Shown one piece after another: positions 1 to 64,000 of a DNA stretch of 64,000 nucleotides. The stretch is from NCBI GenBank assembly GCA_964362535.1, contig CAYIEN010000005.1:1320-65319 (forward strand). Direction: 5' to 3'. The translations under genes were made by a program, and so were the position numbers. The notes under the pieces were generated by a model. That model ran no database searches, was not told where the DNA came from, and saw only the letters and a program-made list of their open reading frames with translations. Source of the DNA: an uncultured Methanosarcinales archaeon (lineage in GTDB: Archaea > Nanobdellota > Nanobdellia > Woesearchaeales > ARS49). Every line of letters starts with the position of its first letter. The first letter of the stretch is position 1.

Positions 1-1
1 A

Positions 2-313
2 GCAAGTGAAATCAAGCTTGAGGAAAAAGTAGAACGCGAATTCGAAAAAGAAGGAAGAGAATTGATGGCGAGCATGCAACTAGAACATGACCGCGCGCAT
101 TTTAGTTTTTTGAAAGGAATGCTTCCGATGTATTTTTCCGTTCCGGGAAATGCTGCCTCGCTCTGTATCAAAGACAGATATGCACTTGAGGAACATAAAG
201 ACGTATGGTACCGTACGCACAATGTCAATCCAATACAACTCGTGGCATTGCTGGGATTATTTCATATATGGGCAGATCGCGTATTCGGTCCTCCAACACT
301 TCCTCCTTTGTAA
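2..313 (+). CDS. hypothetical protein, 3' fragment (CDS enters the window from upstream)
   Basis: Frame of track ORF 62..313 stays open back to base 2 (ASEIKLEEKVEREFEKEGREL...). TAA at 311-313. No family motif recognised. Confidence 0.3.
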   Translation, partial: ASEIKLEEKVEREFEKEGRELMASMQLEHDRAHFSFLKGMLPMYFSVPGNAASLCIKDRYALEEHKDVWYRTHNVNPIQLVALLGLFHIWADRVFGPPTLPPL

Positions 314-316
314 GAA

Positions 317-724
317 TTATTTCACCGCTCGAATCTTGTCCGCCATCAATGCCAAGGCATTCGGTGTTGCGTCGCGGTGTGCCCAGTGTTTGAATCCGTC
401 ATTGGGAAATCGAGGAATAACGTGCAAATGCGCATGGAAGATTGCTTGTCCCGCGACGGCTCCGTTGTTCATTCCAATATTAACTCCTTCAGCGCCGGTT
501 GCGGCTTTGACTTTTTCGGCAACAATCTTAGCCGCAACAATAAGCTCGGCCATGTCTGCTTCGGGTGTGTCAAAGATGTCCGCGTGGTGGTGTCGATGGA
601 CAACCAGAGCATGACCTCTATTTACGGGCTGAATAGTTAAAAAAGAAACAACATTTTCGGTTTCGTAGATGATTCTACTCGCTATTTCGCCGCGGATGAT
701 TCTGCAAAAAAGGCAGTCGTTCAT
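317..724 (-). CDS. HIT-family (histidine triad) nucleotide hydrolase
   Basis: 135 aa. Histidine triad HAHLHVIPR and N-terminal CLFCRI motif. 4-nt overlap with the upstream HAD gene. Confidence 0.85.
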   Translation of the reverse strand: MNDCLFCRIIRGEIASRIIYETENVVSFLTIQPVNRGHALVVHRHHHADIFDTPEADMAELIVAAKIVAEKVKAATGAEGVNIGMNNGAVAGQAIFHAHLHVIPRFPNDGFKHWAHRDATPNALALMADKIRAVK

Positions 725-1356
725 AGGAATTTTTCGATTTCCTTGAGTTCTGCGATTTTGTTGGCGTATTCGCGCGTATTGCGTCGGTCAACGAGGACTG
801 CTTTGATGCCGGCTGCGTCCGCTCCTTTGATGTCGGTTTCCAAGGAGTCTCCAACAACGAGTGCGTCCTTGACGGGAACTTTTAATTCCTTGAGCGCAAT
901 TTTGTAGAGTTCGCCGTCCTGCTTGAGGACGCCGTGCTGGTACGAGATGACGACTGCGTCAAAGTAACCAGCCAAGTCGTGCTTTGCGATGACGTCTTCG
1001 ACTGCGCCTTTGTTTGCGTTGCTGACAATGGCCAACTTGATTCCTTTGTCTTTGAGCATTTGCAATGTTTCCTTGGTGTCAGGGTACGGTATTGCGAAGA
1101 GTTTGTTTTTGTTCCACAAGCCGACCAATTTGCTGATAACGATGGGCAACGGTCGCACGCCGAAGTGTTCGCAGACTGCGGTGAAGGCTTCTTCCTGTGT
1201 TGCGTAGTCTTTTGCGAAAAAGATTTCTTCGAAGGGGACGATGAAGTCTTTGTATTCCTGCTGGATGCGCAGGATAAAAAGCGTTCCTTTGGTTGGGTTG
1301 CGAGCACCGTTTTCGGCGAGTGTGCCCCAAAAGTCGAATAATATTGCTTTTACCAT
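721..1356 (-). CDS. HAD-superfamily hydrolase
   Basis: 211 aa. Motif I ILFDFWGTL, distal VGDSLETDIKGADAAG motif. Confidence 0.75.
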   Translation of the reverse strand: MVKAILFDFWGTLAENGARNPTKGTLFILRIQQEYKDFIVPFEEIFFAKDYATQEEAFTAVCEHFGVRPLPIVISKLVGLWNKNKLFAIPYPDTKETLQMLKDKGIKLAIVSNANKGAVEDVIAKHDLAGYFDAVVISYQHGVLKQDGELYKIALKELKVPVKDALVVGDSLETDIKGADAAGIKAVLVDRRNTREYANKIAELKEIEKFL

Positions 1357-1382
1357 AGTATTTCTCCTTGCACTTGATGCAA

Positions 1383-1456
1383 TGGACTGGCGGGGATTTG
1401 AACCCCGAGCCTCACCGCTGCCAGCGGCGCGTTATACCGGGTTTAACTACCAGCCC
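1383..1456 (-). tRNA. tRNA-Ala (anticodon GGC)
   Basis: Hand-folded 74-nt cloverleaf. Acceptor GGGCTGG/CCAGTCC with the G3:U70 Ala identity pair. D stem GTTA/TAAC, anticodon stem CGCCG/CGGTG with loop CTGGCAG, T arm CGGGG-TTCAAAT-CCCCG, discriminator A. No encoded CCA. Confidence 0.85.
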
Positions 1457-1471
1457 AACTTGGAGCGTGTA

Positions 1472-1543
1472 TGGACACGCCGGGAATCGAACCCGGAGCC
1501 TCATCGTTGCGAACGATGCGTCATACCGTTAGACCACGTGCCC
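1472..1543 (-). tRNA. tRNA-Ala (anticodon CGC)
   Basis: Hand-folded 72-nt cloverleaf. Acceptor GGGCACG/CGTGTCC with G3:U70. Anticodon stem CATCG/CGATG with loop TTCGCAA, T arm CCGGG-TTCGATT-CCCGG, discriminator A. No encoded CCA. Confidence 0.85.
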
Positions 1544-1579
1544 AATCACGCGCCCCAATACGTCGTTGTGCTGAATGAG

Positions 1580-1597
1580 GGTATTTAAAGGTTGCTT
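1580..1597 (-). promoter_or_regulatory. BRE/TATA promoter element upstream of the tRNA-Ala pair
   Basis: Minus strand reads AAGCAACCTTTAAATACC. The 18-nt string is identical to the one upstream of gltX (23775-23792). TTTAAATA matches the archaeal TATA consensus. Confidence 0.55.
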
Positions 1598-1646
1598 GAG
1601 AAGAATTTAAATATCTCCCGAGTGGTTTTAGGGGTGAGGTGCTATT

Positions 1647-2057
1647 ATGGCAGTAAACGTGTTAGGAATTGTTGTTGCGTCGGTTGTCAGCTTTATTGTT
1701 GGCATGCTGTGGTACGGGCCGTTGTTTGGTAAAACATGGGCTGCGTTGTCCGGTATGAAGATGCCGAAGAAGATGACTCCTGCGATGAAGCAGAAGGCGA
1801 TGAAGTCCATGTCGTTGGGTTTCGTGATCAGTCTGTTGATGGCGTACGTTGTCTCGAATTTTGTGGCGTTGTTGAACGTTACATCTGCCGCGTCTGCGTT
1901 TCAGCTCGCGCTGTGGGCATGGCTCGGATTCATGGTGCCGATCATTATGGGCGCGTTTTTGTGGGAGAACAAGTCCTTCAAACTAGTCGTACTGAACAGT
2001 GCGTACTGGCTTGTGAGCTTGTTCGTAATGACGCTCATCTTGGCGTACTGGCGCTAG
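1647..2057 (+). CDS. DUF1761-family membrane protein
   Basis: 136 aa, 4 hydrophobic segments, N-terminal MLWYGPLFGKTW motif typical of DUF1761. GGGGTGAGGTG Shine-Dalgarno-like box upstream. TAG stop. Confidence 0.6.
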   Translation: MAVNVLGIVVASVVSFIVGMLWYGPLFGKTWAALSGMKMPKKMTPAMKQKAMKSMSLGFVISLLMAYVVSNFVALLNVTSAASAFQLALWAWLGFMVPIIMGAFLWENKSFKLVVLNSAYWLVSLFVMTLILAYWR

Positions 2058-2095
2058 AATTTTTTGTTTTCGTTTTTATTTCTTTTTTTTATTTT
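2058..2095. terminator. T-rich bidirectional terminator region between convergent genes
   Basis: aattttttgttttcgtttttatttcttttttttatttta. Oligo-T tracts are the known archaeal termination signal. Confidence 0.35.
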
Positions 2096-3060
2096 ACCAA
2101 ATCTTTATTGACCAGACTTGGTGGCGTCTTTCCGTTCAACGCTGCGATGATGTTTTGTGCGGCGAGTATGCTCATTTCGTTGCGTGCTTCCACGGTTGCG
2201 CTTGCAATGTGAGGTGTCAAAACAACAGTTGAAAGTTTTGTCAGTCCAGCAACGGGTTTTGGTTCGAATTCGAAGACGTCGAGTCCTGCGCCCGCGATTT
2301 GTTTTCGTTTCAGTGCTTGATACAATGCTTTTTCGTCAACGACCGGTCCGCGGGAGGTATTGATCAAAAAGGCTGTTTTCTTCATGAGTTTGAGTGTTTT
2401 TGCGTTGATTAAATGCCTCGTTGACGGCAGTAAGGGGACGTGAACAGAGACAAAGTCTGACTGTTTCAGCAGTGAATCGAGCGTGGTGAATTTTGCGCCG
2501 TACTCTTTTTCGAGTTCGGGAACGCGATTAACATCCGTATACACGATGTGCATGTTGAGTGCTTTTGCAAACTTGACGAAGAGCGCTCCGATGCGGCCGG
2601 TGCCGATGACGCCACAGGTTTTGCCGTCAAATTCGGTGCCGAGTAAGAGGGAGGGGTTCCATGCTTTGTATTTTCCTGCGCGGAGGAAGCTGTCTGCTTC
2701 AACGACGCGTTTGCCGAGGGCCATCATGAGCGCAACTGCGTGTTCGGCAACTGATTCTGTTAAGACGCCAGGGGTATTCGTGATTGGGATGTGGCACAGG
2801 GTGGCTGATTTCAAATCAATATTATCGTAGCCAACGGCATAGTTAGCGACAATCTTCAAGTGTTTGTTTTGTGAGAGGAAGTCTGCATCGATTTTGTCAG
2901 TCAGAAGGGAGAGCACTGCGTCTGCCCATTTGGCGCCTTTCAGTAGGTTCGGGCGAGTGATGGGTCCGTTTTGAGGAGCTACTTTGACAACAAAATGCTT
3001 TTTTAAAAGTTCGATGCCGTGTCCGGGAATGTTTCTTGTTACGAATACTTTTTGTTTCAT
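2089..3060 (-). CDS. gyaR: glyoxylate reductase / D-2-hydroxyacid dehydrogenase
   Basis: Start moved to the internal MKQKVFVTRNIPG. The longer track ORF would overlap the upstream gene. Motifs: VANYAVGYDNID, GIIGxGRIG-type NAD site (GVIGTGRIG), LTPHIASAT, C-terminal TPPSLVNKDLV as in archaeal GyaR. Confidence 0.85.
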   Translation of the reverse strand: MKQKVFVTRNIPGHGIELLKKHFVVKVAPQNGPITRPNLLKGAKWADAVLSLLTDKIDADFLSQNKHLKIVANYAVGYDNIDLKSATLCHIPITNTPGVLTESVAEHAVALMMALGKRVVEADSFLRAGKYKAWNPSLLLGTEFDGKTCGVIGTGRIGALFVKFAKALNMHIVYTDVNRVPELEKEYGAKFTTLDSLLKQSDFVSVHVPLLPSTRHLINAKTLKLMKKTAFLINTSRGPVVDEKALYQALKRKQIAGAGLDVFEFEPKPVAGLTKLSTVVLTPHIASATVEARNEMSILAAQNIIAALNGKTPPSLVNKDLVK

Positions 3061-3428
3061 TTGGCCCACTTTTTGAGTTCGTCGTAGTCGCATTGGCCGC
3101 AAATCCATTTTTTGTTTTTGGCGTTGTAAAAGAACGGAACTCCGCCGCATTTGCCGTTGTCGACTTTTGACAATTCTTCGGCGTTTTCGTCGTTGTGCCA
3201 GACTTCTTTTTCGATGACTTTGACGTGCAATTCGCGTTCAAGTTTGCGAATGAGGGGGTCCATATTGTCACAGTGTGGGCATCCGTTGCCGTAATATGCG
3301 AGGAGGTGGTGTGCTGTTGTTTTCTTTGCAGCAGCGATTCTTTTATTCTTCTTCACCGCAGGGACTTTGTTATTCTTTTTCGCAGCAGCGACATGATTCT
3401 TCTTTGAAGCTTTTCGTTTGGTAGGCAT
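3057..3428 (-). CDS. thioredoxin-fold protein (CPHC) with lysine-rich N-terminal tail
   Basis: Start chosen at MPTKRKASKK. CPHC active-site motif in YYGNGCPHCDNM, GVPFF cis-Pro-type motif. N-terminal ~40 aa are K/A-rich. Confidence 0.6.
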   Translation of the reverse strand: MPTKRKASKKNHVAAAKKNNKVPAVKKNKRIAAAKKTTAHHLLAYYGNGCPHCDNMDPLIRKLERELHVKVIEKEVWHNDENAEELSKVDNGKCGGVPFFYNAKNKKWICGQCDYDELKKWAK

Positions 3429-3432
3429 GGCG

Positions 3433-3690
3433 TTATTCTCCTTCGTGGCACGTGCAGGCCATGAGTTTTTTGGTGCATCCTTTGCAGGGCTTGCACATCG
3501 GACACAATTTGAGCGCGTGAAGTAATTTGTGCGTGTAACCGCAGTCTCGACAGGAAGGGGTATCTGATGAATAATTAAAGGAAGGGTTTTGTTTAGCCAC
3601 ATTCTTTTTCACATCAGTGACTCTATTTCGCACGGAAGTTTTATTCTTTCTCGCAGCAGCGACTCTTTTCCGCGCAGAGGTTTTCTTCAT
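3433..3690 (-). CDS. small Cys-rich (zinc-binding-like) protein with basic N-terminal tail
   Basis: 85 aa. CRDC...CPMCKPCKGC...CTC cysteine cluster. N-terminal tail MKKTSARKRVAAARKNK resembles the tail of the next gene. Confidence 0.45.
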   Translation of the reverse strand: MKKTSARKRVAAARKNKTSVRNRVTDVKKNVAKQNPSFNYSSDTPSCRDCGYTHKLLHALKLCPMCKPCKGCTKKLMACTCHEGE

Positions 3691-4994
3691 TGATTCCTCA
3701 CCAACTGCGAAATGCGCGCCCCGATGACGTGCGCAGTGGAAATCGGAGTAGTTGCTGCTTGGAGCGCAATTGCTAAGTCAGGATCTTTATGCACGTCGGC
3801 GACCCATTGTGCGAAGTCGTTGCGTGCGTTGGTGACGTGGTGGTTGAATGTTTGCGGGTCCATGGTACGGATTGCTTTGTGCAGTTGGGGCAAGCTGCTG
3901 ATGATGATTCCTGTTTTTGTGCGGAATGCGAGCGATTGGTGCACAGGTTTCAAAACGCGACCGGCGAGTTCTTTTTCAACGGGTTTTTTCCGGTTATCGT
4001 CGTTGCGGGTGCTGTATTTCATTTTGATTGCTTGTTTGGCCGCCGAAACAATGTGGGTCGACTTGAGTCCGTACAATTTGAGCAGTTCGTCAGGTGTGCC
4101 TGATTGTCCGAATTTGTTTTGCACGCCGATGCGGAGGATAGGAACAGGATGTGTGCTACTCAACAATTCTGCGACTGCTCCGCCCAATCCGCCAAGGACT
4201 TGGTGTTCTTCTGCCGTTACGACGCATCCGCAGTTTTTTGCGACGGTGATGATTGTTGTTGCGTCGAGTGGTTTGACCGTGTGGCAGTTGACGACGGTTG
4301 CGTTGATGCCTTCTTTTGCGAGGAGTTCGGCGGCGACCATTGATTCGTAGACCATGGTTCCCATTGCAACGATGGCGACGTCGGTGCCTTCGCAGTAGAG
4401 TTCTGCTTTGCCGATGGTGTAGGGTGTTGCTTCGGTGGTGACAATGGGTGTTTTGTCGCGTGCAAATCTGAGATAGACAGGTCCCGGATATTCTGCGGCT
4501 GCGATGGTTGCTTTGCGGGCTTCAATGGCGTCGCAAGGAACCAAGATGGTCATGTTTGCGATGGGTCGTACGATGGCGACGTCTTCGATTGCTTGGTGTG
4601 TTGCGCCGTCTGGTCCGACTGAAATGCCTGCGTGTGCGCCTGCAATCTTTACGGGGACGTTGTTGTAGCAGATGGTGGTTCTGATTTGTTCCCAGTTTCG
4701 TCCGGGAGAAAACATTGCGTAGCTTGAGATGAAGGGTATTTTGCCTGCGACGGCGAGTCCTGCGGCGACGGAGGCCATGTTTTGTTCGGCAACGCCCATT
4801 TCGATAAAGCGATCAGGATGTTTTTGTTGAAATACGAGGGAGCGTGTGCTTTCGGTTAAGTCTGCGCAAAGCACCATGATATTTTTGTTTGCTTCTGCTG
4901 CGATGACAAGTCCTTCGCCGTAACCGTTACGAATCGGCGTGTATGCAAGTGCTCCGTTGATGTTGACTAATTGCATTTTGGGATTGATACGCAT
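3687..4994 (-). CDS. transketolase, C-terminal (pyrimidine-binding) subunit, with ~110-aa C-terminal extension
   Basis: Residues 1-~320 match split-transketolase C subunits (GVAEQNM, HAGISVGPDGATHQ, EEHQVLGGLG). Residues ~326-435 are extra. Confidence 0.9.
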   Translation of the reverse strand: MRINPKMQLVNINGALAYTPIRNGYGEGLVIAAEANKNIMVLCADLTESTRSLVFQQKHPDRFIEMGVAEQNMASVAAGLAVAGKIPFISSYAMFSPGRNWEQIRTTICYNNVPVKIAGAHAGISVGPDGATHQAIEDVAIVRPIANMTILVPCDAIEARKATIAAAEYPGPVYLRFARDKTPIVTTEATPYTIGKAELYCEGTDVAIVAMGTMVYESMVAAELLAKEGINATVVNCHTVKPLDATTIITVAKNCGCVVTAEEHQVLGGLGGAVAELLSSTHPVPILRIGVQNKFGQSGTPDELLKLYGLKSTHIVSAAKQAIKMKYSTRNDDNRKKPVEKELAGRVLKPVHQSLAFRTKTGIIISSLPQLHKAIRTMDPQTFNHHVTNARNDFAQWVADVHKDPDLAIALQAATTPISTAHVIGARISQLVRNQ

Positions 4995-5858
4995 TTAGTC
5001 AGCTCCTGCTGTGATTTGGTCGCGCCAATGGTTGAGTTCTGCCAAAGCGACGTCTGCTTGTTCTTTGGTGGGTGGTTTTCCGTGCCATTCGTGGTCGTTT
5101 TCCATGAACGAGACTCCTTTGCCTGGAATGGTGTGTGCGATAATGACTGTCGGTTTTTCGTAGACTGCTTTTGCTTCGTTGAACGCGTCGATTAAGTGTC
5201 GGTGGTTGTGGCCGTCGACTTCGATGACGTGCCAGCCGAACGATTCGTATTTCGCGCGTAAGGATTCGAGAGGCATGATGTCTTCGGTGTGTCCGTCGAT
5301 TTGGATGTTGTTGCGGTCGATGACTCCTGTTAAATTGCGGAGTTTGTTTTTGCCTGCGAACATGGCTGCTTCCCAGAGTTGTCCTTCGTCGTGTTCTCCG
5401 TCGCTCATTAAGCAATAGACTCGCCATTTCTTTTTGTCCATGAGCGCTGCGTATGCCATGCCGCATGCTTGGCTGAGTCCTGAGCCGAGTGGTCCGGATG
5501 TAGTTTCGATGCCGGGCAATGAACCTCGGTGAGGGTGTCCTTGTAATCTGCTTCCGAGTTTGCGGAGTGTTTGGAGTTCTGCGCGGGGGTAGTAGCCTGC
5601 GTTTGCCAAAGTAGCGTATTGCACGGGGCAGATGTGTCCGTTGCTCAGCACAGCTCTGTCACGTTCGTCCCAGTCGGGTTTTGCCGGGTCGTGGTTTAAG
5701 ATGTTGAAGTAGAGTGTGGTGAAGACATCAGCCATGCCTAACGGTCCGCCACTATGTCCAGAGCCTGCAGACACAAGGGAATTGATGAGGTCTTGTCTGA
5801 TAGTGTTAGAAAGGAGTTTCAGCTGTTTGATATCAGTCACTCTTTTGAATACTGCCAT
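4995..5858 (-). CDS. transketolase, N-terminal (TPP-binding) subunit
   Basis: 287 aa. SGHSGGPLG, GSLPGIETTSGPLGSGL, MSDGEHDEGQLWEA motifs. Abuts the C subunit with no gap. Confidence 0.9.
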   Translation of the reverse strand: MAVFKRVTDIKQLKLLSNTIRQDLINSLVSAGSGHSGGPLGMADVFTTLYFNILNHDPAKPDWDERDRAVLSNGHICPVQYATLANAGYYPRAELQTLRKLGSRLQGHPHRGSLPGIETTSGPLGSGLSQACGMAYAALMDKKKWRVYCLMSDGEHDEGQLWEAAMFAGKNKLRNLTGVIDRNNIQIDGHTEDIMPLESLRAKYESFGWHVIEVDGHNHRHLIDAFNEAKAVYEKPTVIIAHTIPGKGVSFMENDHEWHGKPPTKEQADVALAELNHWRDQITAGAD

Positions 5859-5893
5859 ACTGCCTCTTTATGAAACAAAACGGGCTTTGCGCA

Positions 5894-5905
5894 TTTATAA
5901 AGGTT
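5894..5905 (-). promoter_or_regulatory. BRE/TATA element upstream of the transketolase genes
   Basis: Minus strand AACCTTTATAAA, same AACC+TATA pattern as other promoters in the window. Confidence 0.45.
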
Positions 5906-5914
5906 ATGGGACGG

Positions 5915-6559
5915 TTATTTGAGTTCTTTAAGAAGGAGCTTGAACGTCTTCTTCAAATCTTTCGCTGTCAGTGCGCTTCCCACAACAAATTTATTCGCGC
6001 CTGCTTTGTGGCAGATTGCGAGTGTTCCGTGATGAATTCCTCCATCAACCTCAATGGCAATTTTTTTGTTCCACTTGCGGATTTGTTTGATTTTATTGGT
6101 TTGGTCGATGAATTGGGCGCCCATGAATCCAGGATGAACCGTCATGACGGTTACTTGGTCTACTAATTTCAGGAATGGTTTTATTTTGAGCGCAGGAGTT
6201 TCTGGTTTCAGAGCTATGCCGACCTTCAACTTGTGGAATCTTGCGTGGCGGATGAATCGTTCAACGTGTTTTGCGTCCGGCATGCTTTCAATGTGGAAGA
6301 TGACTGTCTTTGATTGCGGAATGTGTGCGATGTCATGCAAGTGGTGTTCGGGATACAAAACCATGAGGTGGAATTCGAATGCGGTTTTTGTTTTGATGTC
6401 GACTAAATCGCGAGGAAGAAGTGTGGTGTTTGGGACGAAGTGGCCGTCGCAAATGTCGACTTGCAATGTTTTGCCTACTTTTGAAACGAGTTTGATGCGG
6501 TCGAGCGCTTCGTGGCGGGTGTGCGAAAGGACGGCAGGGATGATTTCGGTTTTCATCAT
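5915..6559 (-). CDS. rpe: ribulose-phosphate 3-epimerase
   Basis: 214 aa. VDICDGHFVPN, HLMV, MTVHPGFMGAQF, EVDGGI motifs. Confidence 0.85.
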   Translation of the reverse strand: MMKTEIIPAVLSHTRHEALDRIKLVSKVGKTLQVDICDGHFVPNTTLLPRDLVDIKTKTAFEFHLMVLYPEHHLHDIAHIPQSKTVIFHIESMPDAKHVERFIRHARFHKLKVGIALKPETPALKIKPFLKLVDQVTVMTVHPGFMGAQFIDQTNKIKQIRKWNKKIAIEVDGGIHHGTLAICHKAGANKFVVGSALTAKDLKKTFKLLLKELK

Positions 6560-7017
6560 GATTCGTATCTGTCGATTTTTTTCAGTCGTCGAGCGTGTCT
6601 TGTTTCGCCGCTGAATTCGGTTTTGAGCCAGACATCAATAATTTTTTTTGCAGAAGCAAAAGTCATGCCCATGTTTGATTTATCAACTGTTTTGCCGCCT
6701 GCTAAGCAGAGGACGTTTGCGTCGTTGTGGAGTCTGCTGAACTTTGCGGTTTGAACATCCGAAGGAGCGACTGCGCGTGCGCCTTTGACTTTGTTGGCCG
6801 CAATACACACACCTTCTGCCGAGCCGCACACAACGATGCCTTTGCTGTCAGTCTTCACTGCCATTTCCGCGACGGGGATGGCAAAGTCAGGATAATCGTC
6901 ATCTTTGTCGTAAGACCACGCGCCTAAGTCGCGAACAGAAATGCTTTTTTTCTTTAAGTAGACCTTAATCTGCTCTTTCAAGTCATAGCCTGCGTGGTCT
7001 GCTCCAAGATATATCAT
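6556..7017 (-). CDS. rpiB: ribose-5-phosphate isomerase B (RpiB/LacAB family)
   Basis: 153 aa. MIYLGADHAGYDLK N-terminus, GIVVCGSAEGVCIAANK active-site region. 4-nt overlap with rpe. Confidence 0.85.
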   Translation of the reverse strand: MIYLGADHAGYDLKEQIKVYLKKKSISVRDLGAWSYDKDDDYPDFAIPVAEMAVKTDSKGIVVCGSAEGVCIAANKVKGARAVAPSDVQTAKFSRLHNDANVLCLAGGKTVDKSNMGMTFASAKKIIDVWLKTEFSGETRHARRLKKIDRYES

Positions 7018-7132
7018 TCGCGAGTTCCTCTTTTTTACTCTAACACTCCTGTGCTGATTTGGCTATTTAAATAGTGCGGTGGTATGTTCTTCACCACAAC
7101 GATTCTTATAAATCAGTGCTTGAAGTAGAACT

Positions 7133-7762
7133 ATGATGAATAAACCGTTGGAACCGATCGATGTGATTCTGTTTGATGTGGATGAAACGCTTGTTGATTT
7201 TATGGGTATGAAGAAGGAATGCGTTACTGCTGGTTTGGAAAGAATGATCGCGCGCGGGCTTCCCGTGGCTGATATTGCTGCGGGGCAACGTGTAGTTGAT
7301 GAAGTGTATCGTAATTTTGGAATGGAAGATAAAATGTTGTTCTGGCATGTTGCGCAGTATGCTGGCGTGACGACGGAAGTTACTAAGGAACGGTTGGCGC
7401 AGGTGGGCAAGACCGCATATCGAAAGCATCAACGGGATTATTTGGCGCCGTACGAGAGCGTGCCTGAAACGCTTGCGGAGCTGAAAACGAGGGGAATTCT
7501 TATTGGAGTGTTGTCTGATGCTCCGCGCATAAAAATATTTGATCGATTGTGCGATGCGGGTTTGGAGCAGTATTTTGATGATTATGTTATTGGCGGGAAT
7601 GACAATCGTAAGTTATTGAAGCCTTCGGAACATGCGTTTAAGCGGGCGTTGCGCATGATGGGTTGTAAAAACGGAAAGGGTGTGCTCATGGTAGGTAATG
7701 ATCCGGTGAGAGATGTTGGTGGCGCGAAAGATGCGGGTTTGCAGGCTGCGTGGGCGAAGTAG
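7133..7762 (+). CDS. HAD-superfamily hydrolase, apparently truncated by an in-frame TAG
   Basis: Motif I ILFDVDETLVDF, LSDAP, MVGNDPVRDVGGAKDAGL. Ends ...AAWAK-TAG where relatives have W-x-x-Y-G. Confidence 0.7.
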   Translation: MMNKPLEPIDVILFDVDETLVDFMGMKKECVTAGLERMIARGLPVADIAAGQRVVDEVYRNFGMEDKMLFWHVAQYAGVTTEVTKERLAQVGKTAYRKHQRDYLAPYESVPETLAELKTRGILIGVLSDAPRIKIFDRLCDAGLEQYFDDYVIGGNDNRKLLKPSEHAFKRALRMMGCKNGKGVLMVGNDPVRDVGGAKDAGLQAAWAK

Positions 7763-7864
7763 GGTTTTGAGCCGCGCAGGGATGAAAATGTGTCAAAGAT
7801 GAGAACGCGTGCTGATTACGTGCTTGAACAATTTTCTGATTTGTTGAAATATGTTACGAAGTGA
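7763..7864 (+). other. in-frame coding-like tail following the TAG of the HAD gene
   Basis: 33 sense codons in the same frame (GFEPRRDENVSKMRTRADYVLEQFSDLLKYVTK) then TGA. ADYV...LL is the usual HAD C-terminus. Confidence 0.5.
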
Positions 7865-7906
7865 GGACACTGCATGTTTTTATAGTGGAAAGAATCTAAA
7901 GTATGC

Positions 7907-8527
7907 ATGGCAGACGAACCAAAGGATGCGTTTCATCTTGATTTAGAAAAGGCACCTAAGAAAGTGATAAATGCCGCATTGAAGAAGTCGGAGAGGAATG
8001 ATTTTGATGCGCAGGTTGCGTTGGCAAAGAAATCGATTGATCCTTCTGATGTCAAGAACCAGTATGTGTGGACAGGAAGTGTTTCTCGCGTGGTGATTGG
8101 CAAAGGAGGGCAATACGCGTTATCAGTGAGAAACGCAAATCCGCAACCTACTATTTCGTATGCAACATTATTGGAAACGGATGATGCGGTGATAAAACGC
8201 ATTGTTTTTCCGTATGATATTCCGATTCGTGCGGGTGACTGGATTCGTGCATCGTTGATGCCGGTAGAGAAGGTGTACGTGCCGTTCGCGCAGGAAGGAC
8301 ACATAAAACAGGATAAGAATATGCGCGACTCGCTTGCCGGTCTTTCAAAATTTGTGTATGTTCCTCGGAAGCCCGCTGAAGAAGAATTGGCTGTGCTGAT
8401 TGAGCGTATTAATGAAAAAGGCAAAGCGCAGGAAGAATACCATACAGGTGGATTTGAATTACTAGTTACTCCGCGAACGTTTCCCCATCTGTTCAATTCG
8501 CGAGACACAGTGTACAAGAAAGATTAA
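7907..8527 (+). CDS. hypothetical protein
   Basis: 206-aa ORF with ordinary coding composition, no motif recognised. Confidence 0.45.
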   Translation: MADEPKDAFHLDLEKAPKKVINAALKKSERNDFDAQVALAKKSIDPSDVKNQYVWTGSVSRVVIGKGGQYALSVRNANPQPTISYATLLETDDAVIKRIVFPYDIPIRAGDWIRASLMPVEKVYVPFAQEGHIKQDKNMRDSLAGLSKFVYVPRKPAEEELAVLIERINEKGKAQEEYHTGGFELLVTPRTFPHLFNSRDTVYKKD

Positions 8528-8766
8528 GAAATTCCGAGCGCTTTCTTCATTGCGCCCTTATCAAAACCTACAATAATTGTTTTGTCGATTTCGACGACGG
8601 GGACGCCCATTTGGCCTGACTTTTCAATCATGTCTTGCGCTTTTTTCTCATCCGCAGCAACATCTACTTCAGTAAAATGAATGTTGTGTTGTTTGAGAAA
8701 GTCTTTTGCCTGCTTGCAATAGGGGCAGGTGGGTGTGCTGTAAACGATGACTTTGTGTTCACTCAT
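8524..8766 (-). CDS. glutaredoxin-like protein (CPYC)
   Basis: 80 aa. VIVYSTPTCPYCKQAKDFL and GVPVV motifs. Confidence 0.8.
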   Translation of the reverse strand: MSEHKVIVYSTPTCPYCKQAKDFLKQHNIHFTEVDVAADEKKAQDMIEKSGQMGVPVVEIDKTIIVGFDKGAMKKALGIS

Positions 8767-8804
8767 GATATGCCTCTTTTAATCAGTCACTCGCGTTGGA
8801 GTTT

Positions 8805-9797
8805 TTAAACATCTCGTTTTCGAAGTATCCAGATGAACCCGCCAAGAAGGGCAAGACCGAGAATGACGCCGAGCACTTGAGCAGCTGTGGATGTGAAGAA
8901 GGGTGTGTTGGTGAGCGAGTCGTTCATGGCATAGAACGCTGTCATGCTCCACGGGATGAAGCGAGTTACGGTGAGTTCGATGAAGCTTGTTCCTCGCCAC
9001 CACACCATGATGGCGCCGATGGTGATTAAGATGGCTGCGCTGATGAGGTTGAACGTGTGAATCTCGTATTTGCCAATCTTGAGTGTTTTTCCGGTCCAGC
9101 GTGCCCAGTCGAATTTGTCGGACAAAGCTGCGATGATGATGAGGGGTATGCCGACGCCGAGGGCGAAGAATGCGAGCATGATGGCGCCTTGCAGTACGCT
9201 GCCGGTTGTTGCTGCCAAAAGTAAAATGCCTCCGAGTACGGGTCCGATGCAGGGGCTCCAGCCGAATGCAAAAGCAAAGCCGAACAAGACTAATCCCCCA
9301 GGCTTCTTCGTCAGCAACTTAGGATGGAACGTTCCAAATCCTTTGTTGAAGAGCAAGAGGAATCCGAACAGGATGAATATCAAACCTGAAAAGATTGCGA
9401 AGGGTCCGCGATATTGGTTGATGAACGTACCGGCGAATGCGGCAGCAATTCCTAACAAAATAAATCCTATCATCATGCCGAGCGTGAATAGTGAAGTCAT
9501 CATCACGGCTTTTTTTCGTTCTTTGAACAGGATGGTGAAGAAGGTGGGCAACAAAACAAATCCGCAAGGACTGGTAAAGCTTATGATTCCGGCCAAGAGC
9601 GCTGCGAGGAAGGTGATGCTAGCTGCCAATTGATTACGATATTCAATAATCTTCAAAACGCCGAGGGGTAATGTTGAAGAGTTGGTGGCGGTAGCGTGGT
9701 CAAATTCGTCCTGCGGAGTCATGTGTGACACGCCATCATGGGCGAATACAACGGTGGCTAATAGCAAGAATACCAGAATCCACACGCTCGTTTTCAT
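8805..9797 (-). CDS. ccdA: CcdA/DsbD-family thiol:disulfide electron-transfer membrane protein
   Basis: Start set at MKTSVWILVFLLLATVVFA (signal-like). The longer ORF would overlap fba. Paired membrane cysteines FTSPCGFVLLP and WSPCIGPVLG, 6+ TM segments. Confidence 0.8.
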   Translation of the reverse strand: MKTSVWILVFLLLATVVFAHDGVSHMTPQDEFDHATATNSSTLPLGVLKIIEYRNQLAASITFLAALLAGIISFTSPCGFVLLPTFFTILFKERKKAVMMTSLFTLGMMIGFILLGIAAAFAGTFINQYRGPFAIFSGLIFILFGFLLLFNKGFGTFHPKLLTKKPGGLVLFGFAFAFGWSPCIGPVLGGILLLAATTGSVLQGAIMLAFFALGVGIPLIIIAALSDKFDWARWTGKTLKIGKYEIHTFNLISAAILITIGAIMVWWRGTSFIELTVTRFIPWSMTAFYAMNDSLTNTPFFTSTAAQVLGVILGLALLGGFIWILRKRDV

Positions 9798-9846
9798 ACC
9801 GTTACAAGGAGTGTAATGCTTTATAAATGTTACGGACGTAAAAAAT

Positions 9847-10764
9847 TTAAGCTTTCCCTTTGCTTCCAAACAGTTCCATTCTATGCTCGACAACCTGCTG
9901 GAGTAATGCTTTTCCTGCGGTTAAAACACGGCGAGGGTCAATATCATCAGGGTGTTCGTGCAAATACTCGCGCATGCCGGTTACAAACGCAAGTCGCAAA
10001 TCAGTATCAGTATTTATCTTGCAAATGCCGTAATGAATCGCTCGTTGAAGTTGAAGTTCAGGCACTCCTTCTGCAGTTCCTAATTTTGCGCCGAAATCGG
10101 TTGCTTTCTTGATGAGCCAATCAGGAAGCGAAGACGCGCCATGTAAAACAAGTGGTACAGAAACAACTTCTCGAATGACCTGCAAACGTCCGATGTCGAG
10201 TTTGGCTGCGCCGTTGAATTTGTACGCGCCGTGAGATGTGCCGATTGCAATCGCAAGTGAGTCGCATTTTGTTTCTTTTACGAATTGCACGGCAACCGCG
10301 GGATCGGTATAAACAATAGTGCGAGAGGAAACGTTGTCTTCCGCGCCACCGATGGTGCCGAGTTCTGCTTCGACGGAAACGCCCTTTTCTTCTGCCCATG
10401 CAACAACTTTTTGTGTGTTTGCTATATTTTCAGCGAGTGGCAAATGGCTGCCATCATACATAATTGAAGTATAGCCAATATCAATACATTTTTTGATGAG
10501 TTTCAAATCTTTGCCGTGGTCTAAGTGTAAAGCGAAGGGCATGTTTGAATTGCGAGCAGCATTGGCGATTAAGCAATGTAGTTGTTCAAGTCCGGCGTAC
10601 TGTATTGCTCCTTCAGAAGTTTGCAGTATTGCGGGCGCTTTTTGTGCTTCTGCAGCAGAAACAATTGCTTGCAAGATTTCGAGGTTGTTGACGTTAAAGG
10701 CTCCCACGGCGTAATGTCCTTTTTGTGCGAGTGCCAATAGTTTTGCGCCAGTGACGAGTGTCAT
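9847..10764 (-). CDS. fba: class II (metal-dependent) fructose/ketose-bisphosphate aldolase
   Basis: 305 aa. LHLDHG, GTSHGAYKF, LVLHGASS motifs. Confidence 0.85.
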   Translation of the reverse strand: MTLVTGAKLLALAQKGHYAVGAFNVNNLEILQAIVSAAEAQKAPAILQTSEGAIQYAGLEQLHCLIANAARNSNMPFALHLDHGKDLKLIKKCIDIGYTSIMYDGSHLPLAENIANTQKVVAWAEEKGVSVEAELGTIGGAEDNVSSRTIVYTDPAVAVQFVKETKCDSLAIAIGTSHGAYKFNGAAKLDIGRLQVIREVVSVPLVLHGASSLPDWLIKKATDFGAKLGTAEGVPELQLQRAIHYGICKINTDTDLRLAFVTGMREYLHEHPDDIDPRRVLTAGKALLQQVVEHRMELFGSKGKA

Positions 10765-11723
10765 AGTTTGGTGACCGTTACTTTTTCTCGTTTTGCGCCT
10801 GTTACAATCTGCGTGCGTGAGCGTAATCCTGTTTTGGCGCCTATGTTGCCCAATACTCCTGCTGCTTCTGCTTGTCCCATTTTCAAACTCTCAATGATAT
10901 TTTTGCCGAGCATCTGTCCAGCAACAAAACCCGACGCAAAAGCATCGCCTGCGCCAGTGCTTTCGACGACGTTAATGTGTTTTGGCTTCAGCGCAAAAAT
11001 GAATTCTCCTTCGGTGGCGAATGAACCATTTGCACCGTCAGTAATGACGGGAATATGAACAATAGCTGAAAGCGCACGGAGGAGTTCTTTGATAGTGCCA
11101 TGAGGCTTTTTGAGGAGGGCTTGTGCTTCTTGTTTGTTCAAGAGAAGAACATCCAGTCCATAAAGAACGGGTGCGAGTTTCACAACGCCTTGTTTCGCCA
11201 AATACATACTTGGATTGAACGCGATTTTTGTTCCTTGTCTACGGGCGTGAAAGCAGGTTTGCACGAGTGTGTTCCAACTTTTGCCAAGCATTGAGCAGCA
11301 ATACAGCCATTTTGTGGCGGGAAAGTGGGAATCAGTAAGTTTGTCATTGACTCCTTTGTATGTCAAAACAGTGCGGTCATGTTCTAGTCCGACAAGAATA
11401 ACCGACAGGCCAGTTCTTCCTTTGGTTGGTTTTGTGACGGGAGTGACTTTTTCTTTTTTGAGTTCTGCAAGAATTGTTTTACCATTTTCGACCGAGCCAA
11501 CAACGCCATGCCATGCTGTTTTGAAGCCCATGCGTGAGAACGCGACAGCCGTGTTTGTTCCGCCGCCACCCGTGAAGATGTGGATGTCATCCACTAAAAC
11601 TTTTGCGCCGATAGGAAGGCAAATGTCTCGTTCGGATGCGTGGGTGAGAATTTGTTTGGCTGAAGAGTGTGTTTTGACAAAAATGTCGATTGTCGCGCTG
11701 CCTACCGTAACGATGTCGTACAA
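10761..11723 (-). CDS. PfkB-family sugar(-phosphate) kinase
   Basis: 320 aa. GGGGTNTAVAF and TGAGDAFASGFVAG signatures. TTG start behind AGAGGTGA. Stop overlaps the fba start by 4 nt. Confidence 0.8.
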   Translation of the reverse strand: MYDIVTVGSATIDIFVKTHSSAKQILTHASERDICLPIGAKVLVDDIHIFTGGGGTNTAVAFSRMGFKTAWHGVVGSVENGKTILAELKKEKVTPVTKPTKGRTGLSVILVGLEHDRTVLTYKGVNDKLTDSHFPATKWLYCCSMLGKSWNTLVQTCFHARRQGTKIAFNPSMYLAKQGVVKLAPVLYGLDVLLLNKQEAQALLKKPHGTIKELLRALSAIVHIPVITDGANGSFATEGEFIFALKPKHINVVESTGAGDAFASGFVAGQMLGKNIIESLKMGQAEAAGVLGNIGAKTGLRSRTQIVTGAKREKVTVTKL

Positions 11724-11757
11724 GGGTCACCTCTCTTGGTAAAATGTGGGTGAGAAT

Positions 11758-11771
11758 GGTATTTAAAGGTT
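11758..11771 (-). promoter_or_regulatory. BRE/TATA element upstream of the pfkB-fba pair
   Basis: Minus strand AACCTTTAAATACC. Confidence 0.5.
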
Positions 11772-11785
11772 CTGAAGAGGCCGAC

Positions 11786-11959
11786 TTACTTCGCGAAGTG
11801 TCTGAAGAGGGAAATGATGAAGAATATGATAAAGATGATGAGCAATACTTTGGCAATCCATGCTGCGGTTCCTGCAATGCCGCCGAAGCCGAGGACTGCT
11901 GCGAAGATAGCCACTATGAGGAAGATGAATGCCCATCCGAGTTGTCCGCGCGTGTTCAC
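11786..11959 (-). CDS. UPF0391/DUF1328 small membrane protein (absent from ORF track, 57 aa, GTG start)
   Basis: Own translation: [57 protein letters not shown]. The LGFGGIAG core is the DUF1328 hallmark. In-frame TAA three codons upstream. TTTATATA box ends 23 nt upstream of the GTG. Confidence 0.7.
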
Positions 11960-12028
11960 AAAAGGAAGTTAGTTGACTGCATATATAAATTCTGAGTATA
12001 TAGTAAAATAAAAAAGAAAACAAAGAAA

Positions 12029-12436
12029 TTACGAAGTAGCTGCTTTCGCTTTCACATCAGGTCGTTCTTCGTAGGGCAAGACAGTGATGTTGCCTTCCAT
12101 GTCTTGCTGGTACTGGTCTCGGTATTTGTAAAAGCCGGTTTCGGTGAAGATGTAACTCCATGATTTGCCTGGCTGGATGACGGTCGAGGGTTCCATTCCC
12201 CAGAGCCAGATGCTTTTGACGAAGGGCATGTTGTTTATCCACTTGATGCGGTCGCCTTGGTAGACCGTGATTGCTTTCGGCGTGAATGTATAACCTTTGA
12301 TTTCGATTTCTTGGTATCCTGGGTTGATGAAATCGGTGGTGCTGTTTGTGGGCTGCGTGTCGATGACGTCGGGTTTCGGCGTGCAGGCTGTCAGTAACAA
12401 TAACAGCAATAAACTAAACGAAAGTATTTGTTTCAT
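12029..12436 (-). CDS. lipobox lipoprotein with cupredoxin-like domain lacking metal ligands
   Basis: Start at MKQILSFSLLLLLLLTAC (lipobox LTAC). FTPKAITVYQGDRIKWINN... beta-sandwich pattern, no Cys/His ligand set. Confidence 0.5.
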   Translation of the reverse strand: MKQILSFSLLLLLLLTACTPKPDVIDTQPTNSTTDFINPGYQEIEIKGYTFTPKAITVYQGDRIKWINNMPFVKSIWLWGMEPSTVIQPGKSWSYIFTETGFYKYRDQYQQDMEGNITVLPYEERPDVKAKAATS

Positions 12437-13013
12437 GGTGTACCTCGGGATGTTCATGTTTTCTGACAAACCATGCGCTGATGAAGAGCAGGATGCCGAT
12501 GATGAGTGTGATGCCAAACCATAATGCGATGCTGTTGAAGACGCTGGTGATGGCGGGTGTGACAAATGCGCTTGCTCCGGAAGGAACGAACGCGAGTACG
12601 GTTGTTTTTGCGAATGCTACAATAACGAAGAGTCCGGCGATGGTGAATGCGATGGCTGCGTGCAATAGTCGCGAGGCCCAGCAGGTGGGGACGAGCATGA
12701 GCACAACCAAGAGTGCGAGCACGGCGAGCAAGAGCTGTATCGCGAGGACGGATAGGTAGTTGTGTCCTGCTTTGCTCAACAATACTGCTCCGATGCCTTC
12801 GTCGGGTTGGTTGCTGAAGCAGCCGATGATACCGCATTCGTATGTTTTGGGATACCACTTATCAAATGCAGTGGGATCGTTGGCATTTACTAATGGTCGA
12901 AGTGTTGCTTCGCTCGTGACACCGACCATCACGTAAGTAAAGATAGTTGTAATTAACCCAACGCACAATAAGATGGTGCTCAGGATTGTGATTGTTGTTC
13001 TCCACCAGACCAT
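12414..13013 (-). CDS. hypothetical polytopic membrane protein
   Basis: 199 aa, about 5 hydrophobic segments. TATA 23 nt upstream of the ATG. Confidence 0.5.
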   Translation of the reverse strand: MVWWRTTITILSTILLCVGLITTIFTYVMVGVTSEATLRPLVNANDPTAFDKWYPKTYECGIIGCFSNQPDEGIGAVLLSKAGHNYLSVLAIQLLLAVLALLVVLMLVPTCWASRLLHAAIAFTIAGLFVIVAFAKTTVLAFVPSGASAFVTPAITSVFNSIALWFGITLIIGILLFISAWFVRKHEHPEVHHETNTFV

Positions 13014-13061
13014 ATATAGAAAGCTAAATTTTCAGTTTATAAAGATTGTGAAACGGGAAGG

Positions 13062-13829
13062 TTATTGCCTTACCTGATTTTTACGGATTTTGAGCCAGAG
13101 AACAATACCAACCCCGACCATCGCCACGCTCAACCACTGCCCAATCGTCAAAAAGCCCCACATGACTTCGGGTTCTTTGAAGTATTCGACGACGAAACGG
13201 CAGGCGCCGTACATGATGAAGAATAACGCGAAGAGTGTGCCGTGGGGCAATTTCTTTTTGCTTAAAAAGAGTAATACTGCAAAAATAACTAAGTTGTAGA
13301 ATATTTCATACAATTGCACGGGGTGTCGGGGGACTTCATCTACTGCGGTGTAAATCATTGCCCATGCGCCGTTAAACGCGCGGCCAACTAATTCTTGATT
13401 AAACAAATTACCAAGTCTACCGAATGCTTGAGCCAATGCGCCAGGCACAATCAAAACGTCAGTGAATTGCCAGAATGATAAATGGTGTTTGCGGCTGAAA
13501 TACCAGACGGAAAGGATGCAGCCGATGAATCCGCCGTGGAAACTTAACCCGCCTTTCCAGACGGCAAGAATGTCCAAAGGATTTGCAAAATAGTAGGATG
13601 GCTGGTAAAACAGCACTTCAAAAAGTCGCGCGCCAACAACCATGGAGACGACAATCCAGAAGTATGCGTTGTCGAAGTCTTTCAAAGTCATAGAAAATCG
13701 TCCGTGCTTAATCAGGTGTGTGCCGTAATAGTATGCGGCAAACACGCCAAGTGCATAAAGCAGTCCGTACCAGTAAATCGTAACAAAGCCAAATGAAAAC
13801 AGGACGGGGTTAAGCGTGTTGACGAGCAT
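13062..13829 (-). CDS. lgt: prolipoprotein diacylglyceryl transferase (bacterial-type Lgt)
   Basis: Start at MLVNTLNPVLF. Matches to the E. coli Lgt signature blocks: WKGGLSFHGGFIG, GRLGNLFNQELVGR, RHPVQLYE. Confidence 0.88.
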   Translation of the reverse strand: MLVNTLNPVLFSFGFVTIYWYGLLYALGVFAAYYYGTHLIKHGRFSMTLKDFDNAYFWIVVSMVVGARLFEVLFYQPSYYFANPLDILAVWKGGLSFHGGFIGCILSVWYFSRKHHLSFWQFTDVLIVPGALAQAFGRLGNLFNQELVGRAFNGAWAMIYTAVDEVPRHPVQLYEIFYNLVIFAVLLFLSKKKLPHGTLFALFFIMYGACRFVVEYFKEPEVMWGFLTIGQWLSVAMVGVGIVLWLKIRKNQVRQ

Positions 13830-14616
13830 GTAGTGCCTCCATGACGCGGGCGATGTAAACGCGAATAACGAACAGTCCGGGGAAGACGAGGAGTATTCCG
13901 AGGATGCTTCCCGCAATGCTGTTTTGGACGAACGTCCACATGATAAGTGCGTTCACGACCAAAACCGTTCCGACAAGGAGTGCGGCTGCAGGAATGAGCG
14001 TGTCAAGTTTTCGCGTGCCTAGAACAAAGGCCATTTTGCTGGCGTGTTTCCAGGAGTCTTTGATGATGGCTGTTGCGAGGATGAAAAAGTAAACGATGAT
14101 TGCGATAATGATGATGAATATGGTGTGTGGAACAGTCGAAGCGGCTTGTTCAGTGACTTGTTGTACGAGTATTGCGCGCAAATCAATGACGGTAACAACC
14201 AAATTCAGAATGCTGATAGGTACAAACCATGCGGCACAAAGTTTTGCGAACTGCCCGAGAGGAGTGCCTGCGGCGAGTTTCCACGCAAAGCCTTGAAAGA
14301 CGGAGTAGAGGGCGTAGACGATGAGTAACAGAATGACAATCCAGAACAGAATCATGAGCGTAAATGGTAAAGCTGTTTTGTCGAAGAACAACTGCATCAG
14401 GCTGGGAGTTGTATAAGTGGCAGCGGCTGCAGACAAAAGCGTACTAAATGTTTGCGTTAAGTTTCCAGCGGCGATGAAGAGTTGTTCGCGGGGAAACTGC
14501 GTAATAAAACCGTACAAGAAAAGAAAGGCAATGTCAACGACGCAAGATAATAAGACGTGCAGTGGGCGTGTCCAGAGCGCGGTGAGTGCGTGTTTTGCGG
14601 CTGTTAACGCAATCAT
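13810..14616 (-). CDS. hypothetical polytopic membrane protein
   Basis: 268 aa, 6+ hydrophobic segments. Overlaps neighbouring genes at both ends, operon-like. Confidence 0.5.
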   Translation of the reverse strand: MIALTAAKHALTALWTRPLHVLLSCVVDIAFLFLYGFITQFPREQLFIAAGNLTQTFSTLLSAAAATYTTPSLMQLFFDKTALPFTLMILFWIVILLLIVYALYSVFQGFAWKLAAGTPLGQFAKLCAAWFVPISILNLVVTVIDLRAILVQQVTEQAASTVPHTIFIIIIAIIVYFFILATAIIKDSWKHASKMAFVLGTRKLDTLIPAAALLVGTVLVVNALIMWTFVQNSIAGSILGILLVFPGLFVIRVYIARVMEALHARQHA

Positions 14617-15122
14617 GTCTTTCCGCCGACAATCAGGGTGCCGTCGTTAGTGCTGGAGGTGTCGTCGTATTTGAATTCGCCTTTGATGGTACCATAAAAC
14701 TCAACAAGAACGGTTTCGTCGGGCGCGATTGTTTTTGCAATGTCATATTCTTTGACGTTGAACGTGTGGCTTTTGGTGTCGTCGTTCGAAATTGTCAATT
14801 TGACACGGTCTCCGTGGCCTACGGTGAGAATTTTCGGATCAAATCCAGATGCGGTGATGGTGATGGGGATTTGCAATGTTTTTCCAGAGCGATAGTTTTC
14901 CGCGTCCTGCTGCGGAATGTTGCTTAATCCGGAAGAAGGCGACGCGCCGAGCTGGTCTTGGACCGGCGCGACAGGGATGTCTGAGACTTTTTCTTGTTCC
15001 TGTGAGGAGTAGGTAGAGTCTGTTGATTGTGTTGTATCTTTTGTTTCGATTGTTGAAGGTGCGGTTGTGCATGCTGCGAGCAAGAGTGCTAAGCAGAGTA
15101 AAAGAGAGATTGTTTGTTTCAT
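14613..15122 (-). CDS. lipobox lipoprotein with cupredoxin-like domain (no Cys ligand)
   Basis: MKQTISLLLCLALLLAAC (lipobox LAAC), S/T/Q-rich linker, then ITITASGFDPKILTVGHGDRVKLTISNDDTKSHTFNV cupredoxin-like pattern. Confidence 0.55.
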   Translation of the reverse strand: MKQTISLLLCLALLLAACTTAPSTIETKDTTQSTDSTYSSQEQEKVSDIPVAPVQDQLGASPSSGLSNIPQQDAENYRSGKTLQIPITITASGFDPKILTVGHGDRVKLTISNDDTKSHTFNVKEYDIAKTIAPDETVLVEFYGTIKGEFKYDDTSSTNDGTLIVGGKT

Positions 15123-15499
15123 TGTGTTGCCTCCGTGACTTCTATTGCGCCGAGCATGTCTCGGTGTCCTGTTCCGCAGGGTACGCTGCAGCGGTATTCG
15201 AATATGCCTGCTTTGTCCGCGACAAAGGTCATGTCTGTTGTTTTGCCTGCTGGAATGATGGCTGATGCGCGAAATGCGGGTATAGAAATGCCGTGTTCAA
15301 CGTCAGAGCTGGTTAAATGAATCTTGACCGTATCTCCTTTGTTGACCGTGATGAGTGCGGGTTCGAATGCGTATTGTTTCACTACCATGTCAAATTCTTT
15401 GGTTTCACCGGTTGTCGAGACGGGCTGCGATGCTGAAGTGCAACCCACTAGTAATAAGCACAGGATGAAAAGAAACACTGCATTCATACCGCCCCTCAT
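15119..15499 (-). CDS. lipobox lipoprotein, CuA-type (COX2-like) cupredoxin
   Basis: Lipobox LLVGC. DVEHGISIP then exactly 34 residues to CSVPCGTGHRDM, i.e. the H-x34-C-x3-C-x3-H-x2-M CuA ligand pattern. Alternative start at 15487. Confidence 0.7.
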   Translation of the reverse strand: MRGGMNAVFLFILCLLLVGCTSASQPVSTTGETKEFDMVVKQYAFEPALITVNKGDTVKIHLTSSDVEHGISIPAFRASAIIPAGKTTDMTFVADKAGIFEYRCSVPCGTGHRDMLGAIEVTEATQ

Positions 15500-15542
15500 A
15501 CATTGGTTGTAACGGTTTGGGTTTAAAAGCGTTGTGGAGTGT

Positions 15543-15917
15543 CTATATTGCTATTTCAACGTTCAACTTGTCAAAAGCAACGATTGGTTTTACTTTTGTG
15601 CGTTCGTCTTTGCTTGTTTCTAATGTGATGATTCCGAGGCTTGCGAGTATGGTTATGTCGGTGTTGACGCTTTTGAGGTCGCGATGCACGAGATGAGCGA
15701 GTTCGTAAATAGAATCAGGTTCTTTTTCTTTGATGACGCGCAGTAATGCGATTCTTTTTTCGGTGAGTATTTTTCGTAGTGTTGCCATCGTTGCAAAAGA
15801 AAGCTCGTAATGAGGGGTTATCTTTTTGCCGTTCTTGAGATCCATGTATGCTTGCGCAAATTCATTAAGCACTGTTTTTGTTTCTTTTACAGTTATCTTG
15901 ATATTTTTTGTTCTCAT
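15543..15917 (-). CDS. HTH DNA-binding protein, putative antitoxin (TumA / HVO_A0114-like)
   Basis: 124 aa. Central wHTH-like segment (IYELAHLVHRDLKSVNTDITILASLGII). 4-nt overlap with the upstream TumE-like gene. Confidence 0.5.
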   Translation of the reverse strand: MRTKNIKITVKETKTVLNEFAQAYMDLKNGKKITPHYELSFATMATLRKILTEKRIALLRVIKEKEPDSIYELAHLVHRDLKSVNTDITILASLGIITLETSKDERTKVKPIVAFDKLNVEIAI

Positions 15918-16210
15918 AGCTCACCTTTTCTGAGTTTTTCAACGTCGTCCATAAAATCGCTGATGACTGCCCACATATCTTTATAGGGATAAGGCATTAT
16001 TTTATTTCGTAGATGCTTATGGTGGTTGCTTTTGCCGGTTCCGTGATGCTCGTTATCATATCCAATGATTCTCTTTCCTTCCGAAACATAAACGAGGGAA
16101 TATACTTCACCTTCAGGATACGCTGGCGTAATGGGCACTGCCCAAATGTTCATTTCAATAATATCCCCGTTTGGTTCCACCTGTTTCAAATAAAACAGTT
16201 CTTCGCTCAC
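15914..16210 (-). CDS. TumE-like (DUF6516) putative toxin
   Basis: 98 aa. IIGYDNEHHGTGKSNHHKH block matches my recollection of the DUF6516/TumE family. Confidence 0.5.
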   Translation of the reverse strand: MSEELFYLKQVEPNGDIIEMNIWAVPITPAYPEGEVYSLVYVSEGKRIIGYDNEHHGTGKSNHHKHLRNKIMPYPYKDMWAVISDFMDDVEKLRKGEL

Positions 16211-16290
16211 TAACTAAGGTACGGGATACCCCATATATAAATGTTTGTAGCGATGGCAACTATTAAAAAGTCTGACGGAGGTGTTGCGGT

Positions 16291-16962
16291 ATGCGCATCG
16301 ATCTTCCCGTTCCGTTGGTTTTGCAGGAGAAAGATTCGGTGGAGTGCGGTCTTGCGGGACTATCGATGCTTTATGGATTCTATGGAAAAAGCAAAACAAT
16401 TGCTGAACTGAAGGAACACATCAAAATCCATGCTGTTGGAACGTATGCGCCGCAACTCGGGACATTTCTGAGAAAAGACGGATTTCACGTAGAAATCATC
16501 ACGCACCATCCATCGCTTTTCGTAAAAAAAGAACAACAACTCTCACAAGAAGAACTCAAAGAAAAATTCAAATTGTCGTTAGAAAAACAACAAACAGAAA
16601 ATGTCAAAAACGTACTGCAATACTTTCATGAATTTCTCGAAAACAAAGGAAAATTGACAGTTAAGATTCCGACGCCTGATGACGTTATTTTTCAGTTAAA
16701 GCAAGGCCATCCGGTCGGTGCCCTAGTGACGAGTAATTTTGTTCATGGTTCCAAAGCGGTTTTTAATTACCATTTTCTTCTTATCCGAGGCGTTACCGAA
16801 ACGGGATTCATTGTGAATGATCCTATTCCTGACGAACGTGGCGGCGTGAAGGAATACACGTTTGACGAGTTCAGATATGCGCTGTATGCAAGTGCTGCAG
16901 GAGACTTAGACAACGCATCACTATTCATTGCCTATCCTGACGTGCATACTCGACCAGCATAA
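16291..16962 (+). CDS. peptidase C39-like papain-fold cysteine peptidase (stand-alone)
   Basis: 223 aa. QEKDSVECGLAGLSMLYGFYG (oxyanion Gln + catalytic Cys) and HFLLIRGVTETGFIVNDP (His/Asp). GGAGGTG SD upstream. Confidence 0.6.
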   Translation: MRIDLPVPLVLQEKDSVECGLAGLSMLYGFYGKSKTIAELKEHIKIHAVGTYAPQLGTFLRKDGFHVEIITHHPSLFVKKEQQLSQEELKEKFKLSLEKQQTENVKNVLQYFHEFLENKGKLTVKIPTPDDVIFQLKQGHPVGALVTSNFVHGSKAVFNYHFLLIRGVTETGFIVNDPIPDERGGVKEYTFDEFRYALYASAAGDLDNASLFIAYPDVHTRPA

Positions 16963-16994
16963 ACTATTTAAACAAGAAACGCTCTCGAAAAAGC

Positions 16995-17159
16995 GTGACA
17001 AAGAACAAGTTTTGGTGCACATCGTGCAAGTACAAATTCGAGCGTAACCTGAAGCCTAACTTGTGTCCGTATTGCGGCAAGGGTGCTGTTGAAGCCAACT
17101 TGTCCCGCGGAGCAGAAGATTTGCTCAGAGAAGTTTCTCAGATTGGGAATGACGAATAA
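16995..17159 (+). CDS. small zinc-ribbon protein (54 aa, GTG start, absent from track)
   Basis: Own translation VTKNKFWCTSCKYKFERNLKPNLCPYCGKGAVEANLSRGAEDLLREVSQIGNDE, with CxxC...CxxC. TATTTAAA box ends 23 nt upstream of the GTG. Confidence 0.5.
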   Translation: MTKNKFWCTSCKYKFERNLKPNLCPYCGKGAVEANLSRGAEDLLREVSQIGNDE

Positions 17160-17162
17160 ACG

Positions 17163-17223
17163 TCTCATTTTTATTTAGTATTCTTTCTTCTAGAAAACAA
17201 AAAGAAATAATAAAAAAGAAGAA
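17163..17223. terminator. T-/A-rich bidirectional terminator region
   Basis: catttttatttagtattctttcttc ... aaaaagaaataataaaaaagaagaa between convergent genes. Confidence 0.3.
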
Positions 17224-18315
17224 TTACTGCGTAGGTTGTGTAACCAATTGTCCGTTGGTCAAGTTCTTTGCTGTTGTGCCGGGCAATAATTCAGTGTGTC
17301 TGAACACGTAAATATTGTTCTCAGCGGTTCCGACTTGGGACCAGACTTGTTGCAACGAAGGATAGAGTTGCGGGTCTCCCGTCATGACGATGGTGGGGAT
17401 CATTTCTATCTTGTTTGTCGCAATCAATTCTTTTGCTTCCGCACTTGAAACGTCAAGTGTTTTTTCGGTGTAGGGTTTGATGCCGAAGCCGAGCAGGATT
17501 TGTTTGTGCATGCTGACGTCGTAACAGGTGGTGCAGGTCGCGTCAACGAGGTTGATGAGGTTGACGTGTCCTCTGACCATTTTTGTTGCCAAATCGTAGT
17601 AGGGTGGCGCGATGGTTCGTAGAACAAACAATCCATCGGGGGCGATGTCTCCTGCTTGCTCCCAGGTTTGCGTGATGAGTTCGTATTCGGCAGCATCTGG
17701 TGATAACACAACGGCAGGAAGCTTCGTTAATGAATATGCCGCTATCATGCGCTTGCCGTCTTCGCTGGATGCCGTGTATTTTGTTTCCGAAGCGACAAAC
17801 ACTCCTGCGCTCTCGAGTTGTGCGCCAAGAACGGTAATGTTTCCACAGTCAGTACAGGTTCCTGCGTCTGCAAGAACATAGGTAATGGCAACTTTGCCTT
17901 TGACCGTGCTGCTTTGTACATCATAATAGGGTGCGGGTGAGTCAATCAACAAGACGCTTCCTGATTTGCGCGTGCCTTCAAGGGCAAGTGCGGAAGTATC
18001 TCCTTCGATGACAATGGCGGGCAATCGAGTGATGTTGTTCTCGGTTGCGAGTCGTTGCGCGTGCGCGTCAGTAATAGCGAGTTCTTGGGAGTTCTCCACT
18101 TTGTAGGTAGTACCCTTCAACAATTCAGCATAAACGGATTGCATATCAAAACAATCAGTACAATCTGCCGTGATCAAAGTAACTTCAATTTTGGGCAGTT
18201 TCGGTTCTGAAGCAGAACCAATGCCGGCGATTTGGTATGCGTTGAAGAGCATGACGACACCAATAAGACAAGCTAATACGATGTGGATTGGTCCGAATGT
18301 TTTTGTGTGTTCCAT
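17224..18315 (-). CDS. membrane-anchored protein with three tandem thioredoxin-like CxxC modules
   Basis: N-terminal TM. Three ~110-aa repeats, each with CTDC/CTDC/CTTC followed ~50 aa later by (L/I)P(A/T)(I/V)V and then PPYYD. Confidence 0.55.
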   Translation of the reverse strand: MEHTKTFGPIHIVLACLIGVVMLFNAYQIAGIGSASEPKLPKIEVTLITADCTDCFDMQSVYAELLKGTTYKVENSQELAITDAHAQRLATENNITRLPAIVIEGDTSALALEGTRKSGSVLLIDSPAPYYDVQSSTVKGKVAITYVLADAGTCTDCGNITVLGAQLESAGVFVASETKYTASSEDGKRMIAAYSLTKLPAVVLSPDAAEYELITQTWEQAGDIAPDGLFVLRTIAPPYYDLATKMVRGHVNLINLVDATCTTCYDVSMHKQILLGFGIKPYTEKTLDVSSAEAKELIATNKIEMIPTIVMTGDPQLYPSLQQVWSQVGTAENNIYVFRHTELLPGTTAKNLTNGQLVTQPTQ

Positions 18316-18324
18316 GTGTATACC

Positions 18325-18753
18325 TCAGAGTGGGCAGCCCGTTAGTGCAGACAATCGTTCAAGGGACTGGACGTTTTCGTACATTTGTCCGTTTATCTGC
18401 CACGTGGGTGTTTTTTTGATGTTGGGACCGTTGGTGTGGTCCTCGTACGTGATGAATTTGAAGCTTTTGCCGAACATGCCTGCTTGGTCTTGGGTGTAGC
18501 TGCACCATTCGATTGCGCCATACATGACTGCGTCTTTCTCTGATAAGCATTTTGCGAAAGAGTCGAGTCTGCCAGGCATCGCGAATGCGATTCCTGCAAT
18601 GAGCAAAACCAGCGTGAGCACGATGCCGCTTGTCCAATAGATTTTTTTGCGTCGAGACGCATGAGCTGAGTTTTTTGCCTGTAATGCCGCGTCGCGTTCT
18701 GCGTTGCGCTGGACTTGTTTCAGGCGTAGCTCTTCATGTCGGGAAGTATCCAT
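18325..18753 (-). CDS. membrane-anchored thioredoxin-like protein with degenerate active site
   Basis: TM at 40-58. FAKCLSEKDAVMYGAIEWCSYTQDQAGMFG...TPTWQINGQ...LTGC resembles the VKOR-associated Trx-like domain, but WCPHC is replaced by WCSYT. Confidence 0.5.
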   Translation of the reverse strand: MDTSRHEELRLKQVQRNAERDAALQAKNSAHASRRKKIYWTSGIVLTLVLLIAGIAFAMPGRLDSFAKCLSEKDAVMYGAIEWCSYTQDQAGMFGKSFKFITYEDHTNGPNIKKTPTWQINGQMYENVQSLERLSALTGCPL

Positions 18754-18798
18754 TTATCCTCAGTTCTTTTTTCGTAAATAAAGTGAAATAAAACAAAT

Positions 18799-18987
18799 CT
18801 ATAGTGCTACGGATTCGTCTGTTGTTTCCGCGCAGGGGTCTTCAGTAGTTACTGAAGCGCCGACTCCGCATCCGCCGCCGACCGGTCCTGAGGCAGGTGT
18901 GTATGTTGCTTGACCAGTGGTGCATCCGCTGACGAAGACGAGCCCGATGATTGCGAGCACGAAGATTACTGTTCCGAGTTTGTTCAT
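18799..18987 (-). CDS. small lipobox lipoprotein (62 aa)
   Basis: Start at MNKLGTVIFVLAIIGLVFVSGC (lipobox VSGC). Mature part has GGGCG and DPC cysteines. Confidence 0.45.
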   Translation of the reverse strand: MNKLGTVIFVLAIIGLVFVSGCTTGQATYTPASGPVGGGCGVGASVTTEDPCAETTDESVAL

Positions 18988-18997
18988 GTTAGATACC

Positions 18998-19195
18998 TCA
19001 ACATCCGCCAACCATTGTTGGGAGATTCTGTAGTCCGGAGGGCACGTTGGAGCCACCGGATGTTCCTGTCGAGCTGACTTTGAAGGTTCCGCCCGCTATT
19101 TTTTGCTTGATGTCGTTGATTTGGAATGCTTGCGCGACGCTGATGACGAGCAATACTGCCAGAACAACTGCGATGATGATGTTTGTTTTTTTCAT
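18998..19195 (-). CDS. small signal-anchored protein ending LPTMVGGC
   Basis: 65 aa, one N-terminal TM. C-terminus is shared with the next gene. Confidence 0.5.
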   Translation of the reverse strand: MKKTNIIIAVVLAVLLVISVAQAFQINDIKQKIAGGTFKVSSTGTSGGSNVPSGLQNLPTMVGGC

Positions 19196-19286
19196 TGTTG
19201 TGTACCTCGCTAAAATGAACTTAGCAGCCCCCTACATATGCCGACGTGCTGTCGGCAAAGTTGTAGGTTGCGCAAATAAAAACCAT

Positions 19287-20114
19287 TTAGCAACCTCCAA
19301 CCATATTGGGCAAGTCTGCGCCGATGTCTGTTGATCCGGCATTGATTTTTTTGAGTAGTTGTACGTCGTTGAGCGCTGCGGGGGTTAACTCCATGTTGTT
19401 GTTGACAAGTGCAACGCCTTTTTCAACCATGTTTTTCGGGAAAAAGATGGATTTCCATCGCGTGACTTCCCAATAGATTTGTTCATCGGTCCAGTCGCCA
19501 GAATGCTGGGTGACTAAATACTTTGTGAGTCCGCGGATGGCAAGTGCGTGTGAGCATCCGCAAAGGTCGCGTCCGTTTGCGTCAGCGACGGCAGGTGCTG
19601 AGCAGCAGTATTCGCAGGAGATTTTGCTGACGGTGGAAACGTATCTTGTTTTTTGTTCGGGAGTTAGAGCGGAAGTGGCGATGGCACGGTCGAGTCGTGC
19701 GAGAACGGTGAGGCTGGGAACGGGGTCGTCGAACGAGACGCCAAGTTCTGTGCCGTATTGTTCGGGTGTGCCTGTGGGGATCATTGCTTTGATGACTTCG
19801 TTGACGACGTCGTCGTTTGCGTCGAGTTTGATGCTGCCGCTGGTTTTGTCCGCGGTCGGTCCGGCAAATCCTGTTCCGCCAGTGCCTCCCGATCCCAACT
19901 GCATGAGTTGGATGCCGTTAAAGACAACAACAAGAGCGATAACTGCAATAAGCAAATAGCTTAAACGTTCGATATTGGAAGAAGGTTCGTGATGTGTTGC
20001 GTGGTGTTTCGGTGAAGCGCTGGGCGTGGTTGCCTTTGCGTGTTCGTGAGCGTGTTCAGAGTGCGCGTGCGGCGCGTTTGGGTCTTCGTCTGGCTGAAAT
20101 ACTTTGATTGGCAT
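19287..20114 (-). CDS. membrane protein with His-rich N-tail and Cys-cluster ectodomain, ending LPNMVGGC
   Basis: Start at MPIKVFQPDE behind AAGGGGG. HAHSEHAHEH...HHATHH, one TM, CEYCC...CGCSHA. The longer track ORF runs through the promoter region. Confidence 0.55.
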   Translation of the reverse strand: MPIKVFQPDEDPNAPHAHSEHAHEHAKATTPSASPKHHATHHEPSSNIERLSYLLIAVIALVVVFNGIQLMQLGSGGTGGTGFAGPTADKTSGSIKLDANDDVVNEVIKAMIPTGTPEQYGTELGVSFDDPVPSLTVLARLDRAIATSALTPEQKTRYVSTVSKISCEYCCSAPAVADANGRDLCGCSHALAIRGLTKYLVTQHSGDWTDEQIYWEVTRWKSIFFPKNMVEKGVALVNNNMELTPAALNDVQLLKKINAGSTDIGADLPNMVGGC

Positions 20115-20225
20115 GTGTTTCCCCCTTTGGAATTTGTGTTCGTTGTTCGTATATAAAGATTGTGATGGAGCAGTTTTCTGTTGATTTTGTCCGTTTCTTG
20201 TATGAACTTCTTTTTTTACGCTAAC

Positions 20226-20243
20226 CGTTACAATGTTCGTAAC
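20226..20243. promoter_or_regulatory. putative operator copy 1 (inverted repeat GTTAC-N7-GTAAC)
   Basis: cgttacaatgttcgtaac in the divergent intergenic region. Confidence 0.4.
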
Positions 20244-20270
20244 ATAACGCATATTTAAATGTTGTGAATG

Positions 20271-20287
20271 CGTTACAACGTTCGTAA
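20271..20287. promoter_or_regulatory. putative operator copy 2, abutting the blaI-like TATA box
   Basis: cgttacaacgttcgtaa, 16/17 identical to copy 1. TATTTAAG at 20290-20297 lies 23 nt before the ATG at 20320. Confidence 0.4.
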
Positions 20288-20319
20288 AGTATTTAAGTAA
20301 CGTCAGTATTAGGAAAGAC

Positions 20320-20676
20320 ATGAAAGAATTAGTAACAAAATTTGACGACATTCTCAGTCCGTTAGAGTCTGATGTGCTCGCAATCATTTGGCCAAACAAA
20401 CAAATGAAGGTGCGAGAGATTTACGAGCAACTCAAGAAAAAAAGAAAAGTCGCGTTGAGTTCAGTTGCCGTGATTCTTGACCGTTTGCATGACAAAAAGA
20501 TCGTGATGCGCACGGAAGAAGTCGCGCGTGGCGGAACAAGATATACTTACTCGCCTGCGGAAGACAAGAAGACGTTTGAAAAGAACGTTGTTGAAGAAGC
20601 AGTTAACAATCTCATAGAGTCTTTTGGTCCGGTTGCAGTGAATTATTTCAACGACCGATTCAGTAAAAAGAAGTGA
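20320..20676 (+). CDS. BlaI/MecI/CopY-family winged-helix repressor
   Basis: 118 aa. LSPLESDVLAIIW...REIYEQL...LSSVAVILDRLHDKKIV pattern. No C-terminal CxC metal motif. Confidence 0.8.
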   Translation: MKELVTKFDDILSPLESDVLAIIWPNKQMKVREIYEQLKKKRKVALSSVAVILDRLHDKKIVMRTEEVARGGTRYTYSPAEDKKTFEKNVVEEAVNNLIESFGPVAVNYFNDRFSKKK

Positions 20677-20679
20677 ACA

Positions 20680-21405
20680 ATGAACCTTGCTGACTTGATT
20701 GTGATTTTTGCGCAGAGTCCGACCTATGTAATGCTCACAATATTGACGTTGTTGAGCGCGTTTATCGTGTTGGTGTTTGCGCGCAGAAAAACACTTCCTG
20801 TCACGACACGAGTGTTTTTGATTTACGTGCATCTCGCGTTGTTGGTTGTTCCTGTTGCGTTGTTCGCGTACTCCAGCGGTTGCGCCATGCCAATGGTTGA
20901 TTGTACTTGGAAAACGACGCTTTATGCAGCGCCGTTCATTTTGCTCGGCCTGATCGCGACGGCAGGCATCATCGGATACTTTGTGCTTCCCCGAATGTAC
21001 AGCAAGAACGCGGTAAAGTCAGAAGATAACTCCTTGTTAAGATTCATCAAGCATCATTCGACAAAACACAATCTCAAAACGCCTGAATTATTCCTTGTTG
21101 ATTCGCGCGTGCCGATGGCGTTTAGCTTTTCGGCGTTCAAGCCGTCAATGTATCTATCTATAGGATTGATGGATTTGCTCGAGCGCAAGGAACTTGAGGC
21201 AGTTATTTTGCACGAGATTGGTCATTTGCATCACAAGAGCGCATTACTAAAGTTCTCATCGCATTTTGTGCGTTGGTTTAGTCCGATTGCGCATTTTGGC
21301 AAGAACACGATTGTGGATGAGGAAGAACATATTGCAGATGTGTTCGCGATCGACGCGCAAGGCACGGATAAGTATTTGACCGCAGCATATGAGAAAGTGA
21401 GATAA
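20680..21405 (+). CDS. BlaR1-like M56/M48 membrane zinc metalloprotease (no sensor domain)
   Basis: 241 aa, 3-4 N-terminal TMs, HEIGH zinc motif (ILHEIGHLHH). Starts 4 nt after the repressor stop. Confidence 0.7.
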   Translation: MNLADLIVIFAQSPTYVMLTILTLLSAFIVLVFARRKTLPVTTRVFLIYVHLALLVVPVALFAYSSGCAMPMVDCTWKTTLYAAPFILLGLIATAGIIGYFVLPRMYSKNAVKSEDNSLLRFIKHHSTKHNLKTPELFLVDSRVPMAFSFSAFKPSMYLSIGLMDLLERKELEAVILHEIGHLHHKSALLKFSSHFVRWFSPIAHFGKNTIVDEEEHIADVFAIDAQGTDKYLTAAYEKVR

Positions 21406-21423
21406 AAAGAACTAATTCTTACT

Positions 21424-21585
21424 TTAAACGTCTCGTGCTAAAACAGTGCGTCGGTTGTTTTCTTTCGCGCGTCGGATTGCTTCTTTGACGACATGTTCAG
21501 TATACTTGTCGAGCGCCGCAATAAAGTCGCCGCCGACATTAATCTCGCCACAAATTTCTTTGACTTTTGATTTGACAATCAGCAT
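21424..21585 (-). CDS. DUF1931-type histone-fold-like small protein (53 aa, absent from track)
   Basis: Own translation MLIVKSKVKEICGEINVGGDFIAALDKYTEHVVKEAIRRAKENNRRTVLARDV. GGGTGA SD 6 nt upstream. Confidence 0.55.
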   Translation of the reverse strand: MLIVKSKVKEICGEINVGGDFIAALDKYTEHVVKEAIRRAKENNRRTVLARDV

Positions 21586-21646
21586 GGTATCACCCTTTGG
21601 TTATCTTCTATGTATTATTGAGTCATTAAGAGAATAAAAAGCTTTC

Positions 21647-22066
21647 TTACTGGAACTTGGTTACGTCGCCATGCAAGATGGTTGGTTTCATCACGTCAAG
21701 CTCCAATGCGTACGGGGCAGTTGATTCGTATTGGTTCAAAAGGGTTATTTTCTTTTTGAGATAGTATGCAACGCCTAATTCCATCAACACAGAAGTTCCA
21801 AGATAGCCTTTGATTCCTTTTTTGTCATGATTAAGGACAAGAACTTGGTCTGCGGACGCGACTTTGTCAAGGCAGCTGCGCATGACGTCCTTTGCTCCTG
21901 CAACATGCAATTCTCCTTCTTTTGTTTCTTTGTGGTGGGGGTTTGTTGCGTAAATTTCCGCATCTTCCTCCATAATAACCGTAAAACCTTTCTTTAAGAG
22001 CAACTTTTTTGCTTCGACCATTTCTTTCGCGAACGAAAAACTTGCGAGAATCATTACTTTGTTCAT
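21647..22066 (-). CDS. nucleoside 2-deoxyribosyltransferase-like Rossmann protein (tentative)
   Basis: 139 aa. GYLGTSVLMELGVAYYLKKKI resembles the NDT-like family C-terminal block. 4-nt overlap with gltX. Confidence 0.35.
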   Translation of the reverse strand: MNKVMILASFSFAKEMVEAKKLLLKKGFTVIMEEDAEIYATNPHHKETKEGELHVAGAKDVMRSCLDKVASADQVLVLNHDKKGIKGYLGTSVLMELGVAYYLKKKITLLNQYESTAPYALELDVMKPTILHGDVTKFQ

Positions 22067-23754
22067 TTGTGCGTATACCAGAACCAGACTTTGTTTTTGT
22101 CGATTTTGTCTACGCGGCAGAATCCGAAGCGTTCCAATTGAACGACGTCGTTGACTTTGAGCTTTCGCAAATCATGCTCTCCGAGTCCCTTAACAGTCGT
22201 CGCATCAGGCATCAAGACTTCAACTTCGGTTAAATCGTGCTGGTGTTCGGCTGGCAACCAGTGCATGTTGCGTTCGCCTTTTTCTTTGTAAACGGTAACA
22301 TCCTGTGAGTCAAACGCAAATCCTTTTGCTGTTTTGACGAAGTTGCAGCACTCCATTAAGCGGTACAGTTTCTTCAACTGCAAGTCATCAAAGTCTTTTC
22401 TTGCAATGAGGAATTTGTCATGCGCGATTAATGTTCTTGTTCCTCGCTCAGGATGGTCTGGGTGTAAATTAAACAGGACTGTTCGTGAAGGGTTTTTGTC
22501 AATCGTAATCTCGACAGGGTCTTCGACGAAGAAGTATCTGTTTGTTTTGGGGTCGATGAGTTTGCGGTTGATGCTTGCGATTGCTGTCCAGTCAATGTTT
22601 GCTTGGTCGCGCTTCAAACCAACTTCCATAACTAATTCGTGCAGTGTCGCGGGTTCGATTCCTCGGCGACGCAATGCTTTGAGTGTAACCAATCGCGGGT
22701 CGTCCCAGCCAAGCATTTTGCCTGACTCAATTAACTCTCGGATTTCTCTGCCTTGCGTGGTGGAACCGATGACGTTGAAGCGACCGAACTCAAAAATGTT
22801 CAGCTCTCGATAACCAAGAATTTTGCGTAGCCAGTCGTGGAGTTCTGCGCGTAAGACAAATTCTGCCGAACGCATAACGTGAGTGATGCCTCCGTGTTCT
22901 TCTTCAACAACGCTTGCCATGTCGTAGAGCGGCCACAGACAGTATTTGTTCGCTGTTCGATAGTGCGCATGCGTATCCAAGCGATACAATACCGGGTCTC
23001 GGAGGATGCCATTTTTGGAGTTCATGTCTCCTTTGAATCGGATGGTGACTTCTCCTTCTTTGTATTTTTTGTCGAGGATGTCTTTCCAAATTTTGAGGTT
23101 TTCGTTTGGATCTGAAGTTCGGTGTGCGCAGGCCACTCCTTTGTGTCGTAAATCGCGCATGATTTCTTGGTTGCAGAAGCAGGCGTAGGCGTGGTTGCTG
23201 CGAATGAGTTGTTCGCCGGCGTTGTAGAACAAGAGCATGTCATCGGACATGATGGTTTCTTTGCTGGGCGTGATGCCGAGCCAATGAATATCTTCGCGGA
23301 TTGCTTCGAGGAATTCTTGCGTTGATTTTTCTGGGTTGGTGTCTTCGAAGCGAAGGATGCACTTTCCGCCGTATTTTTGGGCGAATTTGTAGCTGACCAG
23401 GAATGCGAGGGCGTGGCCGACGTGAGGGTATTTGCTGGGCTCAGGAGGAATGCGAGTCACAACTTTTCCTTGGACTGCGTTGGGCAGTTCGGGCAATTCG
23501 CGAGGTTTTTCTTCAACCTTTTTTTCTTCAAGCAATTCAGGAGCGGTTTCTTGGAGTTCTTTCAACTGCGCGTCGGGTTTCATCGCGTTGACTTCTTTGA
23601 TAACCGAAGCGATGTCTTTCGCAAGGGTCTTCATTTGGTCTTTCAATGAAGCATCCATGCCGAGTAATTTGCCGATGACGGAGCCTTGGCTGGCTTTGCC
23701 TGCGTACTTGATGGCGTTTTGGAGTGCGTATTTACGGATGGTGCTTGTGTCCAT
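22063..23754 (-). CDS. gltX: glutamyl-tRNA synthetase, archaeal type
   Basis: 563 aa. N-terminal IRKYALQNAIKYAGKA domain, HIGH-type PHVGHA, RFEDTNPE block. Confidence 0.9.
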   Translation of the reverse strand: MDTSTIRKYALQNAIKYAGKASQGSVIGKLLGMDASLKDQMKTLAKDIASVIKEVNAMKPDAQLKELQETAPELLEEKKVEEKPRELPELPNAVQGKVVTRIPPEPSKYPHVGHALAFLVSYKFAQKYGGKCILRFEDTNPEKSTQEFLEAIREDIHWLGITPSKETIMSDDMLLFYNAGEQLIRSNHAYACFCNQEIMRDLRHKGVACAHRTSDPNENLKIWKDILDKKYKEGEVTIRFKGDMNSKNGILRDPVLYRLDTHAHYRTANKYCLWPLYDMASVVEEEHGGITHVMRSAEFVLRAELHDWLRKILGYRELNIFEFGRFNVIGSTTQGREIRELIESGKMLGWDDPRLVTLKALRRRGIEPATLHELVMEVGLKRDQANIDWTAIASINRKLIDPKTNRYFFVEDPVEITIDKNPSRTVLFNLHPDHPERGTRTLIAHDKFLIARKDFDDLQLKKLYRLMECCNFVKTAKGFAFDSQDVTVYKEKGERNMHWLPAEHQHDLTEVEVLMPDATTVKGLGEHDLRKLKVNDVVQLERFGFCRVDKIDKNKVWFWYTHK

Positions 23755-23774
23755 AGTGTTGTCTCGAGAAAGAT

Positions 23775-23792
23775 GGTATTTAAAGGTTGCTT
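23775..23792 (-). promoter_or_regulatory. BRE/TATA promoter of gltX (leaderless geometry)
   Basis: Minus strand AAGCAACCTTTAAATACC. TATA edge is 23 nt from the ATG. Confidence 0.6.
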
Positions 23793-23798
23793 ACTAAA

Positions 23799-24326
23799 TT
23801 AAGAAGTAGTTTCTATCGTCTTGACTCTTGCTTTCAACTGCTTTAATTTGTCATCAACGATTGCGAGTTTGCTTTTGTATTTCTTGCTCTTGGCTAATTC
23901 TTTGTGCATGGCTTCGAGTTTCTTGATATCATCCTTAAAGATAGCAATCTTTTGTGATTTGTCCGAGAGTCTTTCAAGTATTTTGCGTTCAAGTGAGCGT
24001 ATGCGTTCTGCGCGTGCTTCTCGGTTTTCGAGAAAGACGCCGAGTCTTTTTTCGAGAACTTCCATTTTGTCTTTGAGTTTGCGGTGGAAGACGTCTTCTT
24101 CGCCTTGGTGTTTGGAAACGCGTTGTTCAATTTCGATAGCTTGACCAATCTTGCGCTCGAGTTCTTCCAAGTGTCCTTTGAAGTCTTTGTTTGCGAGTTT
24201 TCGCATTTTGACGATTTGGTCTTCGAGGTCTCGTCGAACAAAGTCTCGTTGGTTAATTTTTCGCGCAGCGTGACCACAGTAATGGAAGAATGTGCTTGCT
24301 TTGTCCTGGTCTACTCCTGGAAACAT
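23799..24326 (-). CDS. hypothetical coiled-coil protein
   Basis: 175 aa, K/E/L-rich heptad-like sequence. Confidence 0.45.
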   Translation of the reverse strand: MFPGVDQDKASTFFHYCGHAARKINQRDFVRRDLEDQIVKMRKLANKDFKGHLEELERKIGQAIEIEQRVSKHQGEEDVFHRKLKDKMEVLEKRLGVFLENREARAERIRSLERKILERLSDKSQKIAIFKDDIKKLEAMHKELAKSKKYKSKLAIVDDKLKQLKARVKTIETTS

Positions 24327-24337
24327 TGGTTACCTGG

Positions 24338-24892
24338 TTAGAAGATTCCGAACTTGCGTTTTTGCTGGCTCAAGGGCGGCAACGGCGGTCCCATTGGAGG
24401 CATTGCGCCGAATTGTTGCGGCGGTCCCATCGGTGCGCTTCGTTGCATCGGTGGTGGGCTGAAGGAACGCATGTTGGGTTCCGGGCGGATGAATGTGTCG
24501 CCGGAGGGCATGGTTTCTTCTTTCTTAACGGTGAATCCTTCTTCCATGTTGCCTTTCAAATCGTTGACTAAGTCTGCTACTGCAACGATTCCTTTTGCGA
24601 TTTCGGAGTTTTGTTCGAGAATTTTGTTCATTTTTTCCAAGAGAGGTTTCATTTTCTCCTGAAAGGAAAGTCCGCCTTCTTCGGTTTTGATTTCGTGGCC
24701 TGCTTCTTCAAAGATGGCGGTTAAGCGGTCCATCTTTGCGGCCAAATCGTCCATCGTGACTTGCAATTTCTTGGTTGAGGGGATAGGAACGTCCTTCAAG
24801 CGCTTCAATTCTTCCTTCAGGTCTTGGATTTCCTTGTAGGGGACTAATTCGTAGTTGTCTTCGGCATCAGAAACTGGAGTATTGTCTGGCAT
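24338..24892 (-). CDS. hypothetical coiled-coil protein with Pro/Met/Gly-rich C-terminal tail
   Basis: 184 aa. Tail PPPMQRSAPMGPPQQFGAMPPMGPPLPPL...KFGIF. Confidence 0.45.
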   Translation of the reverse strand: MPDNTPVSDAEDNYELVPYKEIQDLKEELKRLKDVPIPSTKKLQVTMDDLAAKMDRLTAIFEEAGHEIKTEEGGLSFQEKMKPLLEKMNKILEQNSEIAKGIVAVADLVNDLKGNMEEGFTVKKEETMPSGDTFIRPEPNMRSFSPPPMQRSAPMGPPQQFGAMPPMGPPLPPLSQQKRKFGIF

Positions 24893-24956
24893 TCTATCAC
24901 CCTTTTTATCTTATGCAGAATAGAGGTTGGGAGCTTTATAAAGGTTTCGAGCTATC

Positions 24957-25277
24957 TTAGATGTCTTCTAAATTGTGTCCGCAATAGATCTTTCCTTGTT
25001 CAACAAAGAAATCATAACGTTCAGCAGGGGCAATATCAGCAAAATCCAGCTGGAAAGACATCTTACATAAATAGCTTCCATCTTGGAAAGGCATAATTTT
25101 CCAATAATCAAGCGCATTTGACTCGCGAAAAATAACAAACGGCTGCTCAAGTACTTTGCCAACAAGCTGTTGACTTTTAAAGGAAGGTAATTTACTAAGA
25201 GGGATCTCACATCCTGTAATTACTTCTTTCTCAAACGGTGCAAGAAGATCAACAATTGATTTCGGGTCGAGAGCCAT
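24957..25277 (-). CDS. hypothetical protein
   Basis: 106 aa. TAATG overlap with the upstream gene. Confidence 0.4.
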   Translation of the reverse strand: MALDPKSIVDLLAPFEKEVITGCEIPLSKLPSFKSQQLVGKVLEQPFVIFRESNALDYWKIMPFQDGSYLCKMSFQLDFADIAPAERYDFFVEQGKIYCGHNLEDI

Positions 25278-25633
25278 TACATCCCCTCTAACTTTTTTTC
25301 GCGCAAATAAACATTGTAAAGCTTGTTTTCGATGGAGATCGTAATTTTTTCTTGTTCAGCAGAAGAAATTCTTGCTAGACCTTCGCGGAGTGGCATGATA
25401 GACGTAAATTGGTTGCCATAAATAGGTGTGATACCAACGCCGTTAGGTAATGTTGTAACAAGAACGGAAACAGGACCCGTAGGCTTTCCGCCGGGAAGAA
25501 TAATGCCGCCAAACATCCGCACGTTTTCTTCCAATAATTCAATTGAGTTTTCAAGAGCGGAAAGTTCTTGGGGTGTAGAGACACGGAATTCAGGCGCGAG
25601 GAATTGATATTTTTTTTCAGTTGTGGTTGTCAT
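25277..25633 (-). CDS. hypothetical protein
   Basis: 118 aa. GGAGGGG SD upstream. Confidence 0.4.
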   Translation of the reverse strand: MTTTTEKKYQFLAPEFRVSTPQELSALENSIELLEENVRMFGGIILPGGKPTGPVSVLVTTLPNGVGITPIYGNQFTSIMPLREGLARISSAEQEKITISIENKLYNVYLREKKLEGM

Positions 25634-25778
25634 GTTACATCCCCTCCATCTTAAGTAGTGTATTCCCTGCTAGACGTACCCCTCGAGCCTGCCTACTGAC
25701 GCTGAAGTTGCAGGTTGCATCAATAGCACAACCGCTCATATCCCCGAGACCGACAGGCCGGACAATCAACAAGTCACT

Positions 25779-26321
25779 TTATTGTTCATACTTGATAGAA
25801 ATCTCTCCATAAGCATGGCCTTTTTTTTGTAAATACCTCGCGTTGGTTGCTGCCTGTTTAGGCATTAACGCAATCGCCGCACTATTTTTTCTATAGTCAT
25901 CAAGCATGATTTGCACGTGCTGCTTTGGAACAAATTCTCTACCACTTAAAAATCGCTTTCCAAGTGGGCTGGTTTTTGAAAGAAAAACTAAAGGCATGTT
26001 GCGAATGAAATCTGCATGTTTCATGAGTTCTTCGAGGTCTGCAGGTTCATAAACGAATGCACGCACATCGATTCCATCACGCAACGTCGCAATAAGTGTA
26101 CTGGTAAATTGGTACGCGGAAGAACTATTCTTTCCGTCAAACATTACGCGCGCTTCAATAGCATCGTCCAGTGTCTGCAACATTGTTCCGCGCGCCAAAC
26201 AATACCTGGCACAATCGCGCCAATCCATTGGAGATGACGCTTGTGTCCAAATTTTCCCACCAAATGAATAACCATCTTCTTTCGCTGAAACAGTAATTGC
26301 AGCTTTTGCCAAAATAGTCAT
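25779..26321 (-). CDS. hypothetical protein
   Basis: Start at MTILAKAAITV, directly after the thermosome stop. The longer track ORF would overlap the thermosome gene. Confidence 0.45.
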   Translation of the reverse strand: MTILAKAAITVSAKEDGYSFGGKIWTQASSPMDWRDCARYCLARGTMLQTLDDAIEARVMFDGKNSSSAYQFTSTLIATLRDGIDVRAFVYEPADLEELMKHADFIRNMPLVFLSKTSPLGKRFLSGREFVPKQHVQIMLDDYRKNSAAIALMPKQAATNARYLQKKGHAYGEISIKYEQ

Positions 26322-26322
26322 C

Positions 26323-27945
26323 TCACATCCCATCCATGCCCGGAGGCATTCTCTGGTTCGGTTGTGTTTTGCCACCGGAGATAACATCGTCGATGCGCAA
26401 AATCATTTGCGCGACTTCTGAAGCAGAGCTAATCGCCTGCGTCTTAATCTTCAAGGGTTCCAAGACTCCTGCTTTCCAGGCGTCCATGACTTTGCCTGCG
26501 TTGACGTCTACTCCTGCCCAGATTTGCTTTTTGTCATGCGCGGCTTTTAATTCCGTGATGATGTCGATCGGATCCATGCCCGCATTCTCAGCGAGTGTGC
26601 GAGGAATGACTTCGAGTGCTTCAGCGAATGCTAAGACTGCCAATTGTTCGCGGCCGGAAAGGCTGTCGGCGAACTTTCGAAGTTCTTTTGCAACTTCCAT
26701 TTCGGGCGCGCCAGCACCGGCTACAACCTTTCCAACTTTAATCGCGGCAGCGACGTCGCCGATTGCGTCGGTCATTGCGCGTCGTACTTCGTCGACGATG
26801 TGCATTGTTCCGCCGCGCACTAAGATAGTGACGCTCTTCGGGTTTTTGCAACCAGTAACGTAAGTTAATTCGTCGTCGCCCATTTTGATTTCTTCGACTT
26901 TGCCCGAGTGTCCAAGCTCTTTCGGAGTCAAGTCGTCAAGGTTTGAAACGATGGATGCGCCTGTCGCGCGAGCGAGTGCTTCCATGTCGGATTTCTTGAC
27001 GCGGCGTGCGGCATAAATTCCTTTCTTTGCGAGAAAGTGCTGTGCCGTATCGTCAATACCTTTCTGGCAGAACAACACATTTGCGCCGGAGGCGACAATC
27101 TTGTCAACCATCGTTCGCAACATGCGTTCTTCCTGGTCGAGGAATGCCTGCATTTGCGAAGGTTGTGTGATTTCGATTTTGGCGTCCATTTCAGTGTCTT
27201 TGATTTCGATTGCCAAATCAACGAGTGCAATCTTTGCCGCATTTACCAATTTCGGCATTTGCGGGTGGACTGCTTCTTTTTCGAGGACAATTCCTTCAAT
27301 AAGTTCAGTGTCTTCAACGCTTCCACCAACTTTCTTTTCGAGTTTGATGTGGTCTTTGTCGAAGTGAACATGACCAGCAGAATCGCGCTCAATGACGCGC
27401 TTGACGGCTTTGACTGCGATATCACTCATTTTGTCTTTCGCAGTCTCGGCACCCTTGCCCGTAACGGCAGTAACAGCAATCTTTCGTAACGAAGAATCAT
27501 CCTTCTCAGTGATGTTTTCAGCAATAGAGTTCAGTACGGCAATTGCTTTTTCATGCGCAATGCGATATCCTCGAGCAATAACGGTGGGATGTACTTCTTG
27601 GTCAAGCAAGAATTCTGCTTTGCGCAATAATTCGCCTGCCAAAACCACAGCGGTTGTAGTTCCGTCTCCGACTTCTGCTTCTTGTGTTTTTGCGACTTCG
27701 ACAATCATGCGTGCTGCAGGATGTTCGACTTGCATTTCTTGCAAAATGGTAACGCCATCGTTAGTAACAGTAATATCTCCCATTGCGTCAACCAACATTT
27801 TGTCCATGCCTTTCGGACCAAGAGTGGTGCGAACGGTTTCAGCCACTAATTTGGCTGCCATGATGTTGTTTCGCTGGGCATTCTTGCCAGTCGTTCGTTG
27901 TGTGCTTTCGGGCAAGATAAAGATAGGTTGGACTTGATTTGTCAT
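26323..27945 (-). CDS. ths: thermosome subunit (group II chaperonin)
   Basis: 540 aa. [42 protein letters not shown] motifs. Confidence 0.95.
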
Positions 27946-28055
27946 GAGTATGAACCCCCGCTAATCTAAAGAATTTTGTCGGCGTTCGGTATTTAAAGCT
28001 TGCGAACAAAATGACCTATTTGTCGATATAAACACAAGATGAGAACCGTGTAGAC

Positions 28056-28424
28056 TTACGTTTTAAATCCGTGTGCCTTGGAAAAGGGCACAATATCCAA
28101 TTTATCGGTTTCTCGGAGACGCAGGTAAACGGCGTGGCTTATGCTGAATTCTGCTTGCAGACTTGCTCCTTGGTTATACTTGATTTCGCGATATTCACCT
28201 GCGCGTGCGCGGTCGAGGTCGTAGTTTGCGGCTTTGACTTCGCGTGCGGAAGCAAACCAGCGCGGGTGGTACTTGTCGTATTCTTCGTCAACAATTTTTC
28301 GTTGAGAAGGAGGGATGCAGGTAAGAGTGATTTCGAGGCTCATTGCGCAATACTTGAAGCCTTCACTAAGAAGCGGGTCTTTGAGATGCTTATTCTCGTT
28401 TTTTTGTGTTGGATTAACGCCCAT
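28056..28424 (-). CDS. hypothetical protein
   Basis: 122-aa ORF, third gene of a tightly packed trio. Confidence 0.4.
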   Translation of the reverse strand: MGVNPTQKNENKHLKDPLLSEGFKYCAMSLEITLTCIPPSQRKIVDEEYDKYHPRWFASAREVKAANYDLDRARAGEYREIKYNQGASLQAEFSISHAVYLRLRETDKLDIVPFSKAHGFKT

Positions 28425-28426
28425 GT

Positions 28427-28669
28427 TTATGCCACATCGTCGAAATCAAGCAGTCCTTCTGCTTCGTCTTGGAGGCGTGCTTCGAGTTCTTCGAGTTTTT
28501 CGTGGGTTGCGAGTAGTTTTTTCTTTTTTGGGCGCGCGAGTGGGTCAACGGTGACGCCAACGACGTATCCTTGTCGTGCAGCGGAGATGTTCGTATTGAG
28601 CTTTCGCAATTCTTGTTCGGTAACGTAGGCTTCTCCTTGTTCCGGTTGGTCTTGCGCGTTGTACGTCAT
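28427..28669 (-). CDS. hypothetical protein
   Basis: 80-aa ORF with acidic C-terminus. Confidence 0.4.
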   Translation of the reverse strand: MTYNAQDQPEQGEAYVTEQELRKLNTNISAARQGYVVGVTVDPLARPKKKKLLATHEKLEELEARLQDEAEGLLDFDDVA

Positions 28670-28672
28670 TAT

Positions 28673-28825
28673 TTATGCCTGTTTGATTGTTTTTGCGGTT
28701 TCGATCTTCACGACGAATTCGAGTCGGGAAAATCGGGATTGATAGGTGTTGACCTGTTGAGAAATGTTTGCTCGGTGCGCTGCGTAGTCTGTTGCTGTGG
28801 TTTGTTTGTGGTATTGTTTATGCAT
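28673..28825 (-). CDS. possible 50-aa ORF (absent from track)
   Basis: Own translation MHKQYHKQTTATDYAAHRANISQQVNTYQSRFSRLEFVVKIETAKTIKQA. Strong GAGAGGTGA SD 6 nt upstream. Stop is 3 nt before the next start. Confidence 0.3.
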   Translation of the reverse strand: MHKQYHKQTTATDYAAHRANISQQVNTYQSRFSRLEFVVKIETAKTIKQA

Positions 28826-28911
28826 ATTCACTCACCTCTCTAGAGCCAAAAAATGCCTTTTTAAACCTTGCGACCTAAAACCATAAATATGGGCAAACCT
28901 CGTTTTTGGGC

Positions 28912-29481
28912 ATGATTATCACGATTTCGGGTTCTCCAGGCTCGGGTAAGAGCACGATTGGGCAATTGTTGGCCAAAAAGCTCGGTTTCAAGCGTTACTC
29001 GTTGGGTGATTTGCAAAGAAGGTTAGCCAAGGACAACGGTATGACAATTGAGCAGTGGAACGAGTTCTGTTACAACAACGCAATTGCGGACAAGAACGCG
29101 GATGAATTCCAGAGAAGACTAGGTCAGGTTGAGGACAATTTTGTTATTGACGGTCGTGTTTCGTGGTTTTTCATTCCGCAGTCATTCAAGGTTTTTCTGA
29201 AGGTGGATGACGCAGTCGCGGCAAAGCGTATTTTTGAGGACCACGCAAAGGGCAAGAGAGATTCAGAAAGCAAAGTCGCAAGTCTCTCGGATGTATTGAA
29301 AGAAATAAAGACGCGTCAAAAGAACGAGCTTGCGAGATACAAAAAAGCATATAACATTAATTATGCTGACCTGAAGAATTATGATTTGGTGCTAGACACT
29401 ACACAATTAACGATTCCGCAGACGCTGAACGCAGTGTTAGCTGCGATGAAAACCGTAAAGTCTAAAAAGAAGGTAGCGTGA
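28912..29481 (+). CDS. cmk: cytidylate kinase, archaeal type (P-loop NMP kinase)
   Basis: MIITISGSPGSGKSTIGQLLAKKLG P-loop. ATG chosen over the track's upstream TTG. TATA-like ATAAATAT ends 22 nt upstream. Confidence 0.65.
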   Translation: MIITISGSPGSGKSTIGQLLAKKLGFKRYSLGDLQRRLAKDNGMTIEQWNEFCYNNAIADKNADEFQRRLGQVEDNFVIDGRVSWFFIPQSFKVFLKVDDAVAAKRIFEDHAKGKRDSESKVASLSDVLKEIKTRQKNELARYKKAYNINYADLKNYDLVLDTTQLTIPQTLNAVLAAMKTVKSKKKVA

Positions 29482-29490
29482 GGGCAAAAG

Positions 29491-30126
29491 ATGGCATTTA
29501 AAGTGAATGATTTTGTTGAGCTGGACTATACTGGTCACGTCAAGGATTCAAAAGACGTGTTTGACACGACGGACGCTGGTATTGCCAGAGCGCATCACTT
29601 GCAGGGTTCTGCTCCGGGCAAAGTCGTTATTCCATTGGGCAAAGGTTTTCTTCATAAGGGTCTCGAGCTCAAGCTTGTCGGTAAAGATGTTGGTAAGCAC
29701 CGCATCGAACTCAATGTTGATGAAGCGTTTGGTAAAAAGAGCGCAAAACTTCTCAAGCTTATCCCTACACAAGAATTTGTTCGCGACAATATTCAGCCAC
29801 AGCCGGGTTTGCCCGTGCAGGTTGATGGCGCTATGGGTTTTGTGAAAACCGTTAACGGTGGAAGAACAATTGTCGATTTTAACCATCCTGTTGCTGGCAA
29901 AGAAGTCTATTATGATGTTGACGCTCATCGCGTTATCACAGATGTGAAAGAAAAGGTCTCTGCAGTCGTTAAATTATTGCTCAAAGTCAACGCGCAAATC
30001 ACGGTTACGAAGGACGACGCGACCATCACGTTCAAGCAGGAGCTTCCGGATGATATTCGTGAGGGTTTAATTACGGAAATTAAGGAAAGCACGGGCGTGA
30101 AGCACGTGACTGTTTTGAAAGCGTAA
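29491..30126 (+). CDS. FKBP-type peptidyl-prolyl cis-trans isomerase (SlyD-like, with insert and C-terminal domain)
   Basis: 211 aa. FVELDYTGH...FDTT and VDFNHPVAGKEVYYDV motifs. Confidence 0.8.
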   Translation: MAFKVNDFVELDYTGHVKDSKDVFDTTDAGIARAHHLQGSAPGKVVIPLGKGFLHKGLELKLVGKDVGKHRIELNVDEAFGKKSAKLLKLIPTQEFVRDNIQPQPGLPVQVDGAMGFVKTVNGGRTIVDFNHPVAGKEVYYDVDAHRVITDVKEKVSAVVKLLLKVNAQITVTKDDATITFKQELPDDIREGLITEIKESTGVKHVTVLKA

Positions 30127-30213
30127 TGCGTGTTTTATTCTATACAAATCCTTATAAACATTATAGCTCGACACTATTCTAGAAAAGTAACAATAAAATT
30201 TGGGTGGTGTTTT

Positions 30214-31398
30214 GTGGTACAACCAAGTAATGAACAGCCGACATTTGTTCCGGCGCAGCCGTCGTTTCCTCAGCCGAGTTTTCCTCCGAATACGCAGAAC
30301 AATAACACTATGTTTATCGAGCCGAAGGTGGCCAACGTGCGAAAATCGGCAAGTTCTGTTGATGCTGAATTGGAAGAGATGCTTTCTCGCCAGAAGGCAA
30401 CCCTTAAGGTTGTTGGTTGCGGTGGCGGCGGTAATAACACGATTAACAGAATCACCGAAGTTGGCGTGACGGGCGCGGAAACGATTGCGATTAACACGGA
30501 CGCACAAGATCTTCTTTACACAAGTGCGGACAAGAAAATTTTGATTGGCCGCGAAACCACGCGAGGCATGGGTGCTGGTTCGGATCCGAAACAGGGCGAA
30601 GCCGCTGCTCACGAACAAGAGCACGACATCAAGAACGCGCTGTCTGGCGCAGACATGGTGTTTATCACGTGCGGTCTTGGCGGCGGTACAGGTACTGGTT
30701 CTGCTCCGGTTGTTGCGGATGTGTCTAAGAAGATGGGCGCATTAACCGTCGCAGTTGTTACGATGCCGTTTACAATGGAAGGCGGTCGCCGTTACGAAAA
30801 CGCAATTACGGGTCTTGAACGATTGGAACAATTGGTTGACACGCTTATCGTCATTCCGAACGACAAACTTTTGGAATTAGCGCCTGACTTACCGTTACAC
30901 ACCGCATTCAAAGTTGCGGACGAAATTCTTACGAACGCAGTCAAAGGTATTGCAGAACTTGTCACAAAGGCAGGTTTGGTTAACTTGGACTTCGCGGACA
31001 TTCGTGCAGTTATGCAGAACGGCGGCGTTGCATTGATTGGCGTCGGTGAATCCGATTCTGAAAACCGAGCAACAGAAGCGGTTGAGAAGGCAATTCACAA
31101 CCCTCTATTAGATGTCGACATCACGGGTGCTACTGGCGCACTTATCAACGTCGCTGGCTCAAAGGACCTCTCGCTTAATGAAGCAAGAAAGGTTGTTGAA
31201 GCAGTCTCGTCAAAACTTTCGGAGGACGCCAAGATTATTTGGGGCGCACAAATCTACGAAGACCTTGGCGCAACGCTCCGGGTGATGTTAATAGTTACAG
31301 GAGTCCAATCGCCGCAAATCTTCGGCAAAACCCACAAAGTCTCCGACGACACACGAAAAGAGATTTCTAACGAGTTAGGAATTGAGTTTGTGGATTAG
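30214..31398 (+). CDS. ftsZ: cell division GTPase FtsZ
   Basis: [36 protein letters not shown] motifs. GTG at 30214 preceded by GGGTGGTG. Alternative ATG at 30310. TAG stop. Confidence 0.9.
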
Positions 31399-31399
31399 T

Positions 31400-32065
31400 A
31401 TGGGTTCCTACAAAAACGAAGTTGAGCCATATCTCGCACAAAGAATAATTCAAGCGTCTGCAAAAGCTGGAACGAGGTGGGAAGCTGATATTGTTCATTC
31501 ATTTTTTCTTCGAGATACTATGGCTGAGAAATTAGAAGAAAAACTCGGAATGCCCTCAAAAGAAATTAACGTTATTTTAGATCAGGAGCAAAGCGGATTA
31601 AATCAAATGCTTTGTCAAGCAAAGCACACTACTTGTGAAGGTCACGCAACGATTAATCCTGCGCGCGTTCAGCATGCAGAAAGTCTCACTGGCATTCGTG
31701 AGTTTCGCGGTTACATTAACGACAAACTTGTTGTTAACGGTAAAGGAATATTAGAAAAAGATAAAGTGAGATTTGAATTGTATCAGACCTCTTTTGAAGA
31801 GATTGAGCACATTCACGCATATGGTTCTTTACTTATCTGCTTGTCTGGTCAAACAACATCTATACGAGAAGCACAGGAATTAGGGTATCAGCAAAATGAT
31901 TCTGTTCCTGAAGAACCGGAAGGTTGGGCGGAAGAACGTCCGCCTGTTGAGCAGCGTGATGCAGAAATAGACAGTCGGGATTGCAGTGAACCTGAGCTGA
32001 TTAATGATCGGGAAGATGTGTTCTATCCTCCTGTTGATGAGTGGAGTTCGCAGCACAACTCTTAA
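31400..32065 (+). CDS. hypothetical protein, co-operonic with ftsZ
   Basis: ATG lies 1 nt after the ftsZ stop. 221 aa with an acidic C-terminal third. Confidence 0.45.
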   Translation: MGSYKNEVEPYLAQRIIQASAKAGTRWEADIVHSFFLRDTMAEKLEEKLGMPSKEINVILDQEQSGLNQMLCQAKHTTCEGHATINPARVQHAESLTGIREFRGYINDKLVVNGKGILEKDKVRFELYQTSFEEIEHIHAYGSLLICLSGQTTSIREAQELGYQQNDSVPEEPEGWAEERPPVEQRDAEIDSRDCSEPELINDREDVFYPPVDEWSSQHNS

Positions 32066-32090
32066 AAACCCCTCTTTTTGATGTTTTTTT

Positions 32091-32684
32091 ATGGTTGTGA
32101 AACTTGCATCGTCATTGAAATCGCTTGATGAGCTTATCAAGATGGAAGCGGGAAAAGTAGTGCTTCCGAAAAAGTGGAAGGCAAGTTTTTCAAGTTATGG
32201 CACTCCGGGAGATGGCACATTTTACGTTGAAGGATTCATGAATAATTTTGCGTTCTCGTACAATGTTAAAACGGAAGAGGCGGTGTCGCTGGAGTTAAAG
32301 CAGGATGCGGACATCATTTCGGTGACGGGAAAGAAAGGGGTTGTTGAGTTGATGCGGTTGAACGATTTGACGTATTTCAATAATGATAAGTCGTTGTCAA
32401 AAGCGATTGATGATTTTCACAAAGTGGTTGCGGAAGAGATGGATATGCCTGTTCCGGTGCGTCGCCAGTCAGAGCATGATGTTGAGCAGGCGGAAGCGTT
32501 GCGTTTTGGTCAGCAGGCATTGAATGCGGTGAAAAAATATGTGCAGTTGGAAGCACCCGCATTGACAAATCTGATGAATGGATACTTTTCTCGTTCGTTG
32601 ATGGACTTTTCTGCGCAACCCGGAATGAAGACGAATAAGGAGATTTTTGATTGTTTTAATCTTCGGCTTTCGGAGAAAGCTTAA
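32091..32684 (+). CDS. hypothetical protein
   Basis: 197-aa ORF. Confidence 0.45.
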   Translation: MVVKLASSLKSLDELIKMEAGKVVLPKKWKASFSSYGTPGDGTFYVEGFMNNFAFSYNVKTEEAVSLELKQDADIISVTGKKGVVELMRLNDLTYFNNDKSLSKAIDDFHKVVAEEMDMPVPVRRQSEHDVEQAEALRFGQQALNAVKKYVQLEAPALTNLMNGYFSRSLMDFSAQPGMKTNKEIFDCFNLRLSEKA

Positions 32685-32710
32685 TAAAGCAACATAGGGG
32701 TATTCTTGTT

Positions 32711-33001
32711 ATGGATGAAGCAACGAAGCCCTCGGAGATTCCGGCAGAAGACCTCTCGCCGCACTCTGACCCCCACGCGCATAATGACCAGGTTAAAGGT
32801 CCGGGTAAAATCAAGACGAAGTGGCTATGGTTGTTGGCGTTCATTAAGGAATGCAAGCGAGTTCTCACGGTTACGAAGAAGCCCAATAAAGAAGAGTTTA
32901 AGACGATTGTCAAGATTTCTGGCGTTGGCATTTTGCTCATCGGATTGATTGGTTTCTTGATTCATGCAGCACGAGAAGGCTTGCGGGCTTTCGGGCTGTA
33001 A
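32711..33001 (+). CDS. secE: preprotein translocase subunit SecE / Sec61-gamma
   Basis: C-terminal KECKRVLTVTKKPNKEEFKTIVKISGVGILLIGLIGFLIH is the archaeal SecE pattern. Carries an ~35-aa N-terminal extension. Confidence 0.65.
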   Translation: MDEATKPSEIPAEDLSPHSDPHAHNDQVKGPGKIKTKWLWLLAFIKECKRVLTVTKKPNKEEFKTIVKISGVGILLIGLIGFLIHAAREGLRAFGL

Positions 33002-34146
33002 TGGACGTCGCCCCAACGAGGTGGCATTCGTGGTGTTCTGGTCAATTATCTGAGGGTTGCAAGCGTTGTGTTGAGGGCAGAAAACTGGTTCTTTTCATTA
33101 CAGGCATGTGTGCGCAGAAGTGCTGGTATTGTCCGATTGGCGAAAATAAGTACGGGCATGATGTGGTGTTCGCGAACGAGTGGAAGCTCGATAATCCGAA
33201 CGATCCTGTTGAATTATTGGAAGAAGCAAAATTAACGAAAGCAACTGGCGCAGGAATTACTGGTGGCGATCCATTAGCGAGAGTTGACCGTTGCGTGCAA
33301 TACATCACGCTCCTCAAAAAAGAGTTTGGCAAGGACTTTCACATTCACTTGTACACTCCACTCAAGCTTGTCTCGAAAGAAAACCTCACAAAACTGTTCA
33401 AGGCAGGATTAGACGAAATCCGTTTCCACCCTGACCTTGACGACAAAACGTTGTGGAACAGAATTGACCTCGCAAAGCCTTTTTCGTGGACGGTTGGTTT
33501 GGAAATTCCCGCAATTCCCGGTTACGAAAAGCAAACGAAAGAGCTTATCGAATTCGCGCACAAGAAAGTGAAATTCATCAATCTCAACGAGTTGGAGCGT
33601 TCAGATACGCAAGCTGAACACTACACGCTCGAAAAGAAGGGTTTCAAGCAGAAGGACGAAATTAGTTACGGAGTGAAAGGCAGCAAGGACATGGCGCTCG
33701 CAATGATTGTGTTCGCAAAGAGTAAAGGTTTGCCAGCGCATTACTGCACGGCAAAATTAAAAGATAGTGTGCAGGTCAAACAAAGACTCCTCCTTAGAGC
33801 GGAAAGCACCGCCTTGTCCTATGATGAAAAAACAGAGGACGGCACGCTCCTCCGCGGCTGCATTTATCTCAGAGGTCTCGAGCCAGGTTTCGAAACAAAA
33901 GAACGTTTAGCAGCGATTCCAAAGGCAGAACGTCAGCGTTTGTTGGAAGACATGAAGTCTGCATTGATGAAGGACGGATTGCCGGAAAACAAAATCCATC
34001 TCGACGCGGCGCACGGACGCTTAATCGTTCCGAGACTCGTCATCCAAAAGAAAAAGAAAGTTCTCTGGAAAGACGGTGTTCCTGCGTTTGTGGAAGAATA
34101 CCCGACGGCTGACGCACTCATTGTTGACGTGCAGTTCGCGAAATAA
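33001..34146 (+). CDS. radical SAM protein
   Basis: 381 aa. CAQKCWYC (Cx3Cx2C) cluster motif near the N-terminus. Start overlaps the secE stop (TAATG). Confidence 0.75.
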   Translation: MDVAPTRWHSWCSGQLSEGCKRCVEGRKLVLFITGMCAQKCWYCPIGENKYGHDVVFANEWKLDNPNDPVELLEEAKLTKATGAGITGGDPLARVDRCVQYITLLKKEFGKDFHIHLYTPLKLVSKENLTKLFKAGLDEIRFHPDLDDKTLWNRIDLAKPFSWTVGLEIPAIPGYEKQTKELIEFAHKKVKFINLNELERSDTQAEHYTLEKKGFKQKDEISYGVKGSKDMALAMIVFAKSKGLPAHYCTAKLKDSVQVKQRLLLRAESTALSYDEKTEDGTLLRGCIYLRGLEPGFETKERLAAIPKAERQRLLEDMKSALMKDGLPENKIHLDAAHGRLIVPRLVIQKKKKVLWKDGVPAFVEEYPTADALIVDVQFAK

Positions 34147-34710
34147 TTACTCTTTCACCGCGACAATCCAGAACTTATAGCCACCGCCGAATTTCTCAAC
34201 CCGAAAGCCGACTTTTTGTAGTTCTGCAAAGAATTCTTGTTTGGTAAAAATGCTGGGGGCATGCATGAACAGGTGTTTGAAGAACGGGAACGGTTTGAGC
34301 GCGAGCTCTTCAATATACAGTCGGCCGTTTGGTTTCAAGACGCGATACATTTCGGAAACGGCTTTTTTCCAATTGGGGACGTGGTGGAAAGTTAAGAACG
34401 CAAAGCCTACGGCAAAAGTATTATTTTTGAACAATAGCGCAGACGCGTCTGCTTGTCGGAAGATGATGCGAGAGGTGGCGTGACATTTTGCAGTCAGAAT
34501 TTGAGCGTCATCAAAGTCTGTAGCGACAATACGAGCAGAGGGTAATTTATTCGCGATGAGTTTGGTGGTTGTGCCTTTACCGCATCCGATTTCGAGCACT
34601 TGGCCTTTGACGTCTTGCACTTCGCGCATGACTCGTCGTAATGACCATTTGCGCCAAATGTCAGAAACGCGGCTGTTCACCACGAGCGTCTCAATCCAGG
34701 ACATTTTCAT
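34147..34710 (-). CDS. class I SAM-dependent methyltransferase
   Basis: 187 aa. VLEIGCGKGTTT motif I, DFDDA, LKPNGRLYI. Confidence 0.8.
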   Translation of the reverse strand: MKMSWIETLVVNSRVSDIWRKWSLRRVMREVQDVKGQVLEIGCGKGTTTKLIANKLPSARIVATDFDDAQILTAKCHATSRIIFRQADASALLFKNNTFAVGFAFLTFHHVPNWKKAVSEMYRVLKPNGRLYIEELALKPFPFFKHLFMHAPSIFTKQEFFAELQKVGFRVEKFGGGYKFWIVAVKE

Positions 34711-34847
34711 AAATAAAAGAATAAAGTAGGTATATTTAACGATGTCTGCGAAGGCGTGCAGTATCCGACAGAAACCTTTATAAAGGACCCTTTGCGATTG
34801 AATACTATTCTTCTCCGCTTCGAACTTCGAGCAGAGAGTAACTCAAT

Positions 34848-35363
34848 ATGGCTGATGAAAAAAACGCACCGATGACAACGCACCTGTTTGCAGTCCGTAC
34901 GACGGCAAACCGTGAAGATCAAGTGCTGGACTTTTTGAGCAGCAACATCAAGAAAAGAAAATTAGAAGTTTATTCTATTGTCCGTCCGCACGGTATGCGT
35001 GGCTACATTTTCATTGAAGCAAAGGACAAGCAGTCTGCTGAAGAATCTATTTTCGGCGTTCCGTATGCACGAGGTCTTTTGCCCAAAGAAGTCGAATACA
35101 AAGAAATCGAGCACATGCTTGAACAAGTCAAGCACGAAGTCGATATCAGAAAGAGCGACATTGTCGAAATCATCGGCGGTGCGTTCAAGCGCGAACAGGC
35201 TAAGGTTACAAGAGTCGACAAGGCAAAGGAAGAGATTGTCGTCGAATTGCTCGAAGCTGCCGTTCCTATCCCTATCACGTTGAAGATTGACGCTGTCAAG
35301 GTTATCCGTCGAGAAACCGCCGGAGAAGAAGGCATCGGCAACAAGAAGGACGACGACGACTGA
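34848..35363 (+). CDS. spt5: transcription elongation factor Spt5 (archaeal NusG)
   Basis: NGN domain (LFAVRTTANRE), KOW (DIVEIIGGAFKREQAKVTRVD). Acidic tail KKDDDD. Confidence 0.85.
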   Translation: MADEKNAPMTTHLFAVRTTANREDQVLDFLSSNIKKRKLEVYSIVRPHGMRGYIFIEAKDKQSAEESIFGVPYARGLLPKEVEYKEIEHMLEQVKHEVDIRKSDIVEIIGGAFKREQAKVTRVDKAKEEIVVELLEAAVPIPITLKIDAVKVIRRETAGEEGIGNKKDDDD

Positions 35364-35410
35364 TTTCAAAGGAAAGCTTTAAAAGGACATCACAGGAAAA
35401 TCAAACTCAC

Positions 35411-36190
35411 ATGGCGAAACAAACGATTGAAGCGATGATTGAAGGCGGCAAAGCTAGCGCAGCTCCGCCGCTCGGTCCCGCTCTCGGTCCGGCTGGCGTC
35501 AACATCGGTCAGGTTATTTCTGAAATTAACAAGAAAACTGCGGACTTCAAGGGTATGCAGGTTCCTATCAAGATCATGGTTGCGGATGACAAGAGTTTCA
35601 CCATCACGGTTGGAACTCCTCCTGTTTCCGCACTTCTCAAGAAGGAAGCCAACCTCGAAAAGGGTTCTGGCAACCCGTTGGCGGACAAAGTAGCTGACTT
35701 GAAAATCGAACAAATTATCAAAGTTGCAAAGATGAAGACTGACTCGTTGCTCGGTAAAACAATGTTTGACCGTGTGAATGAAGTTATCGGCACGTGCAAC
35801 AGTATGGGCATTATGGTCGAAGGCAAGCAGGCTCGAGACATTACTGCTGATATTAAGGGTGGCGCGTTCAAGGACGAAATCACGGCTGAAAAGACCGAGT
35901 TGTCGGCCGAAGAACTCAAGCAGCTCGAAATCGAGCGAAAGAGACTCGCGGAAGATATCGAGAAGCGAAAGGTCGAACTCACGACGATGGCGAAGAGCAT
36001 CATCGAGGGTATGGCTGGCAAGCCTCGTGGTATGATCAAGGCAAAGCTTGTCGAAGCAAAGATTCCTGCTCTCATCATCGAAGAATTGTTGCCGGTCGAA
36101 TCGGCAGCACCCGCGGATGGCAAGCCTGGAGCTCCCGCAGCACCTGGCGCGAAAGCAGAAGCAAAGCCTGCAGCAGCGGCTAAGAAGTAA
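35411..36190 (+). CDS. rpl11: ribosomal protein uL11 with ~100-aa C-terminal extension
   Basis: GGKASAAPPLGPALGPAGVNIGQV and the rest of the uL11 fold in residues 1-~155. Followed by a coiled-coil-like segment and an A/P/K-rich tail. Confidence 0.9.
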   Translation: MAKQTIEAMIEGGKASAAPPLGPALGPAGVNIGQVISEINKKTADFKGMQVPIKIMVADDKSFTITVGTPPVSALLKKEANLEKGSGNPLADKVADLKIEQIIKVAKMKTDSLLGKTMFDRVNEVIGTCNSMGIMVEGKQARDITADIKGGAFKDEITAEKTELSAEELKQLEIERKRLAEDIEKRKVELTTMAKSIIEGMAGKPRGMIKAKLVEAKIPALIIEELLPVESAAPADGKPGAPAAPGAKAEAKPAAAAKK

Positions 36191-36200
36191 TTTTCTTTTT

Positions 36201-36902
36201 ATGGAAGTCTCGTTTAAGTATGAATCGCCAGACACATTACGCGTTCTCGTAAATGCACTTTCTGAAAATTCTGTTGAGATGAGCGTGGGATTAAAACCAG
36301 TGCTTCCCGAACAAATTTTTTCCGAAATATATAAGTTAACGCAAAAAATAGAAGTTATCAGAGATCAAATTCCGTGGAACGAGCAAGAGAAACCTATGCT
36401 GGAAGTATTATTGCGTCTCGGGGATATTGCTGAGGAGTACCAAATACTTCCGCTCACATCACTGCTTTGTGATTATTCTATCGGGAGGGGCAGACCTGAG
36501 CTCAAAAATGAAATGGTTCCAACGAATGAAAGCTCCAAAGTGTTCGCCGCGGCACATCGCGTGATGCCTCCTGCGCACATGAATGACCGTCGTCCGCTGA
36601 GTATTTATTTTCGCGAAGCGCGAGGAACAGACAACATTCAACTTATCAAAACTTCAGTTCTTGAACTGCCCAAAGAAAAATGGAGTGTATCAAGTGTATA
36701 TGTGGGTCTGAATCCCCGTGATTGGTCAAGTGAATATTATGGCGGCACTGATTATGATGCCCACTTGTCTGCAGGTAAGGGAAAAATTACGATTTCTGGC
36801 GATTGGAAAGAAGAAATGGTTGCACAGAAATACACTGAACAAGTTCAGAAAATGCTTGTTGGCGAACAGTTGCTTCTTGTAGCACCAGTCCAGAAGACCT
36901 AA
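36201..36902 (+). CDS. hypothetical protein
   Basis: Start at MEVSFKYESPD after the rpl11 stop. The longer track ORF overlaps rpl11. Confidence 0.45.
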   Translation: MEVSFKYESPDTLRVLVNALSENSVEMSVGLKPVLPEQIFSEIYKLTQKIEVIRDQIPWNEQEKPMLEVLLRLGDIAEEYQILPLTSLLCDYSIGRGRPELKNEMVPTNESSKVFAAAHRVMPPAHMNDRRPLSIYFREARGTDNIQLIKTSVLELPKEKWSVSSVYVGLNPRDWSSEYYGGTDYDAHLSAGKGKITISGDWKEEMVAQKYTEQVQKMLVGEQLLLVAPVQKT

Positions 36903-37084
36903 TTTTCCATCACTTTTCTCCGCAGTTGCTTCCCTTGCGTCTTCTCCCCCGCACGTCTGCACTCCCAGGCAGTCTTTGAATCGTTTTAGTCCGAAAGCGC
37001 AAGAACACAAAAAAGAATCTGAACGAACCACCATCCCCCCGTGGTTACACATACTTTTAAGCGCTGTTCAGTAAAGTGTGCTTT

Positions 37085-37591
37085 ATGTTAGACAAAGGGC
37101 TGTATCGAGAAGTAAGCGATCTATTAGACCTACAAGTTGATGATGACAAGATAGTGAGAATTCTCTTAGTGCAGGGTTTCACAACCGAACAAATCAAGCG
37201 TGCAGTAAAAGACATTAGAACAAAGCAAGCCCCCATTGCCGTAAAGGAAGCGCGTCACGAGCCTGTTTCTGAAACCATTGAAGCAGGAGCAAGTAAGAGA
37301 GTCGGCATGCTGAACAAGATGTTTGGCAAGGAAACGGAAGCCCAAATCGTGGCGGAAGAAACCCGAAAGTATGCGGAAGAGGAAGTGAAGATCAAGGCCG
37401 AAGAAAAGAAGCTGGTCGAGCACTCTGACGAAATCATGGCGCAGAACCAGAAGACTATTCCTGCCGATGTGAAGAAAGTTCTGAAAATGATGGACAGATT
37501 GCTTGGTGAAATGCCTGAAGCAGAAGTGAAGAAGTTTGCGAGATCTGAAGAATTTGATATTTACCGAGACGTTCTGAAGCGCTATTTGTAA
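37085..37591 (+). CDS. hypothetical protein
   Basis: ATG at 37085, preferred over the track's GTG at 37076. K/E-rich middle section. Confidence 0.45.
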   Translation: MLDKGLYREVSDLLDLQVDDDKIVRILLVQGFTTEQIKRAVKDIRTKQAPIAVKEARHEPVSETIEAGASKRVGMLNKMFGKETEAQIVAEETRKYAEEEVKIKAEEKKLVEHSDEIMAQNQKTIPADVKKVLKMMDRLLGEMPEAEVKKFARSEEFDIYRDVLKRYL

Positions 37592-37651
37592 GCCGTAATT
37601 CTGTGTTTTTTGAAGCATTCCTTTATAAACCCCTGTTTTGGCGCCTTATAT

Positions 37652-38293
37652 ATGGAATTCGGCACCAATGATGTATTAGAGGACTTATGCAAGACGATAG
37701 AGCAAGCGCCCTGGCATGTTTCTTCTCTTGAAAGAACATACAGGCAGATGCGCCGTGAAGACCGCTTTGATTTTTTTGATAACAGTCGTGGCCGAGTGGG
37801 TGAAGTTTGGCTGCACTCAACCTTGCAAGTTGCAGGCGTGCAAAACAAATTAATCGTTCCTGATGTTTTTCCGTACGATAAAGAGACCAAGGCAAGCAAA
37901 CTTGGCAACAAACCGTACCGCTCAATTTCACTCAAAGGCAAATCCTTGTTCGCGTTTACTGAATACGATGCTGTTCCGATGTGCGGCAATCTTCCCGTTG
38001 TGTGCGAAATGAAGATGGGTAAGAACATGACGAGCAACGTCAAAAAATCAACAAATCCTGACAGTGTCAGAACAAGACTCAACGTGCTCAAAGAATACTT
38101 TGCCAGCCCTGCACTCGGCTACGTGCTCATCATGCCTGCTGATTGGAAGCGTTTTGATTTCTCTGATTTGCAAAGCATTGGGGGCAAAGTTATTCTGCTT
38201 GACAAGTCAGCGGAAGAACTCCAAGTAATCAGCGACTTTGTCACGTGGCGTTTGCCGCAAACAGTTGCGCAGACAACACACAGTCACACGTGA
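37652..38293 (+). CDS. PD-(D/E)xK-like putative nuclease, paralog 1
   Basis: Start at MEFGTNDV, 23 nt after TTTATAAA. EYDAV-x8-VVCEMKMG fits D...ExK. Clear paralogy with the next gene. Confidence 0.45.
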   Translation: MEFGTNDVLEDLCKTIEQAPWHVSSLERTYRQMRREDRFDFFDNSRGRVGEVWLHSTLQVAGVQNKLIVPDVFPYDKETKASKLGNKPYRSISLKGKSLFAFTEYDAVPMCGNLPVVCEMKMGKNMTSNVKKSTNPDSVRTRLNVLKEYFASPALGYVLIMPADWKRFDFSDLQSIGGKVILLDKSAEELQVISDFVTWRLPQTVAQTTHSHT

Positions 38294-38298
38294 ACATA

Positions 38299-38955
38299 AT
38301 GAAATTTGCAAAAAATGAAATCTTGGAAGAGATGTGCAAAACCTTTCCCACGCTTCCTTGGGACGTTTCTTCCCTGCTGTCTATTTGTCGTGAACAATAT
38401 AAGATAAGACCGATAATGTTCAAGGATATCGATAGCGTAACGGGAAGAATTGCGGAAGCGTGGCTTAATGATTCCTTAAAGACTATTGCGCTGAAGAACC
38501 GAGAGATCGAACCGGACATTTTTCCTTATGATGTACATACTGACGAATTTGGCTCTACTCCTTGGCCATTACGGCACATCAGGTATGCATTTGGTATGGG
38601 GACAAAACATGCAGAATATGATGGGGTTATGAGTTGCGGCGATTTGCCAGTCATACTTGAGATTAAAACAGGGCAAAGAAAAAACTATACTTCACTGCGG
38701 AAAGTAGGTTTGCGAACTAATCATGTGTATGAAAAAGCAGAAGTGTTGAAAAATTATTTTGGAAGTGTCGAAGTGGGGTATGTGCTGATTTTGCCTGATG
38801 ATTGGAAAAGAAAAGAGTACGGCACATTGACTGAATTAGGGGTGCAGAAGGTTATTCTTGAAAAGACATCACTTGAACTGAGAACCGTATGCCATCAGGC
38901 GATAGCTGAGTTAGAAAAAGAAATATCCCTCAGGAATCTCAGCTGTAACCTTTAA
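38299..38955 (+). CDS. PD-(D/E)xK-like putative nuclease, paralog 2
   Basis: Start at MKFAKNEI. EYDGV-x8-VILEIKTG. Aligns with paralog 1 end to end (LEDLCKT/LEEMCKT, PWHVSSL/PWDVSSL, GYVLIMPADWKR/GYVLILPDDWKR). Confidence 0.45.
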   Translation: MKFAKNEILEEMCKTFPTLPWDVSSLLSICREQYKIRPIMFKDIDSVTGRIAEAWLNDSLKTIALKNREIEPDIFPYDVHTDEFGSTPWPLRHIRYAFGMGTKHAEYDGVMSCGDLPVILEIKTGQRKNYTSLRKVGLRTNHVYEKAEVLKNYFGSVEVGYVLILPDDWKRKEYGTLTELGVQKVILEKTSLELRTVCHQAIAELEKEISLRNLSCNL

Positions 38956-38958
38956 ATA
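38947..38958 (+). promoter_or_regulatory. BRE/TATA promoter of the KaiC-like gene, embedded in the end of the upstream CDS
   Basis: AACCTTTAAATA. TATA edge is 23 nt before the ATG at 38981. Confidence 0.5.
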
Positions 38959-38980
38959 CGCCTTCTACTCAGCAGGGTTC

Positions 38981-39823
38981 ATGAATAAAGAGGGGTTGTT
39001 AGCTAGAGCAGAAGCGTCTTTAGTGCAAGTAGAACAATTCTCAGGCAAATTTGAATCACGAACAGAAGCATTTGAAGACTTGCCAGAAGCAATCACCACA
39101 CTAGATGCGTTACGTTCATTGTTGAGAAGGCCGAACAAATCGCGAATTGTGCTTCCGGAAGGCAAAGTCTTGGTGGGCAAGCCCAATACGGAAAACGCAA
39201 CAAAAACAATTTTGCCCGAAATAAACGTGCCAGAAAAGAGTCTTGTGTTAGTCACGGGTAGTCCTGCGTCGGGAAAAACCATTCTTGGGGTCCAATTCTT
39301 AATGGAAGGCAGAAAGCAAAACGAAAGCGTTGTCTACATTTCGTTCGAAGAAAGGAAAGAAAACTTTTTCAAATACATGGCAAAGTTTGGCTGGGATCTC
39401 GACACTGCTGAACGGACAGGTTCGTTTGCGTTTGTGAGATACGAGCCTGAATCAGTGGCAAGATTCCTGGAAGACGCTCCTGCATTAGGAAAACACTATT
39501 CGCGAGTCTGCATTGACAGCCTCACTGCTTTGACAGTTCTGTGCAAAGACGAAATGACGGCGCGAGAAACGCTCGCCAGTGTCAATGCTGCCATTAAGTC
39601 ATGGCACGCCACAACAATGGTGATTGCGGAAGAAACCCCGCAGGCAGGCAAGAGTATGGTGACGTTGGAATCCGACGCTAGCATCGCCCTTTATAGCCTC
39701 AGAGATGGCCTCGTAAGGCAACGAATCAGTCATGTTTCTGCAGGCAAACAAAACGCATTAGTGCCGTTTAGCATCGGGAATGATGGGCTTTCTTTTGCAT
39801 TCGACGAAGCAATAAGAAGTTAA
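38981..39823 (+). CDS. KaiC/RecA-superfamily ATPase with ~85-aa N-terminal extension
   Basis: Walker A VTGSPASGKT, Walker B RVCIDSL, YISFEE block typical of KaiC-like ATPases. Confidence 0.7.
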   Translation: MNKEGLLARAEASLVQVEQFSGKFESRTEAFEDLPEAITTLDALRSLLRRPNKSRIVLPEGKVLVGKPNTENATKTILPEINVPEKSLVLVTGSPASGKTILGVQFLMEGRKQNESVVYISFEERKENFFKYMAKFGWDLDTAERTGSFAFVRYEPESVARFLEDAPALGKHYSRVCIDSLTALTVLCKDEMTARETLASVNAAIKSWHATTMVIAEETPQAGKSMVTLESDASIALYSLRDGLVRQRISHVSAGKQNALVPFSIGNDGLSFAFDEAIRS

Positions 39824-40077
39824 TACTTACATAATAAGAGTAGTCTTCTTCAGCAATCAATCAATGAACAACCAACAACATCCAATATCTATCAGTACAC
39901 AATACTGACAAAATAAGTATATAAACTCATTAATTCTCAAAAAAGAAGTAATTAATACATACATAATAAGTATTCTATATTTATCAACATATTGCACACT
40001 AACATCTAAACACACATAGTGAGTATCCACAACAACAAAATACTAAGCTTTATATATACTCATACTTACATAATAGG
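39821..40077. repeat. AT-rich non-coding region with three copies of ATAC(T/A)TACATAATA(A/G)G
   Basis: Copies at 39823-39838, 39955-39970 and 40062-40077. No credible ORF in the region. Confidence 0.5.
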
Positions 40078-40094
40078 AAAATTGAGGCACATTT

Positions 40095-40649
40095 GTGAGT
40101 AAACTGCATCCCGCAATCAAAGCAGAACACGCTGACTTCTTGCACAAATACGCCGCAAACGTAACGAAAGAAGAACTCTTAGACGCGTTCGTCAACCATC
40201 TCCAATCCGAGCACGCCCTCACCACAACCGAAATCAACCATCTTCTTTCCGAATCAAAGCACCAGCACGAAACGCTCTTACCAATTAACATTTTCAAAAC
40301 CGATGAACTCTCAGCCTTGGAAGCCATCGTAAAATACCTGAAAGAAAACAAGGAGCTTACGTTCCACAACATTGCCGTTTTGTTAAAGCGCGATGACAGA
40401 ACAATCTGGGCAACGTACGCAAAGTCAAGAACAAAGATGATCGCGCACTTTCACTTGATGCCGAGCAAACATGTTATTCCCGCTGGTTTGTTCGCTGAAA
40501 GAAAACTTTCCGTCCTAGAAACAATTGTTCATTACCTCAAGCACTCCATTAAACTCAACCTGAACGAAATTGCCGTTCTCCTGAACAGAGATGACCGCAC
40601 CATTTGGACCGTCTGGCACCGTGCTTCGAAGAAGGAGGTTCCGCAATGA
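40095..40649 (+). CDS. DNA-binding protein with two tandem HTH modules
   Basis: GTG start. Internal duplication LSALEAIVKYLKENKELTFHNIAVLLKRDDRTIWATYAKSRTK / LSVLETIVHYLKHSIKLNLNEIAVLLNRDDRTIWTVWHRASKK. Confidence 0.5.
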   Translation: MSKLHPAIKAEHADFLHKYAANVTKEELLDAFVNHLQSEHALTTTEINHLLSESKHQHETLLPINIFKTDELSALEAIVKYLKENKELTFHNIAVLLKRDDRTIWATYAKSRTKMIAHFHLMPSKHVIPAGLFAERKLSVLETIVHYLKHSIKLNLNEIAVLLNRDDRTIWTVWHRASKKEVPQ

Positions 40650-41134
40650 ACAATCTTCCGTGGTGGGAACAAGCGCTAGTATTGATGGGGTTCATCTTCT
40701 TGCTTGGAGGAATCTTCTGGCTGTCATCGGACGGTCCGGAAATCACAGGCATGTTCACGAAGGAAGTCAAAGTCCAAATGATTGACAAAACCATTAGCGA
40801 GCCGACAACGTTACAAATGGACTCAGGTGAACATTTGTTTTCGGTCAAAATCTGGGCAGCAATAGTTGGCGAAGGCGAAGCCACCGTCTGGCTTGTCAAC
40901 GAACGAGATGAACGATTGCTCGTGTTCACAAATGCGCAAAAGAAAGGTTTGGGAGGCATCACGAGTTTTGTTTCGTCAGAAATGGAAAATCCTGAACAGC
41001 AAAATTTGTGGGATGGCTATTGTGCAGATACTTGTATCATTCCAGGGTCATTTGACGCGAAGACATACCATTTGCTCATTGAAGTAGACCCCAATACACA
41101 GTTGAAAGTGCAGCGCGTGCAGGTGGAATCATGA
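40646..41134 (+). CDS. signal-anchored extracytoplasmic protein, hypothetical
   Basis: ATGA overlap with the upstream gene. GAAGGAGG SD. One N-terminal TM. Confidence 0.45.
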   Translation: MNNLPWWEQALVLMGFIFLLGGIFWLSSDGPEITGMFTKEVKVQMIDKTISEPTTLQMDSGEHLFSVKIWAAIVGEGEATVWLVNERDERLLVFTNAQKKGLGGITSFVSSEMENPEQQNLWDGYCADTCIIPGSFDAKTYHLLIEVDPNTQLKVQRVQVES

Positions 41135-41832
41135 TACTCACGCTCAACTCTGCAGTTGGTCTTGGCGGCGCAGTTATCACGCTCGCAGCAGCTGTCGCAG
41201 CCGTTTATTTCTTCGACAACAAGCGCAAGGATGAGCTCATTCCAGAAACAGCCACAATTACCGGCGAATCTGACGGCATTCTTGTGCAGGCATGCATGCT
41301 TGACGATGGAAAACGCATTATTGAGGAAGCCCAGCATGGTTTGAGTCACGATCAATGGCGAGAACTCGAAGCAGAATATTCAATTTGGCTTATCCAAACG
41401 TGCAAAGCGGCCATGCGACGCGCTGCAAAGAACCCGACGAACACGGCTTCGTTGAAAGAAACAGATTACATCAGTGCCTCGATTTTAATGGAGCAATTAG
41501 TCGCGTTCGCAAGTCAACAACTCGAACATCCAGTCAAATCAATGACGCCGTCAAACGTTCCCGCAAAACAAGGCCTTCCCATCAAACAAATGACGTTAAC
41601 CGAAAAGAATGTCTCAACAATCATTGACGAACTCAGACAAGGACAAAGAATGCTCATTATCAATATTGCTAACGTAGAGAATGAAGACACGCTCAAGAGA
41701 GCATTGAAACTCATAAAACGTACTTCAGAAGCTCAGGACGGTGCCGTTTTAGGTTTGGGCACGGACTGGCTTGTTGCGACTCATGCAATTCCAATAAACA
41801 CACAAGGAGGTGAAAAGCATGGGATTATTTAG
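41131..41832 (+). CDS. sepF: SepF-like protein with N-terminal transmembrane anchor
   Basis: C-terminal IIDELRQGQRMLIINIANVENEDTLKRALKLIKRTSEAQDGAVLGLGTDWLVATHAIPI aligns by eye with SepF cores (archaeal ...DGNLVIADI...TMEHIIDDLRQVAREVDGDIVQKGDDQIVITPTGISI). N-terminal TM helix. ATGA coupling. Confidence 0.55.
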   Translation: MILTLNSAVGLGGAVITLAAAVAAVYFFDNKRKDELIPETATITGESDGILVQACMLDDGKRIIEEAQHGLSHDQWRELEAEYSIWLIQTCKAAMRRAAKNPTNTASLKETDYISASILMEQLVAFASQQLEHPVKSMTPSNVPAKQGLPIKQMTLTEKNVSTIIDELRQGQRMLIINIANVENEDTLKRALKLIKRTSEAQDGAVLGLGTDWLVATHAIPINTQGGEKHGII

Positions 41833-42118
41833 TTGGTTAAACGGAGAAGCGCACGCGATTCGAGAGAAGATTATCGTGACGCAAAGAACGAGAATTTCTG
41901 CGCTCGAGCAGGAATGTGGTGAACTTAAGAAAGTTCACGACAAGAAGGACGACGAATTGAATCGTCTTCGAGACAGCCACGAGCGTGGCCGTGAGCGATT
42001 GATTGACCAGATTGTCAAGCTGAGCGATAAGTTCGCGGGCTTGAACGAGCGTTCAATGAATGTTGCGCACGAAAATGCTCGATTGAAGTTGATGTTGTCG
42101 CAGAGAAAAGGGAAGTAA
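41819..42118 (+). CDS. coiled-coil protein with MGLFSWL amphipathic N-terminus
   Basis: ATG 5 nt after a perfect GGAGGTGA, preferred over the track's upstream GTG. 99 aa, heptad-rich. Confidence 0.45.
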   Translation: MGLFSWLNGEAHAIREKIIVTQRTRISALEQECGELKKVHDKKDDELNRLRDSHERGRERLIDQIVKLSDKFAGLNERSMNVAHENARLKLMLSQRKGK

Positions 42119-42262
42119 TTCGATGAGTGTCGGTTGCTTCCCTCTTCCTGCTACGGCTCGGTGGAGGGCTGTTGCTTTGTCAAGGATAGTTGCGACACCG
42201 AGGAAGAAACTGACGAGAAAGAGACACGAAGACATAAATAGGGCTGTGAAGGGCGTTAAGGT

Positions 42263-43198
42263 ATGTTGAAGCCTATTGACAAGGAAGTCGAGTTCAAGGA
42301 CAAATTCGTTGAGCGTTACAAGACGTTGACGGATTGGGAAGTGTTCAAGAAGTATTCCTTGTCATACCTAAGAAAGTCAATTCGAGTAAATACGTTGAAG
42401 ATAGGAGTGAAAGAATTGACGGAAAGGTTGGCTGATAGATTTCTGCTGGACCCGATTCCGTGGTGTCCGGAAGGTTTCTGGATTGAGCACAAAGAAGGTA
42501 GACTAGATATCGGTAATACCATCGAACACTGTTTGGGTTACTATTATTGTCAGGAAGCGGCGTCAATGATTCCGCCGATGGTACTCGCACCGCAGCATGG
42601 AGAAGTTGTGTTGGACATGGCTGCTGCTCCTGGTTCAAAGACAACGCAGATTGCGCAGATGTTGTGGAACACAGGATTGCTCATTGCAAATGATATCACG
42701 AGCGACAGATTAGCCGCGTTAGGAATTAACCTCCAGCGTTGTGGCGTTACAAACACGCTCACCACGCAAATGCCAGGTCAGAGATTGCAGGGCGTTGAGT
42801 TTGACCGAATCTTGGTTGACGCTCCTTGCTCGGGCACAGGCACCATTAGAAAGTCATTGAAAACATTGTTGCTCTGGAACCCTGCGATGGTAACGAGACT
42901 CACCGTCACCCAATCAAAGATGCTGGACACCGCGTTCAGTCTGCTCAAGAGAGGTGGCACGATGGTGTACTCTACCTGTTCAAACGAGCCGGAAGAAGAC
43001 GAAGGAGTCGTTAGCGCATTTTTGGACCGTCACGAAAACGCAAAGCTTGTGCCAATTGATCTCCCGCTCAAAAGAACAACTCCGTTCACGGAATGGGAAG
43101 GCAAGAAATACCGTGAAGAAGTCAAGCACTGTCTCAGACTCTGGCCGCAGGACAACGATACGGAAGGATTTTTCGTAACGAAGATTACAAAGTGTTGA
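42263..43198 (+). CDS. NOL1/NOP2/Sun-family RNA cytosine-C5 methyltransferase
   Basis: DMAAAPGSKT, DAPCSGTG, YSTCS motifs. TATA-like box ends 23 nt upstream. Confidence 0.85.
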   Translation: MLKPIDKEVEFKDKFVERYKTLTDWEVFKKYSLSYLRKSIRVNTLKIGVKELTERLADRFLLDPIPWCPEGFWIEHKEGRLDIGNTIEHCLGYYYCQEAASMIPPMVLAPQHGEVVLDMAAAPGSKTTQIAQMLWNTGLLIANDITSDRLAALGINLQRCGVTNTLTTQMPGQRLQGVEFDRILVDAPCSGTGTIRKSLKTLLLWNPAMVTRLTVTQSKMLDTAFSLLKRGGTMVYSTCSNEPEEDEGVVSAFLDRHENAKLVPIDLPLKRTTPFTEWEGKKYREEVKHCLRLWPQDNDTEGFFVTKITKC

Positions 43199-43199
43199 A

Positions 43200-43721
43200 A
43201 TGACCAATCAAGAAACGCACAGCGGGGCACAGTCTCTGCCTTGGAAAATTAAGCAAACCAGAATGGGTTACCTGCATGATTATGTTGTTGCATTTTTTCT
43301 TGTGGTTGGAGCGGTTGCGTTATTCATAATTCAGTCTGCAGAATTCATCAATGTAATTATTTGGAGCCTATTGGTTCTCGCTCTCTTTCTCGTACTGGTA
43401 GTTGAACTGCACGTGAAAAGTTCAACGTTACTTGTTGATCATGATAAAGTCTTATTGGCTCATGGTATTTTGTCGCGGTCGGAAAGTTCTGCTGCGTTTC
43501 AGAATATCGCTGATTTTCACACGCACCAAACGGTTCATGAACGCATGTTCGGGTACGGCACATTGACGATCAACACGTCGGGCGGCAAACAACCGTTGGA
43601 GTTTCACAAGGTGAAGCATCCGCATAAGGTTTGCGATGCGTTATTAAAGTTGGCGCACACGCACACTATGAACGTTAAAGGAGGATCTCATGACGCATCT
43701 ACGCACAAAAATCATTCTTAG
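43200..43721 (+). CDS. membrane protein with bacterial-type PH (bPH_2 / YdbS-like) domain
   Basis: Two TMs followed by ...HTHQTVHERMFGYGTLTINTSGG...LEFHKVKHP. Confidence 0.55.
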   Translation: MTNQETHSGAQSLPWKIKQTRMGYLHDYVVAFFLVVGAVALFIIQSAEFINVIIWSLLVLALFLVLVVELHVKSSTLLVDHDKVLLAHGILSRSESSAAFQNIADFHTHQTVHERMFGYGTLTINTSGGKQPLEFHKVKHPHKVCDALLKLAHTHTMNVKGGSHDASTHKNHS

Positions 43722-43887
43722 ATATGTACTACTCGTAATTTTAATTCTCGCGCTATCAGCAATCGCTTGGTTGAGCGGCGAGGATTTCAAGCCTTTCGAA
43801 GCGATTAGCGCAATTGTGCTTGTCGGGCTCGTGCCCATCATTGCTATCGCTGTTGCGTTGATGAAACGAAATAAGAAAATAAACTAA
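43690..43887 (+). CDS. small two-TM membrane protein
   Basis: 65 aa. AAGGAGGA SD upstream. Confidence 0.45.
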   Translation: MTHLRTKIILRYVLLVILILALSAIAWLSGEDFKPFEAISAIVLVGLVPIIAIAVALMKRNKKIN

Positions 43888-44111
43888 GAATAACGTTGCT
43901 GTGCGCTTTCGGAGCGGAGCAAGACTGGTTCTTGGGAAGCGAGTTTTGGTGCGCGTATGCCGTAGAATGCTGCGTTGTAAAGGGGGGGATATTCAGGGGC
44001 AGTTTTTGCCGGAACTTGTGCAAGTTCGGCTTCTAATCCAGATGCTGATGGTCCGGCGGGTGGTGTCGGAAATATACAATTTTCTCCGGGGTATCGGTCG
44101 TAGTTTTTCAT
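43884..44111 (-). CDS. hypothetical protein
   Basis: 75 aa. AGGTGA SD upstream. Confidence 0.35.
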   Translation of the reverse strand: MKNYDRYPGENCIFPTPPAGPSASGLEAELAQVPAKTAPEYPPLYNAAFYGIRAPKLASQEPVLLRSESAQQRYS

Positions 44112-44272
44112 CTTCGCTCACCTTCACTTATTTAGTATACCTTTTACTACACTAACGCTTTATAAAGGCTGTGACAAATTTAGCCACAATAGGCTTAAAT
44201 AGGCGTATTTGTTTAGAACACGACATAAATAGGCACTAGTTTTGTGCTAAAACACACACAAACAGGCATCCC

Positions 44273-44914
44273 ATGACACTTAGCGTGAACCAAAACATTA
44301 CCAAGCTCCTGCATGGAGACATCGCGATTCAGAAAGACCTCTCGCGTAAACTCATCAACATGCGTGCGTTGGCGAAGTATCTCATAAAAAAACACGACAT
44401 TCGGGCGTCTCTTGACAGCGTGATTTCTGCCATTCGCCGATTCCAAATGGATGAAGTGTTTGAGGAGGAAGAAAAAGAGTTGTTGCACATTTTCAAGAAT
44501 GCCATGATTTCAACGAAGAATAATATTGCAGTCATTAACACACGTTTGTCCGAAGCTGAGTTTCACAAGCGGTTTTGCAAGAGCAACGGCCACCACCACA
44601 GTATTAAGATGGTGACTGGCAGCGACGGCATCAGAATAATTGCTGAACAGAAAGAATTGGAAAACTACAAAGGTCTTTTTACCAAGGATGAAATCATCAA
44701 CATCGAAACGGACTTGAGCGAAATCAGCGTGATGGTAAACGAGCAAGCCGCGCACACGAAAGGAGTCATTGCCAGACTTACATCAGAATTAGCCATGAGC
44801 AACATCAATCTGTACGAGCTTATTGTGGCCATGCCTGAATTCCTTGTGTATGTCAAACACAAAGACTTGGTCAAAGCGCACGATAGTTTGCTCAAGTTGA
44901 GTAAGGAAGCCTAA
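44273..44914 (+). CDS. putative regulator with C-terminal ACT-like domain
   Basis: 213 aa. N-terminal HTH-like LINMRALAKYL...SVISAIRR. C-terminal VMVNEQAAHTKGVIARLTSELAMSNINL ACT-like pattern. Confidence 0.4.
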   Translation: MTLSVNQNITKLLHGDIAIQKDLSRKLINMRALAKYLIKKHDIRASLDSVISAIRRFQMDEVFEEEEKELLHIFKNAMISTKNNIAVINTRLSEAEFHKRFCKSNGHHHSIKMVTGSDGIRIIAEQKELENYKGLFTKDEIINIETDLSEISVMVNEQAAHTKGVIARLTSELAMSNINLYELIVAMPEFLVYVKHKDLVKAHDSLLKLSKEA

Positions 44915-44964
44915 CCATTCTCCAATAGTGACGCTCTTTTTTATACGCATTCTTGTGTTATTGA

Positions 44965-45966
<1,002 letters not shown>

Positions 45967-46050
45967 TGCTCATCCATCAAAATAGAGCACAAATGGCTGA
46001 ACGACACCTTTAAATAGCATATTCACACAGATAAGTAAAAAAGAGGAAGC

Positions 46051-46359
46051 ATGGTTTTAAGCATCTACGACTACGTTTACGGCATTGCTCAGCTAGCAGC
46101 TGGCTTTCTCGCCATTATTGCAGGCTTTATAGCAATCACGTTATTCAAGGCAGCGCATGTGAAGAAGCAGCTTAGAGCGTGGAAATATCTTTTGCCTGCA
46201 TTAGTGCTCTTCGTTATCGTTGAAGTGTTGGGCGCGTTGAACGCGTTCGGAGTCAATATCGCGCCGTATTGGACGCATGTTTTAGTCAGCGTTATTTTAG
46301 TCCTCCTCATCGCAGCATTAACGAGCCAGATCCACTTAAACAAAGGGTGGGCTGAATGA
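46051..46359 (+). CDS. small membrane protein
   Basis: 102 aa, 3 TMs. Confidence 0.45.
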   Translation: MVLSIYDYVYGIAQLAAGFLAIIAGFIAITLFKAAHVKKQLRAWKYLLPALVLFVIVEVLGALNAFGVNIAPYWTHVLVSVILVLLIAALTSQIHLNKGWAE

Positions 46360-46649
46360 GCATTACCGAAGCACTAGCCATAGCAGCTCCGTTCTACAAC
46401 TTAGCAATGGTCATCATCGTTATTCTCCTGTTCTCAAAGTTGTTCAACCATCATCCGAAGAACGCATTCCTCAAGCCGTGGTATTTTATGTTCGCTGCGG
46501 TGATGGTGTTTATCTTGGAAGAAGTCATCACGATCTTAAGAGCGGCAGGCATCGTGAATATCACGCTCTACATCAATGGCTTTTTCGAACTCGTCATCAT
46601 CTCGCTGTTTATCTACACGTTGTTGCTTGTGAAAGAGCAAGTAAAGTAA
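46356..46649 (+). CDS. small membrane protein
   Basis: 97 aa, 3 TMs. 4-nt overlap with the previous gene. Confidence 0.45.
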   Translation: MSITEALAIAAPFYNLAMVIIVILLFSKLFNHHPKNAFLKPWYFMFAAVMVFILEEVITILRAAGIVNITLYINGFFELVIISLFIYTLLLVKEQVK

Positions 46650-46680
46650 ATTATTTTTCTAAGTTAAATAAAGAATATGC

Positions 46681-47502
46681 TCAGTGCGTTTCGATAAATT
46701 CTTCGATTGCGAGTAAGGCAGTTCCTTCTGTGTCATCACGAACGATAGTGTGGCTGGGTTTGTCTATCCACAGCAATTGTTTATCCGCGCTGCCTATTCG
46801 GTCGTAAAGTATCTGCGCGCTGGATGGATCGACAGTGGGATCTTGTGTGGACTGCACGAGTAACGCAGGAGCATCAATATCGCCCAAATCAGTCTGCACT
46901 GCGCCAATCATGCGCAACAATTGAACAATAGTTCGGGACGGCATAACCGAATAGTAGTGTCCTTGTTCTTCAACTAATACCGTTCGTTTGGTATACCGCC
47001 AGAAAGGAGCCAAAACGGGTACGTACTCTATGCGAGAATCTTGCAAGTTGACAGGAGCGCCGATTGTCACAACTCCTGAAACAGGATGTTGCTTCGCCAA
47101 TTCAAGCGCGAGCGACCCACCGGTAGATATTCCGACAATAAAGACGCGTGAATAATTTGAAGCAAGGCGGTTGTATCCTTGTTCAACGCTTTCGTACCAG
47201 TCTTGCCAGTTTGTTGCTTCTAAGTCGACGGGTCTTCGTCCGTGGCCTTCCAAAACAGGAGTGTAAACGGTAACATTGTGTTCGCTTAAGTAAACAGAAA
47301 GGCCGAATACTTCCCACGGTGTTGCTGATAATCCATGCACTACTAAAACAGCAGTCTCGGATGACGCTTCAAATAAATATTGTCCATTTCCTTCCGTTGG
47401 CAATGATTCATACATTGGGTCGGAGGAAATTGAGCCTGCGATGACGAGTGCAAGAATGACGGAAAGAATCAGGTACAAGATGTTTCGCGGGTGTTTTTTC
47501 AT
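46681..47502 (-). CDS. membrane-anchored alpha/beta-hydrolase (Est/monoacylglycerol-lipase-type esterase)
   Basis: N-terminal TM. VVHGLSATP, nucleophile elbow GISTGGS. ATGA overlap with the stop of the 3121-aa gene. Confidence 0.75.
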   Translation of the reverse strand: MKKHPRNILYLILSVILALVIAGSISSDPMYESLPTEGNGQYLFEASSETAVLVVHGLSATPWEVFGLSVYLSEHNVTVYTPVLEGHGRRPVDLEATNWQDWYESVEQGYNRLASNYSRVFIVGISTGGSLALELAKQHPVSGVVTIGAPVNLQDSRIEYVPVLAPFWRYTKRTVLVEEQGHYYSVMPSRTIVQLLRMIGAVQTDLGDIDAPALLVQSTQDPTVDPSSAQILYDRIGSADKQLLWIDKPSHTIVRDDTEGTALLAIEEFIETH

Positions 47503-50500
47503 CGTTTTTTCAAGTCTCTTTTGATGCGTGCTAATTCAAGGTTGATCTTGGTGACTTGTGTGCGTGATGCGTCCACTTGTTTGTGTGTTGTGACAGAACG
47601 GTTTTGGAGCAGGTTGGTGACTTTGTTCAGTATGGATGGTCGTTGGGTAGGGACGGGAGTTCGTGTTTGCGTGAGTTGTGCTTTGACGTTGATGCTTCCG
47701 TGGCGGAAGAATTCGATGAAGAACAATGCTGCGAATGAAACGCCAGACGCCAGCAACAGTCCGGTGAGTAAGTGTGAACTTATTTGTGTGGGGTCGAGTG
47801 CGTAAAGTGCGAGTCCGAACAACAATCCTGCTTCGAGTGCATACACTGCATGTGCGTGCAGGAATCTGCGTCGGAGCCAGAGTTCCAGTAATAATGCAAG
47901 AACAAGGCTTCCTGTTGCGGTGAGTATGAGTGCGAGGTGCGAAGTAAACCAGTTATTGTTCGTAAACAAGTCGCGAAGCACAACGAGGACGTTTGGTATT
48001 TCAAAGATGGATACTGCTTCTGCGCAGCTTTCGGTGGTGTCTGGTTTGAGTGTTGTTGTTCCGCAGCCCGCTACATCAAGGCAGTCGCGCGTGTGGCTGC
48101 CGTCAGTGCAAGAGTTCCAGTCGTCGCAAATCCAGCTTTCGACGCAGGTGATTGCGGGCACAACTGGCGGAACATATCCTCCGCCGCCACCGCCTCCACC
48201 GCTTGAAGAGCTGCTTGGGGTCGGGCTCGGGTCGGGAGTTGGGTCTGTAGTAATGTTTTGTACGGTTGTTTGTTCTGAGTCTGAAACATTGGTGCGGTAG
48301 CCGGTTTCATTGACAAAGCTCACGTTTGCGGTGTTGTTGATGACGGTGCCGTTGCTGATATTTAACGTCAAGACGCTGATGTTGACGACGTAAATTCCTC
48401 CGGAACTAATATTTCCGATGAGGAAGCTAGTATTGCTGCCTGCAATTGGACTCGGGCTTGCGCTGATGAATCGCACTTCTGAGGGGTATGTTTCATTTAA
48501 TGTCACGTTGTATGCAATTCCCGTTCCTGTGCTCGTTATGGAGATAGTGTAGTTGAGAAGAACACTGAAATTCACAGGGTCGGTAACGTCCGATTTCACA
48601 ACGCTGATGTTAGTGGTGTTGTATGCGAGCAAATTGATTGCGGTTGTCGTGATGGTGGTGTTTTGCGTGAAGAACGCGCCGGTTGCGTTGAAGAAACTGA
48701 CGTTTGCGGTGTTGTTGAACGTGGTTGCGTTGCTGACGTTCAATACGAGAACGGTAATGTTGACAACATATGTTTGTCCGGGGGTTAAGTTGTTGAGGAT
48801 GAACGTGTCGTTTGTTCCGGCGAAGGGAGATGGTGCAGAGTTGTTGAAACGGATGCTAGGCGAGTACGCGTCGGAAACGGTGACGTTAAAGAGGGTGTTG
48901 TTGCCGTTGTTGGTTAGATTAATCGTGTAATTGAGATACGTGCTGACGGTCACGGGATCGGGTGCGTCAGTCTTAGTAAACGTAAAATTGGTCAGGTTGA
49001 GCTCACCGGGGAGTGTTAAAACAGTGGTGTTCTGTATGGATGAGTATGTTACAAACGCACCGGTTTCGTTTTGGTAGGTGACGTTTGCCGTGTTGTTGAT
49101 GACGGTGTTGTTCGCAAAAGAATTGCTGACGTTAACGGTGATGTTGATGCGGTACAGCGTGCCTGAGGTCAAATTACCAATTAAGAAGCTGCGGTTGTCA
49201 GCGAGGGGAGATGGACTCGCTGTGCTGAACACGACGCCGGAAGGATATGTTTCGTTGACCGTAATATTATACGCGGTGCCGTTCGTGATGTTTAACAAAA
49301 TAGTATAGTTCAACTGAGTGCTGACATTCACCGGATCGATGTTGTCTGTTTTCAAAATGCTGAGGTTGGTGTAGTTGTACACGGGCTCATTCACGATGGT
49401 GGTGTTGATGGTGGTGTTGAGTGTTCTGAACGCGCCGGTGCTGTTGATGTAGCTGAGGTTTGCGAAGTTGTTGAAAACGGTGGCGTTTGCGGCTTCTTGG
49501 ACGAGGACGCTGATGTTCACGACATACACTTGTCCTTGGGTTAAATTGTTGATGATGAATGTATTATTTGTTCCTGTAACTGGTGTGGGTTGTGAGGTGT
49601 TGTATCGTACAAACGCAGAGTAGGTGTCTGAGAGTGTGAGGTTGTTGGCGCTGCCGTTGGTGAGGTTGATTGTGATGGTGTAGTTAAGCAATGAACCGAC
49701 TGCAACGGGGTCAGTCACATCAGTCTTGGTGAGTGTGATGGTCGTCGAGTTAAGCGGAGTATTGTCCAGCACGGTTGTTGTGGTGCTTGCGTTGTTGGTG
49801 AGGTAGGTTCCTGTTTCGTTGAAGTAGCTGACGTTGACGTTGTTCGTGATCAGGGTGTTGTTGCTCATGTTCAGCGTCAAGACGGTGATGTTGACGAGGT
49901 AGGATGTTCCTGCGCTGATGTTGCCGATTGAGAACGTTCCGTTCGTTCCAGCGACAGGGGAGGGTGACGAGCTGATGTATCTCACTTCCGCAGGATAGGT
50001 GTCATTGACGGTGATGTTGTACGCCATTCCTGTTCCGACGCTGGTGATGTTGATAGTGTAGTTGAGCAGTGAGCTCATGTTGACAGGGTCGGGTGTGTCG
50101 GTTTTTCGCACGCTGATGTTTGTGAAGTTGTACGAAAGGACTCCCAAACTGGATTGTTCTTCGCTGGAGAATGTTGTCCAGTGCGAGACGTTGAATTTGA
50201 ACGTACTGCCGTCATAGCTGGTGTTTGTGCAAACAGCAGCGCTGCAGTTGAGATAGGTTCCGTCATCTTCCGCATCAATGAGCGCGACTGCGTTTGTGAA
50301 CGTCAAACCAAATAAGGTCAAATTTGCCGAACTGTTGAATAGCGGGTTCTTCACTGTCAGGTTGTTCGTCGCTATTCTCGTTTCGTTCGTGAAGTTTGTT
50401 CCGGTAACAGTCATTGACCTATTATTAAACTCAATTTGTCCAACGCTAGTAGTTCGGATGGTGATTCCCGAAGAAGTCATAGTGTAGTTCTTGAACGGAC

Positions 50501-53500
50501 TGTCGAGCACGGTCGTGTTCGAGCTGTTCAGCAATTGCAGCGAGGTGAGATTTGTGCTTTGAAGTGTGTTTGCTCGGAGCAACGTGTTGTTGGTGATGTT
50601 GACTCGTATGAATGTACCGTTCACGCCAGTGATGTTGTTGAACGCAATTGTCAAATTTTCAACCATGTTCACCCAGATTCCAGTGTCGGTGACGTTCGTG
50701 ATGTTGTTTCCCGTGATGTTGAGGTTCTTGACGTCGCGCGCGTAGATGCCGCTGCCAGTGCTGCTCGCGAGTCCCGCAAACCTGATGGTATTGTTGACGA
50801 TGGTGATGTTCTGGCTGAGGTTCAATACGACGATGCCGTGGCCTCCAGTGCCGTTGATGATGTTGTGGATGATGGTGATGTTGTGGTTCGGCGAATTGTT
50901 TGTGTAAAGGTTGATGCCCGCTCCTCCGGCCGCAAGATGGTCTGTGATGAGGTTACGGATGAAAGTAGAATTTTCGCTGTGTCTCGCGACGAAAATGCCG
51001 TCGTTTGTGTTGTTGGTGATGGTGTTGTTTTCGATCCAGATACCGAATCCTGGCGTCAGCGCGATGCCGAGATAGTTGCCTTGGATGTAGTTGAAGGAGA
51101 TGTTGTGTCCGGTGTCGTTGCTGATATCAATGCCATCATCACCGTTGTTGAGGACGCGGTTGTATGCGACGATGCTGCTATTGCTTCGGATGAGTTGAAT
51201 GCCGTCGTCAGAGTTGTCGATGGCGGTGTTGTTGATGATGCGGTTGTTGTTTGAGCGGTTGGAGACGGCAATGCCGTTGTTGAATCCTGTTCCTGCGGCA
51301 CGCGCTGCAGTGTTGTTCGTAACATTGTTGAAATTACTGTCAAACAGGATGATGTTGTTGTCTCCGTTACGCGAGGCGTTGTTGAGGTCGACGACACTCA
51401 GGTTGGTTGTATCAAGGACGATGCCGTCGTCGGAGTTGTTGCGCACGAGGTTACCGCGCACGATGTTTGTCAGTGAGAGGTTGAGCACGAGGCCGTCTTC
51501 GCCGTTCGCGAATACGGTGTTGTTGATGACGGAGTTGTTGTCGCTTTGAGTAATGAGTATACCGGTGTTTTGATTGCTGAAGACGGTGTTATTGATGAGT
51601 ATGTTTTCTTTTGAGTTCACGGTAATCGTGATTCCATTAGAATAGACGTCGCCGTGCGCGTTGTCGGCAGTATTGTTGGTGAAGTTGTTGTACCATCCAG
51701 CTGCGAGGAGGATGTTCGTGTCAAAGTTACGGCTTGCGTTGTTGTGGCTAATGATGCTTGTGTTGGTACTTCGGATATCGAAGCCGTCATCGGAATTGTT
51801 CAGCGCGGTGTTGTTGAAGAGGGTTGCATTCTTGACGCGCGAGAATACAACGCCGTCCGTGAAGTTTGTAATCATGCAATTTTGGATGGTGATGTTGTTG
51901 AGTGCGGATGCGTTGATGCCATGCTGGCCTTCGGAACGGTTTCCGCGGAGCCAGTAGCCGTTGCAGTTAAGATTGATGTCGTTTGCAGTGATGTTGAAGC
52001 ACGTGCTGAAATTGCCGAACATGGAAAGGTTTTGGCTGACACGATAGTTGCCGCTGGTGTTAAGAATGCGGCACGTGTCTGTCTGAATGTCTCCGGTAAC
52101 GGTGGTGTTGATGGTGGTATTTTTGGTGTTGAAAATGCCTGTTGTGTTAATCCACGAAATGTTTGCGGTGTTGTTGAGCAGCGTTGCGTTGAAAACGGTG
52201 CTGTTGACGAGTACGCTAATGTTGACAGTGTAAACTTGGCCGGAAGTTAAATTTCCGATGAGGAACGTGTTGTTGCCGATGCCGATGGGGATAGGACTTG
52301 CCAAACTAAACGTTACGTTCGCGTCATAGGTATCGGTCAGCGTCAGGTTATACGCGGTGTCCGTGCCGGTGTTGTTGATAGTGACCGTATAATTCAGTAG
52401 GGTGCCGATTGTAACCGGATCAGACAAATCAATTTTGGTCAGCGTGACATTTGTAACGTTCGGTGTCGGGGCCGGCTCGTCTGTACCGATTGAAAAGTTA
52501 TACAGTTCAGGCGTGTACGTGATGTTTTCCGTACCCATCTGTAGTTGGTACTGGAAGTAACGGTTATCAGCGATGCTCAGCGTTTGCGGTGACACAGTTG
52601 TATTGAACTCAGTCATTGACTCCCCGCTACACGCTGCGTCATCGCAACTTCGTACACCGGTCAAATTCAGCGTGTGAATTCCTCGTTCGTAGAGGCGGAG
52701 AATTTCGTCATCCGAAAGCGTTCGATTCCAGAGTGCTGCTTCATCCATGAATCCTTGGAAGTGTTGCGATGTGAACACGCGGTTGTACGCGATGTCGACA
52801 GGTTGGCTGTTGGTGTCAATTACGCCGGTTTTTGCAGTGGCTGCTTCGCGTTTTCCGTTCACGTATACGACGACAGTGGTGCCGTTGTACGTTCCCGCGA
52901 CATGCATCCATGTATCGACCGGAACGCGTGTCGTGCTTGTCGCGGTCGCTCCTACGCCTCCGCTCGAGATGGAAAAATCGACTTTTCTTGCGCCTGCGGT
53001 ATTGTCGAGATCAAGCCCCCAAAGTGAGTAAGGCGGGTCATTTGACGTGTGCGGTTTAACCCAGATACGTTCGAAGTCAATCAGTCCGGTGGGTCGTATC
53101 CAGATGGACATAGTCATGTGGTCTATCATGCCGAATGATGTTGTGTCATTGATAGACACTCGGTCCGATTCGGATGACGTAAAAAAGATGGAGTGATTGC
53201 CCAATTTTGTCGTTGACGTAAACAGACCGCCGGGAGAAACGGAGGTTATATCCCCATTGTGTCCGCGTCCGCTGAAGTCATATGCCCAGGAGGTGCTTTC
53301 GCCGAATGCGGCATCGTTATTGAAGTGCATAAGCAAAAGCAAATCACTCATGTTAACGTAATGCTGCTGGGCATCCTGAATGCTATCGTTACGGAAATTT
53401 GGCAGTTCGCCTATCGGGCTGCTTTTCCAACTGACGTTCTTCCACGTTACCGCATGGCCGACATCGATAATCTGAGATGTGAAATTACCGGTGTTGTTTC

Positions 53501-56500
53501 CAGCAGTGATGTTGATGATGGGGGCTGTGAAATTGAACAGGGTAGCGAAGAACGTGCCTGCATTAAATCCGTAACGTGTTTGGTTCGTGGCGTTAATCAC
53601 GAATGTTCCTGACGGCGAAACTGTTTCTGGAATGGGAGGGGTTTCCTGTGCTGCGAAGGAAGTCCAGTGACTGACGTTAAAGGTGTAGACATTGCCGGAA
53701 TAGCTTGTTTCTGTGCAGACATCCGCTGGGCAGGCAACATAGGTGTCAAGACTTGAATAGTCGACCATGGGAGTCGGGTCAGTCAGTACAATGCTGTTCA
53801 GCGTGATACTGGCACTGCGATTGAAGGCGGTCAAATTTGAGCTGTTGACGACCGTTCGGTTAAGTGTTATATTGATTTTGTTCTGCGTGATGTTGACGGT
53901 TCCGTTGAGATGTATTTGGTCAGGGAATCTGATGGTGCCGTTGTTTGCTGCGAAAGTGATGTTGGTGAGGTTGACGAATGTGTTTTCGCCGAGCAATATC
54001 CAGATGGATGGTGCGTTGAGGATTGTGTTCGTGAAGTTTGTGTTGTTTGCGTTGTTGAGATTTATCGCATGGCTCGAGAGGGATGTTGTTGTGCTGAAAT
54101 TGTTGTTGGTGAACGTGTTGTTGCTTGATGCCGAACCAAGCCCGATGCCTGTTGTTGCATTGAGGATGCTGTTGTTGCGGAAATTGTTGAATCCGCTGCC
54201 GGTTCCCACCGAAAGTCCTGTGCTCGCATTTACGCGGTTGTTTGTTATGTTGTTGTTTGCCGCGCCGGCGAGTGCAATGCCGATGCTGTTTGCCGTGATA
54301 AAGTTCGCGTCGATGACGTTGCCGGTCGCATTCGTTCCTCCGAGCGCGACATAAACAAAAATGTCAACGCCCGTAAACGTCGCGTTGATGGTGTTGTTGC
54401 GTACGGTATTGTTGCTTGTCTGGTACAAATAAACTCCTGTGCCTGTTCCGATGGGGTTCACGTAATTTGTCGTGACGTTGTTTGCTTTACTCGGACCACT
54501 GATGGCTATGCCATATGCATACGCTGAAATTTCACTTGCCCAAAGACTGTTGTTGATGATTTGGTTATAATGAGAGTCTCCGCTGAGGGTTACTGCGGGG
54601 TACCAAATGTCTGCAATGATTGATCCGCTGTCTGAAACGTTTGCGCGCACGTTATTGTGTGCTAGGTTGTTACGGGAAGAATCAACGAGGTCGATTCCAG
54701 TGGAAGGTCTACCGTCGATAAATATGGTGTTGTTCAGGATGGTGCTGTTTTCAGCAAACGCATCCTGCCAGATGCCTCGCACACTGGTGGATGTATTGAT
54801 AGTGATGAAGGTGAGATTAATTGCAGTATTGGTGACTGCATTGGTCAGGCGGATTCCATTGGGAGTTCCTATTGTTTTGCTTATGATGGTATTGTTCTTG
54901 ATGGTGTTATTCACGCTGTAATCAGCAACAAAAATGCCATAAGACGTGGCGGTGCTGTTCATGATGAGTGTGTTGTTCGAGATAACGCTGTTGTTGACCG
55001 TTGTGAAGTTGATGTTTGCGCTGTCCGTACCCGTAATACTCGCGTCCTGAATGATGCAGTTTTTCACCGTCAAGTTGTTCTTGAACGTGGCCAATACTCC
55101 ATATGCCGCTCCTGAACCGGAAGAGTCGTACGTGATGGTGTATCCCGCGCAATCGAGAGTGATATTACTCGCGCCAAGTGTAAGGCATGTTCCGGTGCCG
55201 GTGATGCCCGCAGTCAAGGTTGTGCTTGTTGTCAGTGTGTCTCCGCACGCTACTGCTGCTTCTTGCGCACGGTAACTTGTCCAGTGACTAATGTTGAATC
55301 GCAACGTGTCGGTTGTGCTGCTCGTTTCGGTGCAGATGTCTGCGGGGCACACGGCATATGAAAGTGTATCTCCGTAGTCGACACCTGGGACTGAATTGGT
55401 GAATGTGGTGCCTGTGTGGTTGAGGACAATGAACGCGCTGGTGTTCATGTTGCTGAGGTTGGTGGTGTTGAGGTATGCCCTGTTGTTCGAGATGTTGAGT
55501 GTGGTTGTGTTAACTTCTTGAGAAATATTTGCTTGGAAGAAAGAGAGCCGTATGCTTCCGTTGCTGTTGGCGAATGTTGTGTTCGTGAAGTTGTTGTTGA
55601 CCAAGGAGTTATTGATAGTAAACCAGGAATTGTTGGAATAGATGGTCATGTTCCAGAACGTGTTGTTCGCGCTGCCGTGCCTGATGCGGAGCACATCAAG
55701 CGTGCCGTAATAGAGTGTGTTGTTAGTGAAATTATTGTTGTGGCTCTGGATGACATCGATATTTTGTCCTAAGGTCTCAGATATGTTGTTGAACGCGATG
55801 AACGAATAATTCGTGCCATCCATCGTGAGGCCGTCGTCTCCGCCAATACCTATGTTGTTGCCAGTGACGTTGATTGACGTCGCGTTCCACAGGACGATTG
55901 CGTCGTCACCGCTGCCAACGATGGTGTTGTTCGCGATGACTGAGTCGTTCAGCCACGCGCTGTTGATGCCGTCGTTCTGGTTGTTGATGAACGTGTTGTT
56001 GATGATGCGGTAGCTTGCGGGTCCGCTGCCGGGAACGATTGATGAGCCTCTGAATATTTGTATGCCGTGCGACGTCAAAGAGCCACGCGCGTTCACAAGT
56101 GTGTTGTTGGTGATGTTGATGTACCAACCAGATATCTCAAAGTTGTTGTCGGTGTTGTTAGCAGCAAAATTGTGACTCACGACGGTCTGGTTGTTGTTGC
56201 TCAAGTCCAATCCATCGTCAGAGTTGTTGAAGAGGGTGTTGTTGAAGATGGTGCCGTTCCTTCCGCGGGTGAAGAAGATGCCGTCGCTGAAGTTGGAGAT
56301 GATGCAGTTTTGAACGGTAATATTAATACGTGAACTAGCGTTGACGCCGTGCTGATCAAGACCGCGATTGCCGGTGATGCTAAATCCGAGGCAGTCAAGA
56401 ATGATGTTGTTGGCGGTGATGTTGAAGCATGCTGATCCGATAGTGCTCACGTTTGCGGAGAGCTGGTAGGTTTCGCCTTGTCGGGAGAGGTTTGTGCATT

Positions 56501-56864
56501 CGGAAAGGACGGTGGTTGCAGCAATGCTGAACCCTTCGGTGCCGAAGCCGGTTGTTTCGAGTGGTGCGGGGGCAGGAGCGGTTTCAGGGTCAGAAGTTTC
56601 TACAGGGGGAGTGTCAACTGGAGTGTCAGGAATTGTTTCTTCAGGGCTTGTTTCGGCAGGGATAGTTTCTGCGAGTGGTTCAGCGGGAATGATTTCAGGC
56701 ACTATTGTTTCTTCAACGGGCGCTGCGGTGAACATTCCTGTTGGTGTTCCGTTTTGTCCGAGGAATAAAGCAGTTGCTAGAACGAACATTACAAAAATTG
56801 CCAAGAGCAACGTCTGCCTGCCCTGTTCGCGGGGCGTGGCGTTGGTTCGTCGCGTCTGTTTCAT
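47499..56864 (-). CDS. giant (3121-aa) surface protein
   Basis: Uninterrupted 9.4-kb ORF. Architecture in order:
- N-terminal signal anchor.
- Three parallel beta-helix (NosD/PbH1-like) blocks.
- LamG-like domain (about nt 52675-53330).
- Six DUF11-type repeats.
- Gly8 hinge, Cys-knot, C-terminal TMs and a basic tail.
Repeated N-N-T/S...D-G-(I/L) rungs, saturated with N-x-S/T sequons. Confidence 0.85.
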   Translation of the reverse strand: MKQTRRTNATPREQGRQTLLLAIFVMFVLATALFLGQNGTPTGMFTAAPVEETIVPEIIPAEPLAETIPAETSPEETIPDTPVDTPPVETSDPETAPAPAPLETTGFGTEGFSIAATTVLSECTNLSRQGETYQLSANVSTIGSACFNITANNIILDCLGFSITGNRGLDQHGVNASSRINITVQNCIISNFSDGIFFTRGRNGTIFNNTLFNNSDDGLDLSNNNQTVVSHNFAANNTDNNFEISGWYINITNNTLVNARGSLTSHGIQIFRGSSIVPGSGPASYRIINNTFINNQNDGINSAWLNDSVIANNTIVGSGDDAIVLWNATSINVTGNNIGIGGDDGLTMDGTNYSFIAFNNISETLGQNIDVIQSHNNNFTNNTLYYGTLDVLRIRHGSANNTFWNMTIYSNNSWFTINNSLVNNNFTNTTFANSNGSIRLSFFQANISQEVNTTTLNISNNRAYLNTTNLSNMNTSAFIVLNHTGTTFTNSVPGVDYGDTLSYAVCPADICTETSSTTDTLRFNISHWTSYRAQEAAVACGDTLTTSTTLTAGITGTGTCLTLGASNITLDCAGYTITYDSSGSGAAYGVLATFKNNLTVKNCIIQDASITGTDSANINFTTVNNSVISNNTLIMNSTATSYGIFVADYSVNNTIKNNTIISKTIGTPNGIRLTNAVTNTAINLTFITINTSTSVRGIWQDAFAENSTILNNTIFIDGRPSTGIDLVDSSRNNLAHNNVRANVSDSGSIIADIWYPAVTLSGDSHYNQIINNSLWASEISAYAYGIAISGPSKANNVTTNYVNPIGTGTGVYLYQTSNNTVRNNTINATFTGVDIFVYVALGGTNATGNVIDANFITANSIGIALAGAANNNITNNRVNASTGLSVGTGSGFNNFRNNSILNATTGIGLGSASSNNTFTNNNFSTTTSLSSHAINLNNANNTNFTNTILNAPSIWILLGENTFVNLTNITFAANNGTIRFPDQIHLNGTVNITQNKINITLNRTVVNSSNLTAFNRSASITLNSIVLTDPTPMVDYSSLDTYVACPADVCTETSYSGNVYTFNVSHWTSFAAQETPPIPETVSPSGTFVINATNQTRYGFNAGTFFATLFNFTAPIINITAGNNTGNFTSQIIDVGHAVTWKNVSWKSSPIGELPNFRNDSIQDAQQHYVNMSDLLLLMHFNNDAAFGESTSWAYDFSGRGHNGDITSVSPGGLFTSTTKLGNHSIFFTSSESDRVSINDTTSFGMIDHMTMSIWIRPTGLIDFERIWVKPHTSNDPPYSLWGLDLDNTAGARKVDFSISSGGVGATATSTTRVPVDTWMHVAGTYNGTTVVVYVNGKREAATAKTGVIDTNSQPVDIAYNRVFTSQHFQGFMDEAALWNRTLSDDEILRLYERGIHTLNLTGVRSCDDAACSGESMTEFNTTVSPQTLSIADNRYFQYQLQMGTENITYTPELYNFSIGTDEPAPTPNVTNVTLTKIDLSDPVTIGTLLNYTVTINNTGTDTAYNLTLTDTYDANVTFSLASPIPIGIGNNTFLIGNLTSGQVYTVNISVLVNSTVFNATLLNNTANISWINTTGIFNTKNTTINTTVTGDIQTDTCRILNTSGNYRVSQNLSMFGNFSTCFNITANDINLNCNGYWLRGNRSEGQHGINASALNNITIQNCMITNFTDGVVFSRVKNATLFNNTALNNSDDGFDIRSTNTSIISHNNASRNFDTNILLAAGWYNNFTNNTADNAHGDVYSNGITITVNSKENILINNTVFSNQNTGILITQSDNNSVINNTVFANGEDGLVLNLSLTNIVRGNLVRNNSDDGIVLDTTNLSVVDLNNASRNGDNNIILFDSNFNNVTNNTAARAAGTGFNNGIAVSNRSNNNRIINNTAIDNSDDGIQLIRSNSSIVAYNRVLNNGDDGIDISNDTGHNISFNYIQGNYLGIALTPGFGIWIENNTITNNTNDGIFVARHSENSTFIRNLITDHLAAGGAGINLYTNNSPNHNITIIHNIINGTGGHGIVVLNLSQNITIVNNTIRFAGLASSTGSGIYARDVKNLNITGNNITNVTDTGIWVNMVENLTIAFNNITGVNGTFIRVNITNNTLLRANTLQSTNLTSLQLLNSSNTTVLDSPFKNYTMTSSGITIRTTSVGQIEFNNRSMTVTGTNFTNETRIATNNLTVKNPLFNSSANLTLFGLTFTNAVALIDAEDDGTYLNCSAAVCTNTSYDGSTFKFNVSHWTTFSSEEQSSLGVLSYNFTNISVRKTDTPDPVNMSSLLNYTINITSVGTGMAYNITVNDTYPAEVRYISSSPSPVAGTNGTFSIGNISAGTSYLVNITVLTLNMSNNTLITNNVNVSYFNETGTYLTNNASTTTTVLDNTPLNSTTITLTKTDVTDPVAVGSLLNYTITINLTNGSANNLTLSDTYSAFVRYNTSQPTPVTGTNNTFIINNLTQGQVYVVNISVLVQEAANATVFNNFANLSYINSTGAFRTLNTTINTTIVNEPVYNYTNLSILKTDNIDPVNVSTQLNYTILLNITNGTAYNITVNETYPSGVVFSTASPSPLADNRSFLIGNLTSGTLYRINITVNVSNSFANNTVINNTANVTYQNETGAFVTYSSIQNTTVLTLPGELNLTNFTFTKTDAPDPVTVSTYLNYTINLTNNGNNTLFNVTVSDAYSPSIRFNNSAPSPFAGTNDTFILNNLTPGQTYVVNITVLVLNVSNATTFNNTANVSFFNATGAFFTQNTTITTTAINLLAYNTTNISVVKSDVTDPVNFSVLLNYTISITSTGTGIAYNVTLNETYPSEVRFISASPSPIAGSNTSFLIGNISSGGIYVVNISVLTLNISNGTVINNTANVSFVNETGYRTNVSDSEQTTVQNITTDPTPDPSPTPSSSSSGGGGGGGGYVPPVVPAITCVESWICDDWNSCTDGSHTRDCLDVAGCGTTTLKPDTTESCAEAVSIFEIPNVLVVLRDLFTNNNWFTSHLALILTATGSLVLALLLELWLRRRFLHAHAVYALEAGLLFGLALYALDPTQISSHLLTGLLLASGVSFAALFFIEFFRHGSINVKAQLTQTRTPVPTQRPSILNKVTNLLQNRSVTTHKQVDASRTQVTKINLELARIKRDLKKR
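48300..50125 (-). repeat. five tandem DUF11-type (~125-aa) coding repeats within the 3121-aa gene
   Basis: Each unit: (K/T)xDxxDPV...LLNYT(I/V)...YN(I/V/L)T(V/L)x(D/E)TY...GN(I/L)(T/S)xGxxYxVNI(T/S)VL. A sixth copy lies at about 52095-52450. Confidence 0.7.
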
Positions 56865-56889
56865 CTCTCTGATTGTGACTGCTTGAATT

Positions 56890-59800
56890 TCATTTTTTGA
56901 GTTTGCGACGGAGCGCGTCGAGTTCTTTGTTGAGGTCGTCGAGTTCGTCGCGGAGTTCTGCGTGGTTCGCGTTGAGTTTGCTTTTTTTGCCCGGCACTAT
57001 TTTTTGGGTGAATTTGCGTCGTAATGTTTCGAGCGCGGAGTCTGCTTGTTCTAATTTCTGGTGAGCGTCCTGGTGGGGGGCTTCGTCGTGGTGTCCAGAG
57101 TCAATGGTGGACGGGAATGGTTTGGGTTGGTATTGTGGCGAGGCTCGCGGTACGCGGATGGGAGGAATATCGATGGGTACTGCGGGTCGTTTCACTGCTG
57201 GTTTCGGCATCGGCACGCTGGGCATGCGCGGCATGACGAATTTTGGAATGGTTGGGATAGGCGTGGCAGGTCGTTGTGCGTCAATGAGTGCAGCAATGGC
57301 TGAGGGTTTTTTGCGTTCGAGCAAAATAAGTACGACATAGACCAGTCCTGTTCCGGTGAGTATGAGAACCCACGTCCAAGGTCTGTCTGCGCAGATGCCG
57401 CTCAATAATAACACGAGGGCGAGGGCGAAAAGAACAAACGCTTCGCCGGTGTAGAGCCAACGGATGCGAATGTTTGTTTTGTGGAGCCAGCGTTTGATGA
57501 GGTAGGTTGCCGCGATGGAGAGCGCTGCGATAAGCAAGATAATGGCGAGGAAGTCTTTGGTGACGCAGAGTGCTTCGAAGGTAAAGACGTCTGCGCAGTC
57601 GCCGGGGCAATTCAACGAGTCCTCTCCTTCGCCGCACCAGCCGTTGCCGCATGCGCAGCCGCTAGGATCGTATCGTTGTTCGTCGCGGAGGAGTTTGCCG
57701 ACGACGAGGTACTGGTCGGCTGCGTTGCAATTTTCGATGGGGACGCTGACGTAGGTGGTGTATCCAGAGCGTGCTTGTTCTGTGGGTGTGCTTTCGGATG
57801 CAATGATTCGTTGGGTGACTCGTATGCCGAGGTCGTTGTCGATCAGGTCTGTATGTGTCAAATTTAATTCGTAAAAGTCAGTGCAGGCGTTGTCGAGATG
57901 GTCGTCGCCGACTTTTTGCGCGCTGGTGACCGTGATGAGTCCGTCGTTTTTGAGGATGTTTCCATCTGGGTCTTTGAAGAGGTCGAGGTTGAAGCCGTAG
58001 GGTCTGATTCCTGCGATGACGCGGTAATCAATGCCTGGTACGCGTGGAACGTTTTTGCCGGTGACGGATGCTTGGATAAGGTCGGAGTGGACGTTGAAGA
58101 TTTTTGCGACGGTGCGTTGGTTGATGAGCCAATCAAACATGTTTTCGATGGTTTGCACGGCGGGTGAGCCTTCGGTTGGCGTTCCAATCAAAATAATTTT
58201 TTTGATTTTGTGGATGTCGTCTCCGCGGGTGTATGCGTCCCAGACTGCTTGTTGGGTGATGAGTCCGCCGGCGCTGTGTCCGACGATGACGAACTGGTCG
58301 TATTGGCTGGCGCGGGTGAGCAATGCATCAGCGAGTGCGTTCGAAATTTCAGTGAGTGATTTGCTCGGGGGGTAGGCGAAGGTCCATGCGTCGAAGGGGG
58401 CGTGGTTTGCTTTCATGTCTTCAATCATGGAGTTGAACGTTGAGGCATCGCTGAATGCGCCGTGGACAAAGACGACTGCGGTGCGCGTGTCGGGCGAACT
58501 ATAAACGTTATCGAATGCGGTTCCTTGGCAGGGGTTGCAGGTTGTTCCGAGGACTGCGAAGATGATGTGTCCTTGTTTGATGAGCGCGGTGAGGTCAGTG
58601 GTATGTGCGGTGATGACTCCTGAGTCTTGGAGTGTGCTGTCGAGGACGTGCCAGCTTGTTCCGTCGAAATAATAGACGCCAATAGTACTTTTATCGATGG
58701 AGCTTGTTGTCGGCGCGGGCATCGTGATGGTCGCGGGCAGAGGTCCGTTTGCGGATTGTATTTCGATGACGAGGGGGTTGCCGAGGATGACGAGGCTGGG
58801 GTTTGTGGGAGATGGTATGGCGCTGTTGGGTTCGGAGAGTCTTGCTTCAGCAACTCCGGTTATTTCGAGGGAGTAGGGGCCTTGTCGGAGTATGCTGTTG
58901 CCTGGCGCGAGCGGGGCAAAGCTTGTTTCGAATGTGGCGATTTCTGTGGGGAGGAATACGTTTTCTTTTTGCGTTTCTTGTTTAGTGGTTTCTTCGCCGA
59001 GAGTGGTGTCTCCGCAGGGGATGGCTATGTGGCTTGTTTCTTCAATAGTGATTTCTTGACATTCTCCTGCGGCGCATTTCAGGACTTTGTAGTCGGAGTA
59101 GGAGTCAGATACGCCGAGGGTGATGTCGACGTGTTCTCCGGCGCAGGCGAGTTTGAAGGGGGATGATACTGCTATGTATCCATCTGGTACTGCTGCGGTG
59201 AGGTCGAGGGTGCTGGTGGTGGCGCTGAGGCTTGTCGAGACTCCTCCTGTTCCGACTGCGCACGTGACGGGCGTTCCTGCGAAAAGTTCGCCGTACACAA
59301 TCGGGACGACTGGTGCGGGGAGTTCGATGACGGGGAGTAATTCACAGGCTTTGCTGAGTGCGGGTCTGATGGTGGTGGTGCCGCAGCCGACGGAATCGAA
59401 GCAGGTTCGTTTTTGTGTGCCGAGAAGACAGGGTCCCCATTCGTCGCAAGTCCAGCTTTCGATGCAGGGGACGCACGTTCCGCCTGTGCAGAGTTCTCCT
59501 GTGGCGCAGGGGTCGTATTCGAGTGTGGTGCAAGTGCTTTTTTTGACGCAGGAATAGTGTCCGTATGCGGAGCAAACTCCGGTGCCGAGTGTGCACGCAT
59601 CTGAACATCCTCCGCCACCGCCCCCACCACCGCTTGGAGGTGCGGCTGCTGCGGTGATGCTGGTGTCAACTGAATCAGTTGTGGATGTGAGTGTTCCGCT
59701 GACAAAGTAGGTGGTGTTTGCGCTGCTGCTGATTGTTCCACTCGCGCTTCCAGAAACGCTGGTGGTGATGTTGACGGTGTAGCTTCCGACGGTGAGATTG

Positions 59801-61200
59801 CCGAGCGAGAATGTGTCGTTCAAGCTTCCAGTGGGCACAGGTGAGCCGCTGGAGAACGTGACGCTGGGTGAATACGTGAACGTGACTGTTGCGTTGGTGA
59901 CGGTTCCGCCGGTGACGCTCAAATAAACGGTGAAGCTGAGGGTCGATCCCGCGTCCACAGGGTCAGGCGAGGAGAGAACGGTTATGTTGATTGCAGGGGT
60001 GGCTTGCACAATGGGTCCGCTGTCTTCGACGCTGCCGAGAACAAACGCGCTGTTTGCAAGATTATACGGGTATTGCGCGCCGGTGTCTCCGTATTCGTTG
60101 CCGTTCGAGTCGGTGATGGACAGTCGCGAAATATCATCCCAGAAATTGCCAATCACGTCAGCAGTCTCGTTGAGGTCAAACTCATTGCTCGCGTCATCGG
60201 TGTTTGCGTGCGCTTGCGTTGAGTTGCGAATCCAGTTGCCGTAGACGTGGCTTATTGTCATGCCTGTTAGATTGATGGCGAGTGTGTTGTTGCTGATGGT
60301 GTTGTTGCGGATGGTTTGGTTGTGCGATGACGAAAGCGCTTCAATGGCAGTGGTGTGATTGTCAAATGTGTTGTTGTAAATGACGTTAATTATTGCAGAG
60401 GAAACGGCGGAAATACCGATACCATCCTTGTTTCTGTTGTTTATAGTGAGGTTGTTGAATGAAATAGTGTTGTGGTGTGCGTTGTTCAGCCAAATGCCAT
60501 ATCGGGTGTTGTTGGTGATGTTGTTATACGCGATAGAGTTATTCTGTGAGTTCAGCTGGATGCCTATGCCGCCGCAAGCAGTGGATGGCGAAATGTCGCA
60601 GGTGCGGTAACCGTTTTCAAAATATTGGCTGCTGTTGATGATGTTGTTCGTCATGGCGATGTTCATGTGCTGGCCCCATAACGAGTTGTTGTGGATGGTG
60701 TTGTTCGTGAATCTGCCGTTGCTGACGGTGAGCGTTGCGTAAATTCCTTTGTTGAAGTTTAAAATGTCGCAGTTCTTTACCGTGATGCCGCTCTGAGTAG
60801 TTATCGAAACTCCGTTGCCGGTTCCGTTGAATCCGATGAGTTTGAAGCCGTTGCAGTTGAGGGCAATGTTGCTTGCTCCGAAGGTGACGCAGTCTTCGTC
60901 TACGATAACCGCTTCTACGTCTGCGGTCAGCGTTGTGTCGACCATGATTGTTCCGGGGCACGGGTCTGCCGCGATGCCGAAGTCGCTTGTTTCAAAGTCG
61001 TCGCCTTCCATTCCCGTTATGCTTGTGAGTGTGCCGTTGGGTTCGAATACTTGGACGTCGAATATTTCTTCGGTGTTTGCTTGTGTGATGTCTGCGAGTA
61101 ATGCTCCGCTGGGCGAATGCGTGATGGAGAGTGTTGTTATGGTGAGTGCCAAAATGAAGAACGTGAGTGCTGCGTATCCGGAAAGTAAATTCTTTCTCAT
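56890..61200 (-). CDS. giant (1436-aa) surface protein
   Basis: ATG at 61200 (ATGA overlap with the upstream ORF) preferred over the track's GTG at 61215. Architecture in order:
- Beta-helix block.
- One DUF11 repeat, Gly8 hinge and Cys-rich modules.
- Embedded lipase-like alpha/beta-hydrolase domain (VFVHG...VIVGHSAGGL...IGTPTEGSP).
- C-terminal TMs and a Pro-rich/basic tail. Confidence 0.85.
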   Translation of the reverse strand: MRKNLLSGYAALTFFILALTITTLSITHSPSGALLADITQANTEEIFDVQVFEPNGTLTSITGMEGDDFETSDFGIAADPCPGTIMVDTTLTADVEAVIVDEDCVTFGASNIALNCNGFKLIGFNGTGNGVSITTQSGITVKNCDILNFNKGIYATLTVSNGRFTNNTIHNNSLWGQHMNIAMTNNIINSSQYFENGYRTCDISPSTACGGIGIQLNSQNNSIAYNNITNNTRYGIWLNNAHHNTISFNNLTINNRNKDGIGISAVSSAIINVIYNNTFDNHTTAIEALSSSHNQTIRNNTISNNTLAINLTGMTISHVYGNWIRNSTQAHANTDDASNEFDLNETADVIGNFWDDISRLSITDSNGNEYGDTGAQYPYNLANSAFVLGSVEDSGPIVQATPAINITVLSSPDPVDAGSTLSFTVYLSVTGGTVTNATVTFTYSPSVTFSSGSPVPTGSLNDTFSLGNLTVGSYTVNITTSVSGSASGTISSSANTTYFVSGTLTSTTDSVDTSITAAAAPPSGGGGGGGGCSDACTLGTGVCSAYGHYSCVKKSTCTTLEYDPCATGELCTGGTCVPCIESWTCDEWGPCLLGTQKRTCFDSVGCGTTTIRPALSKACELLPVIELPAPVVPIVYGELFAGTPVTCAVGTGGVSTSLSATTSTLDLTAAVPDGYIAVSSPFKLACAGEHVDITLGVSDSYSDYKVLKCAAGECQEITIEETSHIAIPCGDTTLGEETTKQETQKENVFLPTEIATFETSFAPLAPGNSILRQGPYSLEITGVAEARLSEPNSAIPSPTNPSLVILGNPLVIEIQSANGPLPATITMPAPTTSSIDKSTIGVYYFDGTSWHVLDSTLQDSGVITAHTTDLTALIKQGHIIFAVLGTTCNPCQGTAFDNVYSSPDTRTAVVFVHGAFSDASTFNSMIEDMKANHAPFDAWTFAYPPSKSLTEISNALADALLTRASQYDQFVIVGHSAGGLITQQAVWDAYTRGDDIHKIKKIILIGTPTEGSPAVQTIENMFDWLINQRTVAKIFNVHSDLIQASVTGKNVPRVPGIDYRVIAGIRPYGFNLDLFKDPDGNILKNDGLITVTSAQKVGDDHLDNACTDFYELNLTHTDLIDNDLGIRVTQRIIASESTPTEQARSGYTTYVSVPIENCNAADQYLVVGKLLRDEQRYDPSGCACGNGWCGEGEDSLNCPGDCADVFTFEALCVTKDFLAIILLIAALSIAATYLIKRWLHKTNIRIRWLYTGEAFVLFALALVLLLSGICADRPWTWVLILTGTGLVYVVLILLERKKPSAIAALIDAQRPATPIPTIPKFVMPRMPSVPMPKPAVKRPAVPIDIPPIRVPRASPQYQPKPFPSTIDSGHHDEAPHQDAHQKLEQADSALETLRRKFTQKIVPGKKSKLNANHAELRDELDDLNKELDALRRKLKK

Positions 61201-61478
61201 GAGGGCATCACCCACACACGCTTTGATTGCATGTTACATTTCCAGAATGTTAAGAATTCGCGGACGTTTTTTTCGTGCGCGTCAGAAACCAACAAAACCG
61301 CGCGACCGAGTTGTTCGATGTTCCACGCAACAACAACGCCAGATTTGCCGTCGCGGCCTTTCAATGCATAGTAAAATCGTACTTTGTCCGTCTTGGACAG
61401 GTGCTCTATAGAATAGGTGAAGATAACGCTAGCTACGGCAGAATCAGGTTGTTTGACTGAGACCTCTTTGTTACTCAC
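61197..61478 (-). CDS. small hypothetical protein translationally coupled to the 1436-aa gene
   Basis: 93 aa, GTG start. TTTATATA at 61509-61516. Stop overlaps the next ATG. Confidence 0.5.
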   Translation of the reverse strand: MSNKEVSVKQPDSAVASVIFTYSIEHLSKTDKVRFYYALKGRDGKSGVVVAWNIEQLGRAVLLVSDAHEKNVREFLTFWKCNMQSKRVWVMPS

Positions 61479-61598
61479 AACAATCAGTTAGTCTACTTAA
61501 CAAAGAGCTATATAAATGTTATGTTTATTACCCAAATAACATCTTATTTGAATTTAACTGATTTCGTTAATCTATTTAACCATCTTCTTTCTTACCGC

Positions 61599-61892
61599 CT
61601 ATCTGACTCGTTTCTTGCGCATGTGCTTACATTGGAGGCAGGCAAATACAACCATTCCATTCTTGGTTCGAATGCGAACGGTTTTTCCCGGATGCCAGTA
61701 TGCGTTGCATTCTTTGCAAAATCGGTACTTGAGTTCGGTAGGCAAAGGAAGTTTGAACTTCATTTGCAGTCGGCGGGCTTTGGTAACGTATCTTTTCGCG
61801 ACGGTCACGTCTTTGGTGTCGTGGGCTTTGATGAACAGTGCTTGAATTGTTTCTAGCGCTGCTTTTTTTTCGCCGAATTTACCCTTACCCAC
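61599..61892 (-). CDS. rnp4: RNase P protein component 4 (Rpp21/Rpr2)
   Basis: 97 aa. FCKECNAYWHPGKTVRIR...FACLQCKH zinc ribbon in the Rpr2 arrangement. Confidence 0.75.
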   Translation of the reverse strand: MGKGKFGEKKAALETIQALFIKAHDTKDVTVAKRYVTKARRLQMKFKLPLPTELKYRFCKECNAYWHPGKTVRIRTKNGMVVFACLQCKHMRKKRVR

Positions 61893-61953
61893 TCCTTTTC
61901 AGCACATGTTTACCTATATAATCGTTCCCGTATCACGCGAGAGTCATAACTGC

Positions 61954-63129
61954 TTAAACGCGTTTGAATTTGAGATAGTTTCGTTCCAAAGAAGCAATGC
62001 CGGGCAGAGTTTTACCCGCAAAGACATCTAAACTTGCGCCGCCACCGGTGGAAACGTGCGTGAATTTGTCAGCAAATGCTTTGACCGCGTCAGCCGTGTC
62101 TCCGCCACCTACAATGGTAATGGCTTTCGAATCTGCCAATGCATGAGCGATGGAAGTTGTTCCTTTAGAGAACTGTTTTTGTTCAAATAGTCCCATGGGT
62201 CCGTTCCAAATGACTGTTTGTGCTTTGGAAATAATAGCTGCGAATATGTTTGCGGTTTCGGGGCCGATATCGAGTCCCATTTCATTTTTCGGAATGGAAT
62301 CAATGGCAACAATGTGTCCTGCGCTTTTGGTGTCTTTCGCGATGACGCAATCAACAGGCAGTACGATTTTGCGGGACTTCAATAAATTCTTGGCAAAATC
62401 AAGTTTGTCCAGTTCGACTTTGCTTTTGCCGGTTTCGTTGCCGATTGATTTCAGGAATGTAAATGCCATTGCGCCGCCGACGAGAACGGCGTCGACTTTG
62501 GGCAACAAATTCTTGATAACATCAATCTTATCAGAAACTTTCGCGCCACCCAGTATTGCGATGAACGGATGTTTTGGATTATGCAAAGCTTTGTCCATTG
62601 TCTCAATTTCTTTTTGTAATTGAAATCCTGCTGCGCTGGGTAAATGTTCGGGAACGCCGACAATACTTGCGTGGTTGCGGTGCGAGACGCTGAATGCGTC
62701 GTTGACGTAGATGTGCGCGAGTTCAGATAAGGCCATTGCGAAGTGAGGGTCGTTTTGTTCTTCTTCGGGATAGAATCGCACGTTTTCGAGCAAACAGACT
62801 TCGCCCAAAGCCAATTCGTTAATTTTGTTTTCGACTTCGGAGCCGATAACGTCGTCGATTTTATAGATGGGAATTTTCATGAGTTCGTGCAATCGTTGTG
62901 CGAGGATGTCAGTTCTCCATTTGTCTTCGACTTTTTCCGGTCGTCCAAAGTGCGTCAAAAGAATTGTGATTGCTTTTTGTTTGCGCAAATACTGTATGGT
63001 GGGTATTGCGGTGCGGATGCGTGAGTCATCCGTTATGTTTCCTTTGTCATCGATGGGTACACTAAAATCCACGCGGACAAGTACTTTTTTATGAGCTACA
63101 TTGATGTCTTTGAGTGTGCGGAATACCAT
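61954..63129 (-). CDS. pgk: phosphoglycerate kinase
   Basis: 391 aa. VRVDFSVP, AILGGAKVSDKI, WNGPMGLFE, STGGGASL motifs. Confidence 0.95.
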   Translation of the reverse strand: MVFRTLKDINVAHKKVLVRVDFSVPIDDKGNITDDSRIRTAIPTIQYLRKQKAITILLTHFGRPEKVEDKWRTDILAQRLHELMKIPIYKIDDVIGSEVENKINELALGEVCLLENVRFYPEEEQNDPHFAMALSELAHIYVNDAFSVSHRNHASIVGVPEHLPSAAGFQLQKEIETMDKALHNPKHPFIAILGGAKVSDKIDVIKNLLPKVDAVLVGGAMAFTFLKSIGNETGKSKVELDKLDFAKNLLKSRKIVLPVDCVIAKDTKSAGHIVAIDSIPKNEMGLDIGPETANIFAAIISKAQTVIWNGPMGLFEQKQFSKGTTSIAHALADSKAITIVGGGDTADAVKAFADKFTHVSTGGGASLDVFAGKTLPGIASLERNYLKFKRV

Positions 63130-63217
63130 CTCTTTTCAGTAAATTGCAGTTAGAAAGTCTATAAAAATGTTCTGACTACACAAATACATAAAAAGCCTGA
63201 ATGAACAACAAACAATC

Positions 63218-64000
63218 ATGATTGAATTGGATGGCAGTCAGGGTGAGGGTGGCGGGCAGATGCTGAGAACAGCACTATCGTTGTCTGCTATTTCTGGTGA
63301 TGCGTTCCGTATCAAGAATATTCGTGCGGGTAGAGAAGACCCTGGACTCAAAGCACAGCATCTTGCGGCGATTAAGGCGGTGCAGAAGTTGTGTGGCGCG
63401 GTTGTTGACGGCGCCGAATTAGGTTCAACAGAAATAACATTTTATCCGAAGCTGTTGAAGGGTGCCGATGTCGCCATAGATATTGGGACGGCAGGAAGTA
63501 TCACTCTTGTCCTTCAAGCCGCAATTCTTCCAGCATTATTCGGGCTCAGAATTTCGCGTTTCTTAATTTCGGGCGGCACTGACGTTGCGTTTGCTCCCAC
63601 GATTGACTATTTTACGGAAGTGTTCGTTCCTCACATTAGAACGTGGTGCGCGAATATTGAAGTACGCGTTCTGAAGCGTGGCTATTTTCCTGTCGGTAAG
63701 GGGGTTGTGGAAGTTATTGTGCAACCCAAGATTTTCCGTGATGATTACGAGTCATTCACTCAATTTATGGCGATGTTGCAGGCGAGTGTTCCAAAGATTG
63801 ACTCTCTACAGCAAGGACATTTGGTCGTCATAAATGGTGTTTCACACGCATCAATGCAGGGTGTTGCCGAGCGACAAACAGAAACTGCGCAACATTTGCT
63901 TGCGAAAAAAGGCCGCACGCAGATTCGTTCGGAGATGGTGCGTTCTGTTTCTGAGGGGTCGGGCATGACATTGTGGGCGATGTTTTCGCTGCAGCAGGAT
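63218..64000 (+). CDS. rtcA: RNA 3'-terminal phosphate cyclase, 5' part (runs off the window)
   Basis: Own translation MIELDGSQGEGGGQMLRTALSLSAISGDAFRIKNIRAGREDPGLKAQHLAAIKA...GTAGSITLVLQA. Frame open to base 64000. Not in the track because it has no stop. Confidence 0.9.
   Translation, partial: MIELDGSQGEGGGQMLRTALSLSAISGDAFRIKNIRAGREDPGLKAQHLAAIKAVQKLCGAVVDGAELGSTEITFYPKLLKGADVAIDIGTAGSITLVLQAAILPALFGLRISRFLISGGTDVAFAPTIDYFTEVFVPHIRTWCANIEVRVLKRGYFPVGKGVVEVIVQPKIFRDDYESFTQFMAMLQASVPKIDSLQQGHLVVINGVSHASMQGVAERQTETAQHLLAKKGRTQIRSEMVRSVSEGSGMTLWAMFSLQQD

Follow-up and report, generated by a model that had tools for sequence, protein, structure and literature searches.

A predicted lipase-like serine hydrolase in the conserved anchor cassette of a large Woesearchaeales surface protein

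A large surface protein encoded in the window, the 64,000-nucleotide stretch of DNA analysed here, was found to carry a lipase-like alpha/beta-hydrolase domain beside its membrane anchor. The domain is very probably an active serine hydrolase within a conserved anchor cassette, and its hydrolase match is far beyond chance (Abhydrolase_6, BlEst2, and 174 cluster representatives at E < 1e-30). The DNA probably belongs to a lipid-auxotrophic, symbiotic DPANN archaeon of the order Woesearchaeales. The best explanation as a whole, to which we give about even chances, is a competent extracytoplasmic lipase-like serine esterase in the foot of this lipid auxotroph's main surface protein.

Architecture of the surface protein

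The hydrolase-bearing gene lies on the minus strand at 56890..61215 and encodes 1441 aa counted from the GTG at 61215, making the product large rather than giant, as the earlier note had described this adhesin. The true start is probably the ATG at 61200 (1436 aa), which forms an ATGA overlap with the stop of an upstream 93-aa gene; residue numbers are nevertheless given from the GTG. All features of this gene are on the minus strand. A hydropathy scan placed an N-terminal hydrophobic segment, either a signal peptide or a signal anchor, at residues 6–35 (61111..61200). The distal part consists of a right-handed beta-helix (NosD/Beta_helix in the Pfam and NCBIfam scans; residues 134–379; 60079..60816) with 4.8 N-x-S/T sequons per 100 aa, and a DUF11/PKD-like Ig domain (residues ~405–525; 59641..60003), also rich in sequons, was assigned from a weak PKD match and from its alignment with the DUF11 repeats of a 3121-aa paralog. 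These are followed by a Gly8 hinge and Cys-rich units (CxESWxCDxW...GCGTT; residues 529–640; 59296..59631), common to the same paralog, and by the conserved cassette of 576 aa (residues 640–1215; 57571..59298), delimited by alignment and an AF2 model.

The cassette opens with two beta-sandwiches, continues with the hydrolase and then a beta-hairpin, and closes with a CxCGNGxCGxGE knot. Both sandwich domains are all-beta (residues ~650–892; 58540..59268); they were recognised in the AF2 model, and Pfam has no family for them. Directly after them, a conserved CxxC (C893, C896) marks the start of the alpha/beta-hydrolase domain (residues ~898–1140; 57796..58520), which was supported by Pfam, PDB sequence search, AF2, and Foldseek. 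The beta-hairpin domain and its knot, here CxCGNGWCGEGEDSLNCPGDC (residues 1151–1210; 57586..57765), were defined by sequence, AF2, and family comparison. Hydropathy indicated three TM helices at residues ~1217–1300 (57316..57567), and the remaining sequence (56893..57315) is a cytoplasmic tail in which a Pro-rich stretch precedes a basic amphipathic helix that closes with LDALRRKLKK. Judged by how charges are distributed, the long N-terminal part lies outside the cell and the tail within it.

The placement of the enzyme after the Cys-rich units and before the membrane anchor, as originally proposed, was corroborated by the paralogous surface protein (3121 aa; 47499..56864, minus strand), which shares the Cys unit, the TM anchor, and the tail but has no hydrolase cassette. 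Since this paralog runs directly from the Cys unit into the TM helices, the enzyme block amounts to an insertion at that point. The proposed closeness of the enzyme to the cell's own membrane was likewise supported family-wide: one to three TM helices follow the cassette after a gap of ~6 residues, and among proteins with a complete knot, 112 of 114 had a TM helix after it at a median distance of 6 residues. The beta-helix had been taken for a stalk carrying the enzyme; it is instead the N-terminal, distal part, with the enzyme at the base.

Family proteins ranged from 456 to 8713 aa, with the cassette as the base and outer parts that were variable and sequon-rich (5.1 sequons per 100 aa, vs. 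0.55 in the cassette). In the 1441-aa protein, the ~690 aa from the hinge to the TM helices contained a single sequon. The AF2 model of the whole cassette, built from a 55-sequence alignment of the entire cassette, reached a pLDDT of 90.4 and a pTM of 0.89. A first AF2 model of the hydrolase domain alone, built from 11 sequences, was discarded (pLDDT 63.6, with the Asp/His half below 50 and generic Foldseek matches). In the best explanation, the cassette is a rigid unit seated immediately outside the cell's own membrane, where it serves as the unvarying foot of the principal large surface protein.

Catalytic residues and relatives of the hydrolase

The three peptides quoted in the earlier note were all recovered in the translation of the minus-strand ORF, which contains VVFVHG at 914, GHSAGG at 979–984, and GTPTEGS at 1011; gagtccgccggcgctgtgtccgac lies exactly at 58261–58284, and its reverse complement encodes V-G-H-S-A-G-G-L. 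The motif set of the hydrolase is complete, with an HG oxyanion motif, the GHSAGG nucleophile Ser981 (codon AGC; 58273..58275), the candidate catalytic acid Asp1091 in an NDG motif (57943..57945), and the candidate catalytic base His1121 in a THT motif (57853..57855). The span of 57950–58520 first given for the domain therefore holds the Ser and the oxyanion HG and omits both Asp1091 and His1121, and the fold extends beyond the residues ~900–1090 initially allotted to it.

Among representatives of 50%-identity clusters, the nucleophile Ser and the oxyanion Gly were each kept in 155 of 155, and the Asp1091 and His1121 positions each in 154 of 154 aligned, at 31–74% identity to the query; all four were also invariant across 55 loci at 24–55% identity. 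In the AF2 model, strands and helices alternate over model residues 261–500 to give a central sheet with flanking helices, and the nucleophile elbow is formed by strand 335–341, Ser342, and helix 343–357 (model numbering). The Asp and His occupy the loops following the next two core strands, in the canonical Ser-acid-His order. By order, loop position, and invariance, Ser981, Asp1091, and His1121 fit as a candidate catalytic triad. Serine alpha/beta-hydrolases with the same motif set also comprise thioesterases, carbohydrate esterases, and peptidases.

The initial assignment as a lipase-like alpha/beta-hydrolase was upheld by the HMM and structure predictions that had been proposed as checks. 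Besides the complete Ser-Asp-His set and the hydrolase fold of the cassette model, Pfam Abhydrolase_6 (PF12697) scored 27.4 bits with the whole protein as query and 28.6 with the cassette by itself (gathering cut-off 26.3). The best solved relative by sequence was BlEst2 (6wpx), with E 1.3e-6 for the single sequence and 8.2e-10 for the family profile. The narrower assignment to a PGAP1/LipA-like class was roughly right for the family and did not extend to the window's own protein. At E < 0.01, matches in 55 relatives included DUF676 (45/55), DUF7379 (41/55), PGAP1 (27/55), and, weakly, Lipase_2 (7/55), and two relatives, P0010 (25.9 bits) and P0011 (32.2 bits), lay above the DUF676 gathering cut-off of 20.3 bits. 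The window's own protein reached the cut-off of no lipase-specific Pfam family: PGAP1 (PF07819) scored 21.0 bits for the whole protein and 23.0 for the cassette alone, below its gathering cut-off of 24.3; Lipase_2 (PF01674, Bacillus LipA type) gave no match with the whole protein (E < 0.1) or with the cassette by itself (E < 0.01); and DUF676 (PF05057, putative serine esterase) gave none. PGAP1 deacylates lipid-anchored proteins and is itself TM-anchored, and the cassette enzyme resembles it in being tied to TM helices at the membrane face.

Foldseek analysis of the cassette model returned 411 PDB matches at E ≤ 0.001, and the top 50 listed were nearly all alpha/beta-hydrolases. The best was again BlEst2 (6wpy; E 8.5e-10, target-normalised TM-score 0.71, 23% identity), followed by the lipases 9g8u, 7cof, 2w22, and 1ex9 with thioesterase domains interspersed. 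PKS thioesterase domains had a fold score nearly equal to that of the lipases; a PKS/NRPS thioesterase reading was set aside, as its matches were at fold level only (TM-score 0.44–0.62, 12–18% identity) and carrier-protein context was absent.

BlEst2, a lipase/esterase of Bacillus licheniformis, has HG, G-x-S-x-G-G, GTPxxGS, and NDG in the same order as the cassette and likewise pairs its catalytic domain with beta-sandwich domains (PMC10816834). It is, however, a secreted bacterial enzyme of 487 aa with its extra domains C-terminal, whereas the cassette has beta-sandwiches before the enzyme and a hairpin and Cys knot after it, and is fused to TM helices in a far larger protein. Its propeptide form (6WPX) aligned with the cassette over 368 columns at an rmsd of 16 Å and with a different domain order, indicating that the domain packing differs. 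The cassette fold was also shared with true lipases of family I (Pseudomonas aeruginosa LipA 1EX9 and Acinetobacter baumannii LipA 9G8U; E 1.8e-7 to 2.2e-6), and the Burkholderia cholesterol esterase 7COF, grouped with them, fell within the same E range. Family I lipases have the GHSxGG and NDG(L/I)V pattern around Ser and Asp, as does the cassette; identity was nevertheless just 15–20% with TM-scores of 0.42–0.53, and they are secreted free enzymes, some requiring the Lif foldase, in contrast to the membrane-tied cassette enzyme. Sequence and model together suggest BlEst2 and the family I lipases, in the DUF676/PGAP1 neighbourhood, as its closest kin.

At the level of the whole protein, the SPEARE proteins of Nanohaloarchaeota are comparable as very large, mostly extracytoplasmic DPANN surface proteins in which adhesion domains and embedded enzyme domains are joined to a TM segment close to the C terminus and a tail in the cytoplasm (PMC6642349). 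SPEARE proteins contain serine-protease domains, toxin-like domains, and, in the cytoplasm, restriction-enzyme domains; no such domain was found in the 1441-aa protein, and Pfam and NCBIfam scans of it gave no protease or restriction-enzyme family. The conserved part is intracellular in SPEARE, whereas it is the extracellular lipase-like cassette here.

Distribution of the cassette and its genomic partners

The foot module was found in hundreds of relatives. Matches at E < 1e-30 comprised 174 cluster representatives, and relaxing the threshold up to 1e-10 added just 40 more clusters; by this E-value gap, the cassette family is sharply bounded as a sequence family. The 62 cassette loci were labelled nearly all as Woesearchaeota or Nanoarchaeota. 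The 0.91-Mb genome of the window contains one copy, and the cassette was usually single-copy elsewhere. Of 29 genomes from the window's own family, 26 carried it, as did 55 of the 401 genomes sampled across the phylum (DPANN labelled mostly as Woesearchaeota). The architecture, called unusual in the earlier note, is no one-off: on these sequence counts, the cassette is a fixed and recurrent unit in this archaeal order. The large, variable surface proteins of such archaea share an invariant enzymatic base, which changes how they should be annotated. Literature searches on DPANN or Woesearchaeota giant surface proteins, lipases, esterases, and beta-helices turned up no description of the cassette; its relatives bore only the generic JGI name 'pimeloyl-ACP methyl ester carboxylesterase', NCBI members were nameless, and the sources and libraries examined contained no dedicated model or name for the family.

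A second esterase and a pair of small membrane proteins are encoded beside the cassette gene. The last gene of the operon (46681..47502, minus strand) encodes a 273-aa Est30 carboxylesterase/monoacylglycerol-lipase-like hydrolase, which gave a Hydrolase_4 match and matched the Est30/monoacylglycerol lipase structures 1TQH, 5XKS, and 3RLI over nearly its full length at E 4e-32 to 1e-27 (1tqh, 3.9e-32; 5xks, 1.6e-31). It differs from the Est30 type in its N-terminal TM anchor and in adjoining the cassette gene in a subset of genomes. An Est30/monoacylglycerol-lipase-like gene lay directly downstream of the cassette gene at 8 of the 47 loci with sufficient flank; its co-occurrence with the cassette per genome was moderate (odds ratio 4.8, from counts that ignore kinship), and the partner was missing from 40 of 55 cassette-bearing genomes. 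On the plus strand, two paralogous small 3-TM proteins are encoded, protein A (102 aa; 46051..46359) and protein B (97 aa; 46356..46649), the latter with two invariant membrane-embedded Glu. Protein B was present in 50 of 55 cassette genomes vs. 7 of 346 cassette-less ones (odds ratio 484, again from counts that ignore kinship). Pfam and PDB searches with the pair gave nothing significant. Two further candidate associations were rejected: the bacterial-type Lgt occurs in 335 of the 401 sampled genomes and is non-discriminating, and CarS, found at 7 loci, travels with a diphthamide-synthesis gene in what looks like plain synteny.

Possible substrates and function

DPANN archaea such as this one lack membrane-lipid synthesis genes and must draw lipids from other cells, by a route that is an open question (PMC11035636). 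The window's own genome, 98.6% complete, had no PcrB/GGGPS, UbiA/DGGGPS, or CarS; it encoded the bacterial-type Lgt and two PlsC-type acyltransferases. An AMP-binding (acyl-activating) enzyme was also not found, leaving no evident path by which freed fatty acids could enter lipids.

A lipid acyl ester is the substrate we tentatively favour, at a little under even chances. The variable, sequon-rich beta-helix and Ig part would point outward and presumably bind a partner cell or polymer, and the enzyme, working at the membrane surface, would hydrolyse an acyl ester (of a phospholipid, an acylglycerol, or the acyl chain of a lipoprotein) supplied by a host in contact or by scavenged material. The 273-aa esterase might then complete deacylation, and the small 3-TM pair could be a membrane partner for product uptake or assembly. 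Contact-dependent lipid or ester hydrolysis, as suggested at the outset, is a reasonable inference. Several points weigh against this reading: the ether lipids of an archaeal host would offer no acyl ester to cleave, the enzyme is located at the cell's own membrane, not at the host-contacting tip, most cassette genomes lack the monoacylglycerol-lipase-like partner, and the window's own genome has no acyl-activating enzyme. As a candidate for how lipid-auxotrophic cells obtain or rework lipids, the cassette is testable, and it offers one expressible enzyme domain, one mutable nucleophile, and two partner genes as targets.

More speculatively, and in our view improbably, the cassette, the 3-TM pair, and, where present, the anchored monoacylglycerol-lipase-like esterase could together constitute a dedicated lipid-harvesting machine of Woesearchaeales. 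The outer adhesin would dock onto a partner cell, the membrane-side lipase would act on captured ester lipids and free acyl chains or lysolipids, the TM pair, with two invariant glutamates embedded in the membrane, would carry these products across the symbiont membrane, and the PlsC-type acyltransferases would rebuild them. If true, this would be the first defined route of membrane material for a lipid-auxotrophic DPANN archaeon and would imply that acyl lipids of bacterial type are used.

An esterase of carbohydrates or cell walls, which we consider unlikely, would remove acetyl or other ester groups from the wall polymer of a host, from exopolysaccharide, or from surface glycans of the cell itself, working jointly with polysaccharide-binding beta-helix and lectin-like domains. 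Consistent with this, NosD/pectate-lyase-type beta-helices occur in both surface proteins and a ConA-like lectin/glucanase domain in the 3121-aa neighbour, glycosylation sequons are dense in the outer parts, and feruloyl esterase and cutinase-type folds were among the weaker matches of the cassette. The top sequence and fold relatives were, however, lipases/esterases (BlEst2, family I, DUF676/PGAP1) and not carbohydrate-esterase families, and the recurrent partner is a monoacylglycerol-lipase-like enzyme. The constancy of the enzyme against freely varying outer domains also argues against a substrate set by those domains.

The enzyme's fixed place by the membrane, right before the TM anchor, and its single copy in each genome, linked to the main surface protein, would also suit a self-directed role. 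It would then act on the surface protein that carries it or on lipid-anchored proteins of the same cell, through ectodomain shedding or maturation, covalent envelope attachment, or PGAP1-like deacylation of Lgt-made lipoproteins; we regard this as quite unlikely. The weak PGAP1 matches point in this direction, PGAP1 being a deacylase of such proteins, as do the presence of Lgt in the window's own genome and the existence of BlEst2 in propeptide (6WPX) and mature (6WPY) forms, as given in the PDB entry titles. A further parallel is that the outer part of SPEARE was found in gel fractions apart from the TM and cytoplasmic part in Nanohaloarchaeota (PMC6642349). Against self-processing, neither a cleavage-site motif nor a relation to a lipobox was found, PGAP1 at 21–23 bits falls below its cut-off, Lgt is near-universal in the 401-genome sample and does not track the cassette, and the 3121-aa paralog has the same anchor without the enzyme. 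Should the substrate of the serine esterase be glycans or the protein itself instead of lipid esters, this would still be the first function assigned to the cassette family.

One relative, L056, from a 1.04-Mb contig with a Gracilibacteria label, retains the cassette with GHYTGG, without the Asp segment, and with Gln in place of His, indicating that the scaffold can persist without catalysis; as a general account, a catalytically silent structural spacer in the surface-protein foot is nonetheless highly improbable, since the invariance of the Ser, Asp, His, and oxyanion Gly (154–155 representatives, 55 loci) is explained only by selection on catalysis.

Fold and conservation of the hydrolase domain

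The minus-strand ORF at 56890..61215 encodes a surface protein of 1441 aa, in which the three peptides quoted by the earlier note as signs of a lipase-like domain were all recovered: VVFVHG at residue 914, GHSAGG at 979 and GTPTEGS at 1011 (residues are numbered from the GTG at 61215). The quoted DNA string was likewise located at 58261-58284 and contains the AGC codon of the serine (58273-58275, minus strand). The span proposed for the domain, 57950-58520, encloses this serine but leaves out the likely acid, Asp1091 (57943-57945, minus strand), and the likely base, His1121 (57853-57855, minus strand). A hydrolase family match was obtained with Pfam: Abhydrolase_6 covered residues 914-1012 (27.4 bits against a cut-off of 26.3), PGAP1, Abhydrolase_1, Hydrolase_4 and Thioesterase remained below their own cut-offs, and NosD/Beta_helix was assigned to residues 134-362. 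An NCBIfam scan of the protein returned nothing specific beyond Pfam.

Searches with residues 885-1165 recovered proteins 823-2315 aa long that were 38-74% identical. When 1.84 billion cluster representatives were scanned in full, 174 matched at E<1e-30, and relaxing the limit to E<1e-10 raised the count only to 214; the hydrolase family is thus sharp-edged. The matched representatives were 278-7646 aa long (median 1315), with the domain usually a few hundred residues short of the C terminus. Across 62 genome loci, the conserved block was more than the enzyme alone and comprised residues 640-1215 as one unit (576 aa, hereafter the cassette). Ser981, Asp1091, His1121 and Gly919 were invariant in an alignment of 55 such blocks with 24-55% identity, and among 155 representatives the serine and the oxyanion glycine were found in 155/155, and the aspartate (of those aligned) and the histidine in 154/154 each. 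The commonest Pfam matches of the 55 members were DUF676 (45), DUF7379 (41), Abhydrolase_6 (40), PGAP1 (27) and Lipase_2 (7). Neither a dedicated model nor an informative source name for the family was found in the databases and libraries checked, and a literature search on DPANN/Woesearchaeota surface proteins found no paper describing the cassette.

Structure prediction from the hydrolase domain alone was poor in the C-terminal half. A model of the whole block from a 55-sequence alignment (pLDDT 90.4, pTM 0.89) places a pair of beta-sandwiches before a canonical alpha/beta-hydrolase, which is followed by a beta-hairpin domain and, last, by a short Cys knot. The model puts the serine after strand 335-341 and before helix 343-357 (numbered as in the model), with the likely acid and base, the aspartate and the histidine, in loops that come behind the following core strands. 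A Foldseek search of the PDB had mature BlEst2 as its top match (TM-score 0.71 on the target, E 8.5e-10), ahead of family I lipases (9g8u, 7cof, 2w22, 1ex9) and PKS/NRPS thioesterase domains. BlEst2, from Bacillus licheniformis, was also the only clear relative among PDB sequences (E 1.3e-6; 8.2e-10 with the family profile), the alignment spanning HG, the nucleophile motif, GTPxxGS and NDG.

Architecture and orientation of the surface protein

From the N terminus, the protein consists of a hydrophobic segment, the beta-helix, a DUF11/PKD-like Ig domain, a Gly8 hinge, Cys-rich units, the cassette, three TM helices and a Pro-rich, basic cytoplasmic tail. The charge pattern flanking the TM helices indicates that the long N-terminal part is extracellular. 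Among the 114 family proteins whose CxCGNGxCGxGE...CPxDC knot is complete, one to three TM helices start a median of 6 residues past the knot in 112. The 3121-aa paralog encoded alongside shares the Cys unit, the anchor and the tail of the 1441-aa protein without the cassette, which is therefore effectively inserted between Cys unit and anchor.

Glycosylation sequons reached 4.7-4.8 per 100 aa in the distal part of the 1441-aa protein, with one in the ~690 aa from hinge to membrane. Medians for 96 relatives were 5.1 per 100 aa in the outer part and 0.55 in the cassette, where composition predicted 2.1 and 0.7, respectively. These two zones indicate that the enzyme is a bare membrane-side foot and the beta-helix an exposed tip. 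The earlier proposal of an enzyme carried on a beta-helix stalk thus had the geometry reversed: the beta-helix is distal and sequon-rich, and the enzyme lies at the membrane side. The tails of both large surface proteins (56893-57315 and 47499-47700, minus strand) end in a basic amphipathic helix with the pattern L..EL..L+.+L+K, also seen in many relatives (Lys + Arg median 30% of the last 30 residues).

Distribution and gene neighbourhood

The cassette was present in 55/401 genomes of the phylum sample, including 26/29 of the window genome's own family, and was patchy over many families elsewhere in the order. It usually occurs once per genome, in open frames of 456-8713 aa, and the window's genome (0.909 Mb, 98.6% complete) has a single copy. 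Related loci were nearly all labelled Woesearchaeota, Nanoarchaeota or Nanoarchaeia, with many others automatically labelled 'Methanosarcinales'; where known, sizes were 0.68-0.97 Mb for their contigs or chromosomes and 0.7-1.7 Mb for matching genomes, which is at odds with the latter label. One Nanoarchaeia contig carries tandem cassette-bearing giant genes (L003:2-11494, >3831 aa, and L003:11437-20304, 2956 aa), followed by a monoacylglycerol-lipase-like gene.

When all neighbouring ORFs were clustered, 11 loci showed a paralogous pair of 3-TM proteins (~100 aa) encoded 0-2.2 kb 3' of the cassette gene. In the window, A (46051..46359) and B (46356..46649) lie on the plus strand with an ATGA overlap and share 33% identity; searches of Pfam and the PDB matched neither. 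Two membrane-embedded Glu residues of B, in TM2 and TM3, are invariant, and its relatives share a conserved C-terminal LLLQKE, which reads LLLVKE in the window's copy. B was found in 57/401 genomes, 50 of them among the 55 cassette carriers (odds ratio 484, Fisher p-value 4e-50 over the 401 genomes, uncorrected for kinship), and outside the own family in 24/29 cassette genomes vs. 4/343 others. The two were <30 kb apart on one contig in only 12/50 genomes; in another sampled genome (G181) they were 293 kb apart on one contig, and in the remaining 37/50, nearly closed assemblies among them, they were on different contigs. Such a patchy pattern of shared presence points to a functional link between B and the cassette.

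The fold and chemistry of the hydrolase domain are already known. New are the fixed unit of enzyme cassette, knot and TM anchor, which forms the foot of giant, highly variable surface proteins, and the co-inheritance of this architecture with the small TM pair. Conceptually, the closest parallel is offered by the SPEARE proteins of Nanohaloarchaeota, which have other domains (PMC6642349).

Among other neighbours, a 93-aa protein (61197-61478, minus strand) without a Pfam family is also conserved 5' of the cassette gene in the four related loci L001, L002, L016 and L005 (47-72% identity); its stop codon overlaps the probable start of that gene, the ATG at 61200. In six loci (L030, L032, L045, L058, L060, L027), the small TM pair is followed, 0.3-1.6 kb downstream of the cassette gene, by a ~100-aa protein with a C-terminal SHOCT motif and an N-terminal KAISPLSSTIILL-type hydrophobic segment, which we take to be archaeal pilin-like. 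In seven loci (L004, L005, L008, L016, L018, L022, L061), CarS (CDP-archaeol synthase, 122 bits) follows the cassette gene on its strand at a distance of 0.7-3.9 kb, and six of these also have a diphthamide-synthesis gene beyond it; this probably reflects synteny.

Lipid context and possible substrates

The last gene of the operon (46681-47502, minus strand) encodes an N-terminally anchored 273-aa hydrolase similar to Est30 carboxylesterase and to monoacylglycerol lipases of bacteria (E about 1e-32). This gene immediately follows the cassette gene in 8/47 loci with enough downstream sequence, and occurs in 15/55 cassette genomes vs. 25/346 others (odds ratio 4.8). No PcrB (GGGP synthase), UbiA (DGGGP synthase), CarS or AMP-binding acyl-activating enzyme was detected in the window's genome (contigs C5, C6), while control genomes did match these families. 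A bacterial-type Lgt (prolipoprotein diacylglyceryl transferase, 247 bits) is encoded at 13092-13808 (minus strand, inside ORF 13062-13916), a family found in 335/401 sampled phylum genomes and 0/4 archaeal controls, and two PlsC-type acyltransferases lie at C6:20297-20740 and C6:25172-25549. The absence of PcrB, UbiA and CarS, together with Lgt and PlsC, indicates that the cell relies on external lipids and encodes acyl-ester-handling enzymes; outside-lipid dependence has been reported for other DPANN archaea (PMC11035636). This fits, without proving, a lipolytic role for both surface esterases; what such a scheme lacks is an acyl-activating enzyme.

The cassette very probably provides an active serine hydrolase within a conserved membrane-proximal anchor. 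Going by its nearest relatives, its monoacylglycerol-lipase-like partner and the cell's lipid auxotrophy, a lipid acyl ester is the best single guess at its substrate, as a tentative prediction. Two less likely rivals are an esterase acting on glycans or the cell wall and, with slightly lower probability, an enzyme for self-directed processing or lipoprotein deacylation. A catalytically silent scaffold, which a Gracilibacteria-labelled relative that has lost all three triad residues would favour, is nearly excluded by the invariant triad.

That relative is a degenerate copy (L056:7421-11203) on a 1.04-Mb contig labelled Candidatus Gracilibacteria, in which GHYTGG replaces GHSxGG, the Asp segment is absent and Gln stands in place of His. 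Long ORFs at this locus almost never use TGA stops (1/20), which fits a recoded CPR bacterium, and the copy looks like an inter-domain transfer followed by loss of catalysis.
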